Origin: a virus
Taxonomy: Duplodnaviria; Caudoviricetes
Length of the DNA stretch: 64,000 nt
IMG/VR virus record: IMGVR_UViG_3300028364_000013
Direction: 5' to 3' (one strand)
This document shows positions 1 to 64,000 of the stretch, piece after piece. Both the position numbers and the translations under genes were made by a program. The notes below the pieces were generated by a model that was not told the DNA's origin, did no database searches, and saw only the letters and a program-made list of their open reading frames with translations. Each line of letters opens with the position of its first letter. The first letter of the stretch is position 1.

Positions 1-219
1 CAGATGTATTTTTCCATTAAGCCTCTCTACAACATCAAGACCTTTGTTTGTTGTTGCAAAGTCTCCAAGATGAAACACTTCATCGTTTGGGCCAACTACA
101 GAGTTCCACTTTTCAACAAGATAATCCTCTTGTTCCTGTACTGTTTTAAATGGTCTATAAAATAGATTAAATCTATCATCACCATAATGAGAATCACTAC
201 TGAAGAATCTTTTTTTCAT
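1..219 (-). CDS. calcineurin-like metallophosphoesterase (partial, runs off window)
   Basis: Manual translation MKKRFFSSDSHYGDD...VGPNDEVFHLGDF: DxH and GD motifs. Confidence 0.75.
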   Translation of the reverse strand, partial: MKKRFFSSDSHYGDDRFNLFYRPFKTVQEQEDYLVEKWNSVVGPNDEVFHLGDFATTNKGLDVVERLNGKIHL

Positions 220-240
220 AATATATGTTTTATTTTATTT

Positions 241-555
241 TTAATCTTTCCAACTTCCTTCAGGCAAATCCATAAGCTGAAGATGTGTGTCTTCAAATCT
301 AACATATTTATTTGGAGTTTCACCACTAATTAATTTTGGTTTAATTTCAACAACAATTATCCACCACATCCAAAAACAACGATTTACTTTTGGCATATAA
401 TGTGACTTACAATTTACGTATTTGAAGTCTTTTCCATTTTCAACACTCCAGTAACAACTTTTAAAAGCTTCCCAATAAGGTTTTCTTCTAAATTTAGAAC
501 CTTTTGGTTTTTTTGAAATTCGTATTGAAATATTTTCGTTATTTACTAAATTCAT
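241..555 (-). CDS. hypothetical protein
   Basis: ORF in co-oriented run. Confidence 0.55.
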   Translation of the reverse strand: MNLVNNENISIRISKKPKGSKFRRKPYWEAFKSCYWSVENGKDFKYVNCKSHYMPKVNRCFWMWWIIVVEIKPKLISGETPNKYVRFEDTHLQLMDLPEGSWKD

Positions 556-561
556 ATCTAA

Positions 562-1278
562 TTATTTTCTAAACCAATAAATATTACCATCAGACATAGC
601 ATCGCCCCAATTGATGTAATCATCTCTCATTCCTTCATTAAAATCTTCTTTGTCCATATCATCCCAATCTGGGTCTGGAGCTGTATGATTAGTTTTTCTT
701 CTTTCATACTCTTTCCACCACTCTTTTTTTGAAAACCCTGTTGTATAATCAGGAATAATTCCAATCTCCCAACCACAAGACTTAACATCAACAGTAGCAG
801 GAAGTCCATACCAACAAATTTTTCTACCCTGTTCTGATTGTGGGTCAAGAAAATTATATACATGTTCACAAAGAACTACTTTAAGATACTCAGCTTTTGA
901 CATTGCAAATGACATACCTCCATCTCCACCTGTTGTTCCAAAAGAGTATACAAGTATTCCATTGCACCACATTTCACAAGAAGTTCTTCCACTAAATCTA
1001 AGTTCATCCCATTTAACTTTAGAATTAGTTCTTTGCTTAAATCTAATATCCCAAGATAACCTTTCTATACTTGATGACCATGCTTTAAAATGCTCACTAT
1101 CTTCTGGCGGAATTAAATCAACTGGAAGTCTGTCAGAATAATATAACCACCAATTTTTTGGCTCTCCATTGTAACCTTGATGTTCTCTTCCTTCTATGCT
1201 ATAAACATCATACTCTTTATCATGTATTAATACATGAAAAATTTTTCTTGGTGTTCCTATGTTACTTTCTGATTCCAT
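562..1278 (-). CDS. hypothetical protein
   Basis: 238-aa ORF, tight packing. Confidence 0.75.
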   Translation of the reverse strand: MESESNIGTPRKIFHVLIHDKEYDVYSIEGREHQGYNGEPKNWWLYYSDRLPVDLIPPEDSEHFKAWSSSIERLSWDIRFKQRTNSKVKWDELRFSGRTSCEMWCNGILVYSFGTTGGDGGMSFAMSKAEYLKVVLCEHVYNFLDPQSEQGRKICWYGLPATVDVKSCGWEIGIIPDYTTGFSKKEWWKEYERRKTNHTAPDPDWDDMDKEDFNEGMRDDYINWGDAMSDGNIYWFRK

Positions 1279-1280
1279 TT

Positions 1281-1508
1281 TTATTTCAATTTAATTTCCA
1301 AACTTTCTTTAAACCTAACAAGTAATTCTCCTACTAATAAATCATAATCATTATTTGGTTCAGCTGGAACATTTCGGGAAGGTATTTTTCCTTTTATGTA
1401 CATATTGTCAGTAGCTGTATCTACAGCTTCGATTAACTCTTCATCAGTTAATGTGCATTTTCTAAATGATACTATCGAATTCATATTTTTATTTTTTAAA
1501 ACTTCCAA
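1281..1508 (-). CDS. hypothetical protein
   Basis: ORF in operon. Confidence 0.6.
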   Translation of the reverse strand: MEVLKNKNMNSIVSFRKCTLTDEELIEAVDTATDNMYIKGKIPSRNVPAEPNNDYDLLVGELLVRFKESLEIKLK

Positions 1509-2037
1509 AATTTACTATCATTTTTTCCAATGATTTACTTATCTCTTTTTTTGATTTACACAAATGTTCAATCATCTCATAAGGACTTCCGCCTCTTGAA
1601 ATTGATTCGAATATCGTTCTGAATTCTGCATCGAACATGAACTCTTTAATAAAATCTGGTGTAAATTCTTTTTCTAAATCCTCCTTACTTATTCTTTTAT
1701 GGTTTTTATTAAAAGAATCCTTCCAACTAAATCTACAATCAGTATCTCTACAAATCCACTCCACATCAACTGGGTCATGTGATTTATCAAAATTGTTACA
1801 CTTAGGACATGTTTCTGCTGTGATATTTGGTTTGGTATTTTTTTCTAATAAGATACCATCAATAGAAAGCCAGTCTTTTTGACAAACATTATGAATTCCA
1901 CCAGAATAATCACCTTCTAACTCTACTTGGTTTTTTCTAATCCCAACCACCTTCATCATTTCTCTACCTTGATATAAATCAGTGTGATATACTTTTTGCC
2001 CTAATTCTAATTTCATTTTTATAAATTTATAAATCAT
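1489..2037 (-). CDS. multi-module hypothetical protein (Zn-ribbon; C-terminus paralogous to cassette ORF 15114-15362)
   Basis: CPKC...C..C motif; FDAEFRTIFES..RG..PYE.IEHLCKSKKE shared with 15114-15362. Confidence 0.7.
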   Translation of the reverse strand: MIYKFIKMKLELGQKVYHTDLYQGREMMKVVGIRKNQVELEGDYSGGIHNVCQKDWLSIDGILLEKNTKPNITAETCPKCNNFDKSHDPVDVEWICRDTDCRFSWKDSFNKNHKRISKEDLEKEFTPDFIKEFMFDAEFRTIFESISRGGSPYEMIEHLCKSKKEISKSLEKMIVNFGSFKK

Positions 2038-2055
2038 TCATTTCTATGAATAATT

Positions 2056-2289
2056 CTATTTTTCTTCTAACCAATCTTGATGCTCCTGGTCTCCATGTTT
2101 TATTTCTTGAAATAATTCACGCATAAGTTTTGCACAATCTTTCACTGGTACATTAAGTTCTCCAGCCCATTCAATGTGGTCAGATTCCCTTGTCCCATTT
2201 TGCACCTCTTCATCAAATTTGTTTGCAACGAAAGTAGTATTCAATTTAGTGTTTAGTAAAATTGTTTTTCCTGATATTACTTTATTCAT
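2056..2289 (-). CDS. hypothetical protein
   Basis: ORF in operon. Confidence 0.55.
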   Translation of the reverse strand: MNKVISGKTILLNTKLNTTFVANKFDEEVQNGTRESDHIEWAGELNVPVKDCAKLMRELFQEIKHGDQEHQDWLEEK

Positions 2290-2295
2290 AATTAT

Positions 2296-2538
2296 TTATT
2301 TTTCTATCCCCATACTATCAATGTGAGCAGTCGCAATATCTCCAGATTTTTTCACAGATGCTTCATGACTATTTGAATATGCATAAGCAATATCGTCAAT
2401 TTCAACATGCATTTTTTCAAATAATTCAATAAATTTTTTTAAATTATCATGTCTTTCTGGGTCACGAGAACCACAACCCAATGGTCTAATTGGCCCAACT
2501 AATTTAGTAATTACTTCGTAAATTTGTTCTGTCTCCAT
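2296..2538 (-). CDS. hypothetical protein
   Basis: ORF in operon. Confidence 0.65.
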   Translation of the reverse strand: METEQIYEVITKLVGPIRPLGCGSRDPERHDNLKKFIELFEKMHVEIDDIAYAYSNSHEASVKKSGDIATAHIDSMGIEK

Positions 2539-2736
2539 TTTGTTTTTTTTTAAACTTTAAACAATTACATTCTTCTTTTTTGGTTTTAACAAAAGGAATT
2601 CCTTGAGAAGTAAACTCAACTTCAAAAAATCTCCATCCAGATACCGTTCTAATCCACATAATCAGTTTATATTAAAAGTGATTCTATATTCATTTTGTGT
2701 CTATTTAAACTCTATCTCAATTACTCTTGTGTTCTT

Positions 2737-2949
2737 CTAAATTCCAACAGCCTTATCTTCCTTGCCTTCTTTTCTTAGCTTTTCAATTAAGTCAAGCCTA
2801 AGCTTTTCAGTATCTTCTACAGAAAGTTCTCCATGAAAATTTGTTGTTGGGAAAGCATTGTATCCAAGTTCATCACAAGGTTCAATTATTCCGACTGGCT
2901 CATCGCAGGTGCTGCAAATTGACCATATAAATACCTTTCTCATCTCCAA
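2737..2949 (-). CDS. hypothetical protein
   Basis: ORF in operon. Confidence 0.55.
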   Translation of the reverse strand: MEMRKVFIWSICSTCDEPVGIIEPCDELGYNAFPTTNFHGELSVEDTEKLRLDLIEKLRKEGKEDKAVGI

Positions 2950-3170
2950 GCATTAAAGAAGTTAAGAGTAAGTTCTCCTACAGAACATACATCCGCATCT
3001 GATTCCTCAAAGTCATCCAACTCTTCATTATAAGCGCCCAAGTGATTTTCAAGGTCTTCCTCAAACTTATCAAGCCTGGCAGCCTTTCTTTCTAATTCGT
3101 CAAGTACTTTTGAATCAATTTCTACTTTTACCATTTTTGTCTTTTTTAATTTCAAGACAAATATAAGCAA
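2940..3170 (-). CDS. hypothetical protein (start probably at internal Met)
   Basis: ORF in operon. Confidence 0.55.
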   Translation of the reverse strand: MLIFVLKLKKTKMVKVEIDSKVLDELERKAARLDKFEEDLENHLGAYNEELDDFEESDADVCSVGELTLNFFNAWR

Positions 3171-3172
3171 AA

Positions 3173-3568
3173 TTATTTCAAATCTTTAAGTTTCTTTGTA
3201 AAATCTTTTGACACTTTATCAGACTTAACGTTTTCATCAATTCTTTTCTGGCGAATAACATAAGCACCATAAGCTTTTTCTCCTTCAGCAAGAATTTGTT
3301 TCTTCACAGCATTTAAGTCATGAGAATAAATAACCTTAGTTTCATGTCTATCGAATTCATCAATAGCATTTTCGACTGCTGAAGAAAAAGTTCCTTTTCT
3401 CCAAACACTTCGTACATAATGCTTTTGGTCAAGAGAACTGTCTAATACATAAAACCTGTCTTCACTTGGTTTTCCTTTGGCTTCTTCGTTCTTCCATTGA
3501 GGACCTACTACAACCATATACTCAAGACCTCTTGATTCAAGGAATTGTTCTAAATTTTGAATTTTCAT
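3173..3568 (-). CDS. hypothetical protein
   Basis: ORF overlaps neighbour by 4 nt. Confidence 0.65.
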   Translation of the reverse strand: MKIQNLEQFLESRGLEYMVVVGPQWKNEEAKGKPSEDRFYVLDSSLDQKHYVRSVWRKGTFSSAVENAIDEFDRHETKVIYSHDLNAVKKQILAEGEKAYGAYVIRQKRIDENVKSDKVSKDFTKKLKDLK

Positions 3569-3975
3569 AATTGTTCATTTAATAAAAAGAAGAATGTCCA
3601 CAAGCGGTGCTCTCCTGATTGAATTTCTACTGTGAACTCCTGGTTGTTGTCGCTATAGCTTCCAAGAATCCATTCATCCTTAAAACCTTCACAATAGTGG
3701 TGTGAATAGTCTTCCTTTCCTTCTTTATGCAATAGGCTCAAAGGGAAAATTAATGGCTTTTTAGACCATACAGAAACCTTCCAGTCGTGAAAGTTGCAAC
3801 GAGTTATTATTGTCGTTCCATCCTTAAGAACAGTCTTGTATACTGGTAACTTAGCAGACTTTGAGGTGTGTTCTGATACAGCTTCAACAGATTCTACTTT
3901 ATCATAGAAAATGCCTGTGCCCATCAAGTCACGAAAGAATACAAATTGATTTGACATGGCTTTCTTGTAAATCAT
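3565..3975 (-). CDS. hypothetical protein
   Basis: ORF in operon. Confidence 0.65.
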   Translation of the reverse strand: MIYKKAMSNQFVFFRDLMGTGIFYDKVESVEAVSEHTSKSAKLPVYKTVLKDGTTIITRCNFHDWKVSVWSKKPLIFPLSLLHKEGKEDYSHHYCEGFKDEWILGSYSDNNQEFTVEIQSGEHRLWTFFFLLNEQL

Positions 3976-4090
3976 GTTATCTGGAGTGTTCTCCTCGTTT
4001 CTATTGTACCAAGCCTGAATTGGTGCTCAATATGTTTTTTGTTGCCAATCTGGCAATATTGATATATCTACTGCTTCCATAATTTTATTT

Positions 4091-4399
4091 TTACATGCTT
4101 GCATAAATTTGAAATCCATCTCCATCATCTGAGATTTCTACTCCATAAGATATAGCTTTTTTAACATCTTCTTCTGTAAAATCCTGGAATATTTCCATAC
4201 CACTTCCTATATACATCACATCATGTTCTCCATGAAAGAAATTTCTCTCACCTTTATTCTCTGGCTTGAGTTTATCATATAAAAACATGATAGCACAAAT
4301 CTGTCTGGCCTCGTACTGAGGTTCAATCAATGGGTCTCCATATGAATGTTCTTCTTCAAACCTTTCAAACCACTCTTCTAATTGTTCTTCGTTTTCCAT
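4091..4399 (-). CDS. hypothetical protein
   Basis: acidic ORF in operon. Confidence 0.65.
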   Translation of the reverse strand: MENEEQLEEWFERFEEEHSYGDPLIEPQYEARQICAIMFLYDKLKPENKGERNFFHGEHDVMYIGSGMEIFQDFTEEDVKKAISYGVEISDDGDGFQIYASM

Positions 4400-4401
4400 A
4401 A

Positions 4402-4593
4402 TTATCCTTTTGATGGCGTGTTAATAACCATTATTTCTACTTTCATTTCAAGAGATAGCTCTGCTTCACAATCTCCACAAATCTCCAACGTTCCATTGTA
4501 TGGTTCCTCACACAAGCTTTCTAATTCACCTGCAAGGTCATGTCCACAATTGGGACACTGAATATTCATTGTACTATAAGTTCCTATTTCCAT
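4402..4593 (-). CDS. small Zn-ribbon protein
   Basis: CPNC...CGDC. Confidence 0.6.
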   Translation of the reverse strand: MEIGTYSTMNIQCPNCGHDLAGELESLCEEPYNGTLEICGDCEAELSLEMKVEIMVINTPSKG

Positions 4594-4770
4594 TATGCTA
4601 ACATTTTTTTAAGTTCATCAAGTGTAATAACTTCCTTTCCAAGGCCTTTTGCTTTAACAACCTTGCTGCTTCCAGAGCTTGGGTCTTTACACACAAGGTG
4701 AGTAATCTTTGCGCTTACTCCAGAAGCAATAGTTCCACCTTTATCAACAATGATGGTTTTGAGGTTTTTA
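4593..4770 (-). pseudogene. orphan C-terminal BRCT fragment (NAD-dependent ligase tail)
   Basis: LKTIIVDKGGTIASGVSAKITHLVCKDPSSGSSKVVKAKGLGKEVITLDEL matches BRCT consensus; N-terminal strand and a plausible start missing. Confidence 0.75.
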
Positions 4771-5232
4771 ATTATTTTTAAATTTTCTATATAAACGTGC
4801 AACATTTCCACTTGTGTGGCATCCAATTTTACCTTTGTATGTTGGCACCCCAATTTTATTCAACTCTTTCGTTATTTGCTCGTAATTCAAACCCTTTTGT
4901 TTTAATTCATCAATTATTTTAAATATCTGTAAATTTTTCTCATCTGTCAAGGAGTCAATTCTCTTTTTTTGAGCACCTTTAACCCTATGTTCGTATTTAA
5001 GGTTCTCAGGCTTACCAAGTACAACCCCTCTCTCTTTCGCTCTTTTTAACCCCTCTATTGTCAATCTTCTATGCTCTGGCCTGTTCTTTAAACCATGAAC
5101 TTTACAATGACATTTTACACAAAGAGGTATTGTTTTATTTCCACCTCTTGATTTAGGTATAACATGATGATTTTCTTCTGCTGGCTCATCACATTCAAAA
5201 CAAATATCAGTATCTATTACAATTTTCGCCAT
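4768..5232 (-). CDS. HNH endonuclease with C-terminal recombinase-type DNA-binding region
   Basis: CFEC..HHVIP..RGG...LC..CH..VH; GVVLGKP and ITKELNKIG segments. Confidence 0.8.
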   Translation of the reverse strand: MAKIVIDTDICFECDEPAEENHHVIPKSRGGNKTIPLCVKCHCKVHGLKNRPEHRRLTIEGLKRAKERGVVLGKPENLKYEHRVKGAQKKRIDSLTDEKNLQIFKIIDELKQKGLNYEQITKELNKIGVPTYKGKIGCHTSGNVARLYRKFKNN

Positions 5233-5329
5233 TAATTATTATACGAATTTAAACCAATAATGTTTCATAAAAGTATGATAAAAATATAATTTTTACTTTT
5301 TATTTACTATTTATAAGAAACAAATAAAT

Positions 5330-5482
5330 ATGGGAAGACCAAAATTAAAAGAAAAAGAAAAGAAAGCAAGACTTGGGATTACAATTTCTAAAGAATTAAA
5401 TAAACTTCTTGGTATAGAGACACCTAATAAGTCTGGGTTTATAGAGAACTTAATTCAAAAATATTTCGATGAAAAAAAATAA
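5330..5482 (+). CDS. 50-aa ribbon-helix-helix-like protein (not in ORF track)
   Basis: MGRPKLKEKEKKARLGITISKELNKLLGIETPNKSGFIENLIQKYFDEKK; overlaps endonuclease start. Confidence 0.7.
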   Translation: MGRPKLKEKEKKARLGITISKELNKLLGIETPNKSGFIENLIQKYFDEKK

Positions 5483-6443
5483 TATAGTAAACCACATCAG
5501 CTATAACAAATTGCTTCAGGAATTTCACCCAAAAAAAAACAATGATGTTAAATTATTGGATTTTAGTCATGGAAGTCATAAAAAAGTCTGGTGGAAGTGT
5601 AGCGCTTCTTATGACCACGAGTGGGAAGCTACAATAAACCACAGAGCTCAAGGACGTGGGTGTCCATTTTGTAGCGGTAAGAAAGTTGCTGAATCAAACG
5701 CTTTGTCAACAACTCATCCAGAAATAGCAAAAGAGTGGCATCCAACAAAAAACACCTTGACACCAGACGATATAACTTTTGGTAGTGAAAAAAATATTTG
5801 GTGGAAATGCGATATTGCTGACGACCATGAATGGGAGACAACAGTTAAACATAGGTCAAGTGGAAATGGTTGCCCTTGTTGTTCTGGTTATAAAGTTGTA
5901 AACTCTAACTCTCTTACCACACAACACTCAGAATTATCAAAAGAATGGCATCCAACAAAAAATGGAGTAATAACTCCAAATGATGTATCTGGTGGTCATC
6001 GCAAAGTATGGTGGATATGTTCGCAAGATGGTAACCATCAATGGAAGGCTTCTATAAAAGATAGAATAAGAGGTAGGAGATGCCCTCATTGTCATTATCC
6101 TAAAAGCAAAGGTCACCTAAAAATAGAAAAAATACTTATTGATAATAATATTAATTTTGAAACAGAGAAAAAGTTTGATGATTGTGTGTTCAAAAGAATG
6201 CTTAGATTTGATATTTATTTACCAACCTTAAATGCTTTAGTTGAATATGATGGAAGACAACATACCAATGCAGTTGATATATTTGGAGGTAAAAAAGAAT
6301 TGGTTAAAACCCAGAAAAGAGATAAAATAAAAGATGAATATGCTAAAAATAACAATATTCATCTTTTAAGAATTTCTCACAAAGAATTCAAAAATATTGA
6401 GTCAATTGTGTTAGATTATTTGAAGGTAATTACAAACTCTTAA
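5469..6443 (+). CDS. putative homing endonuclease: tandem Zn-ribbon repeats + Vsr/DUF559-like nuclease domain
   Basis: Repeats HP.KN....VWWKC....HEW.......GCP.C; C-terminal RFDIYLP...VEYDGRQH. Confidence 0.8.
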   Translation: MKKNNIVNHISYNKLLQEFHPKKNNDVKLLDFSHGSHKKVWWKCSASYDHEWEATINHRAQGRGCPFCSGKKVAESNALSTTHPEIAKEWHPTKNTLTPDDITFGSEKNIWWKCDIADDHEWETTVKHRSSGNGCPCCSGYKVVNSNSLTTQHSELSKEWHPTKNGVITPNDVSGGHRKVWWICSQDGNHQWKASIKDRIRGRRCPHCHYPKSKGHLKIEKILIDNNINFETEKKFDDCVFKRMLRFDIYLPTLNALVEYDGRQHTNAVDIFGGKKELVKTQKRDKIKDEYAKNNNIHLLRISHKEFKNIESIVLDYLKVITNS

Positions 6444-7848
6444 CAGATTCCTCAATGATTTTTGCAGTTTCAAGTGAATCAAACTCTGTTTTGTCTTCTC
6501 TGATTTCAACAACAGATGGGTGCATTGTTGACCAATTACCATCCCTATCTTGAGATAATCCTTTACAGTTTATCTCAACAATTTTTCCCATTAATTTATC
6601 TTGATTATCAGTTACATACTGCATCATCTTTTCATCCATATTTGATGGGTTTGTTTTCAAAAATCCACAAGAACTTTCTAAACTTAGAGTAGAAATCCAT
6701 TTTTCATTTTTTGTTCCTGGAGTTCCCATTTGAAAGCCCACAATTTTAAGGTCAATGTTCATATCAAGCTTCATTTTCACTTGCCAATTAGGCTTCCCAT
6801 CTTTCCATGCCCCTTTATAATCCTTCAATATTGTACCCTCAAGACCTCTCTCAAGCGCTTCAATGAAATGCTCCATTGATTCCTTAACAGTTGTAACTTC
6901 TTTTGTCTCAACAAGCTCTATTCGAGTTGGTTGTTTATTAACAAGAATAGATTTCAATTCTTCAAAACGCTCTTTATAAGGTCTCTTTGAATTTTTATTG
7001 TAATACTCATCAACTGTGATAACATCCCAACATGTATAAACTACAGAGTCTAAAGCTTCTTGAAATGTTAAATCATCTTTTCCAAAATCAGACTTATGCT
7101 TCTTCAAAAATGCATCAATCTTTTTTTGAGTTTCAATAAGACCACGTTCATCTTCTTTAAGTTGAATGTCAACAAGAGACGAAACAATTCCATTGGCTGT
7201 TCTTCTAACTGGAACGCCTATAACTGTAAGTTCTCCATTTAATACAATTTCATCTCCAATATCAGATAACTCTTTAATAAACCTTGCATCTTTAAGTCCA
7301 TTTGGCTCTCCAGCTCTACTTACAAACTCCACTTCTCCGTCACGAACAATTGCGTTTGCATAGCGACCATCCATCTTAATTTGACTCAAGGCCACACCCT
7401 TTTTAATAATAGTCTCAACAAGTTTTTTATCATAAGACTTAGCTCCCATATAAGGAGTTTTTTCAACAAGGCCATCAATTACCTTGTTTACATTGGTTCT
7501 TCCCATTCCAATTTTTAAATCCTTTTCAATAATTCGAATAACAACATATTGGTCTTCAATATTTATTGAGCTTAGTATATGTTGAAGGTGATTTGTTGCT
7601 ACTCCTCCAGTGAATTCTCTTGATGATAATCTTGATAATTCATCAACAGCCCATCCAAGCCCTTTGTCTTCTCCAATGTATTGAAATTCTGGGATTTGTT
7701 TTATGTAGAATTTAACTCTCTTTGACATTGCTTGATATAGTACATCTTTCAATAACTCATTATCTGAGTATTTTTTAAGAATTTCAATTTTAGCATTTGT
7801 TCCTGGCTCTGCAGAAATCTCATCAAGTATTGATTTTATTGTTGTCAT
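6430..7848 (-). CDS. lig: ATP-dependent DNA ligase (T4 gp30-like)
   Basis: Motif I KMDG, motif III NGEL, motif IV EGTILK, motif V KMK, OB domain. Confidence 0.92.
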   Translation of the reverse strand: MTTIKSILDEISAEPGTNAKIEILKKYSDNELLKDVLYQAMSKRVKFYIKQIPEFQYIGEDKGLGWAVDELSRLSSREFTGGVATNHLQHILSSINIEDQYVVIRIIEKDLKIGMGRTNVNKVIDGLVEKTPYMGAKSYDKKLVETIIKKGVALSQIKMDGRYANAIVRDGEVEFVSRAGEPNGLKDARFIKELSDIGDEIVLNGELTVIGVPVRRTANGIVSSLVDIQLKEDERGLIETQKKIDAFLKKHKSDFGKDDLTFQEALDSVVYTCWDVITVDEYYNKNSKRPYKERFEELKSILVNKQPTRIELVETKEVTTVKESMEHFIEALERGLEGTILKDYKGAWKDGKPNWQVKMKLDMNIDLKIVGFQMGTPGTKNEKWISTLSLESSCGFLKTNPSNMDEKMMQYVTDNQDKLMGKIVEINCKGLSQDRDGNWSTMHPSVVEIREDKTEFDSLETAKIIEESVKSL

Positions 7849-7859
7849 AATTTTTGTTT

Positions 7860-7916
7860 TTAAGCTTCGTTAGCTTCTCTAATTTTAGAAACCAGTTCAT
7901 TTGTTGCTGTACTCAT
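7860..7916 (-). pseudogene. 18-codon stub resembling the N-terminus of NAD-dependent DNA ligase
   Basis: MSTATNELVSKIREANEA* resembles LigA domain Ia start (eL...i..an.aY); stop falls where Tyr is expected. Confidence 0.6.
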
Positions 7917-7925
7917 AATTTTTAT

Positions 7926-8141
7926 TTAATGTCTGGCAGCAATGCACTGCCCAGTTGGTTTAATATCTAATTCTCCTTTATAGTTTGTGAACTCCACCAT
8001 AATTCTTCCATATTGGTCAGCAAATCCACTAACGCAACCACCCATGCTACTTGGCATATTTGAATATAATTTTAGCCTGAGCCTTTTGCTTACTATTGAT
8101 TTTCTAATCTTTTTTCTAAAGCTTCCTTTTGGTTTTTTCAT
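7926..8141 (-). CDS. hypothetical protein
   Basis: ORF in operon. Confidence 0.55.
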   Translation of the reverse strand: MKKPKGSFRKKIRKSIVSKRLRLKLYSNMPSSMGGCVSGFADQYGRIMVEFTNYKGELDIKPTGQCIAARH

Positions 8142-9239
8142 TTATGCTCTTTTAAAACTTTTTAACGCTTTTTTGATTTCACTTGGAGTTGATTCCATAG
8201 ACATTCTCCAATAATCCATTCTTGGATTCATAATATTGTTATCAAATCCAACATTAAATAACCCATTAACGAAAGACATAACTTCGTCCTTTGGAATCTT
8301 TGTTCCAGTTACTTCCATGTCAGAAAAATAAGAATGCTTAACCTTTCCAGTCATGCCATCGAAACAAAATTCTGCAAGACCTTTGATTTCTTGAAATTCG
8401 TCTCTTGTAAGTTGGTATTGCTTTCCAGTGTAATCACCAGAATACATTTGACAATCTACAATTGTTCCTTCTGGAGCGTTAATTACTTTAAAGTCATTTT
8501 CATTGTAATACTTTTTATGAATCGCAACCTCAAGTGTATAATATCCATCACTCTTTATTTCTGGAAGAACTCCAAACTCCTTTGAATCTATTCGTGTTGT
8601 ACTTTCTCTTAGCTCAATCCAAATACTGTGGTGAAGAGAGTTGTATTCTCTATCGCCATCTTCAATATTTGAATCAATCTCTTCCTTGGCTTTGTCAGAA
8701 GTTTTGTTATCAATTACAATATATCCTGTTGGCATCTTGAAGTCTCTACTAACAACACAACTTTGGTCTTTAATAGAAAATTCTCCACCAATCCACGAGA
8801 AGTAATTTGAACTCCCGTTCATAAAATCTCCAATACTATCTCCAACTCTCTTAAGTTTTTTTATTGCATTAACAGCTTCTTGACTCATTCCGAGCCTTTC
8901 TGTTTCATGAAGAGTACATCCAATACTCCCACCTCCTGCTGGTGAAAAATCTTGGTCAAAATCTGAAGCTTCAAGTGTGTCAACAATAATATTGCCTTTG
9001 TATTCAGTAACAAGAACTTTTAGACCACTTACATTCTTTGGTCCATTATTCAATAAATCTGTAAGGTTTTGGATGTCACTCTCAAATAACTCCACTTGAC
9101 CTTCTGACCAAGAAAGGTCTTTCTTAGCTCCAGACTCTTTATAAAACTCAATTGTTTTTTTCTCATCATCAAGTTTCTTTTGAGTATAATCAATTGTTCC
9201 TTTGATGCTCTCTGGCGAATTTCTATCTCTCATGTCCAT
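8142..9239 (-). CDS. hypothetical protein
   Basis: 365-aa ORF. Confidence 0.8.
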   Translation of the reverse strand: MDMRDRNSPESIKGTIDYTQKKLDDEKKTIEFYKESGAKKDLSWSEGQVELFESDIQNLTDLLNNGPKNVSGLKVLVTEYKGNIIVDTLEASDFDQDFSPAGGGSIGCTLHETERLGMSQEAVNAIKKLKRVGDSIGDFMNGSSNYFSWIGGEFSIKDQSCVVSRDFKMPTGYIVIDNKTSDKAKEEIDSNIEDGDREYNSLHHSIWIELRESTTRIDSKEFGVLPEIKSDGYYTLEVAIHKKYYNENDFKVINAPEGTIVDCQMYSGDYTGKQYQLTRDEFQEIKGLAEFCFDGMTGKVKHSYFSDMEVTGTKIPKDEVMSFVNGLFNVGFDNNIMNPRMDYWRMSMESTPSEIKKALKSFKRA

Positions 9240-9642
9240 AAAATTTATTATAACCCCAATATGTATATGCCCTTTGAACTATATCTTGTAGCAAAGGGTT
9301 TTCTCTTAATTCGTATTCTGAATCTGTGTGAAGCGGAAGCAAATGTCTTGAAATATCTGCAACATCCTGAATTTGCTGTATGTGCTTATTGTACTTGTGT
9401 TCATCAAAAAGCAGTTCGCCTTCATCTCCTTTGATATTATTTATAACATCTTTCTCCCAATCATCAAAAGCACGAATGGCCTGTTCAAATTTATCAAAAA
9501 TCAATTTATCAAGAATGTTTTGGCTATTTTCATTAACCATTTGCTTCAACAGCCAGTATGGTTGTACTTCGAGATTTAGCCCCATTGTAAACAACTTGAG
9601 CTTGTGCTCTGGTCTACTATATTCTAATTTCTTTTCTTCCAT
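9223..9642 (-). CDS. hypothetical protein
   Basis: ORF downstream of promoter motif 9649-9675. Confidence 0.7.
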   Translation of the reverse strand: MEEKKLEYSRPEHKLKLFTMGLNLEVQPYWLLKQMVNENSQNILDKLIFDKFEQAIRAFDDWEKDVINNIKGDEGELLFDEHKYNKHIQQIQDVADISRHLLPLHTDSEYELRENPLLQDIVQRAYTYWGYNKFYGHER

Positions 9643-9674
9643 AATAGGTTATACGAAATAATTTAAACTATGTT

Positions 9675-10262
9675 CTATATCTCATAGAAATTTATAGAAT
9701 ACATGTCTTCAATGTTTCTTGAATAGTTGTGCTCAGACATATAATCCAATAGAGATTGATAGTCTTTTCCAAACATTTTCTCAAATGTAAAGTTTTTAGA
9801 ATCATTACTCAAGAAGTCTTCCACTTTGAAATAACCTGGAAGCACAAGTCTTGAAACCATGTATGTTCTAATTTTAGTAGAACCATTCCAGTCATTAGCA
9901 AGCCAATCTTTTTTGTCAATCTCAGTTTTGCCACTGGAGTCTGCTTTTAGATATGGAGCAAGAACTTTTCTGTACCCATCATCCACCACATAAACAACAG
10001 CAAAGTATTCAACAAACTCATGTTCATTTTCCCAACTTTCAAGTTTTTTGTTTATTTTTCTCCACCCTAACTGGCCATTAAGTTTAGATAGTCCAGAGTC
10101 AACTTCTCTCTTGTAGCTCCACATCTCTTTATTGATTGAATCAATCTTGTTTTTAGACTCTGACTTGTATGAAATTAAATCTTCTCTAAGAGATTCAACC
10201 ATAGCTTCTAACTTATCTCTTTTGAAGAGGTTTGGAAATAATGTTTTTAAAAATCTTTTCAT
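9675..10262 (-). CDS. hypothetical protein
   Basis: 195-aa ORF. Confidence 0.7.
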   Translation of the reverse strand: MKRFLKTLFPNLFKRDKLEAMVESLREDLISYKSESKNKIDSINKEMWSYKREVDSGLSKLNGQLGWRKINKKLESWENEHEFVEYFAVVYVVDDGYRKVLAPYLKADSSGKTEIDKKDWLANDWNGSTKIRTYMVSRLVLPGYFKVEDFLSNDSKNFTFEKMFGKDYQSLLDYMSEHNYSRNIEDMYSINFYEI

Positions 10263-10274
10263 TTTATATTCAAT

Positions 10275-10676
10275 TTAATCTAACAAAGATTCAATCTCAG
10301 ATAATGTAAATTTATCAGCAGCCCTCTTGAACGCTTCCATTTTATATACATCCATAAGTGTCTTAGGGATATAACCCATACTCATCTCATTCTCTACCTC
10401 TTCAAACTCTACAGTTAAATCAGCAACAGAATCTTCAAGACAGCTCACTTCATCCTGCAGCTCTTTTATTTCATCGTTCTTGTCTTCGCAAGAACTACAT
10501 TCTCCATTTAGGATTTCAAACAAAAAATCAGAATTATCCTCTAATACATTTAGAAGGTCTTCGTTGGTCTTGCAGTCATCAATTTCTTTAACGAAATCAG
10601 CTCCAGTTTTCATCACCTCCAAAGCAAATGCTTTTAGAGTCTGCTTGAATACTTTGTTTATTTCTTTGTTTTTCAT
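10275..10676 (-). CDS. hypothetical coiled-coil protein
   Basis: acidic heptads. Confidence 0.7.
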   Translation of the reverse strand: MKNKEINKVFKQTLKAFALEVMKTGADFVKEIDDCKTNEDLLNVLEDNSDFLFEILNGECSSCEDKNDEIKELQDEVSCLEDSVADLTVEFEEVENEMSMGYIPKTLMDVYKMEAFKRAADKFTLSEIESLLD

Positions 10677-11263
10677 ATGTCGTACTTTTGTTTGTATTCC
10701 AGATACTTAATGTGTTTATTTGTCTCCATCCACCACTTGTTCCAAACGGAGTTTCTCTTTTTATAATAATGAATATTAAAATATTTGTCAGAAAATACTG
10801 GACCAAGATTATCCATAATCATAATTGAAAGCGATATTATAGTCACAAATGTTATAACAAAAAACGAAACCCCTAATGACACGTTTCCCAGAGCAACTAA
10901 TACTAAAGAAATTGATAAAAATGGAGATAGAATTAGTGATAAATAAATAAAGTTTGATGTCATACTTTTCCACCAAAAACCTTCTGGCTTTACTGGTGTA
11001 AGTTCTCTAATTTCTTCTTTTGACTTAATTTTAATTTTTAACTTAATGACTTCACATCTCCTGCACTCAACATAACTCTCATCTTCATCAAAAGTATAAG
11101 CCATTCTACCTTCCAGTTTTGGGTGAGGTATGACTCCAGAAATTGTATTTACTTTAAGTCCACTCTTGAAAGGTTTTAACTTATACTTCCCAATGTTTTT
11201 ATCATCGAGAGGTCTCTTCTTGCACTTTTTTCCTATATTCGCCTCAAATTGTTCTACATCCAT
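10673..11263 (-). CDS. hypothetical membrane protein
   Basis: two hydrophobic segments. Confidence 0.7.
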   Translation of the reverse strand: MDVEQFEANIGKKCKKRPLDDKNIGKYKLKPFKSGLKVNTISGVIPHPKLEGRMAYTFDEDESYVECRRCEVIKLKIKIKSKEEIRELTPVKPEGFWWKSMTSNFIYLSLILSPFLSISLVLVALGNVSLGVSFFVITFVTIISLSIMIMDNLGPVFSDKYFNIHYYKKRNSVWNKWWMETNKHIKYLEYKQKYDI

Positions 11264-11296
11264 AGTGGTTATACGATTATTATTATAAAATGTTCT

Positions 11297-11611
11297 TTAC
11301 TTTCTTTCATTTCTTTCATTCTGCTTGATGCCAAAGTAAGTTCCAAAAGAACCACCAAGCAAAAACAATATAACTGGCACAACATCTCCACTCAACACAG
11401 ACTTTATTCCTATTGAGAAAGAGATTAGCGTAAGTATTCCGACCCCGTTGCCAGTAAGTATGGCTGCTAACTTCTTTTTCTCAGCAGTATAAATCACATT
11501 TAATGTCCTAAGATATATGAACATAAACTGTGATAAAAACACAATTATAGCAGACCAGTATGGGTCATTTAATATGTCTTGAATTAATTCTTTCATTAAA
11601 ATTTGTAACAC
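11297..11611 (-). CDS. small membrane protein (DUF5698-like)
   Basis: FIYLRTLNVIYT...AAIL.G..., three TM segments. Confidence 0.6.
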   Translation of the reverse strand: MLQILMKELIQDILNDPYWSAIIVFLSQFMFIYLRTLNVIYTAEKKKLAAILTGNGVGILTLISFSIGIKSVLSGDVVPVILFLLGGSFGTYFGIKQNERNERK

Positions 11612-11913
11612 GAAGGAGGGTTCAATCCTTCTAAATGATTCTTATATTCAGCCATACAATCTCTATGTGCTGATTCTAAATTGTTCTTTAAATCTCTTAA
11701 AAATGACTTATACCATTCTTTATCTTCATCACTGCGAGTCCAGCTTCTTCCATTCTTAAAAAAATCCTGTAGCGCATCTTTAAGTTCTTTTGCACCCTTC
11801 TCATAAAAACCAACTCTGCACTTATACCAATTAGTATAAGAAAGACAGGTTCCTTCTTCAGATGTTATGTCTGGATACCTTTCTCTAATATCTTTAAACT
11901 CTTCGTCTGTCAT
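11596..11913 (-). CDS. hypothetical protein
   Basis: ORF downstream of promoter motif 11946-11972. Confidence 0.65.
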   Translation of the reverse strand: MTDEEFKDIRERYPDITSEEGTCLSYTNWYKCRVGFYEKGAKELKDALQDFFKNGRSWTRSDEDKEWYKSFLRDLKNNLESAHRDCMAEYKNHLEGLNPPSCYKF

Positions 11914-11945
11914 TTGTAACTTTTTAAAATACTATCGTTATATAG

Positions 11946-12022
11946 TTGTACGCAAAGTTAGAGCAAATGTTCTAATAAAAAAAATATAAAAAATAGAACA
12001 TTTTTAATTTGTGTGCGTATAA
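11946..12022. promoter_or_regulatory. back-to-back copies of recurrent promoter-like motif GAACAT-N14/15-CGTATAA
   Basis: Minus copy 11946-11972 (CGTACAA variant) and plus copy 11996-12022 between divergent genes; motif recurs upstream of many operons. Confidence 0.7.
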
Positions 12023-12052
12023 CAAGTTAGAACCAATTTAAAAAGAATAGAT

Positions 12053-12967
12053 ATGAACAAGCCAACAACATATAAAGAAGTTCCATTTATAATTCAAGAT
12101 GGACTTATGTTTAGAGATGAAGTTCTTAACTCATTCCTTTCAGCGGATGGTGGAATTCCTTTGTCAACAATGATTGCATTAGCAGGAACTTCAGGAGCAG
12201 GTAAAACTACTCTTTGTAAGAAACTTCAAAAAGAACTTTCTCCAGACCTATTCTCTACATTCTTCTCTTTAGAGACAAGCAAAAATTCAGTTGCTCGTCA
12301 AACTAAGAGAGTTGAGACTGGAGACAACGCATTGGTTTGTGATGATAAAGATTTTCCAACATGGTCTTCATTTATGAAGTATTTATATGAAGACAAGCCA
12401 ACGATTGCATTCATTGACTCTCTTCAACATGCTGCAAAGCTTCTTTCTAAGGAGAATGGAAAATATAAGTATGATAATTATGCTCAGATTGTAGAAGACC
12501 TTTATACATGGAAAGAAGAGTGCAACACTATTGTTGTAATGATTGTTCAATTAAATGGACAAGGTAAGGTTGAAGGTCCAGAAGCTACAGTTTTTGATGT
12601 AGATGTTCCTTTAAAACTTATTGCTAACCCAAAAACTAAAGAGCGTCACTTAGAGGCTTCTAAAAATAGAAACGGTGGAACAGTTGGTAGCATTTATTAT
12701 GAATTTGTTTCTGATGATAGAATTATTCAATTCTTTGATGAAGACGAATATAAAATTGCTAAAGAAGGAGTTTCTCTTCCAGAGATGGTAACTGATACTG
12801 CATTTCAATTTGCTTCAGCATTCAAAAACCATGAAAACTACAAGTCTTTCAAAAAAGACTTCAACAAAGAAGTAAAAAAGATTTACAACGACAACAATGA
12901 TGATGCTGTAATTTGTACACAGATTGTTATGGTAATGACAAAGTTGTCTAAAGAATACTTTTCATAA
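12053..12967 (+). CDS. RecA-superfamily (RadA/Sms-like) ATPase
   Basis: Walker A GTSGAGKTT, Walker B FIDSLQ, KNRNG motif. Confidence 0.75.
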   Translation: MNKPTTYKEVPFIIQDGLMFRDEVLNSFLSADGGIPLSTMIALAGTSGAGKTTLCKKLQKELSPDLFSTFFSLETSKNSVARQTKRVETGDNALVCDDKDFPTWSSFMKYLYEDKPTIAFIDSLQHAAKLLSKENGKYKYDNYAQIVEDLYTWKEECNTIVVMIVQLNGQGKVEGPEATVFDVDVPLKLIANPKTKERHLEASKNRNGGTVGSIYYEFVSDDRIIQFFDEDEYKIAKEGVSLPEMVTDTAFQFASAFKNHENYKSFKKDFNKEVKKIYNDNNDDAVICTQIVMVMTKLSKEYFS

Positions 12968-13001
12968 ATATTACATTCTTTTATGGTGGTTCTAAAAAGA
13001 A

Positions 13002-13033
13002 AAAAGGGACTCTGAATTAACAGAGTCCCTTTT
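13002..13033. terminator. bidirectional intrinsic terminator
   Basis: AAAAGGGACTCTG-AATTAA-CAGAGTCCCTTTT between convergent genes. Confidence 0.8.
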
Positions 13034-13043
13034 GTATTTAATA

Positions 13044-13232
13044 TCACCTATCTTTAAACATCAATGCCATATTAATTATAGCAGCAACTATTCCTCCAAT
13101 CAGAGGGGCTAAAAACATCCAATTTACTGGGTCTTGATTCACAAAGTAATCTATCCCTTCAACTATTCCCCAGATTGCTCCAGCGCCATACGCCAGTGCA
13201 GCAAGCATGTGTACAATAAATTTACCAACCAT
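13044..13232 (-). CDS. small membrane protein
   Basis: two TM helices. Confidence 0.65.
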   Translation of the reverse strand: MVGKFIVHMLAALAYGAGAIWGIVEGIDYFVNQDPVNWMFLAPLIGGIVAAIINMALMFKDR

Positions 13233-13235
13233 GTC

Positions 13236-13682
13236 TTATTTTTTGTATTCGAAATCAATTTGGGTTTCACCAAATATTACTTTCTTTATGTTAAACAATT
13301 TTTTTCTCTCCTTCAATGCTGGTTTTACATAAGTGTCATCAATGAACTTAACAAGCTTCTTTGCTTTTGCTTTGCTCTTAAATTGCCAGCTTGCACACTC
13401 TCTAAAGTGCTCTCCACATTCACCCTTCATATCTCCTCCAGCTTTCTTAAAAGCTTTCTCAATCTTTTCTGCAAGAGCATAGTTGTCTGGTAAGAAACAT
13501 GCTCCTGGAATTAACTCTTTCCCTTCTGATTCTTCGTGCATGAAGTTCTCAAGGTCGATTGACACACTGTATGTTTTGTACTCTGGGCATTTCTCAAGAC
13601 TCCCCCAGTATCTCGGAGACTTCTTTTTCATAATTAATAAACATTTGAATTGTGTCAGAGATGCCTCCAATAACATGGTCAA
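13236..13682 (-). CDS. hypothetical protein
   Basis: ORF in operon. Confidence 0.65.
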   Translation of the reverse strand: MTMLLEASLTQFKCLLIMKKKSPRYWGSLEKCPEYKTYSVSIDLENFMHEESEGKELIPGACFLPDNYALAEKIEKAFKKAGGDMKGECGEHFRECASWQFKSKAKAKKLVKFIDDTYVKPALKERKKLFNIKKVIFGETQIDFEYKK

Positions 13683-13899
13683 TGTGTTCTTTAAGATTCA
13701 CAAGTTCACCGATGTTAATGCTTGTTTTTTGTTTCTGATTTGTCCTTAAATGACATCATGAAATTATCAAGGTTGACAATCTCCATTCCTATTTTTTTGG
13801 TTGGAACCATTCTTCCTTCCTCAATTTCTCTTTTGACAGCTCTTACGTGTCCTTCTGTTCTATTCATAACAATTATACGTTAATTAAAATTAAATGTTC

Positions 13900-14251
13900 T
13901 TATAAAATTTGATGAAAATGATTTATTACAATAAAAGCCAGCGTAACACTTGATACAAATGCGTCAAGTTTTATAACTATTAAACTTTTTAGTCGTGCTG
14001 TTTTTACAAAACCTTCTTCTATAGAATCCTGTAGAGAATCCAAATGCCAGGAGACATAAAAACATAATCCACTGACCAGCAAATAAAACTCCTACGATAG
14101 CCCAGAAAAAATATGCTATTCCCATAAATATGAAGTTAGGGTGCATTAGTCCACTTTTAAGGCAGGGTGTGCGTATTGCATTAATTTTAAAAGCCCTGTC
14201 AATCACTCTACCCATATCATCATTTTTCACCTTCATTAAAGTGAAACACAC
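13900..14251 (-). pseudogene. C-terminal part of a membrane protein, frameshifted
   Basis: TM segments in two frames joined at an A-run near 13990; probable N-terminal half at 15624-15839. Confidence 0.5.
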
Positions 14252-14489
14252 CCTTTAATTCCATATCCGAGTTTTCACTTCTTTGAGTCCCTATCGCTAT
14301 GTGCATCCAGTCACACTTATTAGAATCTATTGCACATAATACACCTACTTTATAAATGTAACTTGTTCGGTTATCTAACCATGCATCAGAAAGTGCGTCT
14401 TCGTTAACGTCTTCGCTATAATCCCAACTAGTCCATTCATCATTAAACTCGGATATTGCTTTTAGTTTTTCTTTAAGGTAATTTTCCAT
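14220..14489 (-). CDS. hypothetical protein at edge of cassette array 2
   Basis: ORF starts just left of the first attC-like element. Confidence 0.65.
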   Translation of the reverse strand: MENYLKEKLKAISEFNDEWTSWDYSEDVNEDALSDAWLDNRTSYIYKVGVLCAIDSNKCDWMHIAIGTQRSENSDMELKGVFHFNEGEK

Positions 14490-14639
14490 AATTAAAATAA
14501 CGCACCCTAAAAATGTATAAAAATAATAGCTATTAGGTGCTGTTTATAAGGCTATTACTTGTTAATTAAATTTATTCCTATCAGATAGCTAACGCATATT
14601 TACACGCTACTATTATTATACTAAACGTTATGTGCAAGG

Positions 14640-14930
14640 CTAACTTACTGCTTCCAAAAGACGATTTTTAATCCATTCAACATTTGGAACACCATTGCCA
14701 TTTAATACTTCAAGAACTTCGTTTATGGCTTCTTTCATTTTTGGTGCAGAAATAATAAGTTTAGCGTCTTCCATTCTTATTTCATCTGTATATCCATTGT
14801 GGTCGCCATAATCTTCTTGCATTACTTCAAGTCGTGGATAATGTCCATTTTTTTCTGCATTTGGTAAATCTGCTTCTATAAAAAACATTGATTCACTTAC
14901 AACTCTTACTCTCCAATTTTCTGTATTCAT
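14640..14930 (-). CDS. cassette hypothetical protein
   Basis: bounded by complementary R sites. Confidence 0.7.
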   Translation of the reverse strand: MNTENWRVRVVSESMFFIEADLPNAEKNGHYPRLEVMQEDYGDHNGYTDEIRMEDAKLIISAPKMKEAINEVLEVLNGNGVPNVEWIKNRLLEAVS

Positions 14931-15113
14931 TTCGTTTTTAAATTAAATTTAGTGCTGATAAACCGCCCAGCACATAACAGCGTGCATAATAAATTGGCAA
15001 TTCAGTGGTTAAATGAACCTTAGTTTTTCTAATCGAGTTCTGTGGCAGTAGGAAGTTTTCGTTTTCAAAATCGCCAACTTCTCATACACGCAAAACGTTA
15101 GCAAACATTTGGG

Positions 15114-15362
15114 CTACTGCTTAATTTCATCTTTCAGTTGCTCAAATCTTTCTGTTGTTACTATTATTTTTCTTGGTGTATTTTCAATTGCTCTCTCAAG
15201 TGATTGGAATAGTTCTTTTTTGCTTTTACATAAATGCTCTATTGCTTCATAAGGCGTTAATCCTCTCGCCATAGATTCAAAGATGCTTCTAAACTCTGCA
15301 TCAAATTGAAACTCTTCAAAGAACTCTTCCGTAAACTGTGATTTTAATTCAAATTGGTTCAT
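15114..15362 (-). CDS. cassette hypothetical protein, paralog of C-terminus of 1489-2037
   Basis: FDAEFRSIFESMARGLTPYEAIEHLCKSKKE. Confidence 0.75.
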   Translation of the reverse strand: MNQFELKSQFTEEFFEEFQFDAEFRSIFESMARGLTPYEAIEHLCKSKKELFQSLERAIENTPRKIIVTTERFEQLKDEIKQ

Positions 15363-15623
15363 AATAAAAACGATTTGCTAACACAACCTATACACCATAA
15401 AGCAATATAGTATTGTGCTAAGATTAAACATTGTGCTATGCTTTACGGTGCATAGCCAAACCGTTAGCAGCAATACTACTTTAGTTTTTCCAAAGAAGCT
15501 TTCTTTAGTGCCTATTTTAAAATCAACTCTCTCTTCTTCTGTCATTTCTCTTTCTTTATCACACATCAAACATCTCATTTTTGAAAATTCAGTCGGCCAC
15601 CTAAAGTTTATAATTTTCGTTCC

Positions 15624-15839
15624 TCAAATTCCAATCCTTAGCCTTAACGTTATAGGTAAGGCTGAACATCCGACATTGCAGATTAAAAATTCAAGCTCTA
15701 TTTTCTTTTCACCGTTTTCGCTCTCTTTATTTAAACCCTCAAGAAGCCTGAGTCTATATAAGTATTTTTTTGGATTTTGTAAAATACCCAATTCGAATAA
15801 GAAAAATAAAGTACCTAATATGTAAAATAAATTTATCAT
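15624..15839 (-). pseudogene. N-terminal part of a membrane protein truncated at array 2
   Basis: MINLFYILGTLFFLFELGILQNPKKY; reads into the R' site at 15649. Confidence 0.45.
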
Positions 15840-15857
15840 GTTTTATAATTTTTATGT

Positions 15858-16517
15858 TTAACAACCATCGTTTAAGCTAATTAAATAATCTCCACCCTTT
15901 CTGTCTATGGAGCATCCTTCAACGTGAGTGAAATCATCAACACCACACTCTGGGCAAACAGTAAAAGAAGGCTTAGCGTAATTGTTTAAATACCCAGAAA
16001 GACCTCCTCTAAGAACTCTATCCATTGAATTCATTACAATAAAGTCAATTTCTTGTAACTCTGTTACTGAAGTTTTTGACACCACACCTTTCAATCTTTC
16101 ATACGTGCTATTACACGTTTCTACAAATAGAGAATCAGAATATTCCTTTAGGTTTTCAAGAGAATTTTGAATTGAACTCATGAGGCTGTCATTTGACACC
16201 ACAAATTCTGGAGCCTCTGATGTTGGAGTAACATATTTTTCTTCTACGAAAAAACTATGAAGATACTCAACTCTATCGCCATCAGACATTATAACCATAG
16301 CCATTAAGTGCTTTTGATAATCTTCTGGCCATACAACTTTGGCAAACTCAGGATTTAAAATTATATCCCAAGTAGAACCAATCTCAACTCCATCTGGAAG
16401 GTGCCACTTACCATTTACCATAGTAATTCCGCCTATTATCTTAGGGTTATTAATTGACATATAACCACCCTTGAAACCTTGGATTATTATGTTCTTTACT
16501 GTATGCAAATCTTCCAT
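15858..16517 (-). CDS. hypothetical protein with C-terminal Cys motif
   Basis: CPECGVDDFTHVEGC. Confidence 0.7.
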   Translation of the reverse strand: MEDLHTVKNIIIQGFKGGYMSINNPKIIGGITMVNGKWHLPDGVEIGSTWDIILNPEFAKVVWPEDYQKHLMAMVIMSDGDRVEYLHSFFVEEKYVTPTSEAPEFVVSNDSLMSSIQNSLENLKEYSDSLFVETCNSTYERLKGVVSKTSVTELQEIDFIVMNSMDRVLRGGLSGYLNNYAKPSFTVCPECGVDDFTHVEGCSIDRKGGDYLISLNDGC

Positions 16518-16849
16518 TATACTTTGAATTTATCTCTTTGTTCTAATTCTTCTTGCTCGATTACACTAACGCAATCTGCGCAAACAAAGATAGACTTTTC
16601 TATTGTCTTATCCAAAACTTTTACATATACTTTTCTAAATATGCCATTATAGTGTGGACACCTGTTTGGATGATACTTTTGAAACCTCCAGGTTGGTGGC
16701 CTTAACTTTAGCTTGTGATTCTCAACAAGAGGCTTATCCAGAGCTTCTCTTCTAATTTTGTTCATTAAAATCCTGGACACAAAAAGGAAGGCTAATGTTA
16801 AAAAACATAGCCCTCCAATAATTAGCAATATTAAAATGCCAACATCCAT
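16517..16849 (-). CDS. hypothetical membrane-anchored protein
   Basis: N-terminal TM. Confidence 0.65.
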   Translation of the reverse strand: MDVGILILLIIGGLCFLTLAFLFVSRILMNKIRREALDKPLVENHKLKLRPPTWRFQKYHPNRCPHYNGIFRKVYVKVLDKTIEKSIFVCADCVSVIEQEELEQRDKFKV

Positions 16850-17160
16850 TAAAACAATTCCTTAAGAAGAGTCTTTCTATTTTTAAGGTCAGACTTGTGA
16901 CCAGAAAGAGCTTTCTTTGCCTTTTCAAGTTTGTAATCCGCATCATCAACATCTTTTAAGCTAAAAGGCATGCTAAACTTTGATGCCTCATATTCTTCTT
17001 CAGCTATCTCCACATCAGCTTCTGCTTTAACAATAACTCCTTCAAGTTTTGCAATTTGAACTCCCAATTCAGACTTTCCTGATTTTCCGTTTCTTTTAAT
17101 CTCCTTTTCTTTGTTACCAAGTTCTTCAAGTCTATTTTTTACTCCTTCTTCGTATTTCAT
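16849..17160 (-). CDS. coiled-coil protein
   Basis: heptad pattern. Confidence 0.7.
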   Translation of the reverse strand: MKYEEGVKNRLEELGNKEKEIKRNGKSGKSELGVQIAKLEGVIVKAEADVEIAEEEYEASKFSMPFSLKDVDDADYKLEKAKKALSGHKSDLKNRKTLLKELF

Positions 17161-17180
17161 AATTTATGATTTATTTGTTT

Positions 17181-17858
17181 TTATTTTCTAATAAGTAATT
17201 CTGATGAATATATTTTTCTTCTTTCTGGTTCTGTATCTTCTACTTTTTTTCTTACGATTAATTCGTCATCTTCCATAATTTTAATCGACATCGCTCCATA
17301 TCTCATAGCATCAACGTCAGATTCAAAAATGAAATCAGCCCTATCTCTATATTCATTGCCAATAATTTCAACACTTTTTTGTAAAGATTTTGCATCTACT
17401 ACAATAAAGTATTTATAATCATATGTATATGGAGCGTCAGTTGTAAAAGAAACTCTTTCGTCTTCACCAATATTATCAACAACGTATGTTTCTCCAAATT
17501 TACACCCTAAATATCTCCCTTCAGCTACGCATAATAGCGTATCTCCACTTTTTGGTTTTCTAAAAATAGAATGCTCATCTGATGGTCTTTTGGCTTTATT
17601 ATAATAATTATTTATTTCTTGATTAGATACTTTATAACCTTCAACTTTATCTTTTTGGTTAACTTCAGATATAAAACCATTTGATATAAATATGCACCCC
17701 CCATCTTTATTGTATCCAATTAAAAGTTTAACTCCATATTCAGGATGATTAGACTCTTCAATACAAGAAAAAGGCTGATATGGAAATTCATTATCTTCCC
17801 ACTTAGCAATACTTTCTTTGTAGTTTAACCTATCTGATTTTGGATAATGTAACTTCAT
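17181..17858 (-). CDS. hypothetical protein
   Basis: 225-aa ORF downstream of promoter motif 17877-17903. Confidence 0.7.
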   Translation of the reverse strand: MKLHYPKSDRLNYKESIAKWEDNEFPYQPFSCIEESNHPEYGVKLLIGYNKDGGCIFISNGFISEVNQKDKVEGYKVSNQEINNYYNKAKRPSDEHSIFRKPKSGDTLLCVAEGRYLGCKFGETYVVDNIGEDERVSFTTDAPYTYDYKYFIVVDAKSLQKSVEIIGNEYRDRADFIFESDVDAMRYGAMSIKIMEDDELIVRKKVEDTEPERRKIYSSELLIRK

Positions 17859-17904
17859 GCCTTTATGTTTATTAAGTTATACGATAATAAATTAAAAATG
17901 TTCT

Positions 17905-17938
17905 AAAAAAAAAGCAGTAAGTTAATTCTTACTGCTTT
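17905..17938 (-). terminator. intrinsic terminator
   Basis: AAGCAGTAAG-AATTAA-CTTACTGCTT followed by a T run on the minus strand. Confidence 0.75.
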
Positions 17939-18311
17939 ATTCACTTACCCTAAGCTCGTGCTATCACAAGGTGGGCTCCACTAATCCTGGCGAATCAACT
18001 TCACAGCCTACACGTATCCTCTTAAACCTTCAATCAGGCAAGTATAGATACAATAACGGGTGCATCCCCGACCACTGCAGCAGTCACGCTACTTCATCCA
18101 TGTGTGGCACATTGGGAGGAGACTAATCCTCACACGTTTCATTTAATATTGTGGAGAGGTAGGATTTCATAATGTTTTTTGTCTGCGGAAACCCAATCAT
18201 CACGAAGTGTGGTTGGGATGAGCAGGCCTCTTTTTGTTAGTATACGACAAATATACAAAAAAATTTAATTAATTTCAAGTTTTCTTTTTTTTTATATATT
18301 TATAATAAAAA

Positions 18312-19463
18312 TTGAGAGAAGTGATAACTTACTGCACAGAACTTATTCCAACAAACCCAGATGACATGAGCTTAATCATGAGCATCATGGAGGAATTTCG
18401 CTCTGTCGTTAATGAAGCAAGTCAAATTCAGTTCTCTAATCTTAAGGATTTAAGCGCACTCAAGGCATTGCATAACACTTTTTATCACCCAACAAGAGAA
18501 TCTCACCCTAATTTCCCTTCTCAAATGGTCATTCGTGCCGAGATGGAGTGCCTTGCATCATATAAAGCAATCAAATCCAACAAGCACAAAATATCGAGGC
18601 CATTCGAGAAACATAATCTCTCGATGAGACTTGACAAGAGACTTTATTCTCACGTCAAGGGCGAGCCAACGAAGATAAAGATAACAACCAAAGAAAAGAA
18701 GAAAGAATTCTCAATTGTCCTTTATCCGAAGCTTGAGGAATTAATGAGCAAGCATCAATTTGTTGACCCACTTATATTTGTTCGTGATGGCAAACTAATG
18801 ATTGCGCTGACTTTTGACAATGCAATTGAGCCTGTCAAGTCCACTCTTTGTCTTGGGGTTGACCTTGGCATCCGAAGGGTTGCTGCGCTTTCTGATGGCA
18901 GACTCATCATCGACAAAAAGTTTAACAAAGAAAAGAGAGAACTTCGATATAAGAAGAGGTGTCTCCAGTCCAAGGGAACCAAGAGCTCAAGAAAGCACTT
19001 AAAAAAGCTAAGGAGAAAAGAAAGAGACAAGAACAAGAATCAAACACATCTTGTTGCCAATGAAATCCTCAAGACAAGTGCAAATGTGATTGCGCTGGAG
19101 AACCTAAAGGGAATAAAGGCAAAGAAATATAAAACACAAAATAAAAATGGAGTGAGTCAAGTTCCGTTCTTCGAATTAAGAAGAGTTTTGACTTATAAGG
19201 CCGAGAACATGGGAAAACATGTTTGTTTGGTTTCGCCAGCATATACCAGTCAAATCGACTCTGTTTCAGGAATCCGAGAGGGTGAACGAAGAGGAGTTAG
19301 ATTTTATGCAAAGTCAGGCTTGGTATATGATGCAGACATTAATGCTGCAGTTAACATCGCTCGAAGGAGCAAACACCCCATCTCGCAAGGAAGCTTGCTT
19401 GACGGGCAGGGCGTTGTCAATCGCCCAATCGCATGTCAGCCCAAGACGACCATCACGGTCTGA
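18312..19463 (+). CDS. tnpB: TnpB RNA-guided endonuclease (IS200/IS605/IS607 superfamily), no TnpA
   Basis: RuvC-I LGVDLGIRR, RuvC-II IALENL, RuvC-III DADINAAVNI, SPAYTSQ; C4 zinc finger absent. Confidence 0.9.
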   Translation: MREVITYCTELIPTNPDDMSLIMSIMEEFRSVVNEASQIQFSNLKDLSALKALHNTFYHPTRESHPNFPSQMVIRAEMECLASYKAIKSNKHKISRPFEKHNLSMRLDKRLYSHVKGEPTKIKITTKEKKKEFSIVLYPKLEELMSKHQFVDPLIFVRDGKLMIALTFDNAIEPVKSTLCLGVDLGIRRVAALSDGRLIIDKKFNKEKRELRYKKRCLQSKGTKSSRKHLKKLRRKERDKNKNQTHLVANEILKTSANVIALENLKGIKAKKYKTQNKNGVSQVPFFELRRVLTYKAENMGKHVCLVSPAYTSQIDSVSGIREGERRGVRFYAKSGLVYDADINAAVNIARRSKHPISQGSLLDGQGVVNRPIACQPKTTITV

Positions 19464-19511
19464 TTGGCATTGCAAGCCCATTCATCGCCTTGGCGTGGAT
19501 GGGTAATTGAC
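19464..19511 (+). ncRNA. TnpB right end / omegaRNA 3' scaffold
   Basis: AAGCCCATTCATCGCCTTGGCGTGGATGGGTAATTGAC hairpin; similar end at 57280-57318. Confidence 0.65.
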
Positions 19512-19626
19512 ACCTACATTCTACTAAGGTACTTAAGTGCTCTTTTCCCTTTTCAACTCGTGGCTTTACAGGCCATGGTGTCTATGAATATTGCACCACC
19601 CTCCCGACATTTGACTGTCGTTGCTC

Positions 19627-19905
19627 TTAAATATCGTTCATCTGCTCTTCGATAATCTTACGAACATCTTCAGCAGTTGGTTTCTTATAAATTGGCCAAG
19701 AACACATTGAGCAGCTACAAACTTTCCCTGTGTGTCTCATCCAGATTCCAGATTCTCCAGACTGGACTTCTTTCCAGTAATCAGCCCAACAAAGATTATC
19801 ATTGTTTATACTATAAGACCAGCTCCAGTCATAATAATTTCTGGCTCTTCTCTTTAGATGAACCTCTTTTTTGTACCTACGGTACGCTCTTTTCATGTTT
19901 TTCAT
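19627..19905 (-). CDS. hypothetical protein
   Basis: CSCSMC motif. Confidence 0.65.
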   Translation of the reverse strand: MKNMKRAYRRYKKEVHLKRRARNYYDWSWSYSINNDNLCWADYWKEVQSGESGIWMRHTGKVCSCSMCSWPIYKKPTAEDVRKIIEEQMNDI

Positions 19906-19988
19906 TTCTTACATTGTTATAGCTTGGTGTGCTTGAGTTGAGCACCAAGCTCATTACCTGTAAGAAATCTCTATTACTTTTTTCATTT

Positions 19989-20321
19989 TTATATTTTTTC
20001 AGCAAAACACAATACGTTTTCCTTATCTTTTCTTGATTTGTCTCCTTTTTCGTTGTCGAATCTAAAACCATTTCTGCTACTATACCACCAATCGACAATA
20101 GTATTAGATTTGTAGGCTTTGCTAAAAATAACACATTTGCCCTGCCACTTATCTTCTACATATTCCCAAAATTCTACTGGAGAAACAAGTTTATACATTT
20201 CACCACTATACTTAATAACAGAATCTTCACCATCCTTGTCAGACTTAACAGCATCAAAAAACACTTGACGCTCCTTGTAGAACACCTTCTTTTCTTTAAA
20301 TGTCTTATCTTTCCAACTCAT
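19989..20321 (-). CDS. hypothetical protein
   Basis: ORF in operon. Confidence 0.65.
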   Translation of the reverse strand: MSWKDKTFKEKKVFYKERQVFFDAVKSDKDGEDSVIKYSGEMYKLVSPVEFWEYVEDKWQGKCVIFSKAYKSNTIVDWWYSSRNGFRFDNEKGDKSRKDKENVLCFAEKI

Positions 20322-20322
20322 A

Positions 20323-20577
20323 TTATTTTATCTTGTCCTCTACGTATTTGCTTTGTTCTTCTTCAGATAGGTCAGAAAAAAACTGAACCGCTATTGCCTT
20401 ACCTTCAAGGATAAGTTTAGCCATTTTCTTTCTATCAGCTTTGGTTGTATATTCTTTATCATAATTTAAAGGTTTAGCTATTTGATAGCCTCTCAACATT
20501 TCGCCTTTAACATCAATTGTAAATTCACATTGATTTTCTGTTAAATCACCAATGTCATCAATTAAAATCGCCTTCAT
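20323..20577 (-). CDS. hypothetical protein
   Basis: ORF in operon. Confidence 0.65.
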   Translation of the reverse strand: MKAILIDDIGDLTENQCEFTIDVKGEMLRGYQIAKPLNYDKEYTTKADRKKMAKLILEGKAIAVQFFSDLSEEEQSKYVEDKIK

Positions 20578-20599
20578 AATACTTTTATTTTAAAAATTG

Positions 20600-20673
20600 T
20601 GACCCGTCCAGGATTCGAACCTGGGACCGCAAGTTTAGAAAACTTGTGCTCTATCCAACTGAGCTAACGGGCC
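20600..20673 (-). tRNA. tRNA-Arg(TCT)
   Basis: GGCCCGT acceptor, GCTC/GAGC D stem, CAAGT-TT TCT AA-ACTTG anticodon arm, CCAGG TTCGAAT CCTGG T arm; CCA not encoded. Confidence 0.95.
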
Positions 20674-20940
20674 GTCAAAATGACAATAAGATTGTTGGGT
20701 TTCCTATCTACGACTTCCACGTAGTTACAACGTACCACCCCTGTTTCCTAATGTCACTTTTTCCTTACTATCAGTTTTTCGGTCACAGAGCAAAAGCATG
20801 TCTTAAGTTACTTTTACTCCCCCTCAGTCTTATGTAAGTTAGACTGATATTTTAAATGTCAAAAAAGACAAGAAGTGTATGGCATAACATAAATAAAAAT
20901 AGGCTTCCTCAACTCCTATTAATACACTTCTTATCTATCG

Positions 20941-21013
20941 TGAATGTAACAAGAGTCGAACTTGCAACACTCCCCAACGGTTGTCGGGGCGCTTACCAAT
21001 AAGCTTTACACCC
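20941..21013 (-). ncRNA. tRNA-like element with aberrant anticodon arm
   Basis: Acceptor GGGTGTA/TACATTC, D arm, T loop TTCGACT; anticodon arm CCCCGAC-AACC-GTTGGGG lacks a 7-nt loop. Confidence 0.6.
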
Positions 21014-21133
21014 AGGTCCCAGTTTATCGTACTGGGGAACCAACATTAGACTGCAGACCTTAGTGTTGACAACGGGCAAGATTTAATTGAGTTCTCATTT
21101 GTGCTGCTATCCTGCCAGAAACGCACACGCTTT

Positions 21134-21688
21134 TTACATATTCGAAGCCCTTAATTGTTCTTCGTGAGTTTCTTTATTATTTTCTGCTATTAAAGTTGCA
21201 AGTTTCTTAGATTTTGCTTCGCATATGTCTACAAAAAAATCTTCATTGCTATCCCATGCTTCACCCTTAACTTTATTCATTATCAAATGAATTGATGCAT
21301 GTCTAAATATTGGATAAAATATTTCCCAATCAATATTGGCAATTTTCTCAACCTGCCACTTAATCCACTCTTCTTTCAAAAGTTCTTCATAAATAGTTTC
21401 CTCCTTGTTGGCCATATGTTTTCTAACAGCTCTTGCTCTAATTATCTCTCTTTCTTGTGAAGACATTTGCTTTTCCACTTCAAGGTCAATGTTAACTAAA
21501 TCACAACCTTCAAGTTCAAATTTCATCCTGCACCCACAATATTCATCATAAGTGTATTGGTCATCAACAAAATTGCTTAACAAAATATTAAGCAAACCCA
21601 TTTCTTTCTTAACAGACGCAGAGTGGTCAATGAAGTTTGTTTCAAGGTTGTTTTTAATATCTTCTTTTAAGTTTTCTATATCTGACAT
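21134..21688 (-). CDS. hypothetical protein
   Basis: ORF downstream of promoter motif near 21697-21722. Confidence 0.7.
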   Translation of the reverse strand: MSDIENLKEDIKNNLETNFIDHSASVKKEMGLLNILLSNFVDDQYTYDEYCGCRMKFELEGCDLVNIDLEVEKQMSSQEREIIRARAVRKHMANKEETIYEELLKEEWIKWQVEKIANIDWEIFYPIFRHASIHLIMNKVKGEAWDSNEDFFVDICEAKSKKLATLIAENNKETHEEQLRASNM

Positions 21689-21721
21689 ACTAATGTTATA
21701 CGTTTATTTTTTACTAATGTT

Positions 21722-22375
21722 CTACTCTTGCAAGCTTTTTATAGCCTTAAGTATTTTTTTGTTTGCAGAACTAATTTGACACTTAAGGTTTGGAAAGTTA
21801 TTATTGCTTATTATCATATCAGCATGACTGCATCTAACTTCTTCGGAAACCTGATTATTCATCCTATCAATTACATCTTGTCTTGTACAATTGTCACGAG
21901 CCATAACTCTTTCAATTCTAACAGAATCTTCAGCTGTCACTACAACGATATAATCAAATTTATGATGAATATCAAGTTCTATTGCAATTGCAGCTTCCTC
22001 AATCACATATTCTGAATCTTTTAATATAGTTTCCTGGACCTCACACCAGTCTTCAAAAGCTTCTCCAACAGCTGGATGAACAATTTCATTTAGTATATCC
22101 AACTTATCTTTATCATTAAATACAATACTGGCAAGCTTCTTTCTATCTAATTCCTCTTTAACAGAAACTTTCTTTTTGTCATACTTCTTAACGTATATAT
22201 CATCTCCAAAGTACTTTTTGACATTCATCATTATAAACGGATTTGTATCCATCAAACTTCTGGCTGCCTCATCAGAATAGAACACTGGCACTCCAAGTTC
22301 TTCAAACAATTTGCAGGCCGTTGTTTTTCCTGACCCAATAGAACCCGTAACTAACACTCTAAACAATTTACTCAT
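21722..22375 (-). CDS. coaE: dephospho-CoA kinase
   Basis: VTGSIGSGKTT, vFYSDE, L..IVHPAV, R..RVMARD; start taken as MSKLFRV at 22375. Confidence 0.9.
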   Translation of the reverse strand: MSKLFRVLVTGSIGSGKTTACKLFEELGVPVFYSDEAARSLMDTNPFIMMNVKKYFGDDIYVKKYDKKKVSVKEELDRKKLASIVFNDKDKLDILNEIVHPAVGEAFEDWCEVQETILKDSEYVIEEAAIAIELDIHHKFDYIVVVTAEDSVRIERVMARDNCTRQDVIDRMNNQVSEEVRCSHADMIISNNNFPNLKCQISSANKKILKAIKSLQE

Positions 22376-23102
22376 ATTTATACTTCCATTTAAAACCACA
22401 AGATGTTTTATTAACATCTCTACAACACTTGCTAATAGCTGCATAGGTCACTCCCATGAAATCAGCCGCTTCTTTACATCCAACAAATTCGTTAATAACT
22501 TTTTCATTTGAATTTATCTGTTGAACTATTTTTGAGGATTTTTTTCCTCCAATTTTATAGCCTTTTTTACCTTTATTCCAAGATTCATCACCTTTTTTAA
22601 GTCTACTTTTTTTACCATTCTCTAAAAAAATCTCAATATTACCTGGCAATTTTCCCCCTCTTGTTTCAGACATTTTTTCCTTAGTCTTATTACTATGCTT
22701 TTTTCCTAAGTTACATTGCCTTAAATGTTCTTTAGCTTCTTCGCTCATACTCTTTCCTTTGTTCCAAGAAACATTGCCTTTTTTAAAAGAAGTTTTATTT
22801 GCAAACGTACAGCCATCTCCGCCATTAGTGTTGTTTGTCAATTTAAAACCCCATGTTTTAAATTGACAAATCCAATAAGACTCCCAAAATGACCAATCTT
22901 CAACAAGAACTTCATCTATAACTTCTAAAATTGGTTTTTTATTTTCATTTAATAATTTATTAATCCAATTAACTTTATGTGTTTTCTTTTTACTCTTAGA
23001 GCAATGTTTATAATATCTTCTCTTTGGGTTATTTGATTTACCAACATATCTAACAAAGTTTGTGTCTGGGTCAATTAAAACGTAAATAAATGTTGTATTC
23101 AT
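22368..23102 (-). CDS. GIY-YIG homing endonuclease with NUMOD3/NUMOD1 repeats
   Basis: FIYVL...YVGKS..P.RRY..H; HS..TK.KMS; C-terminal NUMOD1-like helix. Confidence 0.85.
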   Translation of the reverse strand: MNTTFIYVLIDPDTNFVRYVGKSNNPKRRYYKHCSKSKKKTHKVNWINKLLNENKKPILEVIDEVLVEDWSFWESYWICQFKTWGFKLTNNTNGGDGCTFANKTSFKKGNVSWNKGKSMSEEAKEHLRQCNLGKKHSNKTKEKMSETRGGKLPGNIEIFLENGKKSRLKKGDESWNKGKKGYKIGGKKSSKIVQQINSNEKVINEFVGCKEAADFMGVTYAAISKCCRDVNKTSCGFKWKYKYE

Positions 23103-23137
23103 GATAGTGTTTTATCATAAATACACAGAAATTTATT

Positions 23138-23185
23138 TTACTCCAGCCCACTTCCAATTCCTCCAGTTACAAGTACTTTATACAT
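23138..23185 (-). pseudogene. stub of original coaE 5' end
   Basis: MYKVLVTGGIGSGLE*: CoaE P-loop start. Confidence 0.75.
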
Positions 23186-23194
23186 AATCAATAT

Positions 23195-24766
23195 TTAAAA
23201 TGGAAAATCATTTACTTCAGCTAAATCCCTTGCTTCCTCTACTCTTTTTCCTTGAACTAAATCTTCAAGTATTGCAGCTCCTTTTTGGATTATTTCTCTC
23301 TTTGTTTCTTTCATACCTTCAACTTCATGAGTTCTAAATCTTATTGGGCTTTTTTCCAAAGGAAGAATGTCATATCTCTCACACATTAACTCAAGGCTTT
23401 TCTTTATTGCTTCAGGAGCATCATAGTTAAATTTCCCCTTAAGTTGCGCAATTTTGAATTCGTACTCAGAAGGGTCATCAACATTTTTTGCTTTCTCTTC
23501 TGCAACTTGCTCTTCTTTAGTCATAAACCATTTTGGAAGAGCTTCTTCATCCTCTTCTTTTTTCTTTTTGGTTGCATTAATTTGAAGCGTGTATCTTTCG
23601 TCATTAAACAAAAGACTGTAAATAGCGCAGTATCCTGTGTTTATGTTACTCTTGTAACCATGAACACAATGATGAAGCATTTCGCTTTCGTGGTCCAGTC
23701 TACGAGCTGTTTTTATCTTCTCAACTTCCATCTCTGGAGTAGATTTAATGTTTGGATATATTTTAGCAACCTTTAACTTACCACCACCCTCTTTCTTCTT
23801 TAAAATATCTCTACTTATTTTATCGTGTTTTTTCTTAATGGTAACGTAAGAGCTCATATTCAAATTTATCTCTTCCCCTTCTTCTTCAGCCATGTTGAAG
23901 TAATCAATCAAAATGGTTCTCTCACATCTATTGTCCTTGCATAGAAAATAATAATACAGCAACAACTTACTCTCTTCTCCATTAGTAAGAAGGTGCTTGA
24001 TTTGACTGCTATTTTCTTTTATGAAATTGGTAATTGAGTGAATTTTATTTGGATTAATTAACCTATAAAGCTTAATTACTTGATTTACAGACATAAATTT
24101 AAACAAAACTTTAGCTGGCATCAAACCACATTCAAAATTTACAGCTTCAGAAATAGAACTGGCTTTTCTTGAGTTTTTATTTTGAATTGATATGGTTTCA
24201 ACTTCTTTTAAATTTTCAACCCAACCTTGTCCACCAAGCATTGTGCTCATCAAAACTCTTACTTCATTTTCTTTTATAAATGAATTAATTACAAATGAAT
24301 GCCAATTTTTAAGAGACAGCCATCTCTTACCACCAATGAGGACATAGTTTTTGGTATTTACTTTAAATGCTATTTGTTTTTTTGCAATAACCAAAATTCT
24401 ATCTATCTTAGAATTGTGAGGAGCTCTAATGCTTGTGTCGTGGTCATACATCTCCAATGAATCATAAGTTTTTGAATACCTTAAAACTCTATTGTCATGA
24501 GAGCCATATACAAACCCTTTGTGATTTGACCTTGGGATTAGCTTGTTTATTTTTTCATCTTTTACATCAGGAACAAGCATGCAAGGCAAAGTGCCATGTT
24601 TAATTACATAATCTTTGATGCACTTAAACTCTTCTCTGGATACAGTGTCTCCATTATAAAAATAACTCTCTCTAACCCAGTAGATAAAGTGTTCAGTTTC
24701 AAAGTGAGAATTTGGTTTAAAATTCTTTAAAATTTCATCAATTATTTTTTGCTTTTCCTTTGTCAT
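23195..24766 (-). CDS. PcfJ-like domain protein
   Basis: DYFNMA...KKHD; L..ESEMLHHCVHGY; RYTLQI; QLKGKFN. Confidence 0.7.
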   Translation of the reverse strand: MTKEKQKIIDEILKNFKPNSHFETEHFIYWVRESYFYNGDTVSREEFKCIKDYVIKHGTLPCMLVPDVKDEKINKLIPRSNHKGFVYGSHDNRVLRYSKTYDSLEMYDHDTSIRAPHNSKIDRILVIAKKQIAFKVNTKNYVLIGGKRWLSLKNWHSFVINSFIKENEVRVLMSTMLGGQGWVENLKEVETISIQNKNSRKASSISEAVNFECGLMPAKVLFKFMSVNQVIKLYRLINPNKIHSITNFIKENSSQIKHLLTNGEESKLLLYYYFLCKDNRCERTILIDYFNMAEEEGEEINLNMSSYVTIKKKHDKISRDILKKKEGGGKLKVAKIYPNIKSTPEMEVEKIKTARRLDHESEMLHHCVHGYKSNINTGYCAIYSLLFNDERYTLQINATKKKKEEDEEALPKWFMTKEEQVAEEKAKNVDDPSEYEFKIAQLKGKFNYDAPEAIKKSLELMCERYDILPLEKSPIRFRTHEVEGMKETKREIIQKGAAILEDLVQGKRVEEARDLAEVNDFPF

Positions 24767-25140
24767 ACGTAAGTTCTTCCTGGTTTATCAATTGAGTCTT
24801 TAAGGTTTTTCTCATTATTAGTCTGAGTTTTCTTAAGAACCTTTCTATACTCATTCTCTATCATTTTGAATCTTTCGTTCATTCTGTTGATATAAACAAT
24901 GGCAGCATATTTATTGAGTTCATCAATAGTTTTCTGCTTTAAAATCCACATGCAATATCTGGTAACATTATAAATCTGATGGATGGTCTTGAAATCCTCT
25001 GGAGATTTATTCACATAACTCCCCTTAGCAAAAACAAGCTTTCTTTTAGAATTAACATTAAAATAGTCGCAATGATATATGTCTACACCTTCTAAATCTT
25101 GTATCATGTTAATCAGTTTTGTTCCCGTCTCGCTTGTCAA
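24763..25140 (-). CDS. hypothetical protein
   Basis: ORF in operon. Confidence 0.6.
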   Translation of the reverse strand: MTSETGTKLINMIQDLEGVDIYHCDYFNVNSKRKLVFAKGSYVNKSPEDFKTIHQIYNVTRYCMWILKQKTIDELNKYAAIVYINRMNERFKMIENEYRKVLKKTQTNNEKNLKDSIDKPGRTYV

Positions 25141-26083
25141 TTAATTTTTTAAGCTTTGCAGCTTTCTCGTAATCCTCAGAATCATGAGCCTCTTGTAGCT
25201 GCTCTTCAAGATAAATTTTAGAACCTTCTGACAATGCAATTATCACATTATCAACCTCATCTTGACTGCTTATTCCAGTTGGCTCTGCTTTAGGGTATAG
25301 AACATCCCAGAAAGTAATATTATCATCTTCCTGCAGGTTCTCATCAATCATCGCATCAATTTCTCCAGTTACAGTTTCCCAATTTTTAGTATTCTCTTCC
25401 ATGGTGCCTTCTTCAATCCACTTCTCCATCTGCTCATTTTGCTTTACCAAATCTTTTCTTTGAGCATCTCTTTCTTCTGGCTTACCATAGAAACTTATTT
25501 CACGCAAAATAGATGAAATTACTTGATAGGATGTTACTGGCTTGTAACTCGCTTTAATTATAGCATCCAATTCGTCTTCATAAGTTTTTGAATTGTGGAC
25601 TTCAAATGAATTGTCTATGAATAGTAAATTGTTCTTTATTTCTCCCAGAGAAGAAAAAGCAATAGAAATTCCATATTCTTCCTTATCAATATCTTTATTG
25701 ATTCTTCCAAATGCATCAAAAGAAAGGTAATCTATAAAATCAACATCACCATTGTATTCATATACATCACAAATCCAGGAAAGCCTAAGTCTGTATTCTT
25801 GATTTTCAAAAACAACATCAATATCCCTCTCATAGTCACTTATGAAATCTTCAATAACATTACCTCTAAGCTCAGATGCGAAAAGTATGTTAAAAAAATC
25901 TTTGTGAAATATAATCAAATCAAACAGTCTGCCGAAAGTTAAATCCTCTCCAAGCTCAATATCCTCCCCAAGACTAAATAGTACATCATCAACACCAATC
26001 TCTTTGACTGTATCTGAATCTGGCTTAGTACTTTTTAATGTAAATGGGGAACGATAGATTTTATCTTTAGTTATCGTTATCAT
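25109..26083 (-). CDS. hypothetical protein with C-terminal UVR-like motif
   Basis: LQEAHDSEDYEKAAKLKKLI. Confidence 0.7.
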   Translation of the reverse strand: MITITKDKIYRSPFTLKSTKPDSDTVKEIGVDDVLFSLGEDIELGEDLTFGRLFDLIIFHKDFFNILFASELRGNVIEDFISDYERDIDVVFENQEYRLRLSWICDVYEYNGDVDFIDYLSFDAFGRINKDIDKEEYGISIAFSSLGEIKNNLLFIDNSFEVHNSKTYEDELDAIIKASYKPVTSYQVISSILREISFYGKPEERDAQRKDLVKQNEQMEKWIEEGTMEENTKNWETVTGEIDAMIDENLQEDDNITFWDVLYPKAEPTGISSQDEVDNVIIALSEGSKIYLEEQLQEAHDSEDYEKAAKLKKLIDKRDGNKTD

Positions 26084-26707
26084 TTATTTGTCTTTAAACT
26101 TATCTCTTAATTTCTGAAGTGCGTCAAGGTCACCAAGTGTGCTCTTTTTTGAACCAGTGGACTGGTACGACTTCGGCTTTGATTTTCTTTTCTTAACCGC
26201 AATTCCAGGATGGAAAGGGTTCTTTGTCATCTGGTTAAGCAACCAGATAATATCTTTATCTCCAGCGAGATATTTATTCATTACCCAACCTACAAAGGCA
26301 AGATAAGATTCTTGAGACATATAAGTCTTGGTGTTTTTTCCCTGAAGCGCCAGCGTCTTTCCGTTAAGAAGTTGACTCATAGGTGTTGGGCTTGCAAAAA
26401 ACCCTCTTTCAGCATCAAAAGACCTTAAGAAGTCATCAAGATTCATTTTGAAGGAGTCTGTGTTGTTTGCTGCAATTACAGCTTCAACAGTCATCAGTTT
26501 GTCATGTGTGAATACGCAATGAACTCTTGGCTTTTTCTTTCCAACTTCTTTAGCTGGCTCAGACTGAGCTACTCCTACGCTTTTAAATGGTAGATATGAC
26601 CTAATTAGATGTGAAAAGAAAGCTTTGTTCTTTTGCTTTCCGCTTTCGTCTTTAAGATTATACATCTGTTCAATCTTGTCAACTATGTTTGTCTTTTTCT
26701 CTTCCAT
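26084..26707 (-). CDS. hypothetical protein
   Basis: 207-aa ORF. Confidence 0.7.
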   Translation of the reverse strand: MEEKKTNIVDKIEQMYNLKDESGKQKNKAFFSHLIRSYLPFKSVGVAQSEPAKEVGKKKPRVHCVFTHDKLMTVEAVIAANNTDSFKMNLDDFLRSFDAERGFFASPTPMSQLLNGKTLALQGKNTKTYMSQESYLAFVGWVMNKYLAGDKDIIWLLNQMTKNPFHPGIAVKKRKSKPKSYQSTGSKKSTLGDLDALQKLRDKFKDK

Positions 26708-26714
26708 TTTTATT

Positions 26715-27101
26715 TTAAATTATAATAAGTAAAGCAACGAACTGGAGCAACAAACTTACAAAAATTATTGCACCCATCAAAGAAATTTTTCTTAAAAAAT
26801 AACCACCTACTCCATTTTTTTCAACCAAAACTTGAATGTCGCTACCGAAAATACCTCTATCAATTAGGATGTAACTAAATAGAGATAATAAAACAACAAT
26901 CACCATTGAAGGTGGTTGGTAATCAATTTCATTCAATAAACTTGGGTCTTCTTTGAACCCTTCTGGAAGTTGAGAAAAAATAGTAAAAACAGAATCAAAT
27001 TCTGAACCTTGTCGGTAGATTCTCCCTTTAAGTTGTGTGTATTCAGAATCAGTCCAAGGAAGTGTGATGCAAATCATTTTATTTTTTTGTTCTTTTGCCA
27101 T
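26715..27101 (-). CDS. chimeric ORF: helicase motif VI fragment + membrane segment
   Basis: LPWTDSEYTQLKGRIYRQG followed by hydrophobic stretches. Confidence 0.45.
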   Translation of the reverse strand: MAKEQKNKMICITLPWTDSEYTQLKGRIYRQGSEFDSVFTIFSQLPEGFKEDPSLLNEIDYQPPSMVIVVLLSLFSYILIDRGIFGSDIQVLVEKNGVGGYFLRKISLMGAIIFVSLLLQFVALLIII

Positions 27102-27133
27102 CTGTACTTATACGAAATAAAAATTAAAATGTT

Positions 27134-27511
27134 TTAAAAAGGAAGGTCTTCTTGTAAAATAAATGAAATTTTACCTTCAGTTTCTTTTTCCTCCAGCTCA
27201 TAATAACTCCTTCCTGTTGAGAAGCTTTTGAACACTTTGTACCATGCAGATTCTTTTACATTCAAATAAGGCCAGTTTTTGTTACTCTTGCACCAAAACA
27301 TTGCAGTATTAACAAAATCTCTAAAAGAAAGAACGTGAAGTTTTTCTCCAAGAGCATTTTCAAAAACTACAGCTTCATCGGTCTCACAAATATATAAATA
27401 CGCAGAACCTTCATACAGCCCTTCAATAGTATAAACACCAGGCTTTGACTCTTTGATTTGAATTCCTGCCTCGTTACATTCTGCAGCTATTTTTTCTAAA
27501 ATTACATCCAT
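27134..27511 (-). CDS. hypothetical protein
   Basis: ORF in operon. Confidence 0.6.
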   Translation of the reverse strand: MDVILEKIAAECNEAGIQIKESKPGVYTIEGLYEGSAYLYICETDEAVVFENALGEKLHVLSFRDFVNTAMFWCKSNKNWPYLNVKESAWYKVFKSFSTGRSYYELEEKETEGKISFILQEDLPF

Positions 27512-28194
27512 TAGTCTCTATTAAATATGAAGTCATCGACTCCTTGATTTGCGAAGTAAAGATAGTGCCTTTCTTCCAAACCTAAAAATTTTATTACCTT
27601 AAATTCAAAATCAATTTCATAACTGTCTATCACATAACCTTCTCCTTCAAGCTTACTTCGATGATATTCAACGTATTGCTTAAATTTATCAGCAGAAACA
27701 ATTGCGTGTATTTTTCCTCCACCACACCCTATTTTATAGAATGTCCATAAATTTGATTCTCCATCCTCTTTGTAGAATTCAACTTCTATACCACGCTCCT
27801 TATACATCTCCATGGCAATTTTTTGACCTTCACCATATCTTGGATGGTCCCAATCTGGCTCTGGAGCAACAACTCTCTTAAATCCTTTTGTCGTAATCTC
27901 ACCTGCGCAAATAGAACAGGTAAAGAACGTGCAGTAAAGCGTCATCCCTTTAAGCGGTATGTCAGCTTCAAGAATACAATTTCTTTCTGCGTGAATCGTC
28001 CAATGATGTTTCTCTGGCGATTCATGTCTGCAAGCAATATCATCATTCACTCCTCTTGGAAAACCGTTGAAGCCTACGCTTACAATTTTCTTTTCATCAT
28101 CAACAATTACAGCGCCAACGCCAGTTCCTTTATCTTTTGACCAGGTGGCTGCCATCTTGGCCAGGTCCATAAAACGCTTGTCCCACTTATTCAT
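27511..28194 (-). CDS. dCMP deaminase with extra C-terminal domain
   Basis: SKD..T.VGAVIV, GFNGFPRG, HAERN, C..CA. Confidence 0.88.
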   Translation of the reverse strand: MNKWDKRFMDLAKMAATWSKDKGTGVGAVIVDDEKKIVSVGFNGFPRGVNDDIACRHESPEKHHWTIHAERNCILEADIPLKGMTLYCTFFTCSICAGEITTKGFKRVVAPEPDWDHPRYGEGQKIAMEMYKERGIEVEFYKEDGESNLWTFYKIGCGGGKIHAIVSADKFKQYVEYHRSKLEGEGYVIDSYEIDFEFKVIKFLGLEERHYLYFANQGVDDFIFNRD

Positions 28195-28299
28195 ACTAAA
28201 TTTTTTTCAATTTATCTACATCGTAAGAAACATCTATAATGGCATTTATAATACCAGGCATTTCAAATTCATTTTCACATTTTTCACAATAAAAGTACA

Positions 28300-28546
28300 A
28301 AGCCTTTCTTTTTCATCATCAAGAGACCAAGATTGGGTTTTTATAGCAGACATGTTAGATAAATTGGATATTAAATATAAAATTAGAACTCTAACAGATG
28401 ATAGAGGAGAGTCATCTCAAGTTAATTTTTTCAACAAATATGACATCATTAAATTCTTTAAATATATCAATAAAACAAATGATTATGATAAAATTGGTTT
28501 AAAAAGAAAATATGATAAATTTATACTTTTAAATCAATATGTTTAA
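28300..28546 (+). pseudogene. LAGLIDADG-type endonuclease C-terminal remnant
   Basis: QDWVF...L.KL.I.Y.I....S....IIKF..YI.....IGLKRKYDKF; no credible N-terminus. Confidence 0.5.
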
Positions 28547-28552
28547 TTTCTT

Positions 28553-29476
28553 TTATGATTTAATAATATCATTATCTCTCTTTTCCAAAAACTTATGATT
28601 ATTAATGTGTTCTTCTCGCTCTTTTAATACAGCTCCAACATCCATATTCATAACTTTGTCTATAACTTCTCCAGGAACTCTAAATTCCTCAAATTCACCA
28701 TCTTTTTTAACAAGTACAACAACTGCTCCAAAAAAGTTTATGTTTTCATATTTAGTCCCCTCCAGCATTTTTAAAAGCAATTTTCCATAAAGAGGTAGTT
28801 GAACATAATAATGCCCAAGTGCTGTATCCCAATGATTTTCAAAAGGAGGTAACATTAACTTAGTCCACCTTCTAACTTCAAAATTTTCAGGTTTATTAGA
28901 TTTCCAATCTGTAATTACAATTCCGATGTTCCCATCCTTATCAATCATAAGCCAAACTTTATCTGGCTGACCAGTGTATCCAAACTCAGCACTACCAAGA
29001 ACCATCTCAGTATCAAGAAGAACTGCTCCTCTCTCATGCATAAGGTCAAGAAAATCTCTTCCAGATTGAATCATTGCATCCCCATCGCTTATTTGGTCTT
29101 CGTCACATTCAAATATTGGAAGTCTGACTTCTTTGTAGCTCCCGTATTGGTCAACAAGCTCTTGCTCCAGTATGAAATGGACTCTTGAGCCCTTATTGGT
29201 TGCGTAGCTTCCTTTTTCAGACCACTCGGTAAGCAATTCTTTCTCTTTCTGCTTATCTTCGCCACATTGTTTAAATGTCCCAGTCTTGGTGGAATCGAAT
29301 ACATGATAAAAAGACTTAAGTACAGTTGATACTGATGGAAACTTAGTTGTTATATCTCCTTTTAAATCTTTGATATAATAAGTATGCGTATCTTCAACAA
29401 AGGTCAAGGACATTTCCTTTTGCTTCTTGTCGATAACATCTCTTATCTCTTTTGCTATTTCTTTTAAATCTACCAT
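28553..29476 (-). CDS. PD-(D/E)XK (Cas4-like fold) exonuclease
   Basis: PSVSTVL, KGSRVH, GQPD, ITDWKS, QLPLY. Confidence 0.8.
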   Translation of the reverse strand: MVDLKEIAKEIRDVIDKKQKEMSLTFVEDTHTYYIKDLKGDITTKFPSVSTVLKSFYHVFDSTKTGTFKQCGEDKQKEKELLTEWSEKGSYATNKGSRVHFILEQELVDQYGSYKEVRLPIFECDEDQISDGDAMIQSGRDFLDLMHERGAVLLDTEMVLGSAEFGYTGQPDKVWLMIDKDGNIGIVITDWKSNKPENFEVRRWTKLMLPPFENHWDTALGHYYVQLPLYGKLLLKMLEGTKYENINFFGAVVVLVKKDGEFEEFRVPGEVIDKVMNMDVGAVLKEREEHINNHKFLEKRDNDIIKS

Positions 29477-29859
29477 TATAATGTTTCGTCAAGTTCACCC
29501 CAACCTACCATAATAGTTATAGGCTTTGCTTGATTTTTTGATGTAAGTTTATATTCTTTTGTGCTATGATTAACCTCCATTACTTTGAATAGCATTGCAG
29601 TATCTGTCACTCTATGACTAATCTCTTCTCCTGGGCCATATTCTGGTGCCAACACTTCAACTTTTTGTGGAGTTAGTATTGGCTCTTTTAATTTTCCTTC
29701 AATATTATCAAGCTTTCTTTCGATTTCTTCCATATAATATTCAGCATCAATTTTCCCCTTATTGATGTCATCTATTTTATCATAGATTTTGTTGTAAATT
29801 TCTCTTTCAGTTTCAAGAATAAACTTCTCTCTTTCTGATAATTTAGATAGTGTTTCCAT
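29476..29859 (-). CDS. hypothetical protein
   Basis: ORF in operon. Confidence 0.65.
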   Translation of the reverse strand: METLSKLSEREKFILETEREIYNKIYDKIDDINKGKIDAEYYMEEIERKLDNIEGKLKEPILTPQKVEVLAPEYGPGEEISHRVTDTAMLFKVMEVNHSTKEYKLTSKNQAKPITIMVGWGELDETL

Positions 29860-30617
29860 TATTGTATTATTTTTTTTACTTTTTCTAATTTTTCTTCACC
29901 TATAAGCTTGTTCATAACACTCCAGAATAACTTATCATTTTTTGCAAGACTATCTGATAACCTGAATATAGGAGCGCTCGATTGGATTCCTTTTAAAGGA
30001 ATGTCGTAAGCATATTGAAGCATAAACTTTTTACTAATCAAAACTGCTTCTGGACTTTCGTTAAGAAGAGTATCGTAATCTTCAGACTCTTCAACAAGAG
30101 CAAGAGCGCTTGGATAAAAATCTTTTAAAAGAGATTTATAAAGACTATCTCCAATTGCTGTTGTAGCTTTACCAAACCCTTTTGTTAGAGCTTCAATTCT
30201 CGCTGCTCTATTAATCACTGTTCCAACGTAAGTGTTCAAGTAACCCTTTCCTACTTTCCAAACACTACCAGAGTCAGCTCCAATTCCAAAAGAAACGTGA
30301 GTACCTGGATTGTCGTTCACAAACTTTTCACACAACGTATTTAAAGCCTTGTGTGCAGCCAATATATAAGCGTATCCCTTTTGGTCGTGGTCATCCTTGT
30401 CTAAGAAAATAGCCAATATACCATCTCCAATAGAATGCATCCACACTTTATCAGATATAGTCGTTGCCAGAGAATTTAGAGTGAAGTAATACTTCTCTAT
30501 AAACACCAGAAACTTCTCATCATCTGCATGTTGAAAATCCTTAAACGTCTTCGAGAAGTTTCTAAGGTCTGTAATCACAGACGTAGCATGTCTCTTATTT
30601 TTCTCTAAATCACTCAT
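29859..30617 (-). CDS. class III adenylate/guanylate cyclase domain protein
   Basis: VITDLRNFS, IGDGILAIF, GIGADSG, GTVINRAARIE. Confidence 0.85.
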   Translation of the reverse strand: MSDLEKNKRHATSVITDLRNFSKTFKDFQHADDEKFLVFIEKYYFTLNSLATTISDKVWMHSIGDGILAIFLDKDDHDQKGYAYILAAHKALNTLCEKFVNDNPGTHVSFGIGADSGSVWKVGKGYLNTYVGTVINRAARIEALTKGFGKATTAIGDSLYKSLLKDFYPSALALVEESEDYDTLLNESPEAVLISKKFMLQYAYDIPLKGIQSSAPIFRLSDSLAKNDKLFWSVMNKLIGEEKLEKVKKIIQ

Positions 30618-30898
30618 CCTATGTGTCCATCAAACTGTTTATATTCTTCAAGAGTAAGTTGTTGCCAACTAATTACCTCATAGTGCTCACGGCTCTTGTA
30701 TCCTTTATTTTCTATGTATTTTCCATACTTTTCATTGCAATCCATCTGCCACTGCAAAGGGTGTATATCTGTTAAGCATTGATTGTTGCCATCTATGCAT
30801 CCAGTAGAAACCCACCCTTCAGTTACTCCTGCGTTTCTCCATCCGTATTTTTTACAGTTGTAATATACGAAATAGTATTTAGGTTCCTTGTTCATCAC
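30614..30898 (-). CDS. hypothetical protein
   Basis: ORF in operon. Confidence 0.6.
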   Translation of the reverse strand: MMNKEPKYYFVYYNCKKYGWRNAGVTEGWVSTGCIDGNNQCLTDIHPLQWQMDCNEKYGKYIENKGYKSREHYEVISWQQLTLEEYKQFDGHIG

Positions 30899-31184
30899 TC
30901 ATTTTTTTAACAATCATTTCTACCTTTTCCTTTTTATCTATAATGTGATTGCACTCCTTGATTACTGCAAGATAGTCTTTGTACATATCCAAAAACATCT
31001 CAACATTTTCATTCACCATATCTCCAGATAATCTGTACTTAAGTTCGTCCTCGGTGTCCTCATATGATATTCTAATATCAGTCATGACATCAACCAGAGC
31101 AACAACTCTCTCTTCAATAGTCATTGTATTGAATATGCTCGCAACACCGCTTGGGTTGTTTCTTATTGAGTAGATATACTTCAT
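30879..31184 (-). CDS. hypothetical protein
   Basis: ORF in operon. Confidence 0.6.
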   Translation of the reverse strand: MKYIYSIRNNPSGVASIFNTMTIEERVVALVDVMTDIRISYEDTEDELKYRLSGDMVNENVEMFLDMYKDYLAVIKECNHIIDKKEKVEMIVKKMSDEQGT

Positions 31185-31789
31185 TCTTCAAGTGCTTTTT
31201 TAATATCTTCTAAAAAATCATACAATTCTTTATCAGCATGCATGCCAACATCAATTTTATGATTAAGCTCTTCTGAAAGCTTAAACCTCTCAACGCTTAT
31301 CGCATAATGCTCGAATAAACCATTAAAGTATTCCTGTCGATACTCACCATCATTTTCATGTATTGTTCTAATAAGCTCTCCATCTTGGTCGAAGAATGCG
31401 TCACAATAAGGAACGCTTACAATAAACATTTTTTTATTAGCCATTTTCTTTACTTTTTTTCTTTTATGCTTACCTCCAACCACTTCAACGACAACTCCAT
31501 AAACAGCTTTTGTCCATCCATTTACATACCCTTGATTGTTTGAAATCTGACAACCACGCTTATCATCTTTTGCAGTAACAAGGTGAGTGTACCAATTTCC
31601 TTTAACTTTGCAGTATGCAATATCTCCAACCTGAACGCTATCGCATGTAGCAGGAGCAAGCATATGTTCTTGGCCAGACTTAATAAGAGGAACCATAGAG
31701 TTACCTTTCTCGCTCGTCAAGAAAGATTCTCCACTTTGTAGTCGTTCTAATTTGTAATTTCTTGCCATTGTTTTTATCTCTCGATGCAA
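31181..31789 (-). CDS. peptidase S24/S26-like domain fused to unknown domain
   Basis: GNSMVPLIKSG..., VGDI.YCKV.G...THLV. Confidence 0.6.
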   Translation of the reverse strand: MHREIKTMARNYKLERLQSGESFLTSEKGNSMVPLIKSGQEHMLAPATCDSVQVGDIAYCKVKGNWYTHLVTAKDDKRGCQISNNQGYVNGWTKAVYGVVVEVVGGKHKRKKVKKMANKKMFIVSVPYCDAFFDQDGELIRTIHENDGEYRQEYFNGLFEHYAISVERFKLSEELNHKIDVGMHADKELYDFLEDIKKALEE

Positions 31790-31828
31790 ATGTATAGCAA
31801 ATATTTCAATTAAAAAAATTTTGTTCTT

Positions 31829-34126
31829 ATGATTTATTTAGACTATATTTACACACAGATAATTGACAACATGAACGACAGCAAGAAAGAGAAAGTAACA
31901 GGAATTATAGATAAGATAATTTTTCACAATCAAGATAATGGATACTATATACTAAGCGTATCTCTTCCAAATGATGAAGATGTAACCATTACAGCAAGCC
32001 ACCCAAGTCTTCACGAAGGTGTAACTTATGAATTTGAAGGTGGATGGATTGAGCATGCTCGTTTTGGAAAACAGATGAACTCTAAAGCTGTATATGAAGT
32101 TCCACCAAACACTAAAGAAGGCCTTAAGGCATATCTTGCGTCAAGTTTCTTTCCAGGAATTGGTCCAGTTATCGCAAATCGAATAATCAAGCATTTTAAA
32201 AATGATGATGTCATAAGAGTGTTTAACGAAGACATCGAACTGCTTCTTGATGTTCCTGGAGTTTCTAAAAAGAAGTTAGAAGCAATCAAGGAGTCATGGG
32301 AGGCAAACAACGAAATAAATGAAATAATGATGTTCCTTCAGCAATTTGGTATTACCACTGTATATGCTGCAAAGATTTATAAGCATTATGGAAAAGGTTG
32401 TGTTGCTCAAATCAAAGAGAGACCTTATGAGATTGCAAGAGATATTAAAGGAATAGGATTCAAGTATGCAGATAAAATTGCTCTTGAAGTTGGTGTTGAG
32501 CCTGATAGCGAAGAGAGAATAAAAGCCTGCATTATGCACATCCTTGAATCTGGTAGTCTTGATGGTCATTGCTATTTATTAAGAGAGCAAATTACTATTA
32601 AGTCAACCGAATTACTTGGAGTTGACATTAGACCCCAAGTTGAGAACATCTTAAAGTATATGATTCAAGAAAAAGATATTTTAACAATATATCTTGATGA
32701 TGAAGAAAACGAAACAAGGTACTATTCTAAAAAGCTTTATTATAATGAAAAAAAATGTGCCAACAGAATTGGAGAACTTTTATTAAATCACAAAAACATT
32801 GAAATATCTGAAACAATAATTGAAACTGGCAAATTAAGTAATGAACAAAAAGAATCAGTTTTTGGAGTTATATCTAAAGGGGTTTCAATATTAACTGGAG
32901 GCCCTGGTTGTGGAAAAACATATACAACAAAAACTATTGTTGAAGTATTGTTGAAATTAGGTAAAAACTTAGCGGTTTGTGCTCCTACAGGAAAAGCTGC
33001 ATTACGTAGCACATCAGTTATTGGATTTGAAGCTTCAACTATTCATAGACTTCTTGGTTGGGACCCAGAGAGTTTTGGATTTATGCATAATGAAAATAAT
33101 CCATTACCATTTGATTTTATAATAACAGAAGAAGCTTCGATGATTGATATAAATTTAATGTCATCATTTTTAAAAGCAATACCTGACGAATGTCAGATAT
33201 TATTTGTTGGAGACCACAATCAATTACCCCCTGTAAATGCTGGAGCACCATTTAGAGATATGATAGAAAGCGAAATTGTTCCAACATTTAAACTTACTGA
33301 AATTTTTAGACAAGCTAAAAACTCTGAAATCATAACTTCAGCACATGATATAAATAATGGAATAATGCCTGTAATCAAAAATCCTTTAATAAATCCAGAG
33401 ATTTGGAAAGATGGAACAGATTGTATGTTTATTGACTCTGGAGTTGGTGAATATGGAAGGCCGAATAGTGAATATCCAGAGCGGTCTTCTCTTAGATATG
33501 GTATGGATGTGGTGGATATGATTAAAAACATTTACACTAAAACTATAAAAAAGTACTATAACACAGATGATATTCAAATATTAATCCCAATGAAAGTATC
33601 TGATTTAGGAACTATTAAAATAAACTCAATTATTCAAGAAACAATAAATCCACTAAAAAGAGGAGATGAAGAAATAAAAATAGGTGATAAAAAATTTAGA
33701 AAAAACGATAAAGTAATCCATATACAGAATAATTATGACCTTGAGGTTTTTAATGGAGAAATAGGAAAGATAATATTAATTGATTCCATTTCTGGTTTTT
33801 GTGAAGTAGAATTTGATGGGGGTAAAATAATTAAATATAAAAAATCAAATATGATTGAACTTGAACTTTCGTTTGCCGTTTCAATACATAAATACCAAGG
33901 CAGTGAATGTTCTTGCATAATATTACCAATAATGCCAACATACAACAGAATGCTTGAGAGAACTTTAATCTATACTGGAATCACTCGTGCAAAAAAATTG
34001 TGTATTTTTATTGGCAAAAGAGAATCGTTGCAAAAAGCTGTTAATACAGTTAATTCATCTAAAAGACAAACTTCTCTTAAAGAACTTTTAATTGAGTCTG
34101 ATATGGTAAATTCACTTATCCCTTAA
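31829..34126 (+). CDS. recD2: RecD2-type SF1B helicase
   Basis: N-terminal OB, GIGP and GIGFKYAD HhH motifs, TGGPGCGKT, EEASM, GDHNQLPPV, SIHKYQGSE, YTGITRAK. Confidence 0.92.
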   Translation: MIYLDYIYTQIIDNMNDSKKEKVTGIIDKIIFHNQDNGYYILSVSLPNDEDVTITASHPSLHEGVTYEFEGGWIEHARFGKQMNSKAVYEVPPNTKEGLKAYLASSFFPGIGPVIANRIIKHFKNDDVIRVFNEDIELLLDVPGVSKKKLEAIKESWEANNEINEIMMFLQQFGITTVYAAKIYKHYGKGCVAQIKERPYEIARDIKGIGFKYADKIALEVGVEPDSEERIKACIMHILESGSLDGHCYLLREQITIKSTELLGVDIRPQVENILKYMIQEKDILTIYLDDEENETRYYSKKLYYNEKKCANRIGELLLNHKNIEISETIIETGKLSNEQKESVFGVISKGVSILTGGPGCGKTYTTKTIVEVLLKLGKNLAVCAPTGKAALRSTSVIGFEASTIHRLLGWDPESFGFMHNENNPLPFDFIITEEASMIDINLMSSFLKAIPDECQILFVGDHNQLPPVNAGAPFRDMIESEIVPTFKLTEIFRQAKNSEIITSAHDINNGIMPVIKNPLINPEIWKDGTDCMFIDSGVGEYGRPNSEYPERSSLRYGMDVVDMIKNIYTKTIKKYYNTDDIQILIPMKVSDLGTIKINSIIQETINPLKRGDEEIKIGDKKFRKNDKVIHIQNNYDLEVFNGEIGKIILIDSISGFCEVEFDGGKIIKYKKSNMIELELSFAVSIHKYQGSECSCIILPIMPTYNRMLERTLIYTGITRAKKLCIFIGKRESLQKAVNTVNSSKRQTSLKELLIESDMVNSLIP

Positions 34127-35092
34127 TGTTCTATATTTATAAAACTCTTGTGATTCTAATTGTTTAAAATTTAATAAATTTAAAACTATTTCAGGAGAAT
34201 TGTTATACAAATCCACAAAATAAATCTCTTTATCAATTTTCCATAAAATTATTAATCCAATATTATTTTCTTTACAATATTTTTCTTTTATTTTATCTCT
34301 TTTCTGTGTCTCTTTTAATTTTTCGATTCCACCGAAATATTCAACAGATTCAAAATGTTGATTTCCATGATATTCTATACACACATTTTGTTTTGGCAAA
34401 TAAAAATCAAATTTTAAATGCAAAATATATTTACAATCATTAAATTTTTTCTCACCTTCCAACTTTACCATGTTTTCTTTTAAAATTTTATAAATCATTT
34501 TTTCTCCATTTGAAAACTTGCACTTAGGACACCCATCGCCTCTTTTATGTGCGTTAGGGGTTTGCTTAAAATCACCATGATTTGAACATATGATAGATAC
34601 TTTTTTCATACAATTATCATAATTAACTTTTGAGTAATCATATTTATCTCCATGAACTAATTTAGAATCAGATATAAACTCTTTCAATGTCAATCTTGAT
34701 TTATTTGCATTTAATTTAATTCCACACTTTATACAACCATATTTTAAATGATTTTTAGGAGTTTGTTTAAACTCTCCATGTTCTGGACAAATAATTTTTA
34801 CTGCTTTTAAAGAATTGTTGTATTGAACTAGAGAGTAATCGTATTTATTTGTATGTATATTCCTCACCTTTTTAATAAATTCTTCAGTCGTTATATTTTT
34901 GTTAACACATTTTGGACACCCCTGTCCTCTAAAATGTTTTTCTGCAGATTGTTCAAAAATACCATGTTCTGAACAAATAATTTCAACCTTCAATTTACTC
35001 CCTAAATATTCAACAAGTGAATAATCATATTTGTATTCATGAATTTTATTTGACCTTTCTGTAAACTCTTCTGTTGTTAGTTTTACTGACAT
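34112..35092 (-). CDS. putative homing endonuclease: YDYS/IC..HG repeats + Vsr/DUF559-like nuclease
   Basis: 3 repeats KYDYS.V.Y.....V.IIC..HG.F.Q; KFDFYLP...IEYHGNQH. Confidence 0.8.
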   Translation of the reverse strand: MSVKLTTEEFTERSNKIHEYKYDYSLVEYLGSKLKVEIICSEHGIFEQSAEKHFRGQGCPKCVNKNITTEEFIKKVRNIHTNKYDYSLVQYNNSLKAVKIICPEHGEFKQTPKNHLKYGCIKCGIKLNANKSRLTLKEFISDSKLVHGDKYDYSKVNYDNCMKKVSIICSNHGDFKQTPNAHKRGDGCPKCKFSNGEKMIYKILKENMVKLEGEKKFNDCKYILHLKFDFYLPKQNVCIEYHGNQHFESVEYFGGIEKLKETQKRDKIKEKYCKENNIGLIILWKIDKEIYFVDLYNNSPEIVLNLLNFKQLESQEFYKYRTLRDK

Positions 35093-35093
35093 C

Positions 35094-35246
35094 TTAAACT
35101 CCTTTTTCTAAAGACTCTCTAATAACCTCTGATACTTTAACTATTCTCTTTTCTTCATTACTACGCTTAATAGCCTTTTCTACGTATTTCTGGTATAACT
35201 CATAACTCAGTCTAACGCTCAAGTGTTTATCAATTGTTTTTTTCAT
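35094..35246 (-). CDS. 50-aa ribbon-helix-helix-like protein (not in ORF track)
   Basis: MKKTIDKHLSVRLSYELYQKYVEKAIKRSNEEKRIVKVSEVIRESLEKGV; stop 1 nt before endonuclease start. Confidence 0.7.
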   Translation of the reverse strand: MKKTIDKHLSVRLSYELYQKYVEKAIKRSNEEKRIVKVSEVIRESLEKGV

Positions 35247-35303
35247 TGTAATATTGTATATTTGTGTTACAATTATAAATAGTAATAAAAATAAAAATCA
35301 TAT

Positions 35304-35460
35304 ATGAATAGAAAACCACTTGGATATTGGACAAAAGAATTATATCATGAAACAGCTCTAAAGTGTGATTCAAGAAGTGAGTTTCAAAAAAAATATAGTG
35401 GAGCTTATCAAGCTGCTTATAGCAATGGTTGGCTCGATGAAATTTGTCCCCATATGAGAC
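35304..35460 (+). pseudogene. endonuclease-associated DNA-binding repeat fragment
   Basis: GYWTKE....ALKC.SRSEF.KKYSGAY.AA..NGWLDEICPHM. Confidence 0.55.
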
Positions 35461-35704
35461 GATACAAACCTGCGTTATCATTCCAATCATGACTCAATAC
35501 TCAAGAATGCTTTATAGAAATTTATTGTACACAGGACTTACAAGAGCAAAGAAGTTGGCTGTATTTGTTGGACAACGTAAGGCGTTTAATATGGCGATTG
35601 ATAATGTTGACCCAAGAGCAAGACAAACCTCCTTAAAAGAGCTGTTAATTGAGACTGGGATTATAAAAAAAGGAGTTAATCTTTTACGACAACTCCTTCT
35701 TTAA
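35460..35704 (+). pseudogene. second, diverged copy of RecD2 C-terminus
   Basis: CVIIPIMTQYSRMLYRNLLYTGLTRAKKLAVFVGQRK...RQTSLKELLIE aligns to the end of 31829-34126. Confidence 0.85.
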
Positions 35705-36056
35705 TATCTTTAATGTACTGTTCCTTTGTGCCTTCAAGTTCATTATATTCCTCTTCTGATACAAAATCGCAATCTACAAATTCAAGCTCAATCTTTTTTA
35801 ATATCGCCTGCCTGGCTTTCATCTTAGCGAAAAAAGCTGCCCTGGCTGGTATAAACATCTCATACTCTTTATGACTCTCTTGTGGGTTTAAAGGGTCGTT
35901 AACCTTTATAGTAAACTTTACAAAGTACATCCTGTTCTTTAAAGCTCTCTCTTTACGAACTTTCTTTTTCTTATATGTACCAAGCTTCCACTTCCTAAAG
36001 AGGTCGAAGAATTTTAAAATAAACTTAGGTAAATTTGAAGGTTCGTTTTTTGTCAT
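35676..36056 (-). CDS. hypothetical protein
   Basis: ORF in operon. Confidence 0.65.
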   Translation of the reverse strand: MTKNEPSNLPKFILKFFDLFRKWKLGTYKKKKVRKERALKNRMYFVKFTIKVNDPLNPQESHKEYEMFIPARAAFFAKMKARQAILKKIELEFVDCDFVSEEEYNELEGTKEQYIKDIKEGVVVKD

Positions 36057-36059
36057 TTG

Positions 36060-36458
36060 TTATTTTGCTAAAAAACCTTCAAAATTAGATTTTATATTAT
36101 TTAATTGAGCACTGTCTTTTATGTAATCAAGAACCTCACCGTCTTCAATGTTGTATGGTATTGCAAACAAGTCAAAAACTCCATCTTCAAATGAAAATAT
36201 TGCAACATAATCATTATTAATGTCTCCACCTTTAGGGAAATCAAGAGATAAATACACTCTTTTAGCGCCATTGTTTTTGTATTCTGCAAACCTCCTATAA
36301 CAAGAAGCAACATCACCACCTAATGCTAATGCGTTTATTTCAAACTTATTATCTTTTGTTTCTACAAAAAGTTGAAATGGGTAATGACCATAACAATTGC
36401 TATTTTCAATGAAATCTATTTTCACCATTGATTCTACAAATTCTTCTACTGTATTCAT
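36060..36458 (-). CDS. hypothetical protein
   Basis: ORF in operon. Confidence 0.65.
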   Translation of the reverse strand: MNTVEEFVESMVKIDFIENSNCYGHYPFQLFVETKDNKFEINALALGGDVASCYRRFAEYKNNGAKRVYLSLDFPKGGDINNDYVAIFSFEDGVFDLFAIPYNIEDGEVLDYIKDSAQLNNIKSNFEGFLAK

Positions 36459-36475
36459 TTTTATAAATTTAATTT

Positions 36476-36766
36476 TTAAACAAAATTTGCTCCTCCTTTA
36501 TAGAAAATATAATGAGATTTACAAGGTAATTGATAATTCCCAACACTTGGTTGCATACTTATATTATCATTTGAATCTAATTGGTAACTCCACTCTCCTT
36601 TTCCCAATGGCATAACCGTCTTACTACCGCATCCACACATACATTTATGAATAGATACGCTGTAAATGTCAGAAATGTAAATTACATTATCTTCAAATTC
36701 ATTAAAATCAGGCATGGTTTCCACTTTTTTATATGTTACCTCTATCCTGTTTTTAGTTTTTTTCAT
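36476..36766 (-). CDS. DUF6527-like protein
   Basis: HKCMCGCG...PL...W......PSVGN....CKSHY. Confidence 0.65.
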   Translation of the reverse strand: MKKTKNRIEVTYKKVETMPDFNEFEDNVIYISDIYSVSIHKCMCGCGSKTVMPLGKGEWSYQLDSNDNISMQPSVGNYQLPCKSHYIFYKGGANFV

Positions 36767-37035
36767 TTATTCTTTATAAATTCAATTAAAGCTTTTTTGC
36801 TTAGTATGATTGTATCTTCAAGTGATGCTGCTAAAAGATTGTCGGGAGTATTTTCTTGCAAATATCCAAGGCCAGTTACAAGCCACATGGCTCCATCATC
36901 AACTTTTACTTCCGCAGCGTTTCCACCTTGTGTTTTTTTTAATGTTCCAATAAGCTTGTGTACGTTTTCGTCTAAGACCAAATTGTCATATTGCAAGCCT
37001 TCAAGTTCTTTGTCTTTCATAATTTCTCTTTGCAA
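36763..37035 (-). CDS. hypothetical protein
   Basis: ORF in operon. Confidence 0.55.
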   Translation of the reverse strand: MQREIMKDKELEGLQYDNLVLDENVHKLIGTLKKTQGGNAAEVKVDDGAMWLVTGLGYLQENTPDNLLAASLEDTIILSKKALIEFIKNK

Positions 37036-37103
37036 AAAAATACAAAGAAAAATTATGAAAGTAAAGAACTTATCCCATTATACGAAAAAAAAATAAAAAT
37101 GTT

Positions 37104-37673
37104 TTATTCTACTCCTAAATCATTTCTCTCTCTATCGAAAAAGTAGTCTCTCGCAACCTGTGAGATGTATTTATTAATCTCCTTTGGCTCAAGTCCAGCG
37201 TCAGCAATAACATCAAGCTCTTCCTTCATAACGTCATTAATTACCATTCTAAGGTAATCACCAAGCTTCGCTCTGTCAACATGCCCTCCGTTGATTAAAT
37301 CAAATGTTTCTGAAAGCATTTGTTCTAAACGCCAATTTGGAGTAACCTTATTTACAGTCTCATGAATTTTATTAAGCTTCTCATTATCAACAACCTTAAG
37401 TGTTTTTACTTTTGACGCACCAGCATGCTTTTCACCTTTGGATTTAAAAATATGTCTTGACCCATCTTCCATTAGACAGGAAAAGACAATCCCTTCACCA
37501 ATCCCTATTTCTTCAAATTCTTTTGCAACAGGACATTCATTTTCAACTTCAAGAGTCATATTAATTATATCATTCTGCACAATATCTGGTCTATTGAAGT
37601 CAATATCCACTTCGTAGGTCTTGAAGTCTTCAATATTATAAATTTTATTTTCTGGTGAACTTAAATTTTTCAT
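37104..37673 (-). CDS. RNA ligase (Rnl2-like), C-terminal half
   Basis: VENECPVAK, motif IV GEGIVF, motif V FKSKGEKH. Confidence 0.8.
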   Translation of the reverse strand: MKNLSSPENKIYNIEDFKTYEVDIDFNRPDIVQNDIINMTLEVENECPVAKEFEEIGIGEGIVFSCLMEDGSRHIFKSKGEKHAGASKVKTLKVVDNEKLNKIHETVNKVTPNWRLEQMLSETFDLINGGHVDRAKLGDYLRMVINDVMKEELDVIADAGLEPKEINKYISQVARDYFFDRERNDLGVE

Positions 37674-37680
37674 GTTTATT

Positions 37681-38577
37681 TTATTTTGTTTTTTTACAAT
37701 ACCAGCCAGTATATTTTAACAAGCCTTTTTTTTCTAACCTTTTTTTGTTTGACCCTAAATTATTATAAATAGGCTCTCCTTTTTCTCTATATGACTTCTT
37801 AAACGCTCCATATGGTAAGTTATTTTTTTTGCAAAATTCTGTAAAATTTTCATTTAAAATGTGATACTTTTTCACATGATTATTATCATATATAAAATAC
37901 TCACTTTTATTAAAATTAACCCCCTTTGTATATCCAACTAACTCTCCAGAAACATATCTTTTATCATCTACTCTAACTTTTAAAACATTACCATTTTTAT
38001 CTCTCACTGTAGCAATTCCAACATTAACTGACATTAGATTGTCGTCATTTGCATATTCTTCTTTACTAACTCTTTTTTTCTCTCCAGTTACATTGTCAAT
38101 AACACTAACTAATCCATTTTTTTCAAAAGTCCTTGTTAGTTGTCCATTTTTAATTCTTTCATCATCATTATTGACTTGAAATGTATTTCCATCTTTATCA
38201 AAAACAGCTATTTTATTTTTTGCAACTCCAAATAAAGAATCATCTTTATCAAAATCTTCTTTTTTTATTTGCCTTCCATTTAAAGAAACATAACCTTTTC
38301 TAAAACCTCCATGACCACCTAACTTTAAATTATAAGTATCATCTCTTTTTATAAAATCTTCATTAACAATTTTTGATTCCATCAATTTCATTTCATCTTC
38401 ACTTTCACAAAAATGTAAAATCCTTTTTTCAAAATTATCAATACCATATTTATTAATAACACGTTTTATATAAAGTCCAGACCCCATATAACCATCATCA
38501 ATATTTATTGTCTTGTGATACCCAACATAAACCATGTTGTTAATCTTATTTTTTATTTCATAAATTGTGTAAAACAT
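37681..38577 (-). CDS. GIY-YIG homing endonuclease (Seg-like)
   Basis: [19 protein letters not shown]....DDGYMGSG...[11 protein letters not shown]; YNLKLGG.GG. Confidence 0.88.
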
Positions 38578-38628
38578 ATTCTTTTTATTATAAATATCAA
38601 TAAAAAACAGAATACTTACACCAGGCCA

Positions 38629-39246
38629 TTAATTAATTTTTGTCACTACCCAATATGAAGATACTTCCTCATTAAATGGATATACTTTAGCATGGCTAAA
38701 TATAAAAGAGCTTTTCTCTAAATTAGAAATTCCAACATTTTTTTGAATTCCCTTTCCAACCCATTCCATGCATAGCATTATTGTATTTTCTTTTAAATCA
38801 ATATCATTATGTATAGCAAGAGATTTAATCAAATCTATAAAAACTTCTTTTTTTGATTCTGCGAACCAAGCAAAACCTGCATTGTCATTTGTTTCTAATT
38901 TTTTAATTCCCAATATATTTTTTGAAAATTTAGTTTTTTCTCCCTCGTCTTCAACTGTAATATTTGTTTTATCATCAAAAGAAATTTTATATAAAACCTC
39001 TGGAACTGGTGTAATTATTTCATTTTTAGATTGATACCATACCCCTGAAATATCATTATAACAAACTGCTGCAAATGTACCATGTAATTTTATGGTTCCT
39101 TTAAATTTAAGATTAGGTTTTTTAATAGAAGGGTCATATATTGCCTTTCCATTATCATCAAGCCCAGTAAATCCTGCTCTATCGCAAACGCTTTTTACAA
39201 CATTTCTATATTGACCTATTGATGCTGCTGATATAAATTTTTTCAT
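38629..39246 (-). CDS. RNA ligase (Rnl2-like), N-terminal half
   Basis: SIGQYRN, motif I KLHGT, QSKN, DNAGFA, EWVGKGIQK. Confidence 0.8.
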   Translation of the reverse strand: MKKFISAASIGQYRNVVKSVCDRAGFTGLDDNGKAIYDPSIKKPNLKFKGTIKLHGTFAAVCYNDISGVWYQSKNEIITPVPEVLYKISFDDKTNITVEDEGEKTKFSKNILGIKKLETNDNAGFAWFAESKKEVFIDLIKSLAIHNDIDLKENTIMLCMEWVGKGIQKNVGISNLEKSSFIFSHAKVYPFNEEVSSYWVVTKIN

Positions 39247-39806
39247 AATTTTATTCTTTTATTTGTTGAAAGCCAAAGCTTTGGCTCTGTGTTTCTAATT
39301 AATTCATTTAATTCTTCAACCTTGTTTGCAATATCTGGATGGAAGTCTGAAAGAGACTGGTCTTCAGTGCAATACTCTTCATTAAGCTCGTCAATGTTTA
39401 TTTCAGATATGTGAACTTGCTTTTCGCAATGCATAAGCTCTAATTTTTTGATGTCCACTTCATTTTCTTCACAATATTCAACAACATCTTCCATGTCTGA
39501 GAAGAATTTATCATCATGTCTCAAGCACATCATTGACTCTCCATCCCATTCAACTTCTTCTAATTTTAGAAAATTTTCATGAGAAGACTTGGATACGCAG
39601 AAGTCACATTTAGTGCGAGTCTTTTTTATAACAGCTCCACAATCACATTTTGTATGAGTGCTATTTGCATACCTTGCTCTTCTTTCTCCTGCTTCACCTT
39701 TTCCATGATAAAGCCCGTCTGGACCAGTCCAACCTTCAAGGTTTGTTCTGTACTCTACCAAATTAGGGTCGTCATACATTCTTATTTCATCTTTTACTTC
39801 ATCCAT
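39243..39806 (-). CDS. hypothetical protein
   Basis: GE.AARY..STH.KC.CG motif. Confidence 0.7.
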   Translation of the reverse strand: MDEVKDEIRMYDDPNLVEYRTNLEGWTGPDGLYHGKGEAGERRARYANSTHTKCDCGAVIKKTRTKCDFCVSKSSHENFLKLEEVEWDGESMMCLRHDDKFFSDMEDVVEYCEENEVDIKKLELMHCEKQVHISEINIDELNEEYCTEDQSLSDFHPDIANKVEELNELIRNTEPKLWLSTNKRIKL

Positions 39807-40477
39807 GGCTTCTTAATTTCGTATTCTCTTCTAATTACTAAAAGCGTATCAAGACAATCTTGAACTGCTTTGTGCGTCACAATCTTTGGAACTCCTGCTC
39901 TCTGAAGACAATCTCCAAGCCCTGGAGGGGTGTCATCATTATACCAATCAACATACATACTTGTAGGGTCGATTGTTCTGTGGCGCAAGTTTATATACTG
40001 ACTCCACTTGGGAATAATGTCAATAAACTTTCTATCGAAAGCATCAAAATTCTTTCCAGCTGGAGTAATCACAAATGGAGCCTGACTATATTTGTTTGCT
40101 TCAGATATAGCTTTTTCAAAATCACTCCCTTCAATTTTACCAAAGTGAGGATATAGGAAATCAAAGAAATCTTTAGCTAAATCCTTCAGAGAGATGATTC
40201 CATGATGCTTGTCATACGCATCTTGTTCTTCACCTCTTCTGTATGTTTCACGCTTAGCAAGAATTTCAAATATCCTCGCATTCATGTTGATGGCAAATGC
40301 TCCTCCAGTGTATTGCTCGTGTCTGATGATTCTATTATACTGAGGAAGGTCTTCCATCGCCAATATATTGTTTGTATCTTCAATTACAGCTCCGAACTCA
40401 ATTATTTGAAGCTCTTCTACAGTTCCGTTTTTTCCTGGGACTCCAGTTGTTTCTATGTCTATCACAGTATAAATCAT
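39794..40477 (-). CDS. DEDD 3'-5' exonuclease (DnaQ-like)
   Basis: VIDIETTG, GKNF..FD..F, IDP, H.A..DCLDT. Confidence 0.85.
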   Translation of the reverse strand: MIYTVIDIETTGVPGKNGTVEELQIIEFGAVIEDTNNILAMEDLPQYNRIIRHEQYTGGAFAINMNARIFEILAKRETYRRGEEQDAYDKHHGIISLKDLAKDFFDFLYPHFGKIEGSDFEKAISEANKYSQAPFVITPAGKNFDAFDRKFIDIIPKWSQYINLRHRTIDPTSMYVDWYNDDTPPGLGDCLQRAGVPKIVTHKAVQDCLDTLLVIRREYEIKKPWMK

Positions 40478-40482
40478 GATTT

Positions 40483-41230
40483 CTAATTTTTAATTATTTT
40501 ATATTGTCTCTTATGTATTTCTACTTTATCAAGCACAAATTTAGTACTAATTGCTTGAACAAACAAATTAAAAGCATCATCTTTATCAATAACAATAATT
40601 TCAACTGGTTTAACATTACCATCAACCCATTGAATCTTTTTCCATTGCTCATTAGAATAAGTCCCATCAGTTTTGGGCATCTCACCTTTACACACTTTCA
40701 AAGTGAAGTCACTCTTAATTTCAATAAATCTATCTCCAAAGTCAAAATCTGGAATGTATTGTCCATGAGGTGTTTTAAATTTTTTTCTATTTGGTTTTGG
40801 CAAATCAACTCCGTCATTAATTAACCTCTGAAGATATGCTACCTCATAAGAACCAAGAACCTTTCCAGCTTTTGTATTAAAAGTTCTTGACTTACCTATA
40901 ACTGGAAGTCTATCTTCTTTGTCCCAAGCTTCAATTCCACTTTTAGAAATCTGTTCTTTCGACTTTTTAGAATGTTTCCTTCCAGTAAATCCTTTAGTTG
41001 GACCATATACTTCTCTGTTTTTTTTGCAAAGGTCACTCTTGCTAATTTTTGGAACTTTCCATTTATCAAGCCAATATGTTATTGAAAAATCACTTCTATC
41101 AAACAGATTTCCTATATATTTTGCCCCCCTATGCTCTTTTGAATAAAGTTGTATGATTTCTTTTTTTTCTTCTGTAGAAGGCTCTCCCTTTCTTTTATAG
41201 TAAACTCTCTTTCTAACTTGCAGCCACTTT
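40483..41230 (-). pseudogene. 5'-truncated NUMOD3 / PD-(D/E)XK endonuclease
   Basis: Frame stays open well upstream of TTG 40803 (GRKHSKKSKEQIS; SYEVAYL; YIPDF..IEIKS) with no ATG. Confidence 0.6.
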
Positions 41231-41295
41231 GGGCAACCACAAGAAAGATAGATGGAGTTATTTATGAAGGGAACATTAATAAAGGAGAAGATTAA
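41200..41295 (+). pseudogene. C-terminal remnant of an HNH-like endonuclease
   Basis: IVNSLSNLQPLWATTRKIDGVIYEGNINKGED*. Confidence 0.5.
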
Positions 41296-41669
41296 TCTAA
41301 AATTATAATAGAATCTATTTGTTTTCTGGTCATATTGACTCTTGAAACTTGAATTAAAACCTCATCTCCAAGCCTATAGCTATCTCCATTATTAAAATCG
41401 TTTATACAATAGTTTTCTTCATCAACAAATAGATTATTGGATTTTAGCCAATCTTCTGAAACCATTGTATCACATCCATTTTCTATTATTTCTATAAAAA
41501 CACCAAACGAATTTACACTGGAAATAATTCCTTTAAATTTCTCTCCAATTTTACTCTTCAGAAACTCGCACTGCTTGTACTTAATGGATTCTCTCTGTGC
41601 TTTAGCAGCTTTTTGTTCTTGTTCACTTAGATGTTCGCACATTTGTGATAATTGTGATTTATTATACAT
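41292..41669 (-). CDS. rnr: RNase R C-terminal piece (end of RNB + S1)
   Basis: CEHLSEQEQKAAKAQRESIKYKQCEF..IGEKF.G.ISSV..FGVFIE..YRLGDEV.IQV. Confidence 0.85.
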   Translation of the reverse strand: MYNKSQLSQMCEHLSEQEQKAAKAQRESIKYKQCEFLKSKIGEKFKGIISSVNSFGVFIEIIENGCDTMVSEDWLKSNNLFVDEENYCINDFNNGDSYRLGDEVLIQVSRVNMTRKQIDSIIILD

Positions 41670-42472
41670 TATATAGGTAAATTTACTTTATTTAACATTT
41701 TATTTGAGACATGGGTATATATCTCAGTGGTTTTAGATGATGAGTGACCCGCTATCTTCTGAATAATTCTAAGGTCTGTGCCGCTTTCCAATAGATTTGT
41801 GAAAGAAGAATGGCGTAGTGTGTGAATTGAAGAGTTGTTGTCAATATACTTCTTATATATTTTCTGACAACTACCAACTGAATACTGGTCATAATTTTGA
41901 CCATTAAACAAATAAGTTTTTGGCCTATATTCTTTCCAATAATACCTCAACAACTGCAGCACATAGTTCGATAATGGTACAACCCTATCTTTTCTTCCCT
42001 TAGCATTTTTAATATAAATCAACATTCTGATGGAGTCAATATCTTCTATTTTTAAATTAACAACTTCTGATACACGAAGACCAACTGAATACGTTAAAGT
42101 CAATATTGCTTTATGTTTTAAATTTTCAATCTTTGATAACTTATCTTTAATCAATTCTCCATCTATAACTTTTGGTAACTTCTTTTCTTTCTTTGGCCTC
42201 TTAAAAGATACTTTATCATACTTTTTATTGAGCCCAAACTTATAAAGAAATCTAATTGCGTTAATAACTTGATTTTGTTTTGATATAGAAGTGAAATTAT
42301 AATTATTAAGATATAACTGAAAATCTTTTGAATTGAGGTGAATTATTCTTTTATCACCGCACCAAGTAATAAATTGCTTGATGTAATGGGTATAAATGTC
42401 CTTGGTTCTTTCAGAGTAGTTTAAATATATAAACTTTTGTTCACAAATCTTTACAATTTTTTGATTTAACAT
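41669..42472 (-). CDS. tyrosine recombinase, integron-like integrase
   Basis: YS.RT...Y, NQVINAIRFLY, RPKKEKKLP, GLRVSE, KGRKDR, HTLRHS, GHSS..TT.IYTHV. Confidence 0.9.
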   Translation of the reverse strand: MLNQKIVKICEQKFIYLNYSERTKDIYTHYIKQFITWCGDKRIIHLNSKDFQLYLNNYNFTSISKQNQVINAIRFLYKFGLNKKYDKVSFKRPKKEKKLPKVIDGELIKDKLSKIENLKHKAILTLTYSVGLRVSEVVNLKIEDIDSIRMLIYIKNAKGRKDRVVPLSNYVLQLLRYYWKEYRPKTYLFNGQNYDQYSVGSCQKIYKKYIDNNSSIHTLRHSSFTNLLESGTDLRIIQKIAGHSSSKTTEIYTHVSNKMLNKVNLPI

Positions 42473-42510
42473 CTTATATCAATTTAATAATCAATGATTT
42501 ATAAAAAGGT

Positions 42511-42534
42511 GTTTATATATAGTCGTTATGTGGC
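42511..42534 (+). other. attI-like site
   Basis: GTTTATATATAGTC-G/TTATGTGGC: R site without a partner hairpin, just upstream of the divergent integrase. Confidence 0.6.
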
Positions 42535-42693
42535 ATTATACCACCACATCTTTTTTGTGATTTTGTGTTTTTTAACTAATTCCTTCGTATGTTCTTTAAT
42601 ATCTTCGTAATCTTTTGAAACTTCATTCAATTTTTCACAAAAAGATACGTAACAATCGTATTCATCATCAATTCTACTTATACTACTTCCCAT
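42526..42693 (-). CDS. cassette 1 protein, 55 aa (not in ORF track)
   Basis: MGSSISRIDDEYDCY...WWYNAT*; stop lies within the R site. Confidence 0.6.
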   Translation of the reverse strand: MGSSISRIDDEYDCYVSFCEKLNEVSKDYEDIKEHTKELVKKHKITKKMWWYNAT

Positions 42694-42701
42694 AATTTAA
42701 C

Positions 42702-42828
42702 GCCACATAACAACGTATATAAAACATTGCTTTAGTGGTCTTTTATTTAGTTTATTAATAATTCAAAATTTGTTGTTTATCTGTTAAGTTTCGGTTGGCA
42801 ACGTTTCATATACAAAACGTTGTGGTGC
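42702..42828 (+). repeat. attC-like 1
   Basis: GCCACATAAC; GTATATAAAACATTGC / GCAACGTTTCATATAC; GTTGTGGTGC. Confidence 0.85.
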
Positions 42829-42830
42829 AT

Positions 42831-43139
42831 TTAGAAAGAAAGTGCTTCACCTGCAACAACACCAGGGTCGCCATATTTACCTTCATCTTCTTCATCAAAG
42901 TTTTGTATAATTTGAAGAGCCTTTTTATACTTCATAAGGCGTTCAGTTAATGTCTGTTTTGCAAGTTCAATCCATTCACCATTTGGCGAGTGCTTGCAAC
43001 ATAAAATTCCGTTAATCACTTTTTCTTGATAATACATAGTTAAAAAACGCACCACAACAATGTATAACAGCAATAGCGGGTTGTAGTGCTTAATTTTAAC
43101 ACCATTGCTTCTAATTAATATTCTGTTTAATTCAATCAT
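42831..43139 (-). CDS. cassette 2 protein
   Basis: ORF; start either in attC2 or at internal MYYQ. Confidence 0.65.
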   Translation of the reverse strand: MIELNRILIRSNGVKIKHYNPLLLLYIVVVRFLTMYYQEKVINGILCCKHSPNGEWIELAKQTLTERLMKYKKALQIIQNFDEEDEGKYGDPGVVAGEALSF

Positions 43140-43186
43140 TTGTGCTTTCTAATCCGCTACTGCGGTTATACTCAGCGTTATAAGTC
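43049..43186 (+). repeat. attC-like 2
   Basis: GCACCACAAC; GTATAACAGCAATAGCGG / CCGCTACTGCGGTTATAC; GTTATAAGTC. Confidence 0.88.
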
Positions 43187-43387
43187 ATTTAGAACTTCAA
43201 TTCTATGTGGTTCATAATCAATAGGAGTTATATAATACAAACAAGGTATGTTTTTACTCAAACCTCTCATTCCAATCATTACGTCAGAATCATTTTTATA
43301 ATCTACTTTGTCAGATAAAAAACGACTTATAACATCAGCTATATGTAACACCTTTCCATCTTTATCAAATATTTCTAATTTATCCAT
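43178..43387 (-). CDS. cassette 3 protein, starts inside attC3
   Basis: MDKLEIFDKDGKVLHIADV|ISRF. Confidence 0.7.
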   Translation of the reverse strand: MDKLEIFDKDGKVLHIADVISRFLSDKVDYKNDSDVMIGMRGLSKNIPCLYYITPIDYEPHRIEVLNDL

Positions 43388-43459
43388 TGTTTCAGTATTT
43401 TAAGTTAGTATAGTAATCTATCAAGGTCGGCACTACACATAGCCCAAGCGGTTAGGTTT
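43324..43459 (+). repeat. attC-like 3
   Basis: GACTTATAAC; GCTATATGTAAC / CTACACATAGC; GTTAGGTTT. Confidence 0.8.
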
Positions 43460-44057
43460 AATATTCACTAAGTTTAATGCTACCTTCAATCTCATTTCCC
43501 CAAGCATCCCATCCTTGTCTAATATTTCTGGAGAACAATTCTAATTTATTTCCTTTAGATACTTTTTCAATAAGTTCATAAAAGAAGTCTGGTTTTTTTG
43601 AATGGCAAGGGTAGCCGTTTACATATTGTCTTTTTTCTTCAAACCAAGTTCCGTTTATTTTTTCATTTACCAATTCATTAACCTTGCCTTTGGTTGCAAA
43701 AATTAAGTATTCAGTAGACACTTTAAAAGTTCCACCCATTCCGCTACCTATTGGTTTTTTACACCATACAAGGGTTGTAGAGTATTTAAAACCCCAAGCC
43801 TTTACAACTTCTTCCGCTTTCATTAAATACTTATTTGTAACCCACAAATACAAATGACAATTATCAGCAGTCAAGTTTTTAATAGGCAGGTTTACTATGT
43901 CTTCAAATTTCATTGTGTTATAAGGCAAGTCTGCAGACTTATCGCTTTTTGGATTAAACACTTGTACCCCATTTTCTTTTTTGTAACCACCGCTTAATGG
44001 TCTCCCTGCTTTTTGCTCCCAAGCTGGGTCTGCATATATTATATTGTATTTATTCAT
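43458..44057 (-). CDS. MT-A70 family methyltransferase (cassette 4)
   Basis: IIYADPAW, YNTM, LYLWVTN, WGFKY, HSKKP, LELFSR..R.GW..WGNE. Confidence 0.88.
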   Translation of the reverse strand: MNKYNIIYADPAWEQKAGRPLSGGYKKENGVQVFNPKSDKSADLPYNTMKFEDIVNLPIKNLTADNCHLYLWVTNKYLMKAEEVVKAWGFKYSTTLVWCKKPIGSGMGGTFKVSTEYLIFATKGKVNELVNEKINGTWFEEKRQYVNGYPCHSKKPDFFYELIEKVSKGNKLELFSRNIRQGWDAWGNEIEGSIKLSEY

Positions 44058-44085
44058 ATTTATTCTTTAAAATCCGTTCATACTA

Positions 44086-44143
44086 AAACCTAACAATGTG
44101 TAAAACGGCATTAAAACGACCGTTTACACTAGGCGTTGTAAGT
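44086..44143 (+). repeat. attC-like 4 (short)
   Basis: AAACCTAAC; GTGTAAAACGG / CCGTTTACAC (one unpaired base); GTTGTAAGT. Confidence 0.85.
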
Positions 44144-44156
44144 AATTGGTTTTTAC

Positions 44157-44381
44157 CTACTGCGTATCTGCATAAGCACATTCATTACATTTTCTTTCCA
44201 CATATACAGCAGTGTTTTCGCAACTATCACAAACCAACTCCGTACAACACCGTGTATAAATAATAGCTTGCTTATTTCTGTCTTTTAAGATTACGTAAGC
44301 TTCATCGCTTATTTTGTTATCTTGGTGCAACCTATCAAGTGTAAATCCTGTTTGGATAAGTTGGTTATTTGTTTCGTTCAT
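44157..44381 (-). CDS. cassette 5 protein, starts inside attC5
   Basis: ORF crosses R'' at 44241-44248. Confidence 0.65.
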   Translation of the reverse strand: MNETNNQLIQTGFTLDRLHQDNKISDEAYVILKDRNKQAIIYTRCCTELVCDSCENTAVYVERKCNECAYADTQ

Positions 44382-44440
44382 TTTTATAAAATTTAGTTGT
44401 TATTAATCGCTACTATTCATACACAAATCAGTTGTAGTGA
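44241..44440 (+). repeat. attC-like 5 (long)
   Basis: CGTACAAC; GTGTATAAATAATAGC / GCTACTATTCATACAC; GTTGTAGTGA. Confidence 0.82.
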
Positions 44441-44443
44441 ATG

Positions 44444-44635
44444 CTACAATCCTACCTTTGATTTAAGTTCAGATATTGACATCCAGCTTTTAATTGATTT
44501 TGGTTGAACCCAATCGCTTTCCATGTCTGCTTTGAACATTCCATCTTTGTAATAGGCAAATTCAAGTACTCCACTAATATGTTCAACCAACACCCTTGTC
44601 ATATTTTCGGGTAATTCTAAATCTGTATTTTTCAT
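44444..44635 (-). CDS. cassette 6 protein
   Basis: self-contained ORF. Confidence 0.65.
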   Translation of the reverse strand: MKNTDLELPENMTRVLVEHISGVLEFAYYKDGMFKADMESDWVQPKSIKSWMSISELKSKVGL

Positions 44636-44667
44636 TTCAATTATACATTTAAGTTAATAATCCGCAC

Positions 44668-44738
44668 TCACTACAACACTTTGTATAGTGCATAGCTCGT
44701 GCCTCACTACGACACCATACAAGATGCCGTTGTAGGTA
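44668..44738 (+). repeat. attC-like 6
   Basis: TCACTACAAC; TGTATAGTG / CACCATACA; GTTGTAGGTA. Confidence 0.82.
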
Positions 44739-44747
44739 ATAAATTTA

Positions 44748-44930
44748 CTACTCTTGTGGTTCAAGAATGTCATAAGCATCTCTTATACATCCTTTTAATG
44801 TTGTGGCAACTGTTTGCATCCTAAAAGCACCGTTGTAATCTTCGGCTTTTATCTTATCATCAATTAAGCCTTGTAAATGTTGCCACTTGGTTTGCCATTC
44901 TTCAATCTGTTGTTTCAATTTATCTTCCAT
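44748..44930 (-). CDS. cassette 7 protein
   Basis: self-contained ORF. Confidence 0.65.
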   Translation of the reverse strand: MEDKLKQQIEEWQTKWQHLQGLIDDKIKAEDYNGAFRMQTVATTLKGCIRDAYDILEPQE

Positions 44931-44969
44931 TATATTTTTAAGTTTAGTGTTTCAATTCTGCAGGATTAC

Positions 44970-45030
44970 TACCTACAACAAAGGCTATAAAGCCATACAA
45001 GTACAGGCTCATAGCCTAGACATTATATGC
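44970..45030 (+). repeat. attC-like 7 (R' degenerate, ATT)
   Basis: TACCTACAAC; GGCTATAAAGCC / GGCTCATAGCC; ATTATATGC. Confidence 0.78.
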
Positions 45031-45038
45031 AATAAAAA

Positions 45039-45314
45039 TTACTTACGTCTTGGGTCTTCATCACACCATAGTTTATAACAATTAACTTTTCGCTTTATTA
45101 ACCGTGCTTTGTCTTGGATTTCTTCAAGGTTGGTAGCTGTTAATATAGCATCTAATGACACACTTCCACCACTACTGTCATCTAAATATCTTCCAAGCCA
45201 AACACTACCTTCGTCCGCTAATTCGTGCATTTTTGCATAATCAGGGAAACATTCTTTTACTTCTTTAATTAATTTTTGTGAGTACATAATCGTAATTTTA
45301 AAAGCATATAACAA
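45039..45314 (-). CDS. cassette 8 protein (probable start MYSQK)
   Basis: ORF inside cassette. Confidence 0.7.
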   Translation of the reverse strand: MLYAFKITIMYSQKLIKEVKECFPDYAKMHELADEGSVWLGRYLDDSSGGSVSLDAILTATNLEEIQDKARLIKRKVNCYKLWCDEDPRRK

Positions 45315-45437
45315 CGTGTATATTTTATTGCTACATACCGCCTATCTAAAGGCTTGTTAATATTTATTCAGTTCTGTTCTTATTTAAAGTTTATTGATAC
45401 CTATACGCAACAAAGCATACACAAACCGTTACCAAAC
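45304..45437 (+). repeat. attC-like 8
   Basis: GCATATAAC; GTGTATATTTTATTGC / GCAACAAAGCATACAC; GTTACCAAAC. Confidence 0.82.
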
Positions 45438-45438
45438 A

Positions 45439-45729
45439 TTAAATAACTTGGTACATCATTCCTGCAACTTGTGGCCCGTGTGTGTCATACGCTTTATCAT
45501 AAGCATCATTACTATCTTCTGCCTCTATTTCAAACGTCCATCCGTCTTTCCCTTCTGATTCAAACCAGAATAAATAACGTTTGGTAACACTATCTATAGG
45601 TAATGTCTGCCCTAGCTTTAGTGCTTGTAAGCGAAATTCAAATTCGTTTAAGAACTCTTGGTCTGTTGGTGTTCCTCCGATACCCTCCATTCCTTTTACT
45701 ATGTCAATTACTTTTTCTGATATATTCAT
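45439..45729 (-). CDS. cassette 9 protein, starts inside attC9
   Basis: ...LPIDSV|TKRYL. Confidence 0.7.
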   Translation of the reverse strand: MNISEKVIDIVKGMEGIGGTPTDQEFLNEFEFRLQALKLGQTLPIDSVTKRYLFWFESEGKDGWTFEIEAEDSNDAYDKAYDTHGPQVAGMMYQVI

Positions 45730-45788
45730 GATTAATTTTTAGTTATTTAAGTCGGGCAAAAAATACCCATAGATTTAACGTTAGCATT
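45579..45788 (+). repeat. attC-like 9 (long)
   Basis: GTTTGGTAAC; ATCTATAGGTA / TACCCATAGAT; GTTAGCATT. Confidence 0.8.
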
Positions 45789-46036
45789 CATAGTATTTGC
45801 CTTTCATCTATTGGTTTTTGGCATTCAATACAGTAAGGCGTACCATTTTCATCATTATCTCTACCTTTAGCCTGTGAGCATCGGCAAAATAACGAAATGC
45901 TAACATCAGGTATGGAGCAGTTTTTTACTCGCTCCTGGTCACATTCATTCCACACCTTCAACAGTGCTTGTTGTACGCTTGTACTATTGGGATAAGCTGT
46001 TTCAGCCTGTATCTCTTTTATTCTTTCAGTTGTCAT
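45788..46036 (-). CDS. cassette 10 protein, starts inside attC10
   Basis: ...CSIPDV|SISLFC; C-terminal CIEC. Confidence 0.7.
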   Translation of the reverse strand: MTTERIKEIQAETAYPNSTSVQQALLKVWNECDQERVKNCSIPDVSISLFCRCSQAKGRDNDENGTPYCIECQKPIDERQIL

Positions 46037-46098
46037 ACAATAAAGTTTAGTGTTTCAAATCCGTAAAAAATCCGCTCCATACCCCTAGCGTTATATGC
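45896..46098 (+). repeat. attC-like 10 (long)
   Basis: AATGCTAAC; GGTATGGAGCAGTTTTTTAC / GTAAAAAATCCGCTCCATACC; GTTATATGC. Confidence 0.88.
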
Positions 46099-46161
46099 AA
46101 TGCTACGTTATCACTTCGTATTAAGTTTCATCATAACATTCCCTTTGTTTTTCCACCGAAC

Positions 46162-46725
46162 TTATAATTCTAAATCCATATTAAATGGTTTAAAATTATT
46201 ATCTTCAATCATTTTCCTAACTCTTGGATGAAATTTATAAAATATTGAATTTGGTAAATCAATATCCCAATCCATCACGTCTATTAATTTGTTAATAATT
46301 CTACCTTGGAATATTTCATCTACATTTTCTATAAATAATTCATCAAAAGGAAAATGGACATTTCCAAATGTTGAATACATTTCAACCCAATCTAATATTT
46401 CTTTTTCTAATCTACTGTAATCATATCTAACTAAATCTTTTACTAATAGTTCGTTTTCACTATGTGCTATTATCTGACCACCATAGTCTAATAATTCTTT
46501 TCTATAAAGTTTCTTATGATTATCAGATATTTCTTTATACATTTTCTCAGGCATCTCACTACCATTTTCTATGTTTTTATTAACAAATGTTAAAAACTCT
46601 TTATCATCCCATAAATCATCTGAACTTGGTTCATAATTCATATCCTTTAAATTGCCATCTTGGTCAATATATGCTTCATTCAAATATTCACGTATAGTCG
46701 TTGCTATAAATTTTCTTAATTCCAT
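46162..46725 (-). CDS. cassette 11 protein
   Basis: MELRKFIATTIREYLNE; TATTTAT motif upstream. Confidence 0.75.
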   Translation of the reverse strand: MELRKFIATTIREYLNEAYIDQDGNLKDMNYEPSSDDLWDDKEFLTFVNKNIENGSEMPEKMYKEISDNHKKLYRKELLDYGGQIIAHSENELLVKDLVRYDYSRLEKEILDWVEMYSTFGNVHFPFDELFIENVDEIFQGRIINKLIDVMDWDIDLPNSIFYKFHPRVRKMIEDNNFKPFNMDLEL

Positions 46726-46839
46726 AATAATAAATAGTTTAATCTATATATAAATAATCACTTTTTAATATTCCACCCACAAAAATAAAACAAAAAGGCT
46801 TCGTTCTTCGTATCAGCATTTGTGGTTAAAATCCGCACA

Positions 46840-46861
46840 GCATATAACAAGTGTTAGTTGC
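46840..46861 (+). repeat. collapsed attC-like 11 (arms missing)
   Basis: GCATATAAC-AAGT-GTTAGTTGC. Confidence 0.7.
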
Positions 46862-47111
46862 AATGCTGTGGGTTTTTGCAACCTTCGTAGTGTTCCATAT
46901 CGCTTCCGTAACCGTTATACCACAAAACATATTCGCAATTTCTAACTTTTACTATTTGTAAGTCTGCCTTCCATTTAGGGTTGCTTATGTACATTTCTCT
47001 GTTATCTTTTTCTTGCTCAATATTTTCTTTGGTTTCATCTCCACAAGAAGAAAGCACAGCAACTAACACAAAATATAGCGTATAACTTAATTTCGTTCTT
47101 AAATTTTTCAT
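46854..47111 (-). CDS. cassette 12 lipoprotein, starts inside attC12
   Basis: MKNLRTKLSYTLYFVLVAVLSSC lipobox. Confidence 0.7.
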   Translation of the reverse strand: MKNLRTKLSYTLYFVLVAVLSSCGDETKENIEQEKDNREMYISNPKWKADLQIVKVRNCEYVLWYNGYGSDMEHYEGCKNPQHCN

Positions 47112-47194
47112 CTGTTCTGTTTTTAAAGTTTATTAATTATTAAAAGTTTTGTGCTGTTTTTGTCGTTACACACCATATTCAACACGTTATCGGC
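47059..47194 (+). repeat. attC-like 12
   Basis: GCAACTAAC; AATATAGCGTATAAC / GTTACACACCATATT; GTTATCGGC. Confidence 0.78.
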
Positions 47195-47204
47195 AAATGC
47201 TACA

Positions 47205-47378
47205 TTACTTCTTCGTATCAATATTTACGTTAGAAGTTTTTATTTTTTGCCCACGCTCTTTGATTAACTTACGTATTTCAGTTTCACATAAGTTTTTACG
47301 ACTTCTACCATCTTCTTTAGCAATAGCATCAAGAATATCAGTTTCATCTCTATCTAAATGTATTTCTATTCTTACCAT
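47205..47378 (-). CDS. RHH/CopG-like protein, cassette 13 (not in ORF track)
   Basis: MVRIEIHLDRDETDILDAIAKEDGRSRKNLCETEIRKLIKE. Confidence 0.65.
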   Translation of the reverse strand: MVRIEIHLDRDETDILDAIAKEDGRSRKNLCETEIRKLIKERGQKIKTSNVNIDTKK

Positions 47379-47695
47379 TAATCAATCATTTTAATTGATG
47401 AGTATGCAATGTTCCAAACCTCTCCATTTTCTCTTTTACATTTAACTTTCTTTGGATTTAGTTTTAAAACTTCCCAAATTTCACCTTTAAATTTATCACT
47501 AGCAACGGAAACTATGTCTCCTACTTTCAAATCGGTTTTTGATTTTTCTTTCCGTTCCAATTTAATTTGATATTCTTGTTCACGAATAAGTCTATTTGCA
47601 TCAGCAATTACTTTGTTCAATTCATCTAATGATAATCCAGTCAAGTCTATTTTACTTTCAGTATTTATCGTTGCCAGTTCTTGTAGTAAATTCAT
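47378..47695 (-). CDS. cassette 13 protein with SH3/KOW-like C-terminus
   Basis: LKVGDIV......GEIWEV.KLNPKKVKC. Confidence 0.7.
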   Translation of the reverse strand: MNLLQELATINTESKIDLTGLSLDELNKVIADANRLIREQEYQIKLERKEKSKTDLKVGDIVSVASDKFKGEIWEVLKLNPKKVKCKRENGEVWNIAYSSIKMID

Positions 47696-47849
47696 CTTAT
47701 TTTGTTTTAGTGTTATAGTTAATCATACGACAAACTTACGATAAAGTTTCGTATAAACCAAATCTTTTTCAATTATTTTTCTTCCGACCCTAAAAAATAA
47801 AAACTTATTTAGTGCTTCGTATTGAAATTAAGATAGATAATCCGCATCA

Positions 47850-47919
47850 GCCGATAACATTTTGTATATTTCAGTTTGCGAAAAGCAAACCGATAACATA
47901 CAATTTGCCGTTACCCTTA
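47850..47919 (+). repeat. attC-like 13
   Basis: GCCGATAAC; TGTATATTTCAGTTTGC / GCAAACCGATAACATACA; GTTACCCTTA. Confidence 0.85.
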
Positions 47920-47922
47920 ATA

Positions 47923-48420
47923 CTAGACATCTGTTTTCATAAAAGACATCCAATGCGTATTTGAGCGTTTACCTGATTTGTGTCCAAATAATGGTTGATG
48001 GCCAATGGCATTTAATATTTGAGTAACTGTAATTTGGGTTTCGTTCCATTTGAATATTAAAGTCCCATAAGGCTCTAAAACTCGCATACATTCATTAAAT
48101 CCAGTTTTTATATCTAATTCCCAAGTAGGTAATAAAACACCATACTTTTTAGCCATCCAACTGTCTTTTCCTAACTTATTTAAGTGTGGTGGGTCAAATA
48201 CTACCATTTTGAAAGTATTGTCTTTAAATGGCATATCTCTAAAATCAACCTCAATATCAGGTTTAACCTCTATTGTTCTAATTCCAGTATTTACGCTACT
48301 ATCTTTTACTTCTACGGTTTCCGTTCTTATGTCAGCAAATAAAACATTAGGGTTTGTTTTGTCAAACCAGAACATTCTACTTCCGCAACAAGCATCTAAT
48401 ATTTTTTTATCTGTATTCAT
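47923..48420 (-). CDS. class I SAM-dependent methyltransferase (cassette 14)
   Basis: ILDACCGSRMFWFDK, DFRDMPF, VVFDPPH, ECMRVL..GTLIFKWNE. Confidence 0.85.
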   Translation of the reverse strand: MNTDKKILDACCGSRMFWFDKTNPNVLFADIRTETVEVKDSSVNTGIRTIEVKPDIEVDFRDMPFKDNTFKMVVFDPPHLNKLGKDSWMAKKYGVLLPTWELDIKTGFNECMRVLEPYGTLIFKWNETQITVTQILNAIGHQPLFGHKSGKRSNTHWMSFMKTDV

Positions 48421-48451
48421 TATTCAAATTTCGTTTTTAATCAACCCGTAC

Positions 48452-48524
48452 TAAGGGTAACAATTTGTATAATGCATAATTTGTAAAAACAAATTCCGAC
48501 ACCATACAATAGCCGTTAGCGGTA
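48452..48524 (+). repeat. attC-like 14
   Basis: TAAGGGTAAC; TGTATAATG / CACCATACA; GTTAGCGGTA. Confidence 0.82.
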
Positions 48525-48528
48525 ATGG

Positions 48529-48759
48529 TCAGACGTTGTATCTAACAGCAGATGCCATTGCTATCAACAATAGTATTCCTGTTATAATAGCACCATCTGT
48601 TCCGAACATTTGTCCTATACAAAACATTACACCACCTGCCAATATTGTTGATACAAACATATACCATCCAGTTCCACTTTTAGGCTTTAATAAACCACTA
48701 CCGCTAACAAAGGGTTTATTAAATGGCTCAGTTTCGTTTTTCAAATTATCTTTTTCCAT
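48529..48759 (-). CDS. cassette 15 membrane protein
   Basis: ...FNKPFV|SGSG; R'' TACCGCTAAC at 48699; partner arm not found. Confidence 0.65.
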   Translation of the reverse strand: MEKDNLKNETEPFNKPFVSGSGLLKPKSGTGWYMFVSTILAGGVMFCIGQMFGTDGAIITGILLLIAMASAVRYNV

Positions 48760-48859
48760 ATTTTAAAGTTTTATGATTCTAATTAATTTTTGTGCGTAAA
48801 GTAACATTAAGTTAATTATCATAAAATATGATGAAAGTATATCTAAAAAAATAAATAAG

Positions 48860-50422
48860 CTATTGTCCGCCATTCATATAATACCACAATAATCTATGAC
48901 TCAAAATATCGCTGTATCTTCTTATTGGTGATGTAAAGTGACTATAGTGCTTGAATCCGAGTCCATAGTGACCAATTATTTGAGTTGAATAAACTGCTTT
49001 CGACATTGAGCGAATAGCTAACGTTGAAATCATTGCTTCCTCACCACTTCCAGACGCTTTCTTCAACATCTCGTTGAGAGATGCTTTGGTAGCTTCCATG
49101 CTTCCTGAAGTATTAAAGTGATAACCGAACTGAGATACGAATAAACTTAACTCATGCAGTTTCTCTTCACTTGGAAGGTCGTGTGTTCTATATACGAATG
49201 GCTTGGTAAGTCCGTGTGCATAAGTTGCAACATACTTGTTAGCCAATAACATGTACTCTTCAATAAGTTGATGAGCATCTGCAGATTCATGAAAGAAAAC
49301 ATCTATTGGAACATTGTCCTCATCAAGAACAAAGTTTGGCTCTCTTCTGTTGAAGGTGACCGCTCCATCTTTAAATCTTTTCTTTCTAACTTTCTTTGCA
49401 ATGCCATTCAATATTTTCACACAATCGAATACTCCCATCCCTGGTGGAACGCTTTCTATTCTGTCGGCAGTTCCTTCTATAATCTCTTGCGCTTCTTCAT
49501 ACGTCAATCTACAATCAGAGTTGATTACAGTCTTCTTGAAATTGTGCTTAACAACTTCTCCATCTGGAGACATCTGAAAGATAACCGAGAATGTCAGTTT
49601 TTCTTCATTTGGTCGTAAGCTACAGATTCCATTAGAAAGCCTCTCTGGGAGCATTGGAATACATCTATCAACAAGATAAACTGAAGTCGCTCTTCTAAAT
49701 GCTTCCTTATCCAATTCACTTCCTGGTCTAACATAATGTGTTACATCAGCAATGTGAACTCCAATCTCGTAATTCCCATTATCCAATTTCTTGAATGATA
49801 TTGCATCATCAAAATCTTTTGCACTGTCTGGGTCAATGGTGATTGTCAAATCTCCACGCATATCTCTACGCTTAAGAATCTCCTTTTCAGAAATCTCAAC
49901 TGGAATGTCTTCAGCTTCTTTCATAACTGCATCAGAGAAATCATAATCAATATTATGCTTAAACATAATGCTGTTCATTTCAGTCTCGTGAGTTTCAGCT
50001 GCGCCAATCACTTTTGTGACAATACCTTTTGGGCTTTTGTCCTTCTTGTGCCATCGGTGCAATTTAACAACCACAACCTCTCCATCCTTAGCGCCATTTA
50101 GGTGCTCCATTGGAACATAGAAATCTACTGGCATCTTACCTCCAGAAGTTCTAACAAAAGCAAATCCCTTTTCTTCATTGATGTCAATTACACCAGAGAA
50201 TTCAGTTTTGCTTCTATCTTCAACTCTTTCTACTATACCTTGTTCTCCAGTACCTTTTCCGCTTTCGTCTTTAACAATTGACACTGTGACCTTATCTCCA
50301 TGAAGAGCTTGGCCTGTATTTTTTTTGTGAATGAACAAATCATCATTGCCTTCTAATATTAAGTAAGCATGACCGTTTCTTATAAACTCTATTGTTCCTT
50401 CAGTTTGTTTTAATTTTTTCAT
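48860..50422 (-). CDS. rnr: RNase R, N-terminal piece (CSD1/2 + RNB), lacks S1
   Basis: TIDPDSAKDFDDA, VHIADV, RATSVYL, HQLIEEYMLLAN, HFTSPIRRYSD. Confidence 0.92.
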   Translation of the reverse strand: MKKLKQTEGTIEFIRNGHAYLILEGNDDLFIHKKNTGQALHGDKVTVSIVKDESGKGTGEQGIVERVEDRSKTEFSGVIDINEEKGFAFVRTSGGKMPVDFYVPMEHLNGAKDGEVVVVKLHRWHKKDKSPKGIVTKVIGAAETHETEMNSIMFKHNIDYDFSDAVMKEAEDIPVEISEKEILKRRDMRGDLTITIDPDSAKDFDDAISFKKLDNGNYEIGVHIADVTHYVRPGSELDKEAFRRATSVYLVDRCIPMLPERLSNGICSLRPNEEKLTFSVIFQMSPDGEVVKHNFKKTVINSDCRLTYEEAQEIIEGTADRIESVPPGMGVFDCVKILNGIAKKVRKKRFKDGAVTFNRREPNFVLDEDNVPIDVFFHESADAHQLIEEYMLLANKYVATYAHGLTKPFVYRTHDLPSEEKLHELSLFVSQFGYHFNTSGSMEATKASLNEMLKKASGSGEEAMISTLAIRSMSKAVYSTQIIGHYGLGFKHYSHFTSPIRRYSDILSHRLLWYYMNGGQ

Positions 50423-50425
50423 GTT

Positions 50426-50686
50426 TTATTTTCTATTTCTACAGTCAACTTCTGTTGCTGTTATCACTTGATGCATAGAAACCCATACATCATTTCCCGC
50501 CTCGTCATTACCTCTTATGTAACCATCATGCACGCTTCCTCCATAAACCCACATTGCACTTCCATCCACAAGTTGGACATCAAGCCTTGTTTTACAGTCA
50601 TAAGAGTTTGTTGTTTTACCGACACCCTCACAAGAATTTAATACAAATGTAAGCAATGCAAAGCAGATAATAAGTAAATTTTTCAT
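50426..50686 (-). CDS. putative lipoprotein
   Basis: MKNLLIICFALLTFVLNSC lipobox. Confidence 0.7.
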   Translation of the reverse strand: MKNLLIICFALLTFVLNSCEGVGKTTNSYDCKTRLDVQLVDGSAMWVYGGSVHDGYIRGNDEAGNDVWVSMHQVITATEVDCRNRK

Positions 50687-50745
50687 TTTTTATTTTTTGA
50701 TTCTTTTGTTTATACGTTTTTTATGGAAGAATGTTCCTAAAACCT

Positions 50746-52317
50746 TTAATAATTTATATTCTCTGGTCTCATTTGAGGGAAAAATAACACATCTTGAATT
50801 GATTTTTGTTCAGTTAAAATCATTACCAATCTATCAATTCCAATACCAAGACCTGCAGTAGGAGGCATCCCATATTCCAATGCTCTCAAGAAATCTTCAT
50901 CCATACCCATAGCTTCATCATCACCTGCTCCAGCAAGACGAAGTTGCTCTTCAAACCTTTCTCTCTGGTCAATTGGGTCATTAAGCTCACTATAAGCATT
51001 AGCAACTTCTTTACCATTGATTACAAGTTCAAATCTTTCAACTATGCCAGCGTCTGTTCTATGCTTTTTAGCAAGCGGAGACATCTCAACTGGATAATCG
51101 TATACAAACGTTGGTTGAATCAATTTAGGCTCAACAAACTCTCCGAAAATTTCATCAAGAAGCTTCGCTCTACCCATAGAGTTATCAACATGGATTTCAT
51201 GACCAGCAAGAAATACTCTAAGCTCATTATCTGTCATGCTCATTGCTTGACATCCAGAATATCTTTCAATCGCATCAAAGAACTTTATTTTTTCGAATTC
51301 TCCAAAGAAGCTAATTTTATTCTCTCCGAACACAGCTTCAACATCATCAACAATTGAGAATGCTGCTTTTTTTACAATCTGCTCACAAAAGTCCATCATC
51401 CACATATAATCTCTATTGGCTGCGTACAACTCAACTTGAGTAAACTCTGGATTATGGAACCTGCTCATTCCTTCGTTTCTGAAATCTTTAGCAAATTCAT
51501 ACACTCTTTCGAATCCTCCAACAATCAACCTCTTAAGATATAGCTCATTGGCAATTCTCAAATAAAGAGGAATGTCCAATTTATTGTGATGTGTCATAAA
51601 AGGCTTTGCGGTTGCACCACCATGAATTGGCTGTAAAACTGGAGTCTCAACTTCCATGAAAAATTCTTCATCCAATACTTCACGTATTGTTCGAATTATT
51701 CGTGTTCTATCTCTAAATACTTTTTTTGAATCTGGGTTTACCACAAGGTCAACATATCTTTGACGATACTTCATCTCTTGGTTCTCAAAAGAATCGTGAA
51801 CATTTCCTTCCTCATCTTTCTTAACAGTAGGAAGAGGTTTTAAAGACTTAGAAAGTATTGTAAACTTTGTTGCACGAATAGTTAGTTCACCAGTTTGAGT
51901 GACAAACATTTTACCTTCAACACCAACAAAGTCACCAAGGTCAACCAGTTTCTTAAAAACTGTATTGTACATTGTTTTGTCTTCGTCTGGACAAAGCTCG
52001 TCTCTTGAGATGAACACTTGCATTCTTCTTTCTGAATCATCTTGTAATTTAAAGAAAGATGCTTTTCCCATTATGTTCTTACTCATTAGCCTTCCAGACA
52101 ACTTAACAGTCCTTCCCATGTGCTCAATTTGAAGTTCTGTCGAAAAATGTTGAAGCGTATCAAACATTTCCCAAACACTTGTACAATCATATCTTATACG
52201 AGCTCCATTCTCAACATCATTGATAAACGGCTCAGCTGGATAAGGATTAATACCCAGGTCAATCATCGCTTGAAGATGCTCTCGTCTTACTATTTCTTGT
52301 TCTGATAATTTACGCAT
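50746..52317 (-). CDS. lysS: lysyl-tRNA synthetase class II
   Basis: GKASF, YRQRYVDL, YLRIANELYLKRL, FRNEGMSRFHNPEF, YGMPPTAGLGIGIDRL. Confidence 0.97.
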   Translation of the reverse strand: MRKLSEQEIVRREHLQAMIDLGINPYPAEPFINDVENGARIRYDCTSVWEMFDTLQHFSTELQIEHMGRTVKLSGRLMSKNIMGKASFFKLQDDSERRMQVFISRDELCPDEDKTMYNTVFKKLVDLGDFVGVEGKMFVTQTGELTIRATKFTILSKSLKPLPTVKKDEEGNVHDSFENQEMKYRQRYVDLVVNPDSKKVFRDRTRIIRTIREVLDEEFFMEVETPVLQPIHGGATAKPFMTHHNKLDIPLYLRIANELYLKRLIVGGFERVYEFAKDFRNEGMSRFHNPEFTQVELYAANRDYMWMMDFCEQIVKKAAFSIVDDVEAVFGENKISFFGEFEKIKFFDAIERYSGCQAMSMTDNELRVFLAGHEIHVDNSMGRAKLLDEIFGEFVEPKLIQPTFVYDYPVEMSPLAKKHRTDAGIVERFELVINGKEVANAYSELNDPIDQRERFEEQLRLAGAGDDEAMGMDEDFLRALEYGMPPTAGLGIGIDRLVMILTEQKSIQDVLFFPQMRPENINY

Positions 52318-52318
52318 T

Positions 52319-52513
52319 TTAATCTTTTTTATTTAGATTTGACAATCTAAGGTTTTCAAGTTTAAGTTTTTTAATCTCTTCAAACTGCTCTTCAATTTGC
52401 TCTTCAGCAACATCAAGTGCTTGGTATACAAATTTTACAGTCTGATATGGCAATCGCATCTCAGGCTTCAATAACTTTCTTGAATTAATAGTTTCGTCCA
52501 TAATTACATTCAT
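52319..52513 (-). CDS. hypothetical protein
   Basis: ORF in operon. Confidence 0.55.
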   Translation of the reverse strand: MNVIMDETINSRKLLKPEMRLPYQTVKFVYQALDVAEEQIEEQFEEIKKLKLENLRLSNLNKKD

Positions 52514-52516
52514 AAC

Positions 52517-53383
52517 TTATTCTTTTAATTGACCTTGCATTGCTGCGTAATACTCTAAACAATTTTGACCTGGAGAAAGTCCAGATACTTGTCCATCTCC
52601 AGTTTCAATAATCATCCACATGCCGTTTTCCATCTCAGCTATGTCAATCGTGAAGAAGTTGCTATCAATTTCGCAAGCTATCTCTTCAACAAAATCAATT
52701 GTTTCATCATTTGGAGTGCTGTGTTCTACTTTAACGTTAGAGTTTTGAGAACTTGAGATTAATCGTCTGTCATAAAAGAATAATCTATATTCATTTACAT
52801 TTTCTCCATATTTTTTCAAGTCAACAAACTCTTTAAAAACAAGACCTTCACTAAACAACTCTCCTCTATGTTCAACAAACTCCTCTACTTTCTTGAAGAG
52901 GTCTTCTCCACTGATTCCAGTATTCATTCTGAACAAGCCTGGGACTCCTTTTGCAGACTTAACAAAATCTTTCATTAAGAAGTCTTTATCTCCAAAAAAT
53001 TCAGAAATGTCTTGAAGAATGTCAGCATCCCACTCTTTAATGAAAATAGCTTTTGACGTGTGGTCTTTTGTATAATCATAAGACTCTGGGAAGTGATGAC
53101 AATTTTTGTATTGTTCTGGTGTATTCACAAGAACGTAGCCCAGTTCTTCAAGAGTTTTATATAACTCTTCGTACTGAGTTAGGTTTAACATCCAACTCCT
53201 TAATACAAGAGATGTTTTATCATCTATTTGAAATATGTTAGATTTAAACTCTCCTCTAACAAACTCATCATGACTAAACAAAAAACAATCATGACCCTGC
53301 AGTTTTGCAGCGTGATGTTCCTCTATGTAACAGTCATCAACTTTTTTATTGTCAAGTTCATGACATGGGAATAATATCTTCAT
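52517..53383 (-). CDS. ATP-grasp domain protein (R2K-like)
   Basis: RSWML, KDFVKSAK, KEFVDL, NEYRLF, FFTIDIA, IIETGDGQVSG. Confidence 0.75.
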   Translation of the reverse strand: MKILFPCHELDNKKVDDCYIEEHHAAKLQGHDCFLFSHDEFVRGEFKSNIFQIDDKTSLVLRSWMLNLTQYEELYKTLEELGYVLVNTPEQYKNCHHFPESYDYTKDHTSKAIFIKEWDADILQDISEFFGDKDFLMKDFVKSAKGVPGLFRMNTGISGEDLFKKVEEFVEHRGELFSEGLVFKEFVDLKKYGENVNEYRLFFYDRRLISSSQNSNVKVEHSTPNDETIDFVEEIACEIDSNFFTIDIAEMENGMWMIIETGDGQVSGLSPGQNCLEYYAAMQGQLKE

Positions 53384-53429
53384 AAGTCCAGGATTTTATA
53401 AGTTATACGCAAAAATAAGAAATTTGTTC

Positions 53430-53687
53430 TTAAACTTTATCGAAAATTCTTGCTTCTAGGTGAGATAGTTGTCTTTTGAATCCGTCATAGCAAAACGTTT
53501 TATCTTTTGCATGTTTTTTAAGAGTTTCAAAATTGATGTACATGTCTCCGTTTGGAAGTGACTTGTCCCACTTTGTGGCAACATAGTTTCTTCTTTTAAG
53601 AATCTCTGGAACATCTTGCGAGAATTCCACATTATTTGTAACTCTATCAGCAAGTCCAGGATACTCGTAAATAAGCGTGTGGTCCAT
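53430..53687 (-). CDS. hypothetical protein
   Basis: ORF. Confidence 0.55.
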   Translation of the reverse strand: MDHTLIYEYPGLADRVTNNVEFSQDVPEILKRRNYVATKWDKSLPNGDMYINFETLKKHAKDKTFCYDGFKRQLSHLEARIFDKV

Positions 53688-53740
53688 CTTTATAGGATGA
53701 ATAAAAAAAAAGAAAAAACAGAAGTTAAGTTAAATTTATT

Positions 53741-54238
53741 TTATATATTTGCATATAATAAATTTAACTTAGGGGAAGTTGCTTTCCTCCCAACCACGAC
53801 AAGTCGATGATTGGGTTTCCGCAACTGTTTTATGAAACTTGGTGCTCCTCCAGAGTGAGAATCCATTGTAGGGAAGTATAACCAATTGTAGTGAAATGGC
53901 TCGTACTCAAAAGTTATTGGTTGTGAGTCCATTTCTTCATTTCCATCAAATATGCACAATACGAAGCTCCACCCTTTATAATGAGTTTCAAAGAAATTAA
54001 TCAACTCTCCATCAATTTCTGGACCAAGAGCTCCAAGTCTTTCTACAATCTCTCTAACATCTTCTGAAATTAAGACATCATACATTCCAAGATTAAATCT
54101 ATCAAAACTTTTTGACTTCATGCTAAACCCTCTTGAGCGAATTCCATGGCTTTCATCATATTCAAGATGAGCTTGGTTCTCTATGTCTTTTAAGAACTTG
54201 CTGTAATCAGTCGTATCCATGAACCACTCTTTTTTCAA
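53741..54238 (-). CDS. hypothetical protein
   Basis: ORF; 3' end overlaps a structured hairpin. Confidence 0.55.
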   Translation of the reverse strand: MKKEWFMDTTDYSKFLKDIENQAHLEYDESHGIRSRGFSMKSKSFDRFNLGMYDVLISEDVREIVERLGALGPEIDGELINFFETHYKGWSFVLCIFDGNEEMDSQPITFEYEPFHYNWLYFPTMDSHSGGAPSFIKQLRKPNHRLVVVGRKATSPKLNLLYANI

Positions 54239-54289
54239 CTTACCTGGGATTGCCAGTTATGAATTGTATTTTTCTTCTTTCTTCCCACT

Positions 54290-54925
54290 TTATTTTGCAA
54301 CGTCAACTTCTTTGTATAAAAGTTTCATTTTTTCTTGCACTTTATCTTTCTCTTTTACCAGATTGATAACTTTATCCTTCAAAATACCTCTTGCTTTTGA
54401 ATAATTTGATTTAGATGTTCCCTCAGCTATTTCAAGTTTATTTGCAATATCCTTATGAGTCATATCTTCAAACAACTTCATATTGAATACAGCTCTATAA
54501 CAAGGCGACAGCTCTTGAATTAGTCCTAAATATTCTTCTGGCGTTATTTCAGAAGTGTTGATGCCTTCTATTTCGAAACCATCTCCTTCTGGCTGTGTAA
54601 CTAATGATTCGTGGTCTACCACATTTGAATCTTCTAAGAAGAATGTTTTTTTATTTCTTCTTATAGCATCTATGGCTGTGTTTGCAACTATTTTTCTTAT
54701 CCAACCTTCAATGCTTCCACTCTTTTCAAAGTTGTTTATTTTTGCAAAAACTTTTACGAAAGCATCACTTAATACGTCTTGAGCAGCATCTGCATCTTTT
54801 ATGTATCTCATGACAACTACTTTCATTTTTCCATGAAACTCTTTGAACAAAAGTTCTTGGCAATTTCTTTTTCCAGAAATACAACCATCTATAATTTGTT
54901 CTATACTCTTTTCTCTTTTGAACAT
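54290..54925 (-). CDS. ECF-type RNA polymerase sigma factor
   Basis: AQDVLSDAFVKVF, GWIRKIVANTAID, IQELSPCYRAVFNM, EGTSKSNYSKAR. Confidence 0.9.
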   Translation of the reverse strand: MFKREKSIEQIIDGCISGKRNCQELLFKEFHGKMKVVVMRYIKDADAAQDVLSDAFVKVFAKINNFEKSGSIEGWIRKIVANTAIDAIRRNKKTFFLEDSNVVDHESLVTQPEGDGFEIEGINTSEITPEEYLGLIQELSPCYRAVFNMKLFEDMTHKDIANKLEIAEGTSKSNYSKARGILKDKVINLVKEKDKVQEKMKLLYKEVDVAK

Positions 54926-54927
54926 CT

Positions 54928-55152
54928 TTATTTCCCTTCCTTTTTAGGATTCGATTTCATCTTACTTCTGATGATTTCTCCAAGAATGAAGAAAATAACA
55001 CCCCAAGCAAAAAAGAAAAAGTGACCTGCAAACACCAACAAAATCATCCAAGGGTTACCCATCCATGACTTTCTGTGTCTGAAGTAATACGCTCCAGTTA
55101 TTACAACTGCAATTGCTAATACAATCCAAATTGATAATCCTGATACAATCAT
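54928..55152 (-). CDS. small membrane protein
   Basis: two TM segments. Confidence 0.6.
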   Translation of the reverse strand: MIVSGLSIWIVLAIAVVITGAYYFRHRKSWMGNPWMILLVFAGHFFFFAWGVIFFILGEIIRSKMKSNPKKEGK

Positions 55153-55219
55153 TGTTTTAAATTATTAGTTAATAGATATTTAGTTATACGTTAAAAACAT
55201 AATAATGTTCTAAAACATA

Positions 55220-55969
55220 TTATCCTGGAGTCACATCAGCCCTTCCAGCGTCAGTAGAATGACTTCCAGAAGACATTTTTGCTCCCTCATTAGAAACAGC
55301 GCTCGAACCTATGGAACCGTTTTTAATTCTTTCAAGAAGAACTCCCATCATTTCTTGTCTGGCAACTAATTCTTTAAAATCAGTTAAAAAACTTATTTCC
55401 TCTTGAGCTGCAGTTTCATAACCATCGTCAAATGATTCATCACCAGATTTTTCCTCAATCCCAGTTTTAAGTTTCTTCATTCTTGCATTAAGCAACGAAA
55501 AAACTTCTGCAAACTCTTTAGATATAGACTCTTCATCTTCTTCTTCTGAATCTTCAAAAATATTTACCGTTTCAATGTTAACTGGAGTATTGAAGTCGTA
55601 TTCTTTTACAATCTTCTTATAGTTCTTGCAAGCTTGGCTTCTAAGCCCATTTTCTTTAGACCAAACATCATTCTCAATTGATTCAATGACTTGCTCTTTT
55701 AAACCTGGACTTTCAAGTAAATCATACCCAGAGTGCATGCAAATTGCTCCAAGAATTTGATAGCCGATATTCATATCTTCTTCATCTTCAATCCCAACAG
55801 TGTCAATCATCTCTCTGATTTTCGACATGTTTTTAGCCAAGTTCTTGCTTGTGATAGCTTTTGGCTTATCATTTCTTCCATACTCCTTTGTCTTGCAAAG
55901 TTCGTAAATATTTTCTTTCCATTCAAGAGGAGCATCTCCTCCATAAATACTTTCATTCCACCAACCCAA
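55220..55969 (-). CDS. hypothetical protein (TTG start within a duplicated 14-mer)
   Basis: MGWWNESIYGGD.. Confidence 0.7.
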   Translation of the reverse strand: MGWWNESIYGGDAPLEWKENIYELCKTKEYGRNDKPKAITSKNLAKNMSKIREMIDTVGIEDEEDMNIGYQILGAICMHSGYDLLESPGLKEQVIESIENDVWSKENGLRSQACKNYKKIVKEYDFNTPVNIETVNIFEDSEEEDEESISKEFAEVFSLLNARMKKLKTGIEEKSGDESFDDGYETAAQEEISFLTDFKELVARQEMMGVLLERIKNGSIGSSAVSNEGAKMSSGSHSTDAGRADVTPG

Positions 55970-55997
55970 AATTTCTAAGTTTTAATTAATAATTTAT

Positions 55998-56633
55998 TTA
56001 ATATTTCCAAACAAAACCCCCAGCAGTTTTTGCTCTATTGCACAATACATTTGATATTGAATTTGAGTGGATTTTCAAAGATTCTGAAGCTATCTTGCTT
56101 GAATTCCATTCTTTTACAAATTCCATTTCTTTGGTATATTGCTTTACCTTCTTATTATTATATTCTATAGATGCTTGTATAGCTTGAGGCGCTGGCTTAG
56201 TACCTTTATTCGCCAAAGAGATTCTTTTTTTTGTGTCCTCTGTTTGACTATGACCTGTTGAGCCATATCCACCATTTGAGGTGTTGACTAAATCAAAACC
56301 CCAACCTCTAAATTGAGCTATCCAATTAATTTCGAATAATTCCCAATTTTCTCTATACTCTTCAGATAAAAAATTAATTTCAGGCCTTAACCCTCTTTTA
56401 GTTAAATTATTTATCCATCTATAAAGCTTACTTGGCTTTCTCTTGGTTAATCTACCTTCAAATTTTGTTACAGCTCTTTTTGCCTCACAAACATGACCAT
56501 TAAGCCTTTTAGATAGTGTTATCCATGTTTTTCCAATGTATTTTATTTCTTTTGTTTCTGGGTCAGATAAAGTATAAAAAAATACTTTATCTTTTTGTGG
56601 AGTAATTCTTTTCATATCTATAAATAGATACAA
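55998..56633 (-). CDS. GIY-YIG-like homing endonuclease with NUMOD3/NUMOD1
   Basis: FYTLSDP.T.EIKYIGKT...L.KRL.GH; HSQTEDTKKRIS; AGGFVWKY. Confidence 0.82.
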   Translation of the reverse strand: MYLFIDMKRITPQKDKVFFYTLSDPETKEIKYIGKTWITLSKRLNGHVCEAKRAVTKFEGRLTKRKPSKLYRWINNLTKRGLRPEINFLSEEYRENWELFEINWIAQFRGWGFDLVNTSNGGYGSTGHSQTEDTKKRISLANKGTKPAPQAIQASIEYNNKKVKQYTKEMEFVKEWNSSKIASESLKIHSNSISNVLCNRAKTAGGFVWKY

Positions 56634-56664
56634 AAATTAGAACTTTATTCCACCAACCCATAAT

Positions 56665-56937
56665 TCATAATTCAATCAAATCTTTTTGTAATCTTTTAAT
56701 TACCTTTTCAATGCTCTTTTTGTCATTTTTTATATTTATAAACAAATTCTCCTTTTTAGCATTTGGACTTCCGATGTTTCTAATTGTATTTTCTTCAAAA
56801 TACTGAAAACATATATTTAAAAAATCGTTTGTAACATCTTCTTTATCTCCAATCCACATGCCTTTTTTTCGGTCCTGTCTTCCTAAGTAAACTTTTTCTG
56901 TTAAAGGAGAATAGCCTATCCCTTTTCTTGTGCTCAT
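56665..56937 (-). CDS. hypothetical protein (DUF7446-like)
   Basis: IGYSPLT..VYLGR...W.G.K.DVTNDF. Confidence 0.6.
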   Translation of the reverse strand: MSTRKGIGYSPLTEKVYLGRQDRKKGMWIGDKEDVTNDFLNICFQYFEENTIRNIGSPNAKKENLFINIKNDKKSIEKVIKRLQKDLIEL

Positions 56938-57228
56938 AGCAATTGTCTTTTTTAAGTTCAGGACAAATCTAATGAAAATTTATTAAACTGAAAAACTTTA
57001 TCTACCATAATCGCTAAAATCATCATAACTATTCTCCTTCATCCTTTTAAATGCAGAGCTTATTACAGTTTCGTCATGACGATTTAAAACAAAACCTACA
57101 CAAAGTCCAACGATAATTATGAACAATATAATCATTGTGGTTCTGACACTTCCATTTGAAGGTTCTGCTGTTAAATAATCAAAGTCAGCGAACTCCTTCC
57201 TTTCAAATCCAGATTTACAGGGACTGAC

Positions 57229-57318
57229 AGTTAAAAATCAGGACGAACTGCCAACATTGGTTGGAGTGATGACTCCTGAAGCCCATCCCATCGGCTTTGC
57301 CGTGGGTGGGTAGTTCAC
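57229..57318 (+). mobile_element. 90-bp non-autonomous IS200/IS605-family element (right end / omegaRNA-like)
   Basis: Ends GAAGCCCATCCCATCGGCTTTGCCGTGGGTGGGTAGTTCAC; removing it restores ORF MKELN-VSPCKSGF on the minus strand; no target duplication. Confidence 0.75.
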
Positions 57319-57345
57319 ATTCAGTTCTTTCATAATAAGCCTCTT

Positions 57346-57756
57346 TTACAGAAGCTCATCGAATTTTTTTAACCAGCCAGGCTTGGTTGTATCTACTGAG
57401 CTTCCTTGTGTAAATTTATTAATCAACTCTCTATCTCTGAAGTCGTCATCCAAGTGAATATCTATTTCAAGATTAAGAATGATTTTGTATTTCATTTCTC
57501 TATTAGTAAATAGAATTTTTTCTTTAGGAAGCACTATGTTTAATTCTTCAAGAAGGCTGTAAACCTTTTGGTGCTCATTCTTTAGGCCTTTTGTAGAATG
57601 TTCTGGACCATATCTTCTTGTAATCAAATACAAGTCAACATCATCATCTTCTGATAACTTCTTAAACAGTTTTTGGACCTCTTCTTTGTGTGGATTTTTA
57701 CCACCATCAAAATGGTCATCAAGATTACCATCGTAATCAAAAGATATTTTTTTCAT
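57346..57756 (-). CDS. HAD-like protein
   Basis: ISFDYDG..., IDIHLDDD. Confidence 0.65.
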   Translation of the reverse strand: MKKISFDYDGNLDDHFDGGKNPHKEEVQKLFKKLSEDDDVDLYLITRRYGPEHSTKGLKNEHQKVYSLLEELNIVLPKEKILFTNREMKYKIILNLEIDIHLDDDFRDRELINKFTQGSSVDTTKPGWLKKFDELL

Positions 57757-57816
57757 AGTACAAGTTTAACATTTATTGATTATAAATGCAACATAAAAAT
57801 AAAACTTACTTTTTAA

Positions 57817-57990
57817 TTACACATCTTTGTATTTAAAAATATACCCTTTTTTTGATGGTTCTCCAGATTCTAACAATTTTCTAAATTCTTTATTTATTAG
57901 ACCAGAAAATCTATAAGCTTCTGTAGTTGTTTTACATTCTTTTATTATATTTTTATTTATATCATAAATATCAATTGGCTTAGCTCTTTT
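57817..57990 (-). pseudogene. NUMOD1-like endonuclease tail remnant
   Basis: AKPIDIYDINKNIIKECKTTTEAY...GYIFKYK. Confidence 0.5.
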
Positions 57991-58109
57991 ATAAATAAAA
58001 ATAGAAACATTTTTTATTTTTTTACGTATAACTAAATGAAATACTATTTCTACCCTCACAAAGAACTTGAAGAGCTTGTGTTTCCAAATACCTTACCAGA
58101 AAACAGATA

Positions 58110-58547
58110 ATGAAAGATAAAGAAAATAACGAAGATGTAATATACACATTAAGTGAACTTGCAGATTCATATGTCAACAAAGACATTGAGACAATGGATG
58201 AGTGGATGGCTATGATGAGCGATGAAGAATTAGCTGTATTTCATAGAATGTGCAACAAAGAACCTCTTAGCAGAAGTGAAGAAGAAAACTATGAAATAAG
58301 CAAATTTTCTCTCATTCTCTATTGTAGAGAGCTTGGCTTAAAAGAATTAGCTGTAACTCCTGAATTAATGGGAAAAATTACTGGACACTTTGGTATCAAC
58401 ATAATTGTTGAATCACTTAGAAGGAAAGGATTGGCTGAAACTGAAGGTCCATTGTTGCTATATAAAGAAACTAAAATTACTCTCACTGGAAAGGGCAAAG
58501 AGTACCTTGAGGACAATACTTCAGAAGAAAGTGATGAAGAAAATTAA
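58110..58547 (+). CDS. hypothetical protein
   Basis: 145-aa ORF. Confidence 0.7.
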   Translation: MKDKENNEDVIYTLSELADSYVNKDIETMDEWMAMMSDEELAVFHRMCNKEPLSRSEEENYEISKFSLILYCRELGLKELAVTPELMGKITGHFGINIIVESLRRKGLAETEGPLLLYKETKITLTGKGKEYLEDNTSEESDEEN

Positions 58548-58602
58548 TAAAAACAGAACATTCTTACTGGATGTTACGTATAACAAGTGCTAAAATTATA
58601 TT

Positions 58603-58911
58603 ATGGCTGAAAAAGAAACACCTATAAACCCTAAAATTAGAGTTAAACTCCAAGAGTTAATAGAATCAAACACTATTAGGTCTGGTGCCGCCTTTCATAT
58701 AGATGAACTTGATGAGGATGGTTTTAGCTATGCTCTTAATAAAGGTTTTAAACTAACTCCAAGAGAAGCTGGCGCAAATTGCGAAAATGCTCTTAAAGAG
58801 GTTATTAAGAAATCTACAAAGAAAATCAGAGGAATGATTGACTCAAAAGAGTTAAAACAAAACATTTTTCTTAAAAGATTTAATGAAACATTTGAAATAG
58901 AGACATTATGA
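58603..58911 (+). CDS. hypothetical protein
   Basis: downstream of promoter motif 58556-58583. Confidence 0.7.
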   Translation: MAEKETPINPKIRVKLQELIESNTIRSGAAFHIDELDEDGFSYALNKGFKLTPREAGANCENALKEVIKKSTKKIRGMIDSKELKQNIFLKRFNETFEIETL

Positions 58912-59198
58912 AATCAAGAGAAGAACAAATTAAGTTTATCATAGAGCAGATGGACTTTGATAAAATTAACAAAGTAATGGATTTCCTTGGATGGACTTGG
59001 AGGTGCGATGCCGAAGGGAGAAGAACTCCAACAGCAAAAGAGCTTAAGATTGCTGCTGTGCATTGTATCAATCAAGCTTGGGATTCTGAAGACAAAATCT
59101 ATAACTCTGGAGGTTTTGAGTGCGAAGTAATCAATGGAATAATTGAGTTGAAATTCGTAATCGAAAGAGTAAATCCTCTATCTGAAATATTTGGCTAA
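58908..59198 (+). CDS. hypothetical protein
   Basis: FDKINKVM.FLGWTW motif. Confidence 0.7.
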   Translation: MKSREEQIKFIIEQMDFDKINKVMDFLGWTWRCDAEGRRTPTAKELKIAAVHCINQAWDSEDKIYNSGGFECEVINGIIELKFVIERVNPLSEIFG

Positions 59199-59553
59199 AC
59201 ATATGGACTTTTTAGAAAAACATAAAACTGAGGTAGATATATTATTTCAAATTACCAAAAAATACATTAAAGATAAATTTGATGTAGAAATTGTTGATTT
59301 AGAATCTATCAAGAATAAATCGAGAAAAAGACCTCTTGTATATTCCAGAAAAATAATTATGGTAATTTTAATGGAGGTGTATAATAACCAAAAATACACC
59401 CAGGAGCAAATTGCCGAAGTTGTTGGCTTGGACAGAACTTCTTTAATACATCACTGTAAAACACATCTAAATGATTATAGCATTCTCAAAGGCTATAAAG
59501 AAGAGTATGATGTTATGAGAGATGAATTCCTTGAAAAAATAAAAGAATGTTAG
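59191..59553 (+). CDS. DnaA C-terminal-like HTH protein
   Basis: SRKRPLVYSRKIIM...TQEQIAEVVGLDRTSLIHHCK. Confidence 0.65.
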   Translation: MAKHMDFLEKHKTEVDILFQITKKYIKDKFDVEIVDLESIKNKSRKRPLVYSRKIIMVILMEVYNNQKYTQEQIAEVVGLDRTSLIHHCKTHLNDYSILKGYKEEYDVMRDEFLEKIKEC

Positions 59554-59834
59554 AAGATTATAGGTCAATAATGAAAGAGAACTGGCAATCAAATTTTGCT
59601 GGGATTATGTTGCCAATATACATTGTTTCAATGGTATTATCACTAATATTTAGAGAAAGCATAGTTGTTTCCATTATTGTTGGCGCAGCATCTCTTTTAT
59701 TTGCTGTTTCTTTGTGGCTCGTTATTAAGGTTAGGCATAAAGAAAAAATGGCAGAACTCGACAAGTGCAGAAATTCATTTGTTTCAAGATATGGTGAAGA
59801 ACCAAAGACTTTTAAAGAAATGAGAAAAGACTAA
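59547..59834 (+). CDS. membrane protein
   Basis: two TM segments. Confidence 0.6.
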   Translation: MLEDYRSIMKENWQSNFAGIMLPIYIVSMVLSLIFRESIVVSIIVGAASLLFAVSLWLVIKVRHKEKMAELDKCRNSFVSRYGEEPKTFKEMRKD

Positions 59835-60115
59835 CCTTGTTTATTAACTGGAAAGTTTTCTACTTTATTATTCGCATCAATTACAAGTATTGGAATCTCT
59901 CCAAAACCTAATTCTATTGCAGCATAAGCTCTATGCCTTCCATCGTGGTCAATTACCACATCTCCATCAACATATAGAGTTGGTGGGTCGATTTCTTTTC
60001 CAGATTTCATGTGAATTTTCAAATCTTCTATGTTTTCAATAGTTTCTTCATCCATTTTAAGCTCTGGAACTAATCTTAAAAAAATCATTGGGACTTTTAT
60101 AGAAAATCTTTCCAC
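59831..60115 (-). CDS. ParB/Srx-like domain protein
   Basis: IDPP......VIDHDGRHRAYAA..LG...IPI. Confidence 0.65.
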   Translation of the reverse strand: MERFSIKVPMIFLRLVPELKMDEETIENIEDLKIHMKSGKEIDPPTLYVDGDVVIDHDGRHRAYAAIELGFGEIPILVIDANNKVENFPVNKQG

Positions 60116-60178
60116 CTCTTTTTTTTATAATCTGAATCACCATACATTGGTGGGTCAGATAATGTATAAATAATAACC

Positions 60179-61081
60179 TTATTCATTTATACGCAAATCT
60201 TTCTCGATTAATTTCCTGATATAATCAGACACGTTTGTGTTTCCAATTTTATCAATCATCTTATCATATATATCTTTCTTAATCCTAAGATTTAATCTAT
60301 AAGACTCTGGTTTACTTTTATCAACAAAAAGCCCATGTAATTCAACATCAATAGCATCTTTGCTCCCAAGTGTTTTACACATACTATCATACCATTCTTT
60401 GTTGTTGTAGTTTGGGTTATCGGTATAGTCAAAGCTAAGGTGAGAAAAATCTACTTCTTCTCTAATAGACTGAAACCAAACATCATAAAAGAAGTTAATG
60501 CCATTTGTAGATGAGTAAATAATTATTTTTGGGTTATTCGTAAAATCACTAATTAATGTGGTCCAAATTTCTTTTGCTTCTTTCATAAAAGCTACCTCAT
60601 CCATAATAACCATATCAAATCTATACCCTCTAAGTGCGGATGGACTTGCAGGAAGAGCTTTTATATAGCTACCATTATCCAGTCTTATCTCATCTTTATT
60701 ATCTTTAACAAAATTATCTTCCCAGTGAAATATATCGTTTGAATAGCTCTGTAGTATTATTCTTACAAGCTCTATAAATCTAACAGCCTGGTCTTTTTTT
60801 GGGCATATTATAGCTATGGATTTATCAAAAGAGAAGATAAGCTTCCAGGCGCAGTATGCAGCTGAAAGAGATGTCATGTGCATTTGCCTTGACTTCTTTG
60901 TTACACTTAAGTTGTTTTCATGTATGTGTCTTAGGAACTTTTCTTCAAAGTCCATCATCTCAAGATATTCACACTTCCAGGTTTTATTGTTTATACCCAA
61001 CCTGTTCTCTTTAATGAATTTAATTGGGTCTTCTGAGTACTCTCTGTGTTTAATTATTTCTGCTTCTTTCATAATTGTCAT
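60179..61081 (-). CDS. terminase large subunit-like ATPase domain + C-terminal RHH, no nuclease domain
   Basis: DPIKFI, KSRQMHMT, RGY.FDMVIMDEVAF, SSTNGINFFY; C-terminal YRLNLRI...NVSDYIRKLIE. Confidence 0.75.
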   Translation of the reverse strand: MTIMKEAEIIKHREYSEDPIKFIKENRLGINNKTWKCEYLEMMDFEEKFLRHIHENNLSVTKKSRQMHMTSLSAAYCAWKLIFSFDKSIAIICPKKDQAVRFIELVRIILQSYSNDIFHWEDNFVKDNKDEIRLDNGSYIKALPASPSALRGYRFDMVIMDEVAFMKEAKEIWTTLISDFTNNPKIIIYSSTNGINFFYDVWFQSIREEVDFSHLSFDYTDNPNYNNKEWYDSMCKTLGSKDAIDVELHGLFVDKSKPESYRLNLRIKKDIYDKMIDKIGNTNVSDYIRKLIEKDLRINE

Positions 61082-61281
61082 ACAAGCTTTTTTTTACTTG
61101 TCATACATAAATAGTTTTAGAATTTATAAACGAAACATTTAGACTTTAAATTCGTATAACAAAAGCAATTTTATTTCCTTAATTTTGAGTTATTAACATG
61201 TTGATAACTTTTTGAAACAAAATAAAACATTTTTAATTTCAAAACGTATAGTAGTCAGACAAAACAAAATCTAAATAGAAT

Positions 61282-62220
61282 ATGAGACAACTGAAAATTA
61301 CAAAATCAATCACAAATCGTGATTCAGAATCATTTAACAAATATCTTGCAGAAGTAAGTAACATTGGAGACGTTATCTCTCCAGAAGAAGAAATAGAACT
61401 CGCTAAGAGAGTTAGAGCTGGTGATGAAAAAGCTGCAGAAAAATTAATTAAAGCCAATCTTAGATTCGTTGTATCAGTTGCTAAGCAATACAGTGGAAAA
61501 GCTCCTCTTTCAGATTTAATTCAAGAAGGAAACATTGGAATGATTAAAGCTGCTCACAAATTTGATGAGACAAGAGGTTTTAAATTTATATCATATGCTG
61601 TATGGTGGATTCGTCAATCTATATTGCAATCAATTGCTGATGATGGAAGGATGATTAGATTGCCTTTAAATAAGCTCGGTAATCTTAATAAAATTAAAGC
61701 TGCGATTTCTGATTTGAATCAACACCTGGAGAGACAGCCTACCGAAGAAGAGATTTCTGAATTCCTTATAAAACAGGAGTTAGAAAAGGGTGTTCACACA
61801 TCTGGTCCAAGCAAGGGTCAACCAAAAGGAGATGTTTCAAGGTTTACTGTTGAAAAGATTAGGTATGCGCAAGATGAAGGTCAAACAATGAGCTCTATTG
61901 ATGCTCCTATGACAACTGATTCAGACTCAGGAACAATGAGCGACTTAATAGAGGGAGAAGATGAGCATGACATTAATAAAGTTCTTAAAAACTCTGACCT
62001 ACAAGTTGAACTTAAGAGAATAATGCAAAGCCTTACTTATAGAGAAAAAGATGTCTTAATATTATATTTCGGATTATTCGGAACAGCTCCAATAAGTCTT
62101 GAAGAGATTGGTATTAAGTATGACCTTACAAGAGAGAGAGTTAGACAAATTAAAGAAAAAGGAGTTAGGAGATTAAAGAGTAGAATTAGAAATACTTCTC
62201 TAAAAGAGTATGCTCGTTAG
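61282..62220 (+). CDS. sigma-70 family (RpoD/RpoS-like) sigma factor, Bacteroidota type
   Basis: MRQLKITKSITNR; ANLRFVVSVAKQY; DLIQEGNIG; KFISYAVWWIRQSI; LTRERVRQIKEK. Confidence 0.95.
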   Translation: MRQLKITKSITNRDSESFNKYLAEVSNIGDVISPEEEIELAKRVRAGDEKAAEKLIKANLRFVVSVAKQYSGKAPLSDLIQEGNIGMIKAAHKFDETRGFKFISYAVWWIRQSILQSIADDGRMIRLPLNKLGNLNKIKAAISDLNQHLERQPTEEEISEFLIKQELEKGVHTSGPSKGQPKGDVSRFTVEKIRYAQDEGQTMSSIDAPMTTDSDSGTMSDLIEGEDEHDINKVLKNSDLQVELKRIMQSLTYREKDVLILYFGLFGTAPISLEEIGIKYDLTRERVRQIKEKGVRRLKSRIRNTSLKEYAR

Positions 62221-62264
62221 AACATTTTTATTACATTTGTGTATAACCTAATAATAGTTATTTT

Positions 62265-62666
62265 ATGAATGAAGGCAAAAGAGTAATGAAAATTGGTCTG
62301 GACATCCATGGTGTCTGTGATGCAAACCCAGAATTTTTTGTTGAGCTGTCAAAATTATTTGTCAACTCAGGACATGAGGTGATTATAATCACTGGAAGAA
62401 TGAAATCTCATGGAGCTATAGAAGAAATTGAAGAAATTGGAATATCATATACCAAATTTTATTCCATAGTTGATTATCATATTGAAATGGGTACAGAAGT
62501 GATATACGATGAAAAAGGAAACCCGTGGATTGATGATGACTTATGGAATCGTACAAAAGCAGAGATTTGTGAAAAAGAAAATATAGATTTTCATATTGAT
62601 GATTCTCCAATTTATGGTCAATATTTTAAAACTTCATATGCACAAATTATTATAAAAAAAGACTAA
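62265..62666 (+). CDS. HAD-like protein
   Basis: IGLDIHGV..., IDFHIDDS. Confidence 0.6.
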   Translation: MNEGKRVMKIGLDIHGVCDANPEFFVELSKLFVNSGHEVIIITGRMKSHGAIEEIEEIGISYTKFYSIVDYHIEMGTEVIYDEKGNPWIDDDLWNRTKAEICEKENIDFHIDDSPIYGQYFKTSYAQIIIKKD

Positions 62667-62752
62667 CTTTTATATTTCCACACATATTTGTATGCCGTTT
62701 TCCTTTCACGCCTACAAACCTTTGCTATAACATTTATTTATAAATTTAGAAT

Positions 62753-63454
62753 ATGAAAAAAGAGGACTTCACAGAACTTCTAACCGACTTGTATTTAGCA
62801 TATAATCCAGACTTTATTAAGTATGTACCACAGTTAGTTGAAAAATATAATAGAATTGAATTTGATGCAGTTCACAACGTTCTCATGAAATATAATCATG
62901 AGTCATACAATTACTACGATGCCTCTAAATCAACTGATGACTATATCCACTCTCTAATAAAAGATTATAGCGAAGGTAACAAATCGTTAAAAGGATTTAC
63001 TGTAGAAATGCAGATTTTAAGAAATAAAGAAGAAGAAGCTGGAAAGTCTGAAGAACAAAAGAAACTTGAGGAGGCTGCCAACAAAAAAGCTCAAGAAGAA
63101 CTTTCTGGAATTAAAAGTCAAATAGGAGAATCTGAAAAAAAGATAATAGACGCTCAAGAAAAATTGGATGCAAGATTAAAAGAAATAAATCAGCAACTTG
63201 AAAACACTGAGCCATTAGTTCAAAAAGCTTCTATATATGATGATGTAGAAATTTCTATTAAATCTAACTATACAGACTCAGAACTTGAACTCCCGAACAA
63301 AGAGGTTCTTGCTGGGCTTGGAAAAGGTACCAGACTAATTGTTCCAGATAAAAACGGAAAGATGGTTGGACTTATAGTTGAGGAGATTCTTTATGATTGT
63401 ATTTCCCATCCAATGGGAACTCCTATTGTAGAAATTATAATCAATAAACATTAA
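62753..63454 (+). CDS. hypothetical coiled-coil protein
   Basis: 233-aa ORF; TATTTAT upstream. Confidence 0.7.
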   Translation: MKKEDFTELLTDLYLAYNPDFIKYVPQLVEKYNRIEFDAVHNVLMKYNHESYNYYDASKSTDDYIHSLIKDYSEGNKSLKGFTVEMQILRNKEEEAGKSEEQKKLEEAANKKAQEELSGIKSQIGESEKKIIDAQEKLDARLKEINQQLENTEPLVQKASIYDDVEISIKSNYTDSELELPNKEVLAGLGKGTRLIVPDKNGKMVGLIVEEILYDCISHPMGTPIVEIIINKH

Positions 63455-64000
63455 TGGCCAAGGATGGTAAAATAGAATATGTAGAAGTTGAAGGTATTAA
63501 GTGTGAAATTAAGAACCCTAAGAGAAAGGCAATCTCTCAATATTATCAAGAAAGTCTTCGTGGAGAAATTGATAACTATATAGGCTCAATAGACCGTTGG
63601 TCTGAAAGCTCAAGAGCATATAGAGACAGTCTCAAAATAAATGTTATAATTGCACCTTTTGTTTTGGGATGGCTAAGAAAACCAGAAGACGAAGATGAAT
63701 ATCTTGTAATAAAAGGATACATGACTTTGGAAGAGCTTCAAAAAAAGAGAGACAAGGCTTCAGGAAAAAAAGTAACGAGAAAAAGAAAGCCAGCAGTTAA
63801 AAAAGCTGAAGAGACTATAATAGCAAAGAAACCTGTTGCTCCTAAAAAACCAACTGTAGCATCAATAGCTAAAAAACCAGCAACTAAAGGGCTCACAAAG
63901 GGGCCAGTTAAAGCTGAAGAAAAAGCTAAACCAGCTATTAAAAAGACTGTAACTACCAGAAAATCAGCAATTAAGAATGGGGCCACAAAAGGGCCAGTAA
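63454..64000 (+). CDS. protein with Lys/Ala/Pro-rich histone H1-like tail (partial)
   Basis: Manual translation MAKDGKIEY...KKPVAPKKPTVASIAKKPATK; open to window end. Confidence 0.7.
   Translation, partial: MAKDGKIEYVEVEGIKCEIKNPKRKAISQYYQESLRGEIDNYIGSIDRWSESSRAYRDSLKINVIIAPFVLGWLRKPEDEDEYLVIKGYMTLEELQKKRDKASGKKVTRKRKPAVKKAEETIIAKKPVAPKKPTVASIAKKPATKGLTKGPVKAEEKAKPAIKKTVTTRKSAIKNGATKGPV

Follow-up and report, generated by a model that had tools for sequence, protein, structure and literature searches.

A candidate integron-type gene-capture platform with a short, Xer-like integrase in a large lake-water phage

Described integrons and the phage locus

Literature and software define integrons by an integrase that carries a specific insertion. 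In the "inverted integrase" chromosomal integrons (Treponema denticola type), the integrase gene is turned round relative to attI. The pairing of a unit's start with the far box of that unit, and not with the adjoining box, is a signature of integron cassettes and is left by the G/TT crossover (the slash marks the point of exchange). The insertion is considered indispensable for integron recombination, where it reads folded attC sites (PMC8138268), and integrons defined by it are almost absent from Bacteroidetes (PMC9024848). Complete integrons are rare in phages (PMC9892861). Qi et al. (2023; PMC9892861) reported integrons and integrase-less CALINs in phage genomes, virulent phages included, using a search by IntegronFinder/HattCI in which any integrases found were classical IntI. 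Our literature search found no paper describing a phage integron-like system with an insertion-less integrase.

The locus described here is in a large lake-water phage whose host is probably a member of the Bacteroidota. Across the window (the whole 64,000-nt stretch analyzed), box pairing delimits 15 hairpin-bounded cassette units adjoining a small recombinase (table 1). We put at roughly 80% the probability that this is an integron-type gene-capture platform; cassette turnover is seen in relatives. The element as a whole lies within the phage RNase R gene, which it splits into two intact ORFs. The ATG of the S1-domain ORF and the stop codon of the integrase overlap (TAATG). This ORF aligns with the C-terminal end of the intact 661-665-aa RNase R of two relatives (L067 and L068), and the break is in a linker, with no residues lost relative to those proteins.

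Each of the 15 units starts with (G)TT plus 7 nt that match the unit's own ...AAC box, at 10 of 10 positions in eight units, 9 of 10 in six, and 8 of 10 in one. Over the seven variable bases, cognate pairs average 6.47 matches, compared with 3.0 for the neighboring box in the array and 2.5 for all non-cognate pairings. At least six of the seven match in 14 of 15 units; the box pair of unit 5 (44135/44239) is weaker. In the 6.3-kb region, 18 9-mers that begin with GTT have their reverse complement farther downstream, compared with ∼1.3 expected from shuffled sequence (13.6 per 64 kb). A lone GTT box at 42525 belongs to an attI-like site of the form TATATA-N5-G/TT and is separated by 53 nt from the start codon of the integrase (42472), upstream of it.

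Most of what the first-pass annotation had claimed for the array is borne out. The integrase, attI-like site, and 15 cassettes are all present, as are the seven GTT/AAC box pairs it quoted (42525/42702, 42819/43049, 43177/43324, 44431/44668, 45428/45579, 47910/48452, and 48515/48699). Its 9-10-bp complementarity, described as perfect in most units, agrees with the counts above, and its site range of 22-210 bp is close to the measured 24-211 nt. Three statements need qualification. Each unit was said to start with GTT.. and to end with its reverse complement, but unit 7 ends in ATT instead of GTT (45022). An imperfect inner repeat, said to follow each ...AAC box, is present in 14 of 15 sites and missing from site 11, which is only 24 nt long. 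Lastly, the layout is classical in the geometry of integrase, attI, and sites, but not in expression: all 16 cassette ORFs share the strand of the integrase and are reversed relative to the classical orientation.

As in classical integrons (class 1; Vibrio chromosomal, VchIntIA 2a3v), the integrase gene is divergent from attI, imperfect hairpin sites with ...AAC and GTT... boxes bound the cassettes, and a G/TT crossover would leave each cassette with its own TT... start. Site structure is likewise conserved while sequence is variable, and the strand that folds is oriented alike with respect to attI, with a shorter spacer on the attI-proximal arm. Nevertheless, the locus is not a classical integron. 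The recombinase lacks ∼48 residues at the IntI-specific insertion, the cassette genes occupy the opposite strand and point to the integrase such that an attI-side promoter cannot serve them, and six of 15 genes start in their own hairpin. The boxes also pair over 10 bp, a 3-5-nt bulge apparently substitutes for extrahelical bases, a TATA core is conserved in the inner stem, and the carrier is a phage. As in the "inverted integrase" group, integrase and cassette genes point the same way, but here it is the cassette genes that are turned round, and the integrase gene keeps its 5' end toward attI. Orphan DNA methyltransferases, of which there are two here (cassettes 4 and 14), are recurrent cargo of the phage arrays of Qi et al. 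(PMC9892861) as well; unlike those arrays, this one has its own insertion-less integrase.

Table 1. Features of the cassette array, its flanks, and the second array (window coordinates; boxes, matches between cognate boxes; bits, covariance model score).
Feature	Position	Strand	Content	Site	Boxes and model
S1-domain ORF, RNase R C-terminal piece	41292..41669	-	125 aa; Pfam S1, E 3e-10		
Tyrosine recombinase, Xer/IntI-like "simple" type, without IntI insertion	41669..42472	-	267 aa; Phage_integrase and SAM_4 domains		
attI-like site	42473..42528	+	TTTATATATAGTC/GTTA; crossover at GTT 42525-42527		
Cassette 1	42526..42819	+	ORF 42526-42693 (-), 55 aa	42702-42828	7/7; 60.5 bits
Cassette 2	42820..43177	+	ORF 42831-43028 (-), 65 aa	43049-43186	7/7; 84.3 bits
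Cassette 3	43178..43451	+	ORF 43178-43387 (-), 69 aa, ATG inside own site	43324-43460	7/7; 35.4 bits
Cassette 4	43452..44135	+	MT-A70 DNA methyltransferase ORF 43458-44057 (-), 199 aa; Pfam MT-A70, E 1.6e-28; phrog_359	44085-44144	20.4 bits
Cassette 5	44136..44431	+	ORF 44157-44381 (-), 74 aa, Cys-rich, ATG inside own site	44239-44440 (202 nt)	5/7; 24.3 bits, E 0.02
Cassette 6	44432..44729	+	ORF 44444-44635 (-), 63 aa	44668-44738	7/7; 23.2 bits
Cassette 7	44730..45022	+	ORF 44748-44930 (-), 60 aa	44970-45031, ATT end	7/7; 27.7 bits
Cassette 8	45023..45428	+	ORF 45039-45287 (-), 82 aa	45303-45437	6/7; 59 bits
Cassette 9	45429..45780	+	ORF 45439-45729 (-), 96 aa, ATG inside own site	45579-45789 (211 nt)	7/7; inner arms pair by eye; no model match
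Cassette 10	45781..46090	+	ORF 45788-46036 (-), 82 aa, ATG inside own site	45895-46099 (205 nt)	6/7; inner arms GGTATGGAGC/GCTCCATACC; no model match
Cassette 11	46091..46853	+	ORF 46162-46725 (-), 187 aa, no family	46839-46862 (minimal, 24 nt)	6/7; no inner repeat; no model match
Cassette 12	46854..47186	+	ORF 46854-47111 (-), 85 aa, lipoprotein-like leader, ATG inside own site	47058-47195	6/7; 62.1 bits
Cassette 13	47187..47910	+	Two overlapping ORFs (-): 47378-47695, 105 aa; 47205-47378, 57 aa, ribbon-helix-helix (Pfam RHH_1, E 1.5e-4)	47849-47919	29.4 bits
Cassette 14	47911..48515	+	DNA methyltransferase ORF 47923-48420 (-), 165 aa; phrog_954, E 4e-76	48452-48524	7/7; 17.4 bits, E 0.44
Cassette 15	48516..48839	+	Small membrane-protein ORF 48529-48759 (-), 76 aa, ATG inside own site	48699-48839 (last), outer arm degenerate	7/7; 22.2 bits, GAT in place of expected GTT
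RNB part of RNase R	48860..50422	-	520 aa, ending ...HRLLWYYMNGGQ and stop; Pfam RNB, E 3e-110, plus CSD2 and OB_RNB		
Second small array, no integrase	14502..15472	+	ORFs 14640-14930 (-) and 15114-15362 (-)	14502-14636; 14969-15106; 15373-15472	6/7 and 6/7; 42.8, 94.4, and 42.2 bits

Cassette turnover among relatives

Related integrases are carried by 80 viral contigs. Across 73 related viral loci, all 265 of 265 site matches are on the strand opposite the integrase, nearly all of them upstream of it, and 306 of 315 cassette genes read toward the integrase. An attI consensus, TATATATAATA/GTTA, is located 32-57 nt upstream of the integrase start in 67 distinct loci. Near-identical backbones part right after its GTTA in six groups of relatives. 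Loci L041 and L042 share 99.98% identity along 10,851 nt and are unrelated from this point on; the same divergence is found in L067/L068, L047/L048, L050/L051, L052/L053/L055, and L009/L012. These alignments place the crossover at G/TT and mark the attI site adjoining the integrase 5' end as the entry point for cassettes. In L012, L023, and L024, cassettes that are 99.9-100% identical are arranged in different orders. Locus comparisons show replacement of cassettes at attI and their reordering in relatives. The same site family and related site arrays are also present in Bacteroidota chromosomes. In some of these chromosomal relatives, arrays are downstream of the integrase and on the same strand.

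Cassette order and content were proposed in the first-pass annotation as a check on its description of an active or recently active platform for capture and shuffling. That description suits the family, where relatives have cassettes replaced at the attI GTT and reordered. For the window's phage, the contigs at hand gave no direct sign of activity, and in its sole other assembly (L082) the order of cassettes 1-7 is unchanged. It is conceivable that a system real in the family is a frozen relic in this phage, with an array inherited or acquired once and no turnover now. The order kept in L082 fits such a relic, as do the degenerate features of the array (the ATT at 45022, the minimal site 11, and the decayed outer arm of the last site) and the absence of all of the window's cassette proteins from the 80 related viral loci. 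We nonetheless consider a relic unlikely. The integrase has an uninterrupted ORF and shares ∼80% identity with more than 100 close relatives, and nearly all cognate box pairs are well preserved. Contigs from other lake samples match single cassettes, ending at boxes 42821, 44089, 45023, 46090, 48459, and 48523, and the second array elsewhere in the genome implies cassette dispersal.

Cargo in relatives includes further methyltransferases, a Thoeris inhibitor, and ADP-ribosyltransferases. Its composition suggests that the cassettes may be an exchangeable store of counter-defence and accessory genes.

Hairpin structure of the sites and the second array

Sites follow a common plan of ...AAC box, inner stem with the TATA core, very variable loop, complementary inner stem, unpaired bases, and GTT... 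box. A covariance model built from 74 sites in related loci matches 12 of the 15 array sites at E <= 0.5, missing sites 9, 10, and 11. Its matches in the window are confined to the two arrays, all on the + strand, and it found no further match in the 168.6-kb contig, including the other 105 kb of the genome. The model also had no match in Polaribacter phage P12002L, a CALIN phage of Qi et al. RNAalifold, run independently, yields a 16-pair helix with compensatory changes in 16 of 16 pairs. In a pairing test on 56 site matches, mostly outside the building set, 93.9% of cells are paired. Shuffles reach 51.9% (0/500), and sliding the partners by 1-3 columns lowers the value to 30-42%. The sites thus form a strongly covarying hairpin. 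Its arms differ by a constant 3-5 nt, and canonical extrahelical bases are not evident. On the + strand, A.C mismatches outnumber G.T mismatches (279 vs. 65), indicating that the minus strand folds best, which matches the classical bottom strand. The minus-strand G.T bias is equally compatible with RNA folding because this is the transcribed sense strand.

No recombinase was found near the second array (14502-15472). None of its three sites was used in model building, and its middle site has the best score of any match. It fits the CALIN definition of at least two sites within 3-4 kb and no adjoining integrase, with sites judged by our own model rather than the canonical attC model.

Could the array consist of static small phage genes with hairpins that work solely in RNA, either terminating or processing transcripts, and an integrase that adjoins by chance? 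The folding-prone strand is the transcribed strand, the hairpins sit between ORFs, and they match no known RNA family in Rfam, which holds no attC family. But hairpins of this kind would not account for the first 10 nt of a unit pairing with its own far box and not the adjoining one, for near-identical genomes parting exactly at the attI GTT, or for identical units in different orders. Contradicted by the comparative data, this explanation is very improbable.

The recombinase and a proposed mechanism

The recombinase falls below every NCBIfam cut-off in profile comparisons. It scores 152.6 bits against TIGR02249 (cut-off 265), split in two stretches, and 100 bits against PRK15417 (cut-off 435). 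The IntI-specific insertion (I2 helix region) is absent, with residues 173-209 opposite residues 175-259 of VchIntIA, and identity as IntI was rejected on these grounds. Identity as a curated XerC, XerD, or XerA resolvase was also rejected because scores are under all equivalog cut-offs (XerA, 169.5/220; XerD, 145.7/329.6; XerC, 140.9/335). The enzyme is like Xer in size, two-domain build, and best sequence matches. Among solved structures, XerA of Pyrococcus abyssi (4a8e) is the best match, and the enzyme aligns end to end with XerA and XerD, across the regions holding their active-site residues. Whereas Xer enzymes are linked to a single dif site, this one goes with an array of hairpin sites.

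Another enzyme could move the cassettes. A host recombinase, either a classical IntI or a chromosomal relative, might act on them while the short enzyme serves phage integration or dimer resolution. The adjoining enzyme has no IntI insertion, the second array has no integrase of its own, the site family occurs in Bacteroidota chromosomes, and integrase-less phage arrays that are recombinable by IntI1 exist (PMC9892861). These points are outweighed by the integrase-attI spacing and attI motif kept across distinct loci, the invariant polarity of sites relative to the integrase, the near absence of classical IntI from Bacteroidetes (PMC9024848), and the finding of no second recombinase of the same family in the contig. 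We regard a host recombinase as distinctly unlikely. The role given to the adjoining enzyme rather than a host enzyme rests on constant adjacency.

Under the favored reading of an integron-type platform, each cassette comprises one or two small genes and an imperfect hairpin site. By analogy with integrons, the adjoining enzyme would excise cassettes as circles through site-by-site recombination. Circles would then enter attI as a folded single strand, with replication resolving the junction, and the asymmetric bulge may set polarity, replacing the extrahelical bases read by the IntI insertion. Because the folding strand carries the cassette genes, which point to the integrase, expression of these genes is predicted to depend on phage read-through or on a conserved leader in or beside each hairpin, rather than on an attI-side promoter.

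A broader reading, to which we give somewhat better than even odds, is that hairpin cassettes can be captured without the IntI insertion. Such platforms in Bacteroidota and their phages would be run by short, Xer-like integrases that form a very abundant lineage of their own, with polarity from the bulge and genes on the folding strand, each with its own leader, and phages would trade counter-defence genes from a pool common with their hosts.

Here a phage carries a complete platform whose enzyme is shorter, and the platform's reversed gene orientation bears on how cassette expression is organized. If the enzyme works as proposed, the need for the IntI insertion can be put to a direct test, a large class of elements escapes current integron surveys, and phages would gain a known route for the rapid swapping of small accessory and anti-defence genes.

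Cassette boundaries and hairpin sites

The first-pass annotation described 15 cassettes, each with a start complementary to its own end. All of the box pairs it quoted are found in the sequence and all 15 cassettes can be delimited (table). Across these cassettes, the seven variable bases after (G)TT match the cassette's own far-end box at a mean of 6.47 of 7 positions (eight are perfect, six have one mismatch, and one has two), versus 3.0 of 7 for the box physically facing in the same site and 2.5 of 7 across all noncognate pairings. A match to the cognate rather than the facing box is the trace of a crossover between G and TT, by which each cassette always retains its own TT... start. In the array region, 18 9-mers led by GTT have a reverse complement downstream, versus ∼1.3 expected. 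A reading in gene orientation, with a site 3' of each ORF, was ruled out because six ORFs would span cassette borders.

Coordinates and properties of features in the window
Feature	Position	Strand	Remark
HNH homing-endonuclease ORF	5469-6443
Promoter-like motif, single window copy	near 11936
Second site cluster	14502-15472	+ (sites)	three sites
Transposase-like ORF (phrog_506)	18312-19463
HNH homing-endonuclease ORF	34112-35092
RNase R, S1 part	41292-41669		intact ORF
Tyrosine recombinase	41669-42472	minus	267 aa
attI-like site	42473-42528
Main array	42525 to ∼48839		15 cassettes, from first GTT
Boxes ending matches to contigs of other lake samples	42821, 44089, 45023, 46090, 48459, 48523
GCGGATT at leader start (examples)	44653-44667, 46060-46085, 46826-46838, 47835-47848
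RNase R, RNB part	48860-50422		intact ORF
Site 9			211 nt; arms pair by eye; missed by site model
Site 10			205 nt; arms pair by eye; missed by site model
Site 11			24 nt; bare box pair
Site 15 (last)			outer arm degenerate; GAT in place of expected GTT

Hairpin sites of the same family recur in relatives. A search of 80 related viral loci for exact 10-mer pairs recovered 317 near and 337 far arms; AAC-A-N5-TATA marks one arm, and the opposite arm has a weaker ATA...C-GTT. Sites are mostly ∼137 nt in length, with smaller groups of ∼100 and ∼60 nt. Unguided folding with RNAalifold of an alignment of 74 sites of the 137-nt class predicted a 16-pair helix with compensatory changes in every pair, and a covariance model was built from this alignment. 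An alignment of five short sites with MAFFT was unusable, and 8-mer chaining was set aside because of excessive noise.

The first-pass annotation had proposed a custom covariance model as a check, and the model picks out 12 of the 15 array sites. In the whole window it has 15 full-length matches, all on the + strand and confined to two clusters; in the 105 kb of genome outside the window it has none at E ≤ 1. The second cluster, ∼27 kb from the main array, has no integrase and consists of three sites of the same family with two or three small ORFs on the minus strand. All three sites were outside the training set and one has the top score in the window (94.4 bits). In 56 model matches, mostly outside the training set, 93.9% of cells pair, a value that is somewhat favored by having fitted the alignment to the model. 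Shuffling reduced pairing to 51.9% and reached the observed value in 0 of 500 trials; sliding partners by 1–3 columns reduced it to 30–42%. An Rfam scan of positions 41000-49500 returned no match.

The sites are asymmetric both between strands and between arms. Mismatches on the + strand of 171 well-paired sites are biased, with 279 A.C versus 65 G.T. The excess of A.C corresponds to G.T pairs on the minus strand, thus the minus strand is probably the one under selection to fold. Between box and stem, the attI-proximal arm has 0–2 unpaired bases and the distal arm has 3–6. Classical attC sites, such as attC aadA7, have the same polarity of arm asymmetry relative to attI.

Recombinase and bacterial relatives

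The 267-aa recombinase has SAM-like and catalytic domains and falls short of all curated score thresholds, those of XerA, XerC, XerD, and IntI alike. The model for integron integrases aligns with it in two stretches. In comparison to VchIntIA (2a3v), the protein has 37 residues opposite 85 of IntI, and therefore the IntI-specific insertion in the catalytic domain is missing. Integron function requires this insertion, according to a published classification of tyrosine recombinases (PMC8138268). The best solved relative is XerA of Pyrococcus, with an alignment that covers the catalytic regions. Judged from its sequence, the enzyme is not an IntI by the usual definition.

More than 100 close relatives are 266–267 aa in length and ∼80% identical. 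Among viral contigs, 80 carry a gene for a relative. The nearest integrases of cultured phages, from Cellulophaga and Polaribacter phages, are 37% identical. Chromosomal relatives are nearly all in Bacteroidota. At Bacteroidota chromosomal loci, sites of the same family take one of two positions: they either precede the integrase, on the strand opposite to it, or follow it on its own strand. In contrast to the phage layout, many Bacteroidota chromosomes have the array downstream and on the integrase strand, as in loci L110, L111, L118, L120, L122, L141, L144, L149, L166, and others, with integrases 40–48% identical. At E ≤ 0.001, the site model had no match in L083/L084, with integrases 84–86% identical, or in L084-L089. 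In the latter Logan contigs, the 86%-identical integrase adjoins genes for a TonB-dependent receptor and an NMN transporter, neighbors that suggest it resides in a bacterial chromosome. An IS1595 transposase is among the small ORFs upstream.

Classical integrons and integrase-less clusters of attC sites have been reported in phages (Qi et al. 2023; PMC9892861); one of these phages, Polaribacter phage P12002L, has no match to the site model. According to IntegronFinder 2.0, complete integrons are nearly absent from Bacteroidetes (PMC9024848). In the journals covered by the literature searches, no description was found of an array served by an integrase lacking the insertion; an earlier publication elsewhere is possible.

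Genomic setting, gene orientation, and cargo

The window is minus-strand sequence from one viral contig of 168,582 bp with an estimated completeness of 72% (CheckV). The contig encodes a terminase large subunit, sigma factor, DNA ligase, exonuclease V-like helicase, polymerase, and several HNH homing endonucleases, and is therefore from a large phage. A transposase-like ORF and two HNH homing-endonuclease ORFs are in the window (table). The stretch occurs in sequencing runs of metagenomes from lake water and salt lakes. A megablast search of deposited phage genomes with a 10-kb query had zero matches.

The 7.2-kb element sits between the RNB and S1 parts of RNase R. The break is in the linker (...GGQ* | MYNK...) and zero residues are lost. 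In the related loci L067 and L068, RNase R is one uninterrupted protein of 661–665 aa. The ATG of the S1 ORF overlaps the integrase stop (TAATG), an arrangement by which the S1 piece is predicted to be translationally coupled to the integrase. In locus L040, RNase R is unsplit and the array lies just 3' of its coding region; in L067, the array is just 5' of the intact gene.

All 16 cassette ORFs in the window share the strand of the integrase and point toward it; the same strand carries the gene in 306 of 315 cassettes of relatives. An ATG is within the hairpin site in six of 15 sites of the window array and in 97 of 306 in relatives. The reversed genes and the ATGs within sites imply that a promoter on the attI side does not serve the cassettes. 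Expression presumably depends either on transcription entering from the RNase R side or on a leader in each site. Many cassette ATGs are preceded by a TAAACTTTAAA-like stretch rich in A/T and by the motif GCGGATT (as read in the direction of the gene), which is found repeatedly where the leaders begin. The motif is in the loop of sites of the 137-nt class, just outside the hairpin in sites of ∼60–70 nt, and before the 24-nt site 11.

A separate motif of ∼30 nt, which is promoter-like, TTGTAACTTTTTAAAT-N4-(A/G)TCGTTATACA, has ∼85 copies beyond the window (G000:C1, ∼111,700-155,600). Each is 20–40 nt 5' of a small ORF and nearly all are on a single strand. It resembles a promoter specific to the phage that serves an extended run of small genes. 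One copy is in the window and none is in the cassette array.

Cargo in the window includes an MT-A70 methyltransferase, a phrog_954 DNA methyltransferase, a two-gene cassette with a ribbon-helix-helix protein, a lipoprotein-like protein, a small membrane protein, and further proteins without a known family. Among 146 cassette ORFs sampled from relatives, most have no family, eight encode DNA methyltransferases, one encodes the Thoeris inhibitor Tad6, and others match the ADP-ribosyltransferase families ART-PolyVal, Arr-ms, and PARP.

Cassette turnover in the family

The attachment region is conserved. The sequence TATATATAATA|GTTA is located 32–57 nt 5' of the integrase start codon in 67 distinct loci. 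Across 73 loci there are 265 site matches; every one is opposite the integrase strand, and nearly all are upstream of the integrase. The related loci L041 and L042 are 99.98% identical across 10,851 nt and unrelated directly past the GTTA of attI. Divergence at attI is likewise present in L067/L068, L047/L048, L050/L051, L052/L053/L055, and L009/L012. Loci L012, L023, and L024 have cassettes that are 99.9–100% identical and differ in order and neighbors. The divergence of backbones at attI and the reordering of identical cassettes show that, within the family, cassettes are inserted at attI and reshuffled.

The first-pass annotation had proposed an active or recently active platform for capture and shuffling. 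Comparisons of cassette order bear this out among relatives, but the sole other assembly of the window's phage has cassettes 1–7 in identical order. Contigs from other lake samples have single-cassette matches that end at six boxes of the array (table), which is supportive but weak evidence for cassette mobility. Stretches of the array that X3-X7 do not cover were not counted as absence, and joints reported in Logan contigs, with sides of 20–32 nt at 90% likeness, were given no weight. In the 80 viral loci, the cassette proteins of the window are nearly without relatives, and the matches are short and partial. The locus is a real integron-like cassette platform; we infer that such platforms are active in the family, and the enzyme in the phage of the window may be active as well.

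Follow-up and report, generated by a model that had tools for sequence, protein, structure and literature searches.

The 64,000-nt window, the whole stretch of DNA analysed here, belongs to a giant phage and contains an integron-like row of 15 exchangeable cassettes (42525-48860) that adjoins the gene for a 267-aa Xer-like recombinase. We read this locus, with a probability of about 0.7, as a phage-borne integron-like cassette system served by a small Xer-type tyrosine recombinase, with a gene polarity opposite to that of bacterial integrons. The minus strand carries 15/15 cassette ORFs and nearly everything between 34 and 57 kb, in agreement with an earlier note on this DNA that had described all cassette ORFs as antisense and co-directional with their surroundings. 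The pattern extends to about 80 related large phages. Arrays lie next to the recombinase, on its upstream side, in 80 related loci, and a scan for box pairs downstream of the recombinase in these loci returned few or none. The array is framed in the window by the following features.

41292-41669, minus strand: C-terminal S1 fragment of RNase R, its ATG overlapping the recombinase stop
41669-42472, minus strand: Xer/IntI-like tyrosine recombinase of the array, 267 aa, Pfam Phage_integrase and Phage_int_SAM_4
42473-42533, no strand assigned: attI-like junction from the recombinase start to the first cassette, half-site pattern ATA-N8-GTT
48860-50422, minus strand: N-terminal part of RNase R/II (OB, CSD2, RNB), the upstream neighbour of the array

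The best NCBIfam matches of the recombinase, both under cutoff, were XerA (169 bits) and, with a lower score, integrase_gron (TIGR02249; 152.6 bits where the cutoff is 265, in two stretches). Among PDB structures the best match was XerA (4a8e), aligned in one stretch, while IntI4 (2a3v) matched in two, the better covering query residues 18-172. By both the NCBIfam profile and the PDB comparison, the additional domain specific to IntI is absent from the 267-aa protein. As the recombinase lacks this insertion, a single-strand mechanism is an analogy.

The ORFs are flanked by perfect 9-nt box pairs of the form GTTx6...x6AAC, with 15 such pairs in the 6.4-kb array vs. 11 in the remaining 57.6 kb; the pair of cassette 5 is imperfect (GTTGTA/TACAAC only). 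There are 15 sites in the window, imperfect palindromes that vary in the centre, have AAC/GTT cores and are arranged R''-L''...L'-R'. A cassette is built of a hairpin site, in the order x6AAC, arm, loop, arm and GTTx6, and then an ORF, the site being 5' of the ORF in 15/15 cassettes and likewise throughout the related family. The attI-like junction ends in the box GTTATGTGG (42525-42533). Comparison with close relatives, where cassette c1 is recombinase-proximal in two loci (L024 and L025) and at position 2 in another (L013), indirectly supports this junction as the probable insertion point. The RNase R gene is uninterrupted in L041, L068 and L069. Transcription into the array would enter from the RNase R/II N-terminal part, and a promoter at attI would be unable to drive the cassettes, since their ORFs point towards the recombinase; a motif analysis of the sites identified no promoter.

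Natural variants define the mobile unit. Identical cassettes found in differing contexts keep the site upstream of the ORF, and homology ends at AAC on both sides, a breakpoint equivalent to G/TT on the opposite strand; exact breakpoints were seen in five sets of related loci (L019/L068, L047/L060, L063/L077, L013/L025 and L082/L083/L084). By these sequence comparisons, the mobile unit is shown to be a hairpin site plus a gene, which is an integron cassette of the canonical kind whose ORF faces the other way. The box that opens a cassette and the R'' box of that cassette's site are complementary, in perfect 9-nt pairs. All recent shared cassettes (97-100% identical) keep their own site, with both breaks at AAC, and the routine crossover is, as judged from these breakpoints, at the R' box; leader and body therefore normally travel as one cassette.

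The stems show compensatory changes in 12/13 pairs among 90 unique sites. There is also a marked strand asymmetry, with 156 G·U-type vs. 18 A·C-type cells favouring the ORF-sense strand, and one invariant G·T pair. In the window, the minus strand folds better in three sites (44666-44740, 47847-47921 and 48450-48526). From this we infer that the ORF-sense strand is the folding strand. The extra unpaired bases sit on the crossover-carrying arm, whereas in classical attC sites they are not so placed.

Many genes begin within a folded recombination site, because the cassette genes are reversed relative to those of bacterial integrons; as the site precedes the gene, about 40% of cassettes have their start codon in the hairpin loop. 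These mostly have the ~118-nt class of site, and some have longer ones. On statistical grounds, the 3' arm and R box are then read as protein, the GTT usually serving as a Val codon. The shortest leaders have about 20 residues, and the longest form N-terminal domains of 45-60. The sites and ORFs of the window are listed below, a slash marking the junction between leader and body.

42703-42827, minus strand: cassette-1 hairpin site, non-coding
43178-43387, minus strand: cassette-3 ORF, 69 aa, junction HIADV/ISRF, stop TAA within the R box
43325-43459, minus strand: cassette-3 long hairpin site, holding the ATG (43387) and first 19 codons of that ORF
43458-44057, minus strand: cassette-4 ORF, MT-A70 DNA methyltransferase, wholly within the cassette body
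44157-44381, minus strand: cassette-5 ORF, 74 aa, starting in the long site 44245-44439 and crossing the box in the +2 frame
45439-45729, minus strand: cassette-9 ORF, 96 aa, junction PIDSV/TKRY
45580-45788, minus strand: cassette-9 long hairpin site, holding the ATG (45729) and a 48-aa N-terminal module
45788-46036, minus strand: cassette-10 ORF, 82 aa, junction IPDV/SISL, body without Met
45896-46098, minus strand: cassette-10 long hairpin site, holding the ATG (46036) and a 45-aa N-terminal module
46854-47111, minus strand: cassette-12 ORF, 85 aa, lipoprotein-type signal peptide across site arm and R box, crossing the box in the +2 frame
47059-47194, minus strand: cassette-12 hairpin site, ~119 nt, holding the ATG (47111)
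48529-48759, minus strand: cassette-15 ORF, 76 aa, junction KPFV/SGSG, small membrane protein
48700-48859, minus strand: distal-most site, with an R''/L'' half and ATG (48759) and no recognisable partner arm, abutting the stop of the RNase R N-terminal part
43050-43185, 44086-44143, 44669-44737, 44971-45028, 45303-45436, 46840-46861, 47850-47918, 48453-48523, minus strand: further non-coding sites
47205-47378, minus strand: RHH ORF, wholly within the body
47923-48420, minus strand: methyltransferase ORF, wholly within the body
42526-42693, 44444-44635, 44748-44930, 45039-45287, 46162-46725, 47378-47695, minus strand: other ORFs wholly within the body

The earlier note had named six ORFs as opening in the site (those of cassettes 3, 5, 9, 10, 12 and 15); all begin in the hairpin spacer, beyond the R'' box, and continue through the arm, and translation reproduced the four junctions that it had quoted, which belong to cassettes 3, 9, 10 and 15. 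The lipoprotein signal that it had assigned to the cassette-12 arm is, with the translation read by eye, a lipoprotein-type signal, MKNLRTKLSYTLYFVLVAVLSSC, that straddles the box; the PHROG match of this ORF covers only residues 1-30. Its placing of stop codons in the R site of cassettes 1 and 3 was also correct, as the TAA of the ..TAAC box ends ORFs 42526-42693 and 43178-43387, and the same box contains the stop in 70/388 family cassettes. The cassette-3 site and leader have a homologue in L059 (82% identical), and the cassette-5 ORF, where repeat family D2 is represented, has a Cys-rich and zinc-ribbon-like body. A seventh ORF, 42831-43139, is also open from within the loop of a site; a typical ATG lies 21 nt past the box, inside the body, where the ORF therefore probably starts.

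Across hundreds of related sequences, site-encoded heads and unrelated bodies meet exactly at one GTT (Val) codon. The earlier note had proposed a search for the same N-terminal segment joined to different bodies at this codon, and such combinations were found, with 20 body clusters for the cassette-9 head and 52 for that of cassette 10. Protein matches to the cassette-9 ORF comprised 23 with the head only (20 body clusters), 43 with the body only (42 clustered, with 24 unrelated leader clusters) and 3 full-length, so that 20 unrelated bodies follow its 48-aa head and 24 unrelated heads precede its body. For the 45-aa head of cassette 10 there were 75 head-only matches, the 68 that were clustered falling into 52 unrelated body clusters. 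Head-only and body-only matches end or begin at the junction, and the DNA agrees: sites are about 100% identical from TAAC to GTTA, after which identity falls abruptly to about 0.3. The cassette-9 site and module recur in L085 and L087, where conservation runs as far as GTTA and the body beyond is unrelated. L082-L084 retain the cassette-10 site, with 10 codons differing over the 44-codon leader, and then have unrelated bodies. In the predicted structure of the cassette-9 protein, a helical head (pLDDT 53-71) precedes an independent, confidently folded alpha/beta body (pLDDT about 89) that starts at residue 50, two residues past the junction. Natural variation shows repeated recombination of heads and bodies, with GTT as the exact point of junction.

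How this came about can be explained in more than one way. In its strong form, the combinatorial protein shuffling suggested by the earlier note would amount to an active programmed domain shuffler, in which the recombinase routinely exchanges at both boxes and heads and bodies within one array are recombined on the timescale of infections. The numerous combinations, the nucleotide-sharp break, the dominance of one reading phase (through-reading by 43 frame-0 leaders vs. 15 of frame 2 and 1 of frame 1) and the presence of four frame-0 leader cassettes in a single array all fit such an activity. Yet recent shared cassettes all retain their own site, the strand asymmetry favours one strand, and identity reaches 94-96% between the closest sites that precede unrelated bodies and about 85% for the closest shared body; we regard routine shuffling as doubtful. 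What stands of N-terminal swapping is the natural pattern with its break at GTT. Recombination at R'' is plausible but unproven, because the routine crossover is at R' and no swap product with 100% identical parts occurs among the related sequences compared.

Rather unlikely, too, is that head and body were joined only at cassette birth, when an unknown process would add a lineage-typical site to new DNA, with no later exchange at GTT. Site families are indeed promiscuous, with unrelated bodies in 506/558 site-similar pairs; one 40-nt site recurs with 100% identity next to many different bodies across many phages, and each body has its own x6 inverted repeat. But the cassette-9 body, boxes included, stands behind 24 unrelated leader clusters, which would need repeated independent capture, and the in-frame bias demands a standard interface or strong selection. 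Joining at birth can be likened to the uniform attC sites of sedentary chromosomal integrons.

A further reading would leave the leaders untranslated, with internal starts and with the open frames through the arm as by-products of a conserved DNA site. Short leaders do show little amino-acid constraint (35, 21 and 33 substitutions at codon positions 1, 2 and 3), and internal starts are plausible in ORF 42831-43139 and in bodies with an internal Met (ORFs 43178-43387 and 48529-48759). Among 103 unique sites of 105-135 nt from relatives, however, the leader reached the cassette-end stop in 43/52 cases in frame 0 and 15/21 in frame 2, vs. 1/13 in frame 1, so that open frames exceed what chance would be expected to give. 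The first in-frame ATG past GTT lies a median of 93 nt in and is missing from 17/63 bodies, and an internal start would cost a median 57% of the ORF. The long leaders differ from metagenomic copies by 13 synonymous and 9 non-synonymous codon changes (two pairwise comparisons), the cassette-10 body has no Met, and the cassette-9 domain begins just past its junction. Untranslated leaders are thus improbable. The counts lend statistical support to real gene starts within the hairpin loop and to the earlier suggestion that the site doubles as translation-initiation and coding sequence.

It is very unlikely that the hairpins are regulatory stem-loops like the PeSL cassettes of T4-type phages, shuffled by homologous recombination with the recombinase incidental: hairpins that precede small ORFs within a large phage's hyperplastic region do have this precedent (PMC2839356, PMC4122927), but homologous exchange within the site cannot break at the site/body edge, complementary box pairs across bodies and AAC breakpoints fit a site-specific mechanism, the recombinase is adjacent in 80 related loci, and the sites are enriched neither for sigma-70-type promoters (28 promoter-like vs. 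34.5 expected) nor for terminators (3 terminator-like vs. 2.2 expected).

In the integron-like reading that we prefer, cassettes move as site plus ORF, with homology ending at the AAC box, and the ORF-sense strand is probably the one that folds. Head/body swaps would be much rarer than whole-cassette moves and would most likely come from cleavage of the opposite box by this recombinase, with the other strand folded; the shared reading phase at the junction would keep the fusions in frame. Tentatively, the hairpin sites might then constitute a standard in-frame interface (phase 0, Val codon) at which the recombinase could join any loop-encoded N-terminal module to any body. If so, this would be a prokaryotic-virus analogue of exon shuffling, yielding novel two-part proteins out of a common cassette pool.

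We found no published description of a reversed, site-started phage cassette system. CALINs have been reported in phages (Qi et al. 2023, PMC9892861). Like integrons (IntI, attI, attC), and sedentary chromosomal ones especially, the phage system has a tyrosine recombinase beside an attI-like site, a one-directional array, imperfect palindromic sites with AAC/GTT cores and crossover in one box, and a cassette-start box complementary to the box of its own site; its cassettes relocate to the recombinase-proximal slot, and uniform site families carry unrelated cargo. Unlike integrons, in which the ORF is on the top strand and attC is 3', the array is hosted by a large phage, its 267-aa recombinase is Xer-like without the IntI insertion, and its ORFs are all reversed with the site 5'. 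The site loop carries start codons and N-terminal segments or domains, and genes read towards the recombinase, ruling out Pc-type drive from attI.

Shufflons and invertible tail-fibre or hsdS segments (Rci, Gin/Cin-type) act by inversion within a fixed set in one genome and swap C-termini. They too have site-specific sites within coding sequence and exchange protein ends on a constant partner, whereas the phage units are direct and mobile between genomes, with head and body both variable; shufflon-type inversion is ruled out by the direct orientation of all cassette ORFs and sites. PeSLs carry promoter and terminator motifs and are exchanged by homologous recombination without a dedicated recombinase. 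The phage array resembles them in having stem-loops ahead of small accessory ORFs, within hyperplastic regions, and in modular gene exchange, and differs in exact breakpoints at the boxes, an adjacent recombinase and a coding arm; with no promoter or terminator enrichment, it does not have the identity of a PeSL cassette. In class 1 integrons, ORF-11/ORF-18 in attI1, fused cassettes and occasional N-terminal fusions, e.g. AAC(6')-Ib with an OXA-1 N-terminus, are known (PMC8876359; PMC4670013). As in attI1, the phage site gives a translation-initiation region and an ORF over the crossover point. The class 1 cases involve a single attI or rare accidental attC loss and mostly translational coupling, whereas the phage feature is systematic, lies in attC-like sites and gives true in-frame fusions.

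Integrons are the model for gene-cassette capture, and how cassettes arise remains an open question. The phage system occurs abundantly in uncultured phages and uses a simpler enzyme, and its natural variants map both cassette joints to the nucleotide, so that the genesis of cassettes and the choice of strand can be put to a direct test. A compact tool for in-frame DNA assembly might also be modelled on it. One of the joints falls inside genes and has repeatedly yielded in-frame fusions, which points to a natural route to modular small phage proteins in an array that also encodes DNA methyltransferases and an RHH protein.

The row of small ORFs lies within a 168.6 kb IMG/VR virus record of ~32% G+C, beside a recombinase gene and two parts of an RNase R gene, as follows.

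48860-50422, minus strand: N-terminal part of RNase R/II
6.4 kb, minus strand: row of small ORFs (the cassette array)
41669-42472, minus strand: tyrosine recombinase, 267 aa
41292-41669, minus strand: S1 C-terminal fragment of RNase R

The recombinase and the array (7.2 kb together) split the RNase R gene at the RNB/S1 linker, and the ATG of the S1 fragment (41292-41669) overlaps the recombinase stop. In three relatives, L041, L068 and L069, the RNase R gene is unbroken and placed elsewhere relative to the array. The highest scores of the recombinase were to XerA models and the XerA structure 4a8e, and integron integrase models fell below the cutoff and matched in two stretches, which argues that the 267-aa enzyme is Xer-like, not a classical IntI. 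Elsewhere in the window the phage has genes for a class II aminoacyl-tRNA synthetase of D/K/N type (50746-52317), for an R2K ATP-grasp protein (52517-53383) and for tRNA-Arg(TCT) (20599-20673). An Rfam search returned one tRNA and nothing else, a megablast search of the array region against the phage collection gave no match, and almost none of the small ORFs could be named by Pfam or PHROGs.

By eye and by script, every array ORF was found to lie between the two boxes of an inverted pair GTTx6...x6AAC. Perfect pairs number 15 in the array vs. 11 in the remaining 57.6 kb of the window. The sites, which separate consecutive bodies (the parts between boxes), are imperfect palindromes between 13 and about 200 nt long; their conserved plus-strand halves are AAC-A-N5-TAT (5') and ATA-N8/9-GTT (3'). 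Box pairs and palindromes together give 15 cassettes, in agreement with the numbering in the earlier note; 43050-43088 was rejected as a separate short site, being part of the 118-nt site 43050-43185. A search for the loop motif gave no more than two copies within the window. Using the recombinase as query, we collected 80 related loci (L-numbers) from large phage contigs. The box pairs of these loci are concentrated on the upstream side of the recombinase gene and follow its sense, with few or none downstream. These loci yielded 451 bodies, 388 of them unique.

Several units in the window differ in layout. A second mini-array without a recombinase lies at about 14500-15700, with the same half-site pattern as the main array and box pairs GTTATGTGC/GCACATAAC at 14627/14970 and GTTAGCAAA/TTTGCTAAC at 15097/15374. 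The ends of cassette 11 (187-aa ORF, 46090-46861), at 46089-46151 and 46675-46859, are conserved and reappear around variable middles in many loci, with several occurrences in L041. Its junction with cassette 12 has just 4 nt from AAC to GTT, and the cassette may represent another type of mobile unit. Two ORFs overlap in cassette 13 (47205-47695), one for a 57-aa ribbon-helix-helix protein and the other for its 105-aa partner, in a toxin-antitoxin-like layout. Cassettes of the same system are also present in contigs of 7-32 kb with ERF, SSB, RNase T, DnaJ or DnaA_C genes (L083, L084, L085-L087), and are thus not confined to the large-phage lineage.

As R-box complementarity is symmetric and gives no orientation, we judged orientation by cassettes in differing contexts, by position in close relatives, and by stem covariation and strand asymmetry. 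Two cassettes, L019_6704 and L068_2252, show 100% identity over a stretch that begins just past the AAC on the upstream side of a unique 116-nt site, takes in the site and the ORF, and ends at the AAC behind the ORF; outside this stretch they are unrelated. The pairs L047/L060, L063/L077 and L013/L025 behave in the same way, with the upstream site kept, and among the homologous cassettes compared no pair retained the downstream site instead. The putative "body-only" pairs L013_3025/L025_7955 and L065_2447/L078_9833 were discarded because their box calls were mis-registered. Three different contigs contain the cassette for protein P0100 in identical form, and here too both breaks fall at AAC. 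Among close relatives, cassette c1 takes second place in L013 and the recombinase-proximal one in L024 and L025, which is what excision and then re-insertion at an attI would give. Across 90 unique ~118-nt sites, the 13-bp stem shows compensatory changes at 12 pairs, with 156 G·U-type cells vs. 18 of A·C type and one nearly invariant G·T pair, which makes the ORF-sense strand the one that folds better; the minus strand also folds better for three window sites. By these three tests, a cassette on the plus strand runs TTx6, reversed ORF, x6AAC, L'', loop, L', G, which is the canonical integron cassette but with the gene turned round. Context comparison, the relocation of c1 and strand asymmetry thus bear out the earlier note's view that the cassette genes are antisense.

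Many of these genes had also been proposed to start within their own hairpin. In the window, six ORFs start beyond the box (seven by the longest-ORF rule), and the junction peptides given in the earlier note are correct. In the family, the longest ORF begins upstream of GTT in 155 of 388 unique bodies, and GTT is a Val codon in 96 of these 155. Such ORFs are concentrated in the ~118-nt site class (interquartile range 114-123), and the ATG lies within the site in 99 of 101 cases. The clearest result came from a test independent of gene calls, which used 103 unique sites of 105-135 nt and leaders (site-encoded N-terminal parts) of at least 10 codons. Frame-0 leaders occurred in 52 of the 103 sites, and 43 of the 52 were open through the whole body to a stop beside the cassette-end AAC; for frames 2 and 1, leaders open through the body numbered 15 of 21 and 1 of 13. 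The first in-frame ATG of bodies behind leaders lies a median of 93 nt in and is absent from 17 of 63, vs. 18-67 nt past the box in ordinary cassettes; the body of ORF 45788-46036 (cassette 10) has no Met. Translation very probably starts in the hairpin loop. An AlphaFold model of ORF 45439-45729 (cassette 9) has a confident alpha/beta domain from two residues past the junction, with a helical head of lower confidence; a fold search with this model named no family and gave few good matches, to residues 46-96 only. The long heads of 45-48 aa have 13 synonymous vs. 9 non-synonymous codon differences in two pairwise comparisons with metagenomic copies. Short leaders show little amino-acid constraint by a codon-position test, itself weak.

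Are heads and bodies reassorted at the Val codon? Site families proved promiscuous, as bodies were unrelated in 506 of 558 site-similar pairs. In 20 long-site pairs of at least 85% identity with unrelated bodies, identity is ~1.0 over TAAC to GTTA and then falls abruptly to ~0.3; past the edge, only GT at +10/+11 and the mirror AC on the other side are conserved. In a 5.8-billion-protein collection, ORF 45439-45729 had only three full-length matches. Another 23 matched the head only (residues 1-48, ends peaking at 48), with C-termini in 20 unrelated clusters, and 43 matched the body only (residues 48-96, starts peaking at 48), of whose leaders 42 were clustered, into 24 unrelated clusters. For ORF 45788-46036 there were 75 head-only matches, 68 of which were clustered, giving 52 body clusters. 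One match to this head, P0154, carries the label of a Mariniflexile (Flavobacteriaceae) MAG, which hints at a Bacteroidota host. At the DNA level, L082-L084 have the site and 45-aa head in common up to ATGTT, beyond which comes a different body flanked by inverted boxes of its own. L088 contains the body of ORF 45439-45729, GTTACCAA to TTGGTAAC, preceded by a site that is unrelated. The same N-terminal segment on different bodies, the pattern for which the earlier note had suggested searching relatives, is therefore found in protein and in DNA, with the break at Val (GTT).

The window/L059 pair is more likely a diverged homologue than a swap: compensatory changes are present in each of its boxes, and the bodies are alike in length and in an LY(Y)IT motif. 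L027:905 and L078:6448 have bodies 97% identical, with the N-terminal part of the ORF replaced ~45 nt upstream of GTT, and L027 is without the partner arm; this is a head replacement not using the box. In L010, L011, L013, L021, L024, L026, L029, L035, L040, L044, L068, L078 and others, a compact site of 40 nt shows 100% identity next to unrelated bodies; the recombinases of these phages are 62-79% identical to that of the window. This implies either that the phages have a pool of cassettes in common or that constraint is very strong.

The closest known systems include shufflons, the PeSL cassettes of T4-type phages, and ORF-11/ORF-18 in attI1 with fused cassettes. They also include integrons, among them phage integrons and CALINs (Qi et al., 2023), two of which have cassettes oriented as in typical bacterial arrays (PMC9892861). 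In our literature search we found no account of a phage array that combines reversed cassettes with site-encoded heads. A Pc-type promoter at attI could not drive genes that are read towards the recombinase, so their transcription must come in from the RNase R side or begin within cassettes; scanning for sigma-70 promoters and for terminators revealed no enrichment.

Whole cassettes (site and body) are 97-100% identical across different genomes, with both breaks at AAC, whereas the parts of the closest head/body swaps are just 85-96% identical. Whole-cassette movement at AAC is therefore frequent, and exchange at GTT rarer or older. The swaps may have arisen by attachment of a standard site when each cassette was first made, or by illegitimate recombination at the 9-14-nt inverted boxes. 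Assembly chimeras were rejected as the source of the edges, since a false join within a repeated site alters cassette order only and the shared sequence ends at the edge. The most economical explanation of the swaps would be the same recombinase occasionally acting on the opposite box, that is, with the other strand folded; in classical integrons the top strand is reported to be recombined too, at lower frequency (PMC9892861). The excess of one reading phase would then keep the products of such swaps in frame.
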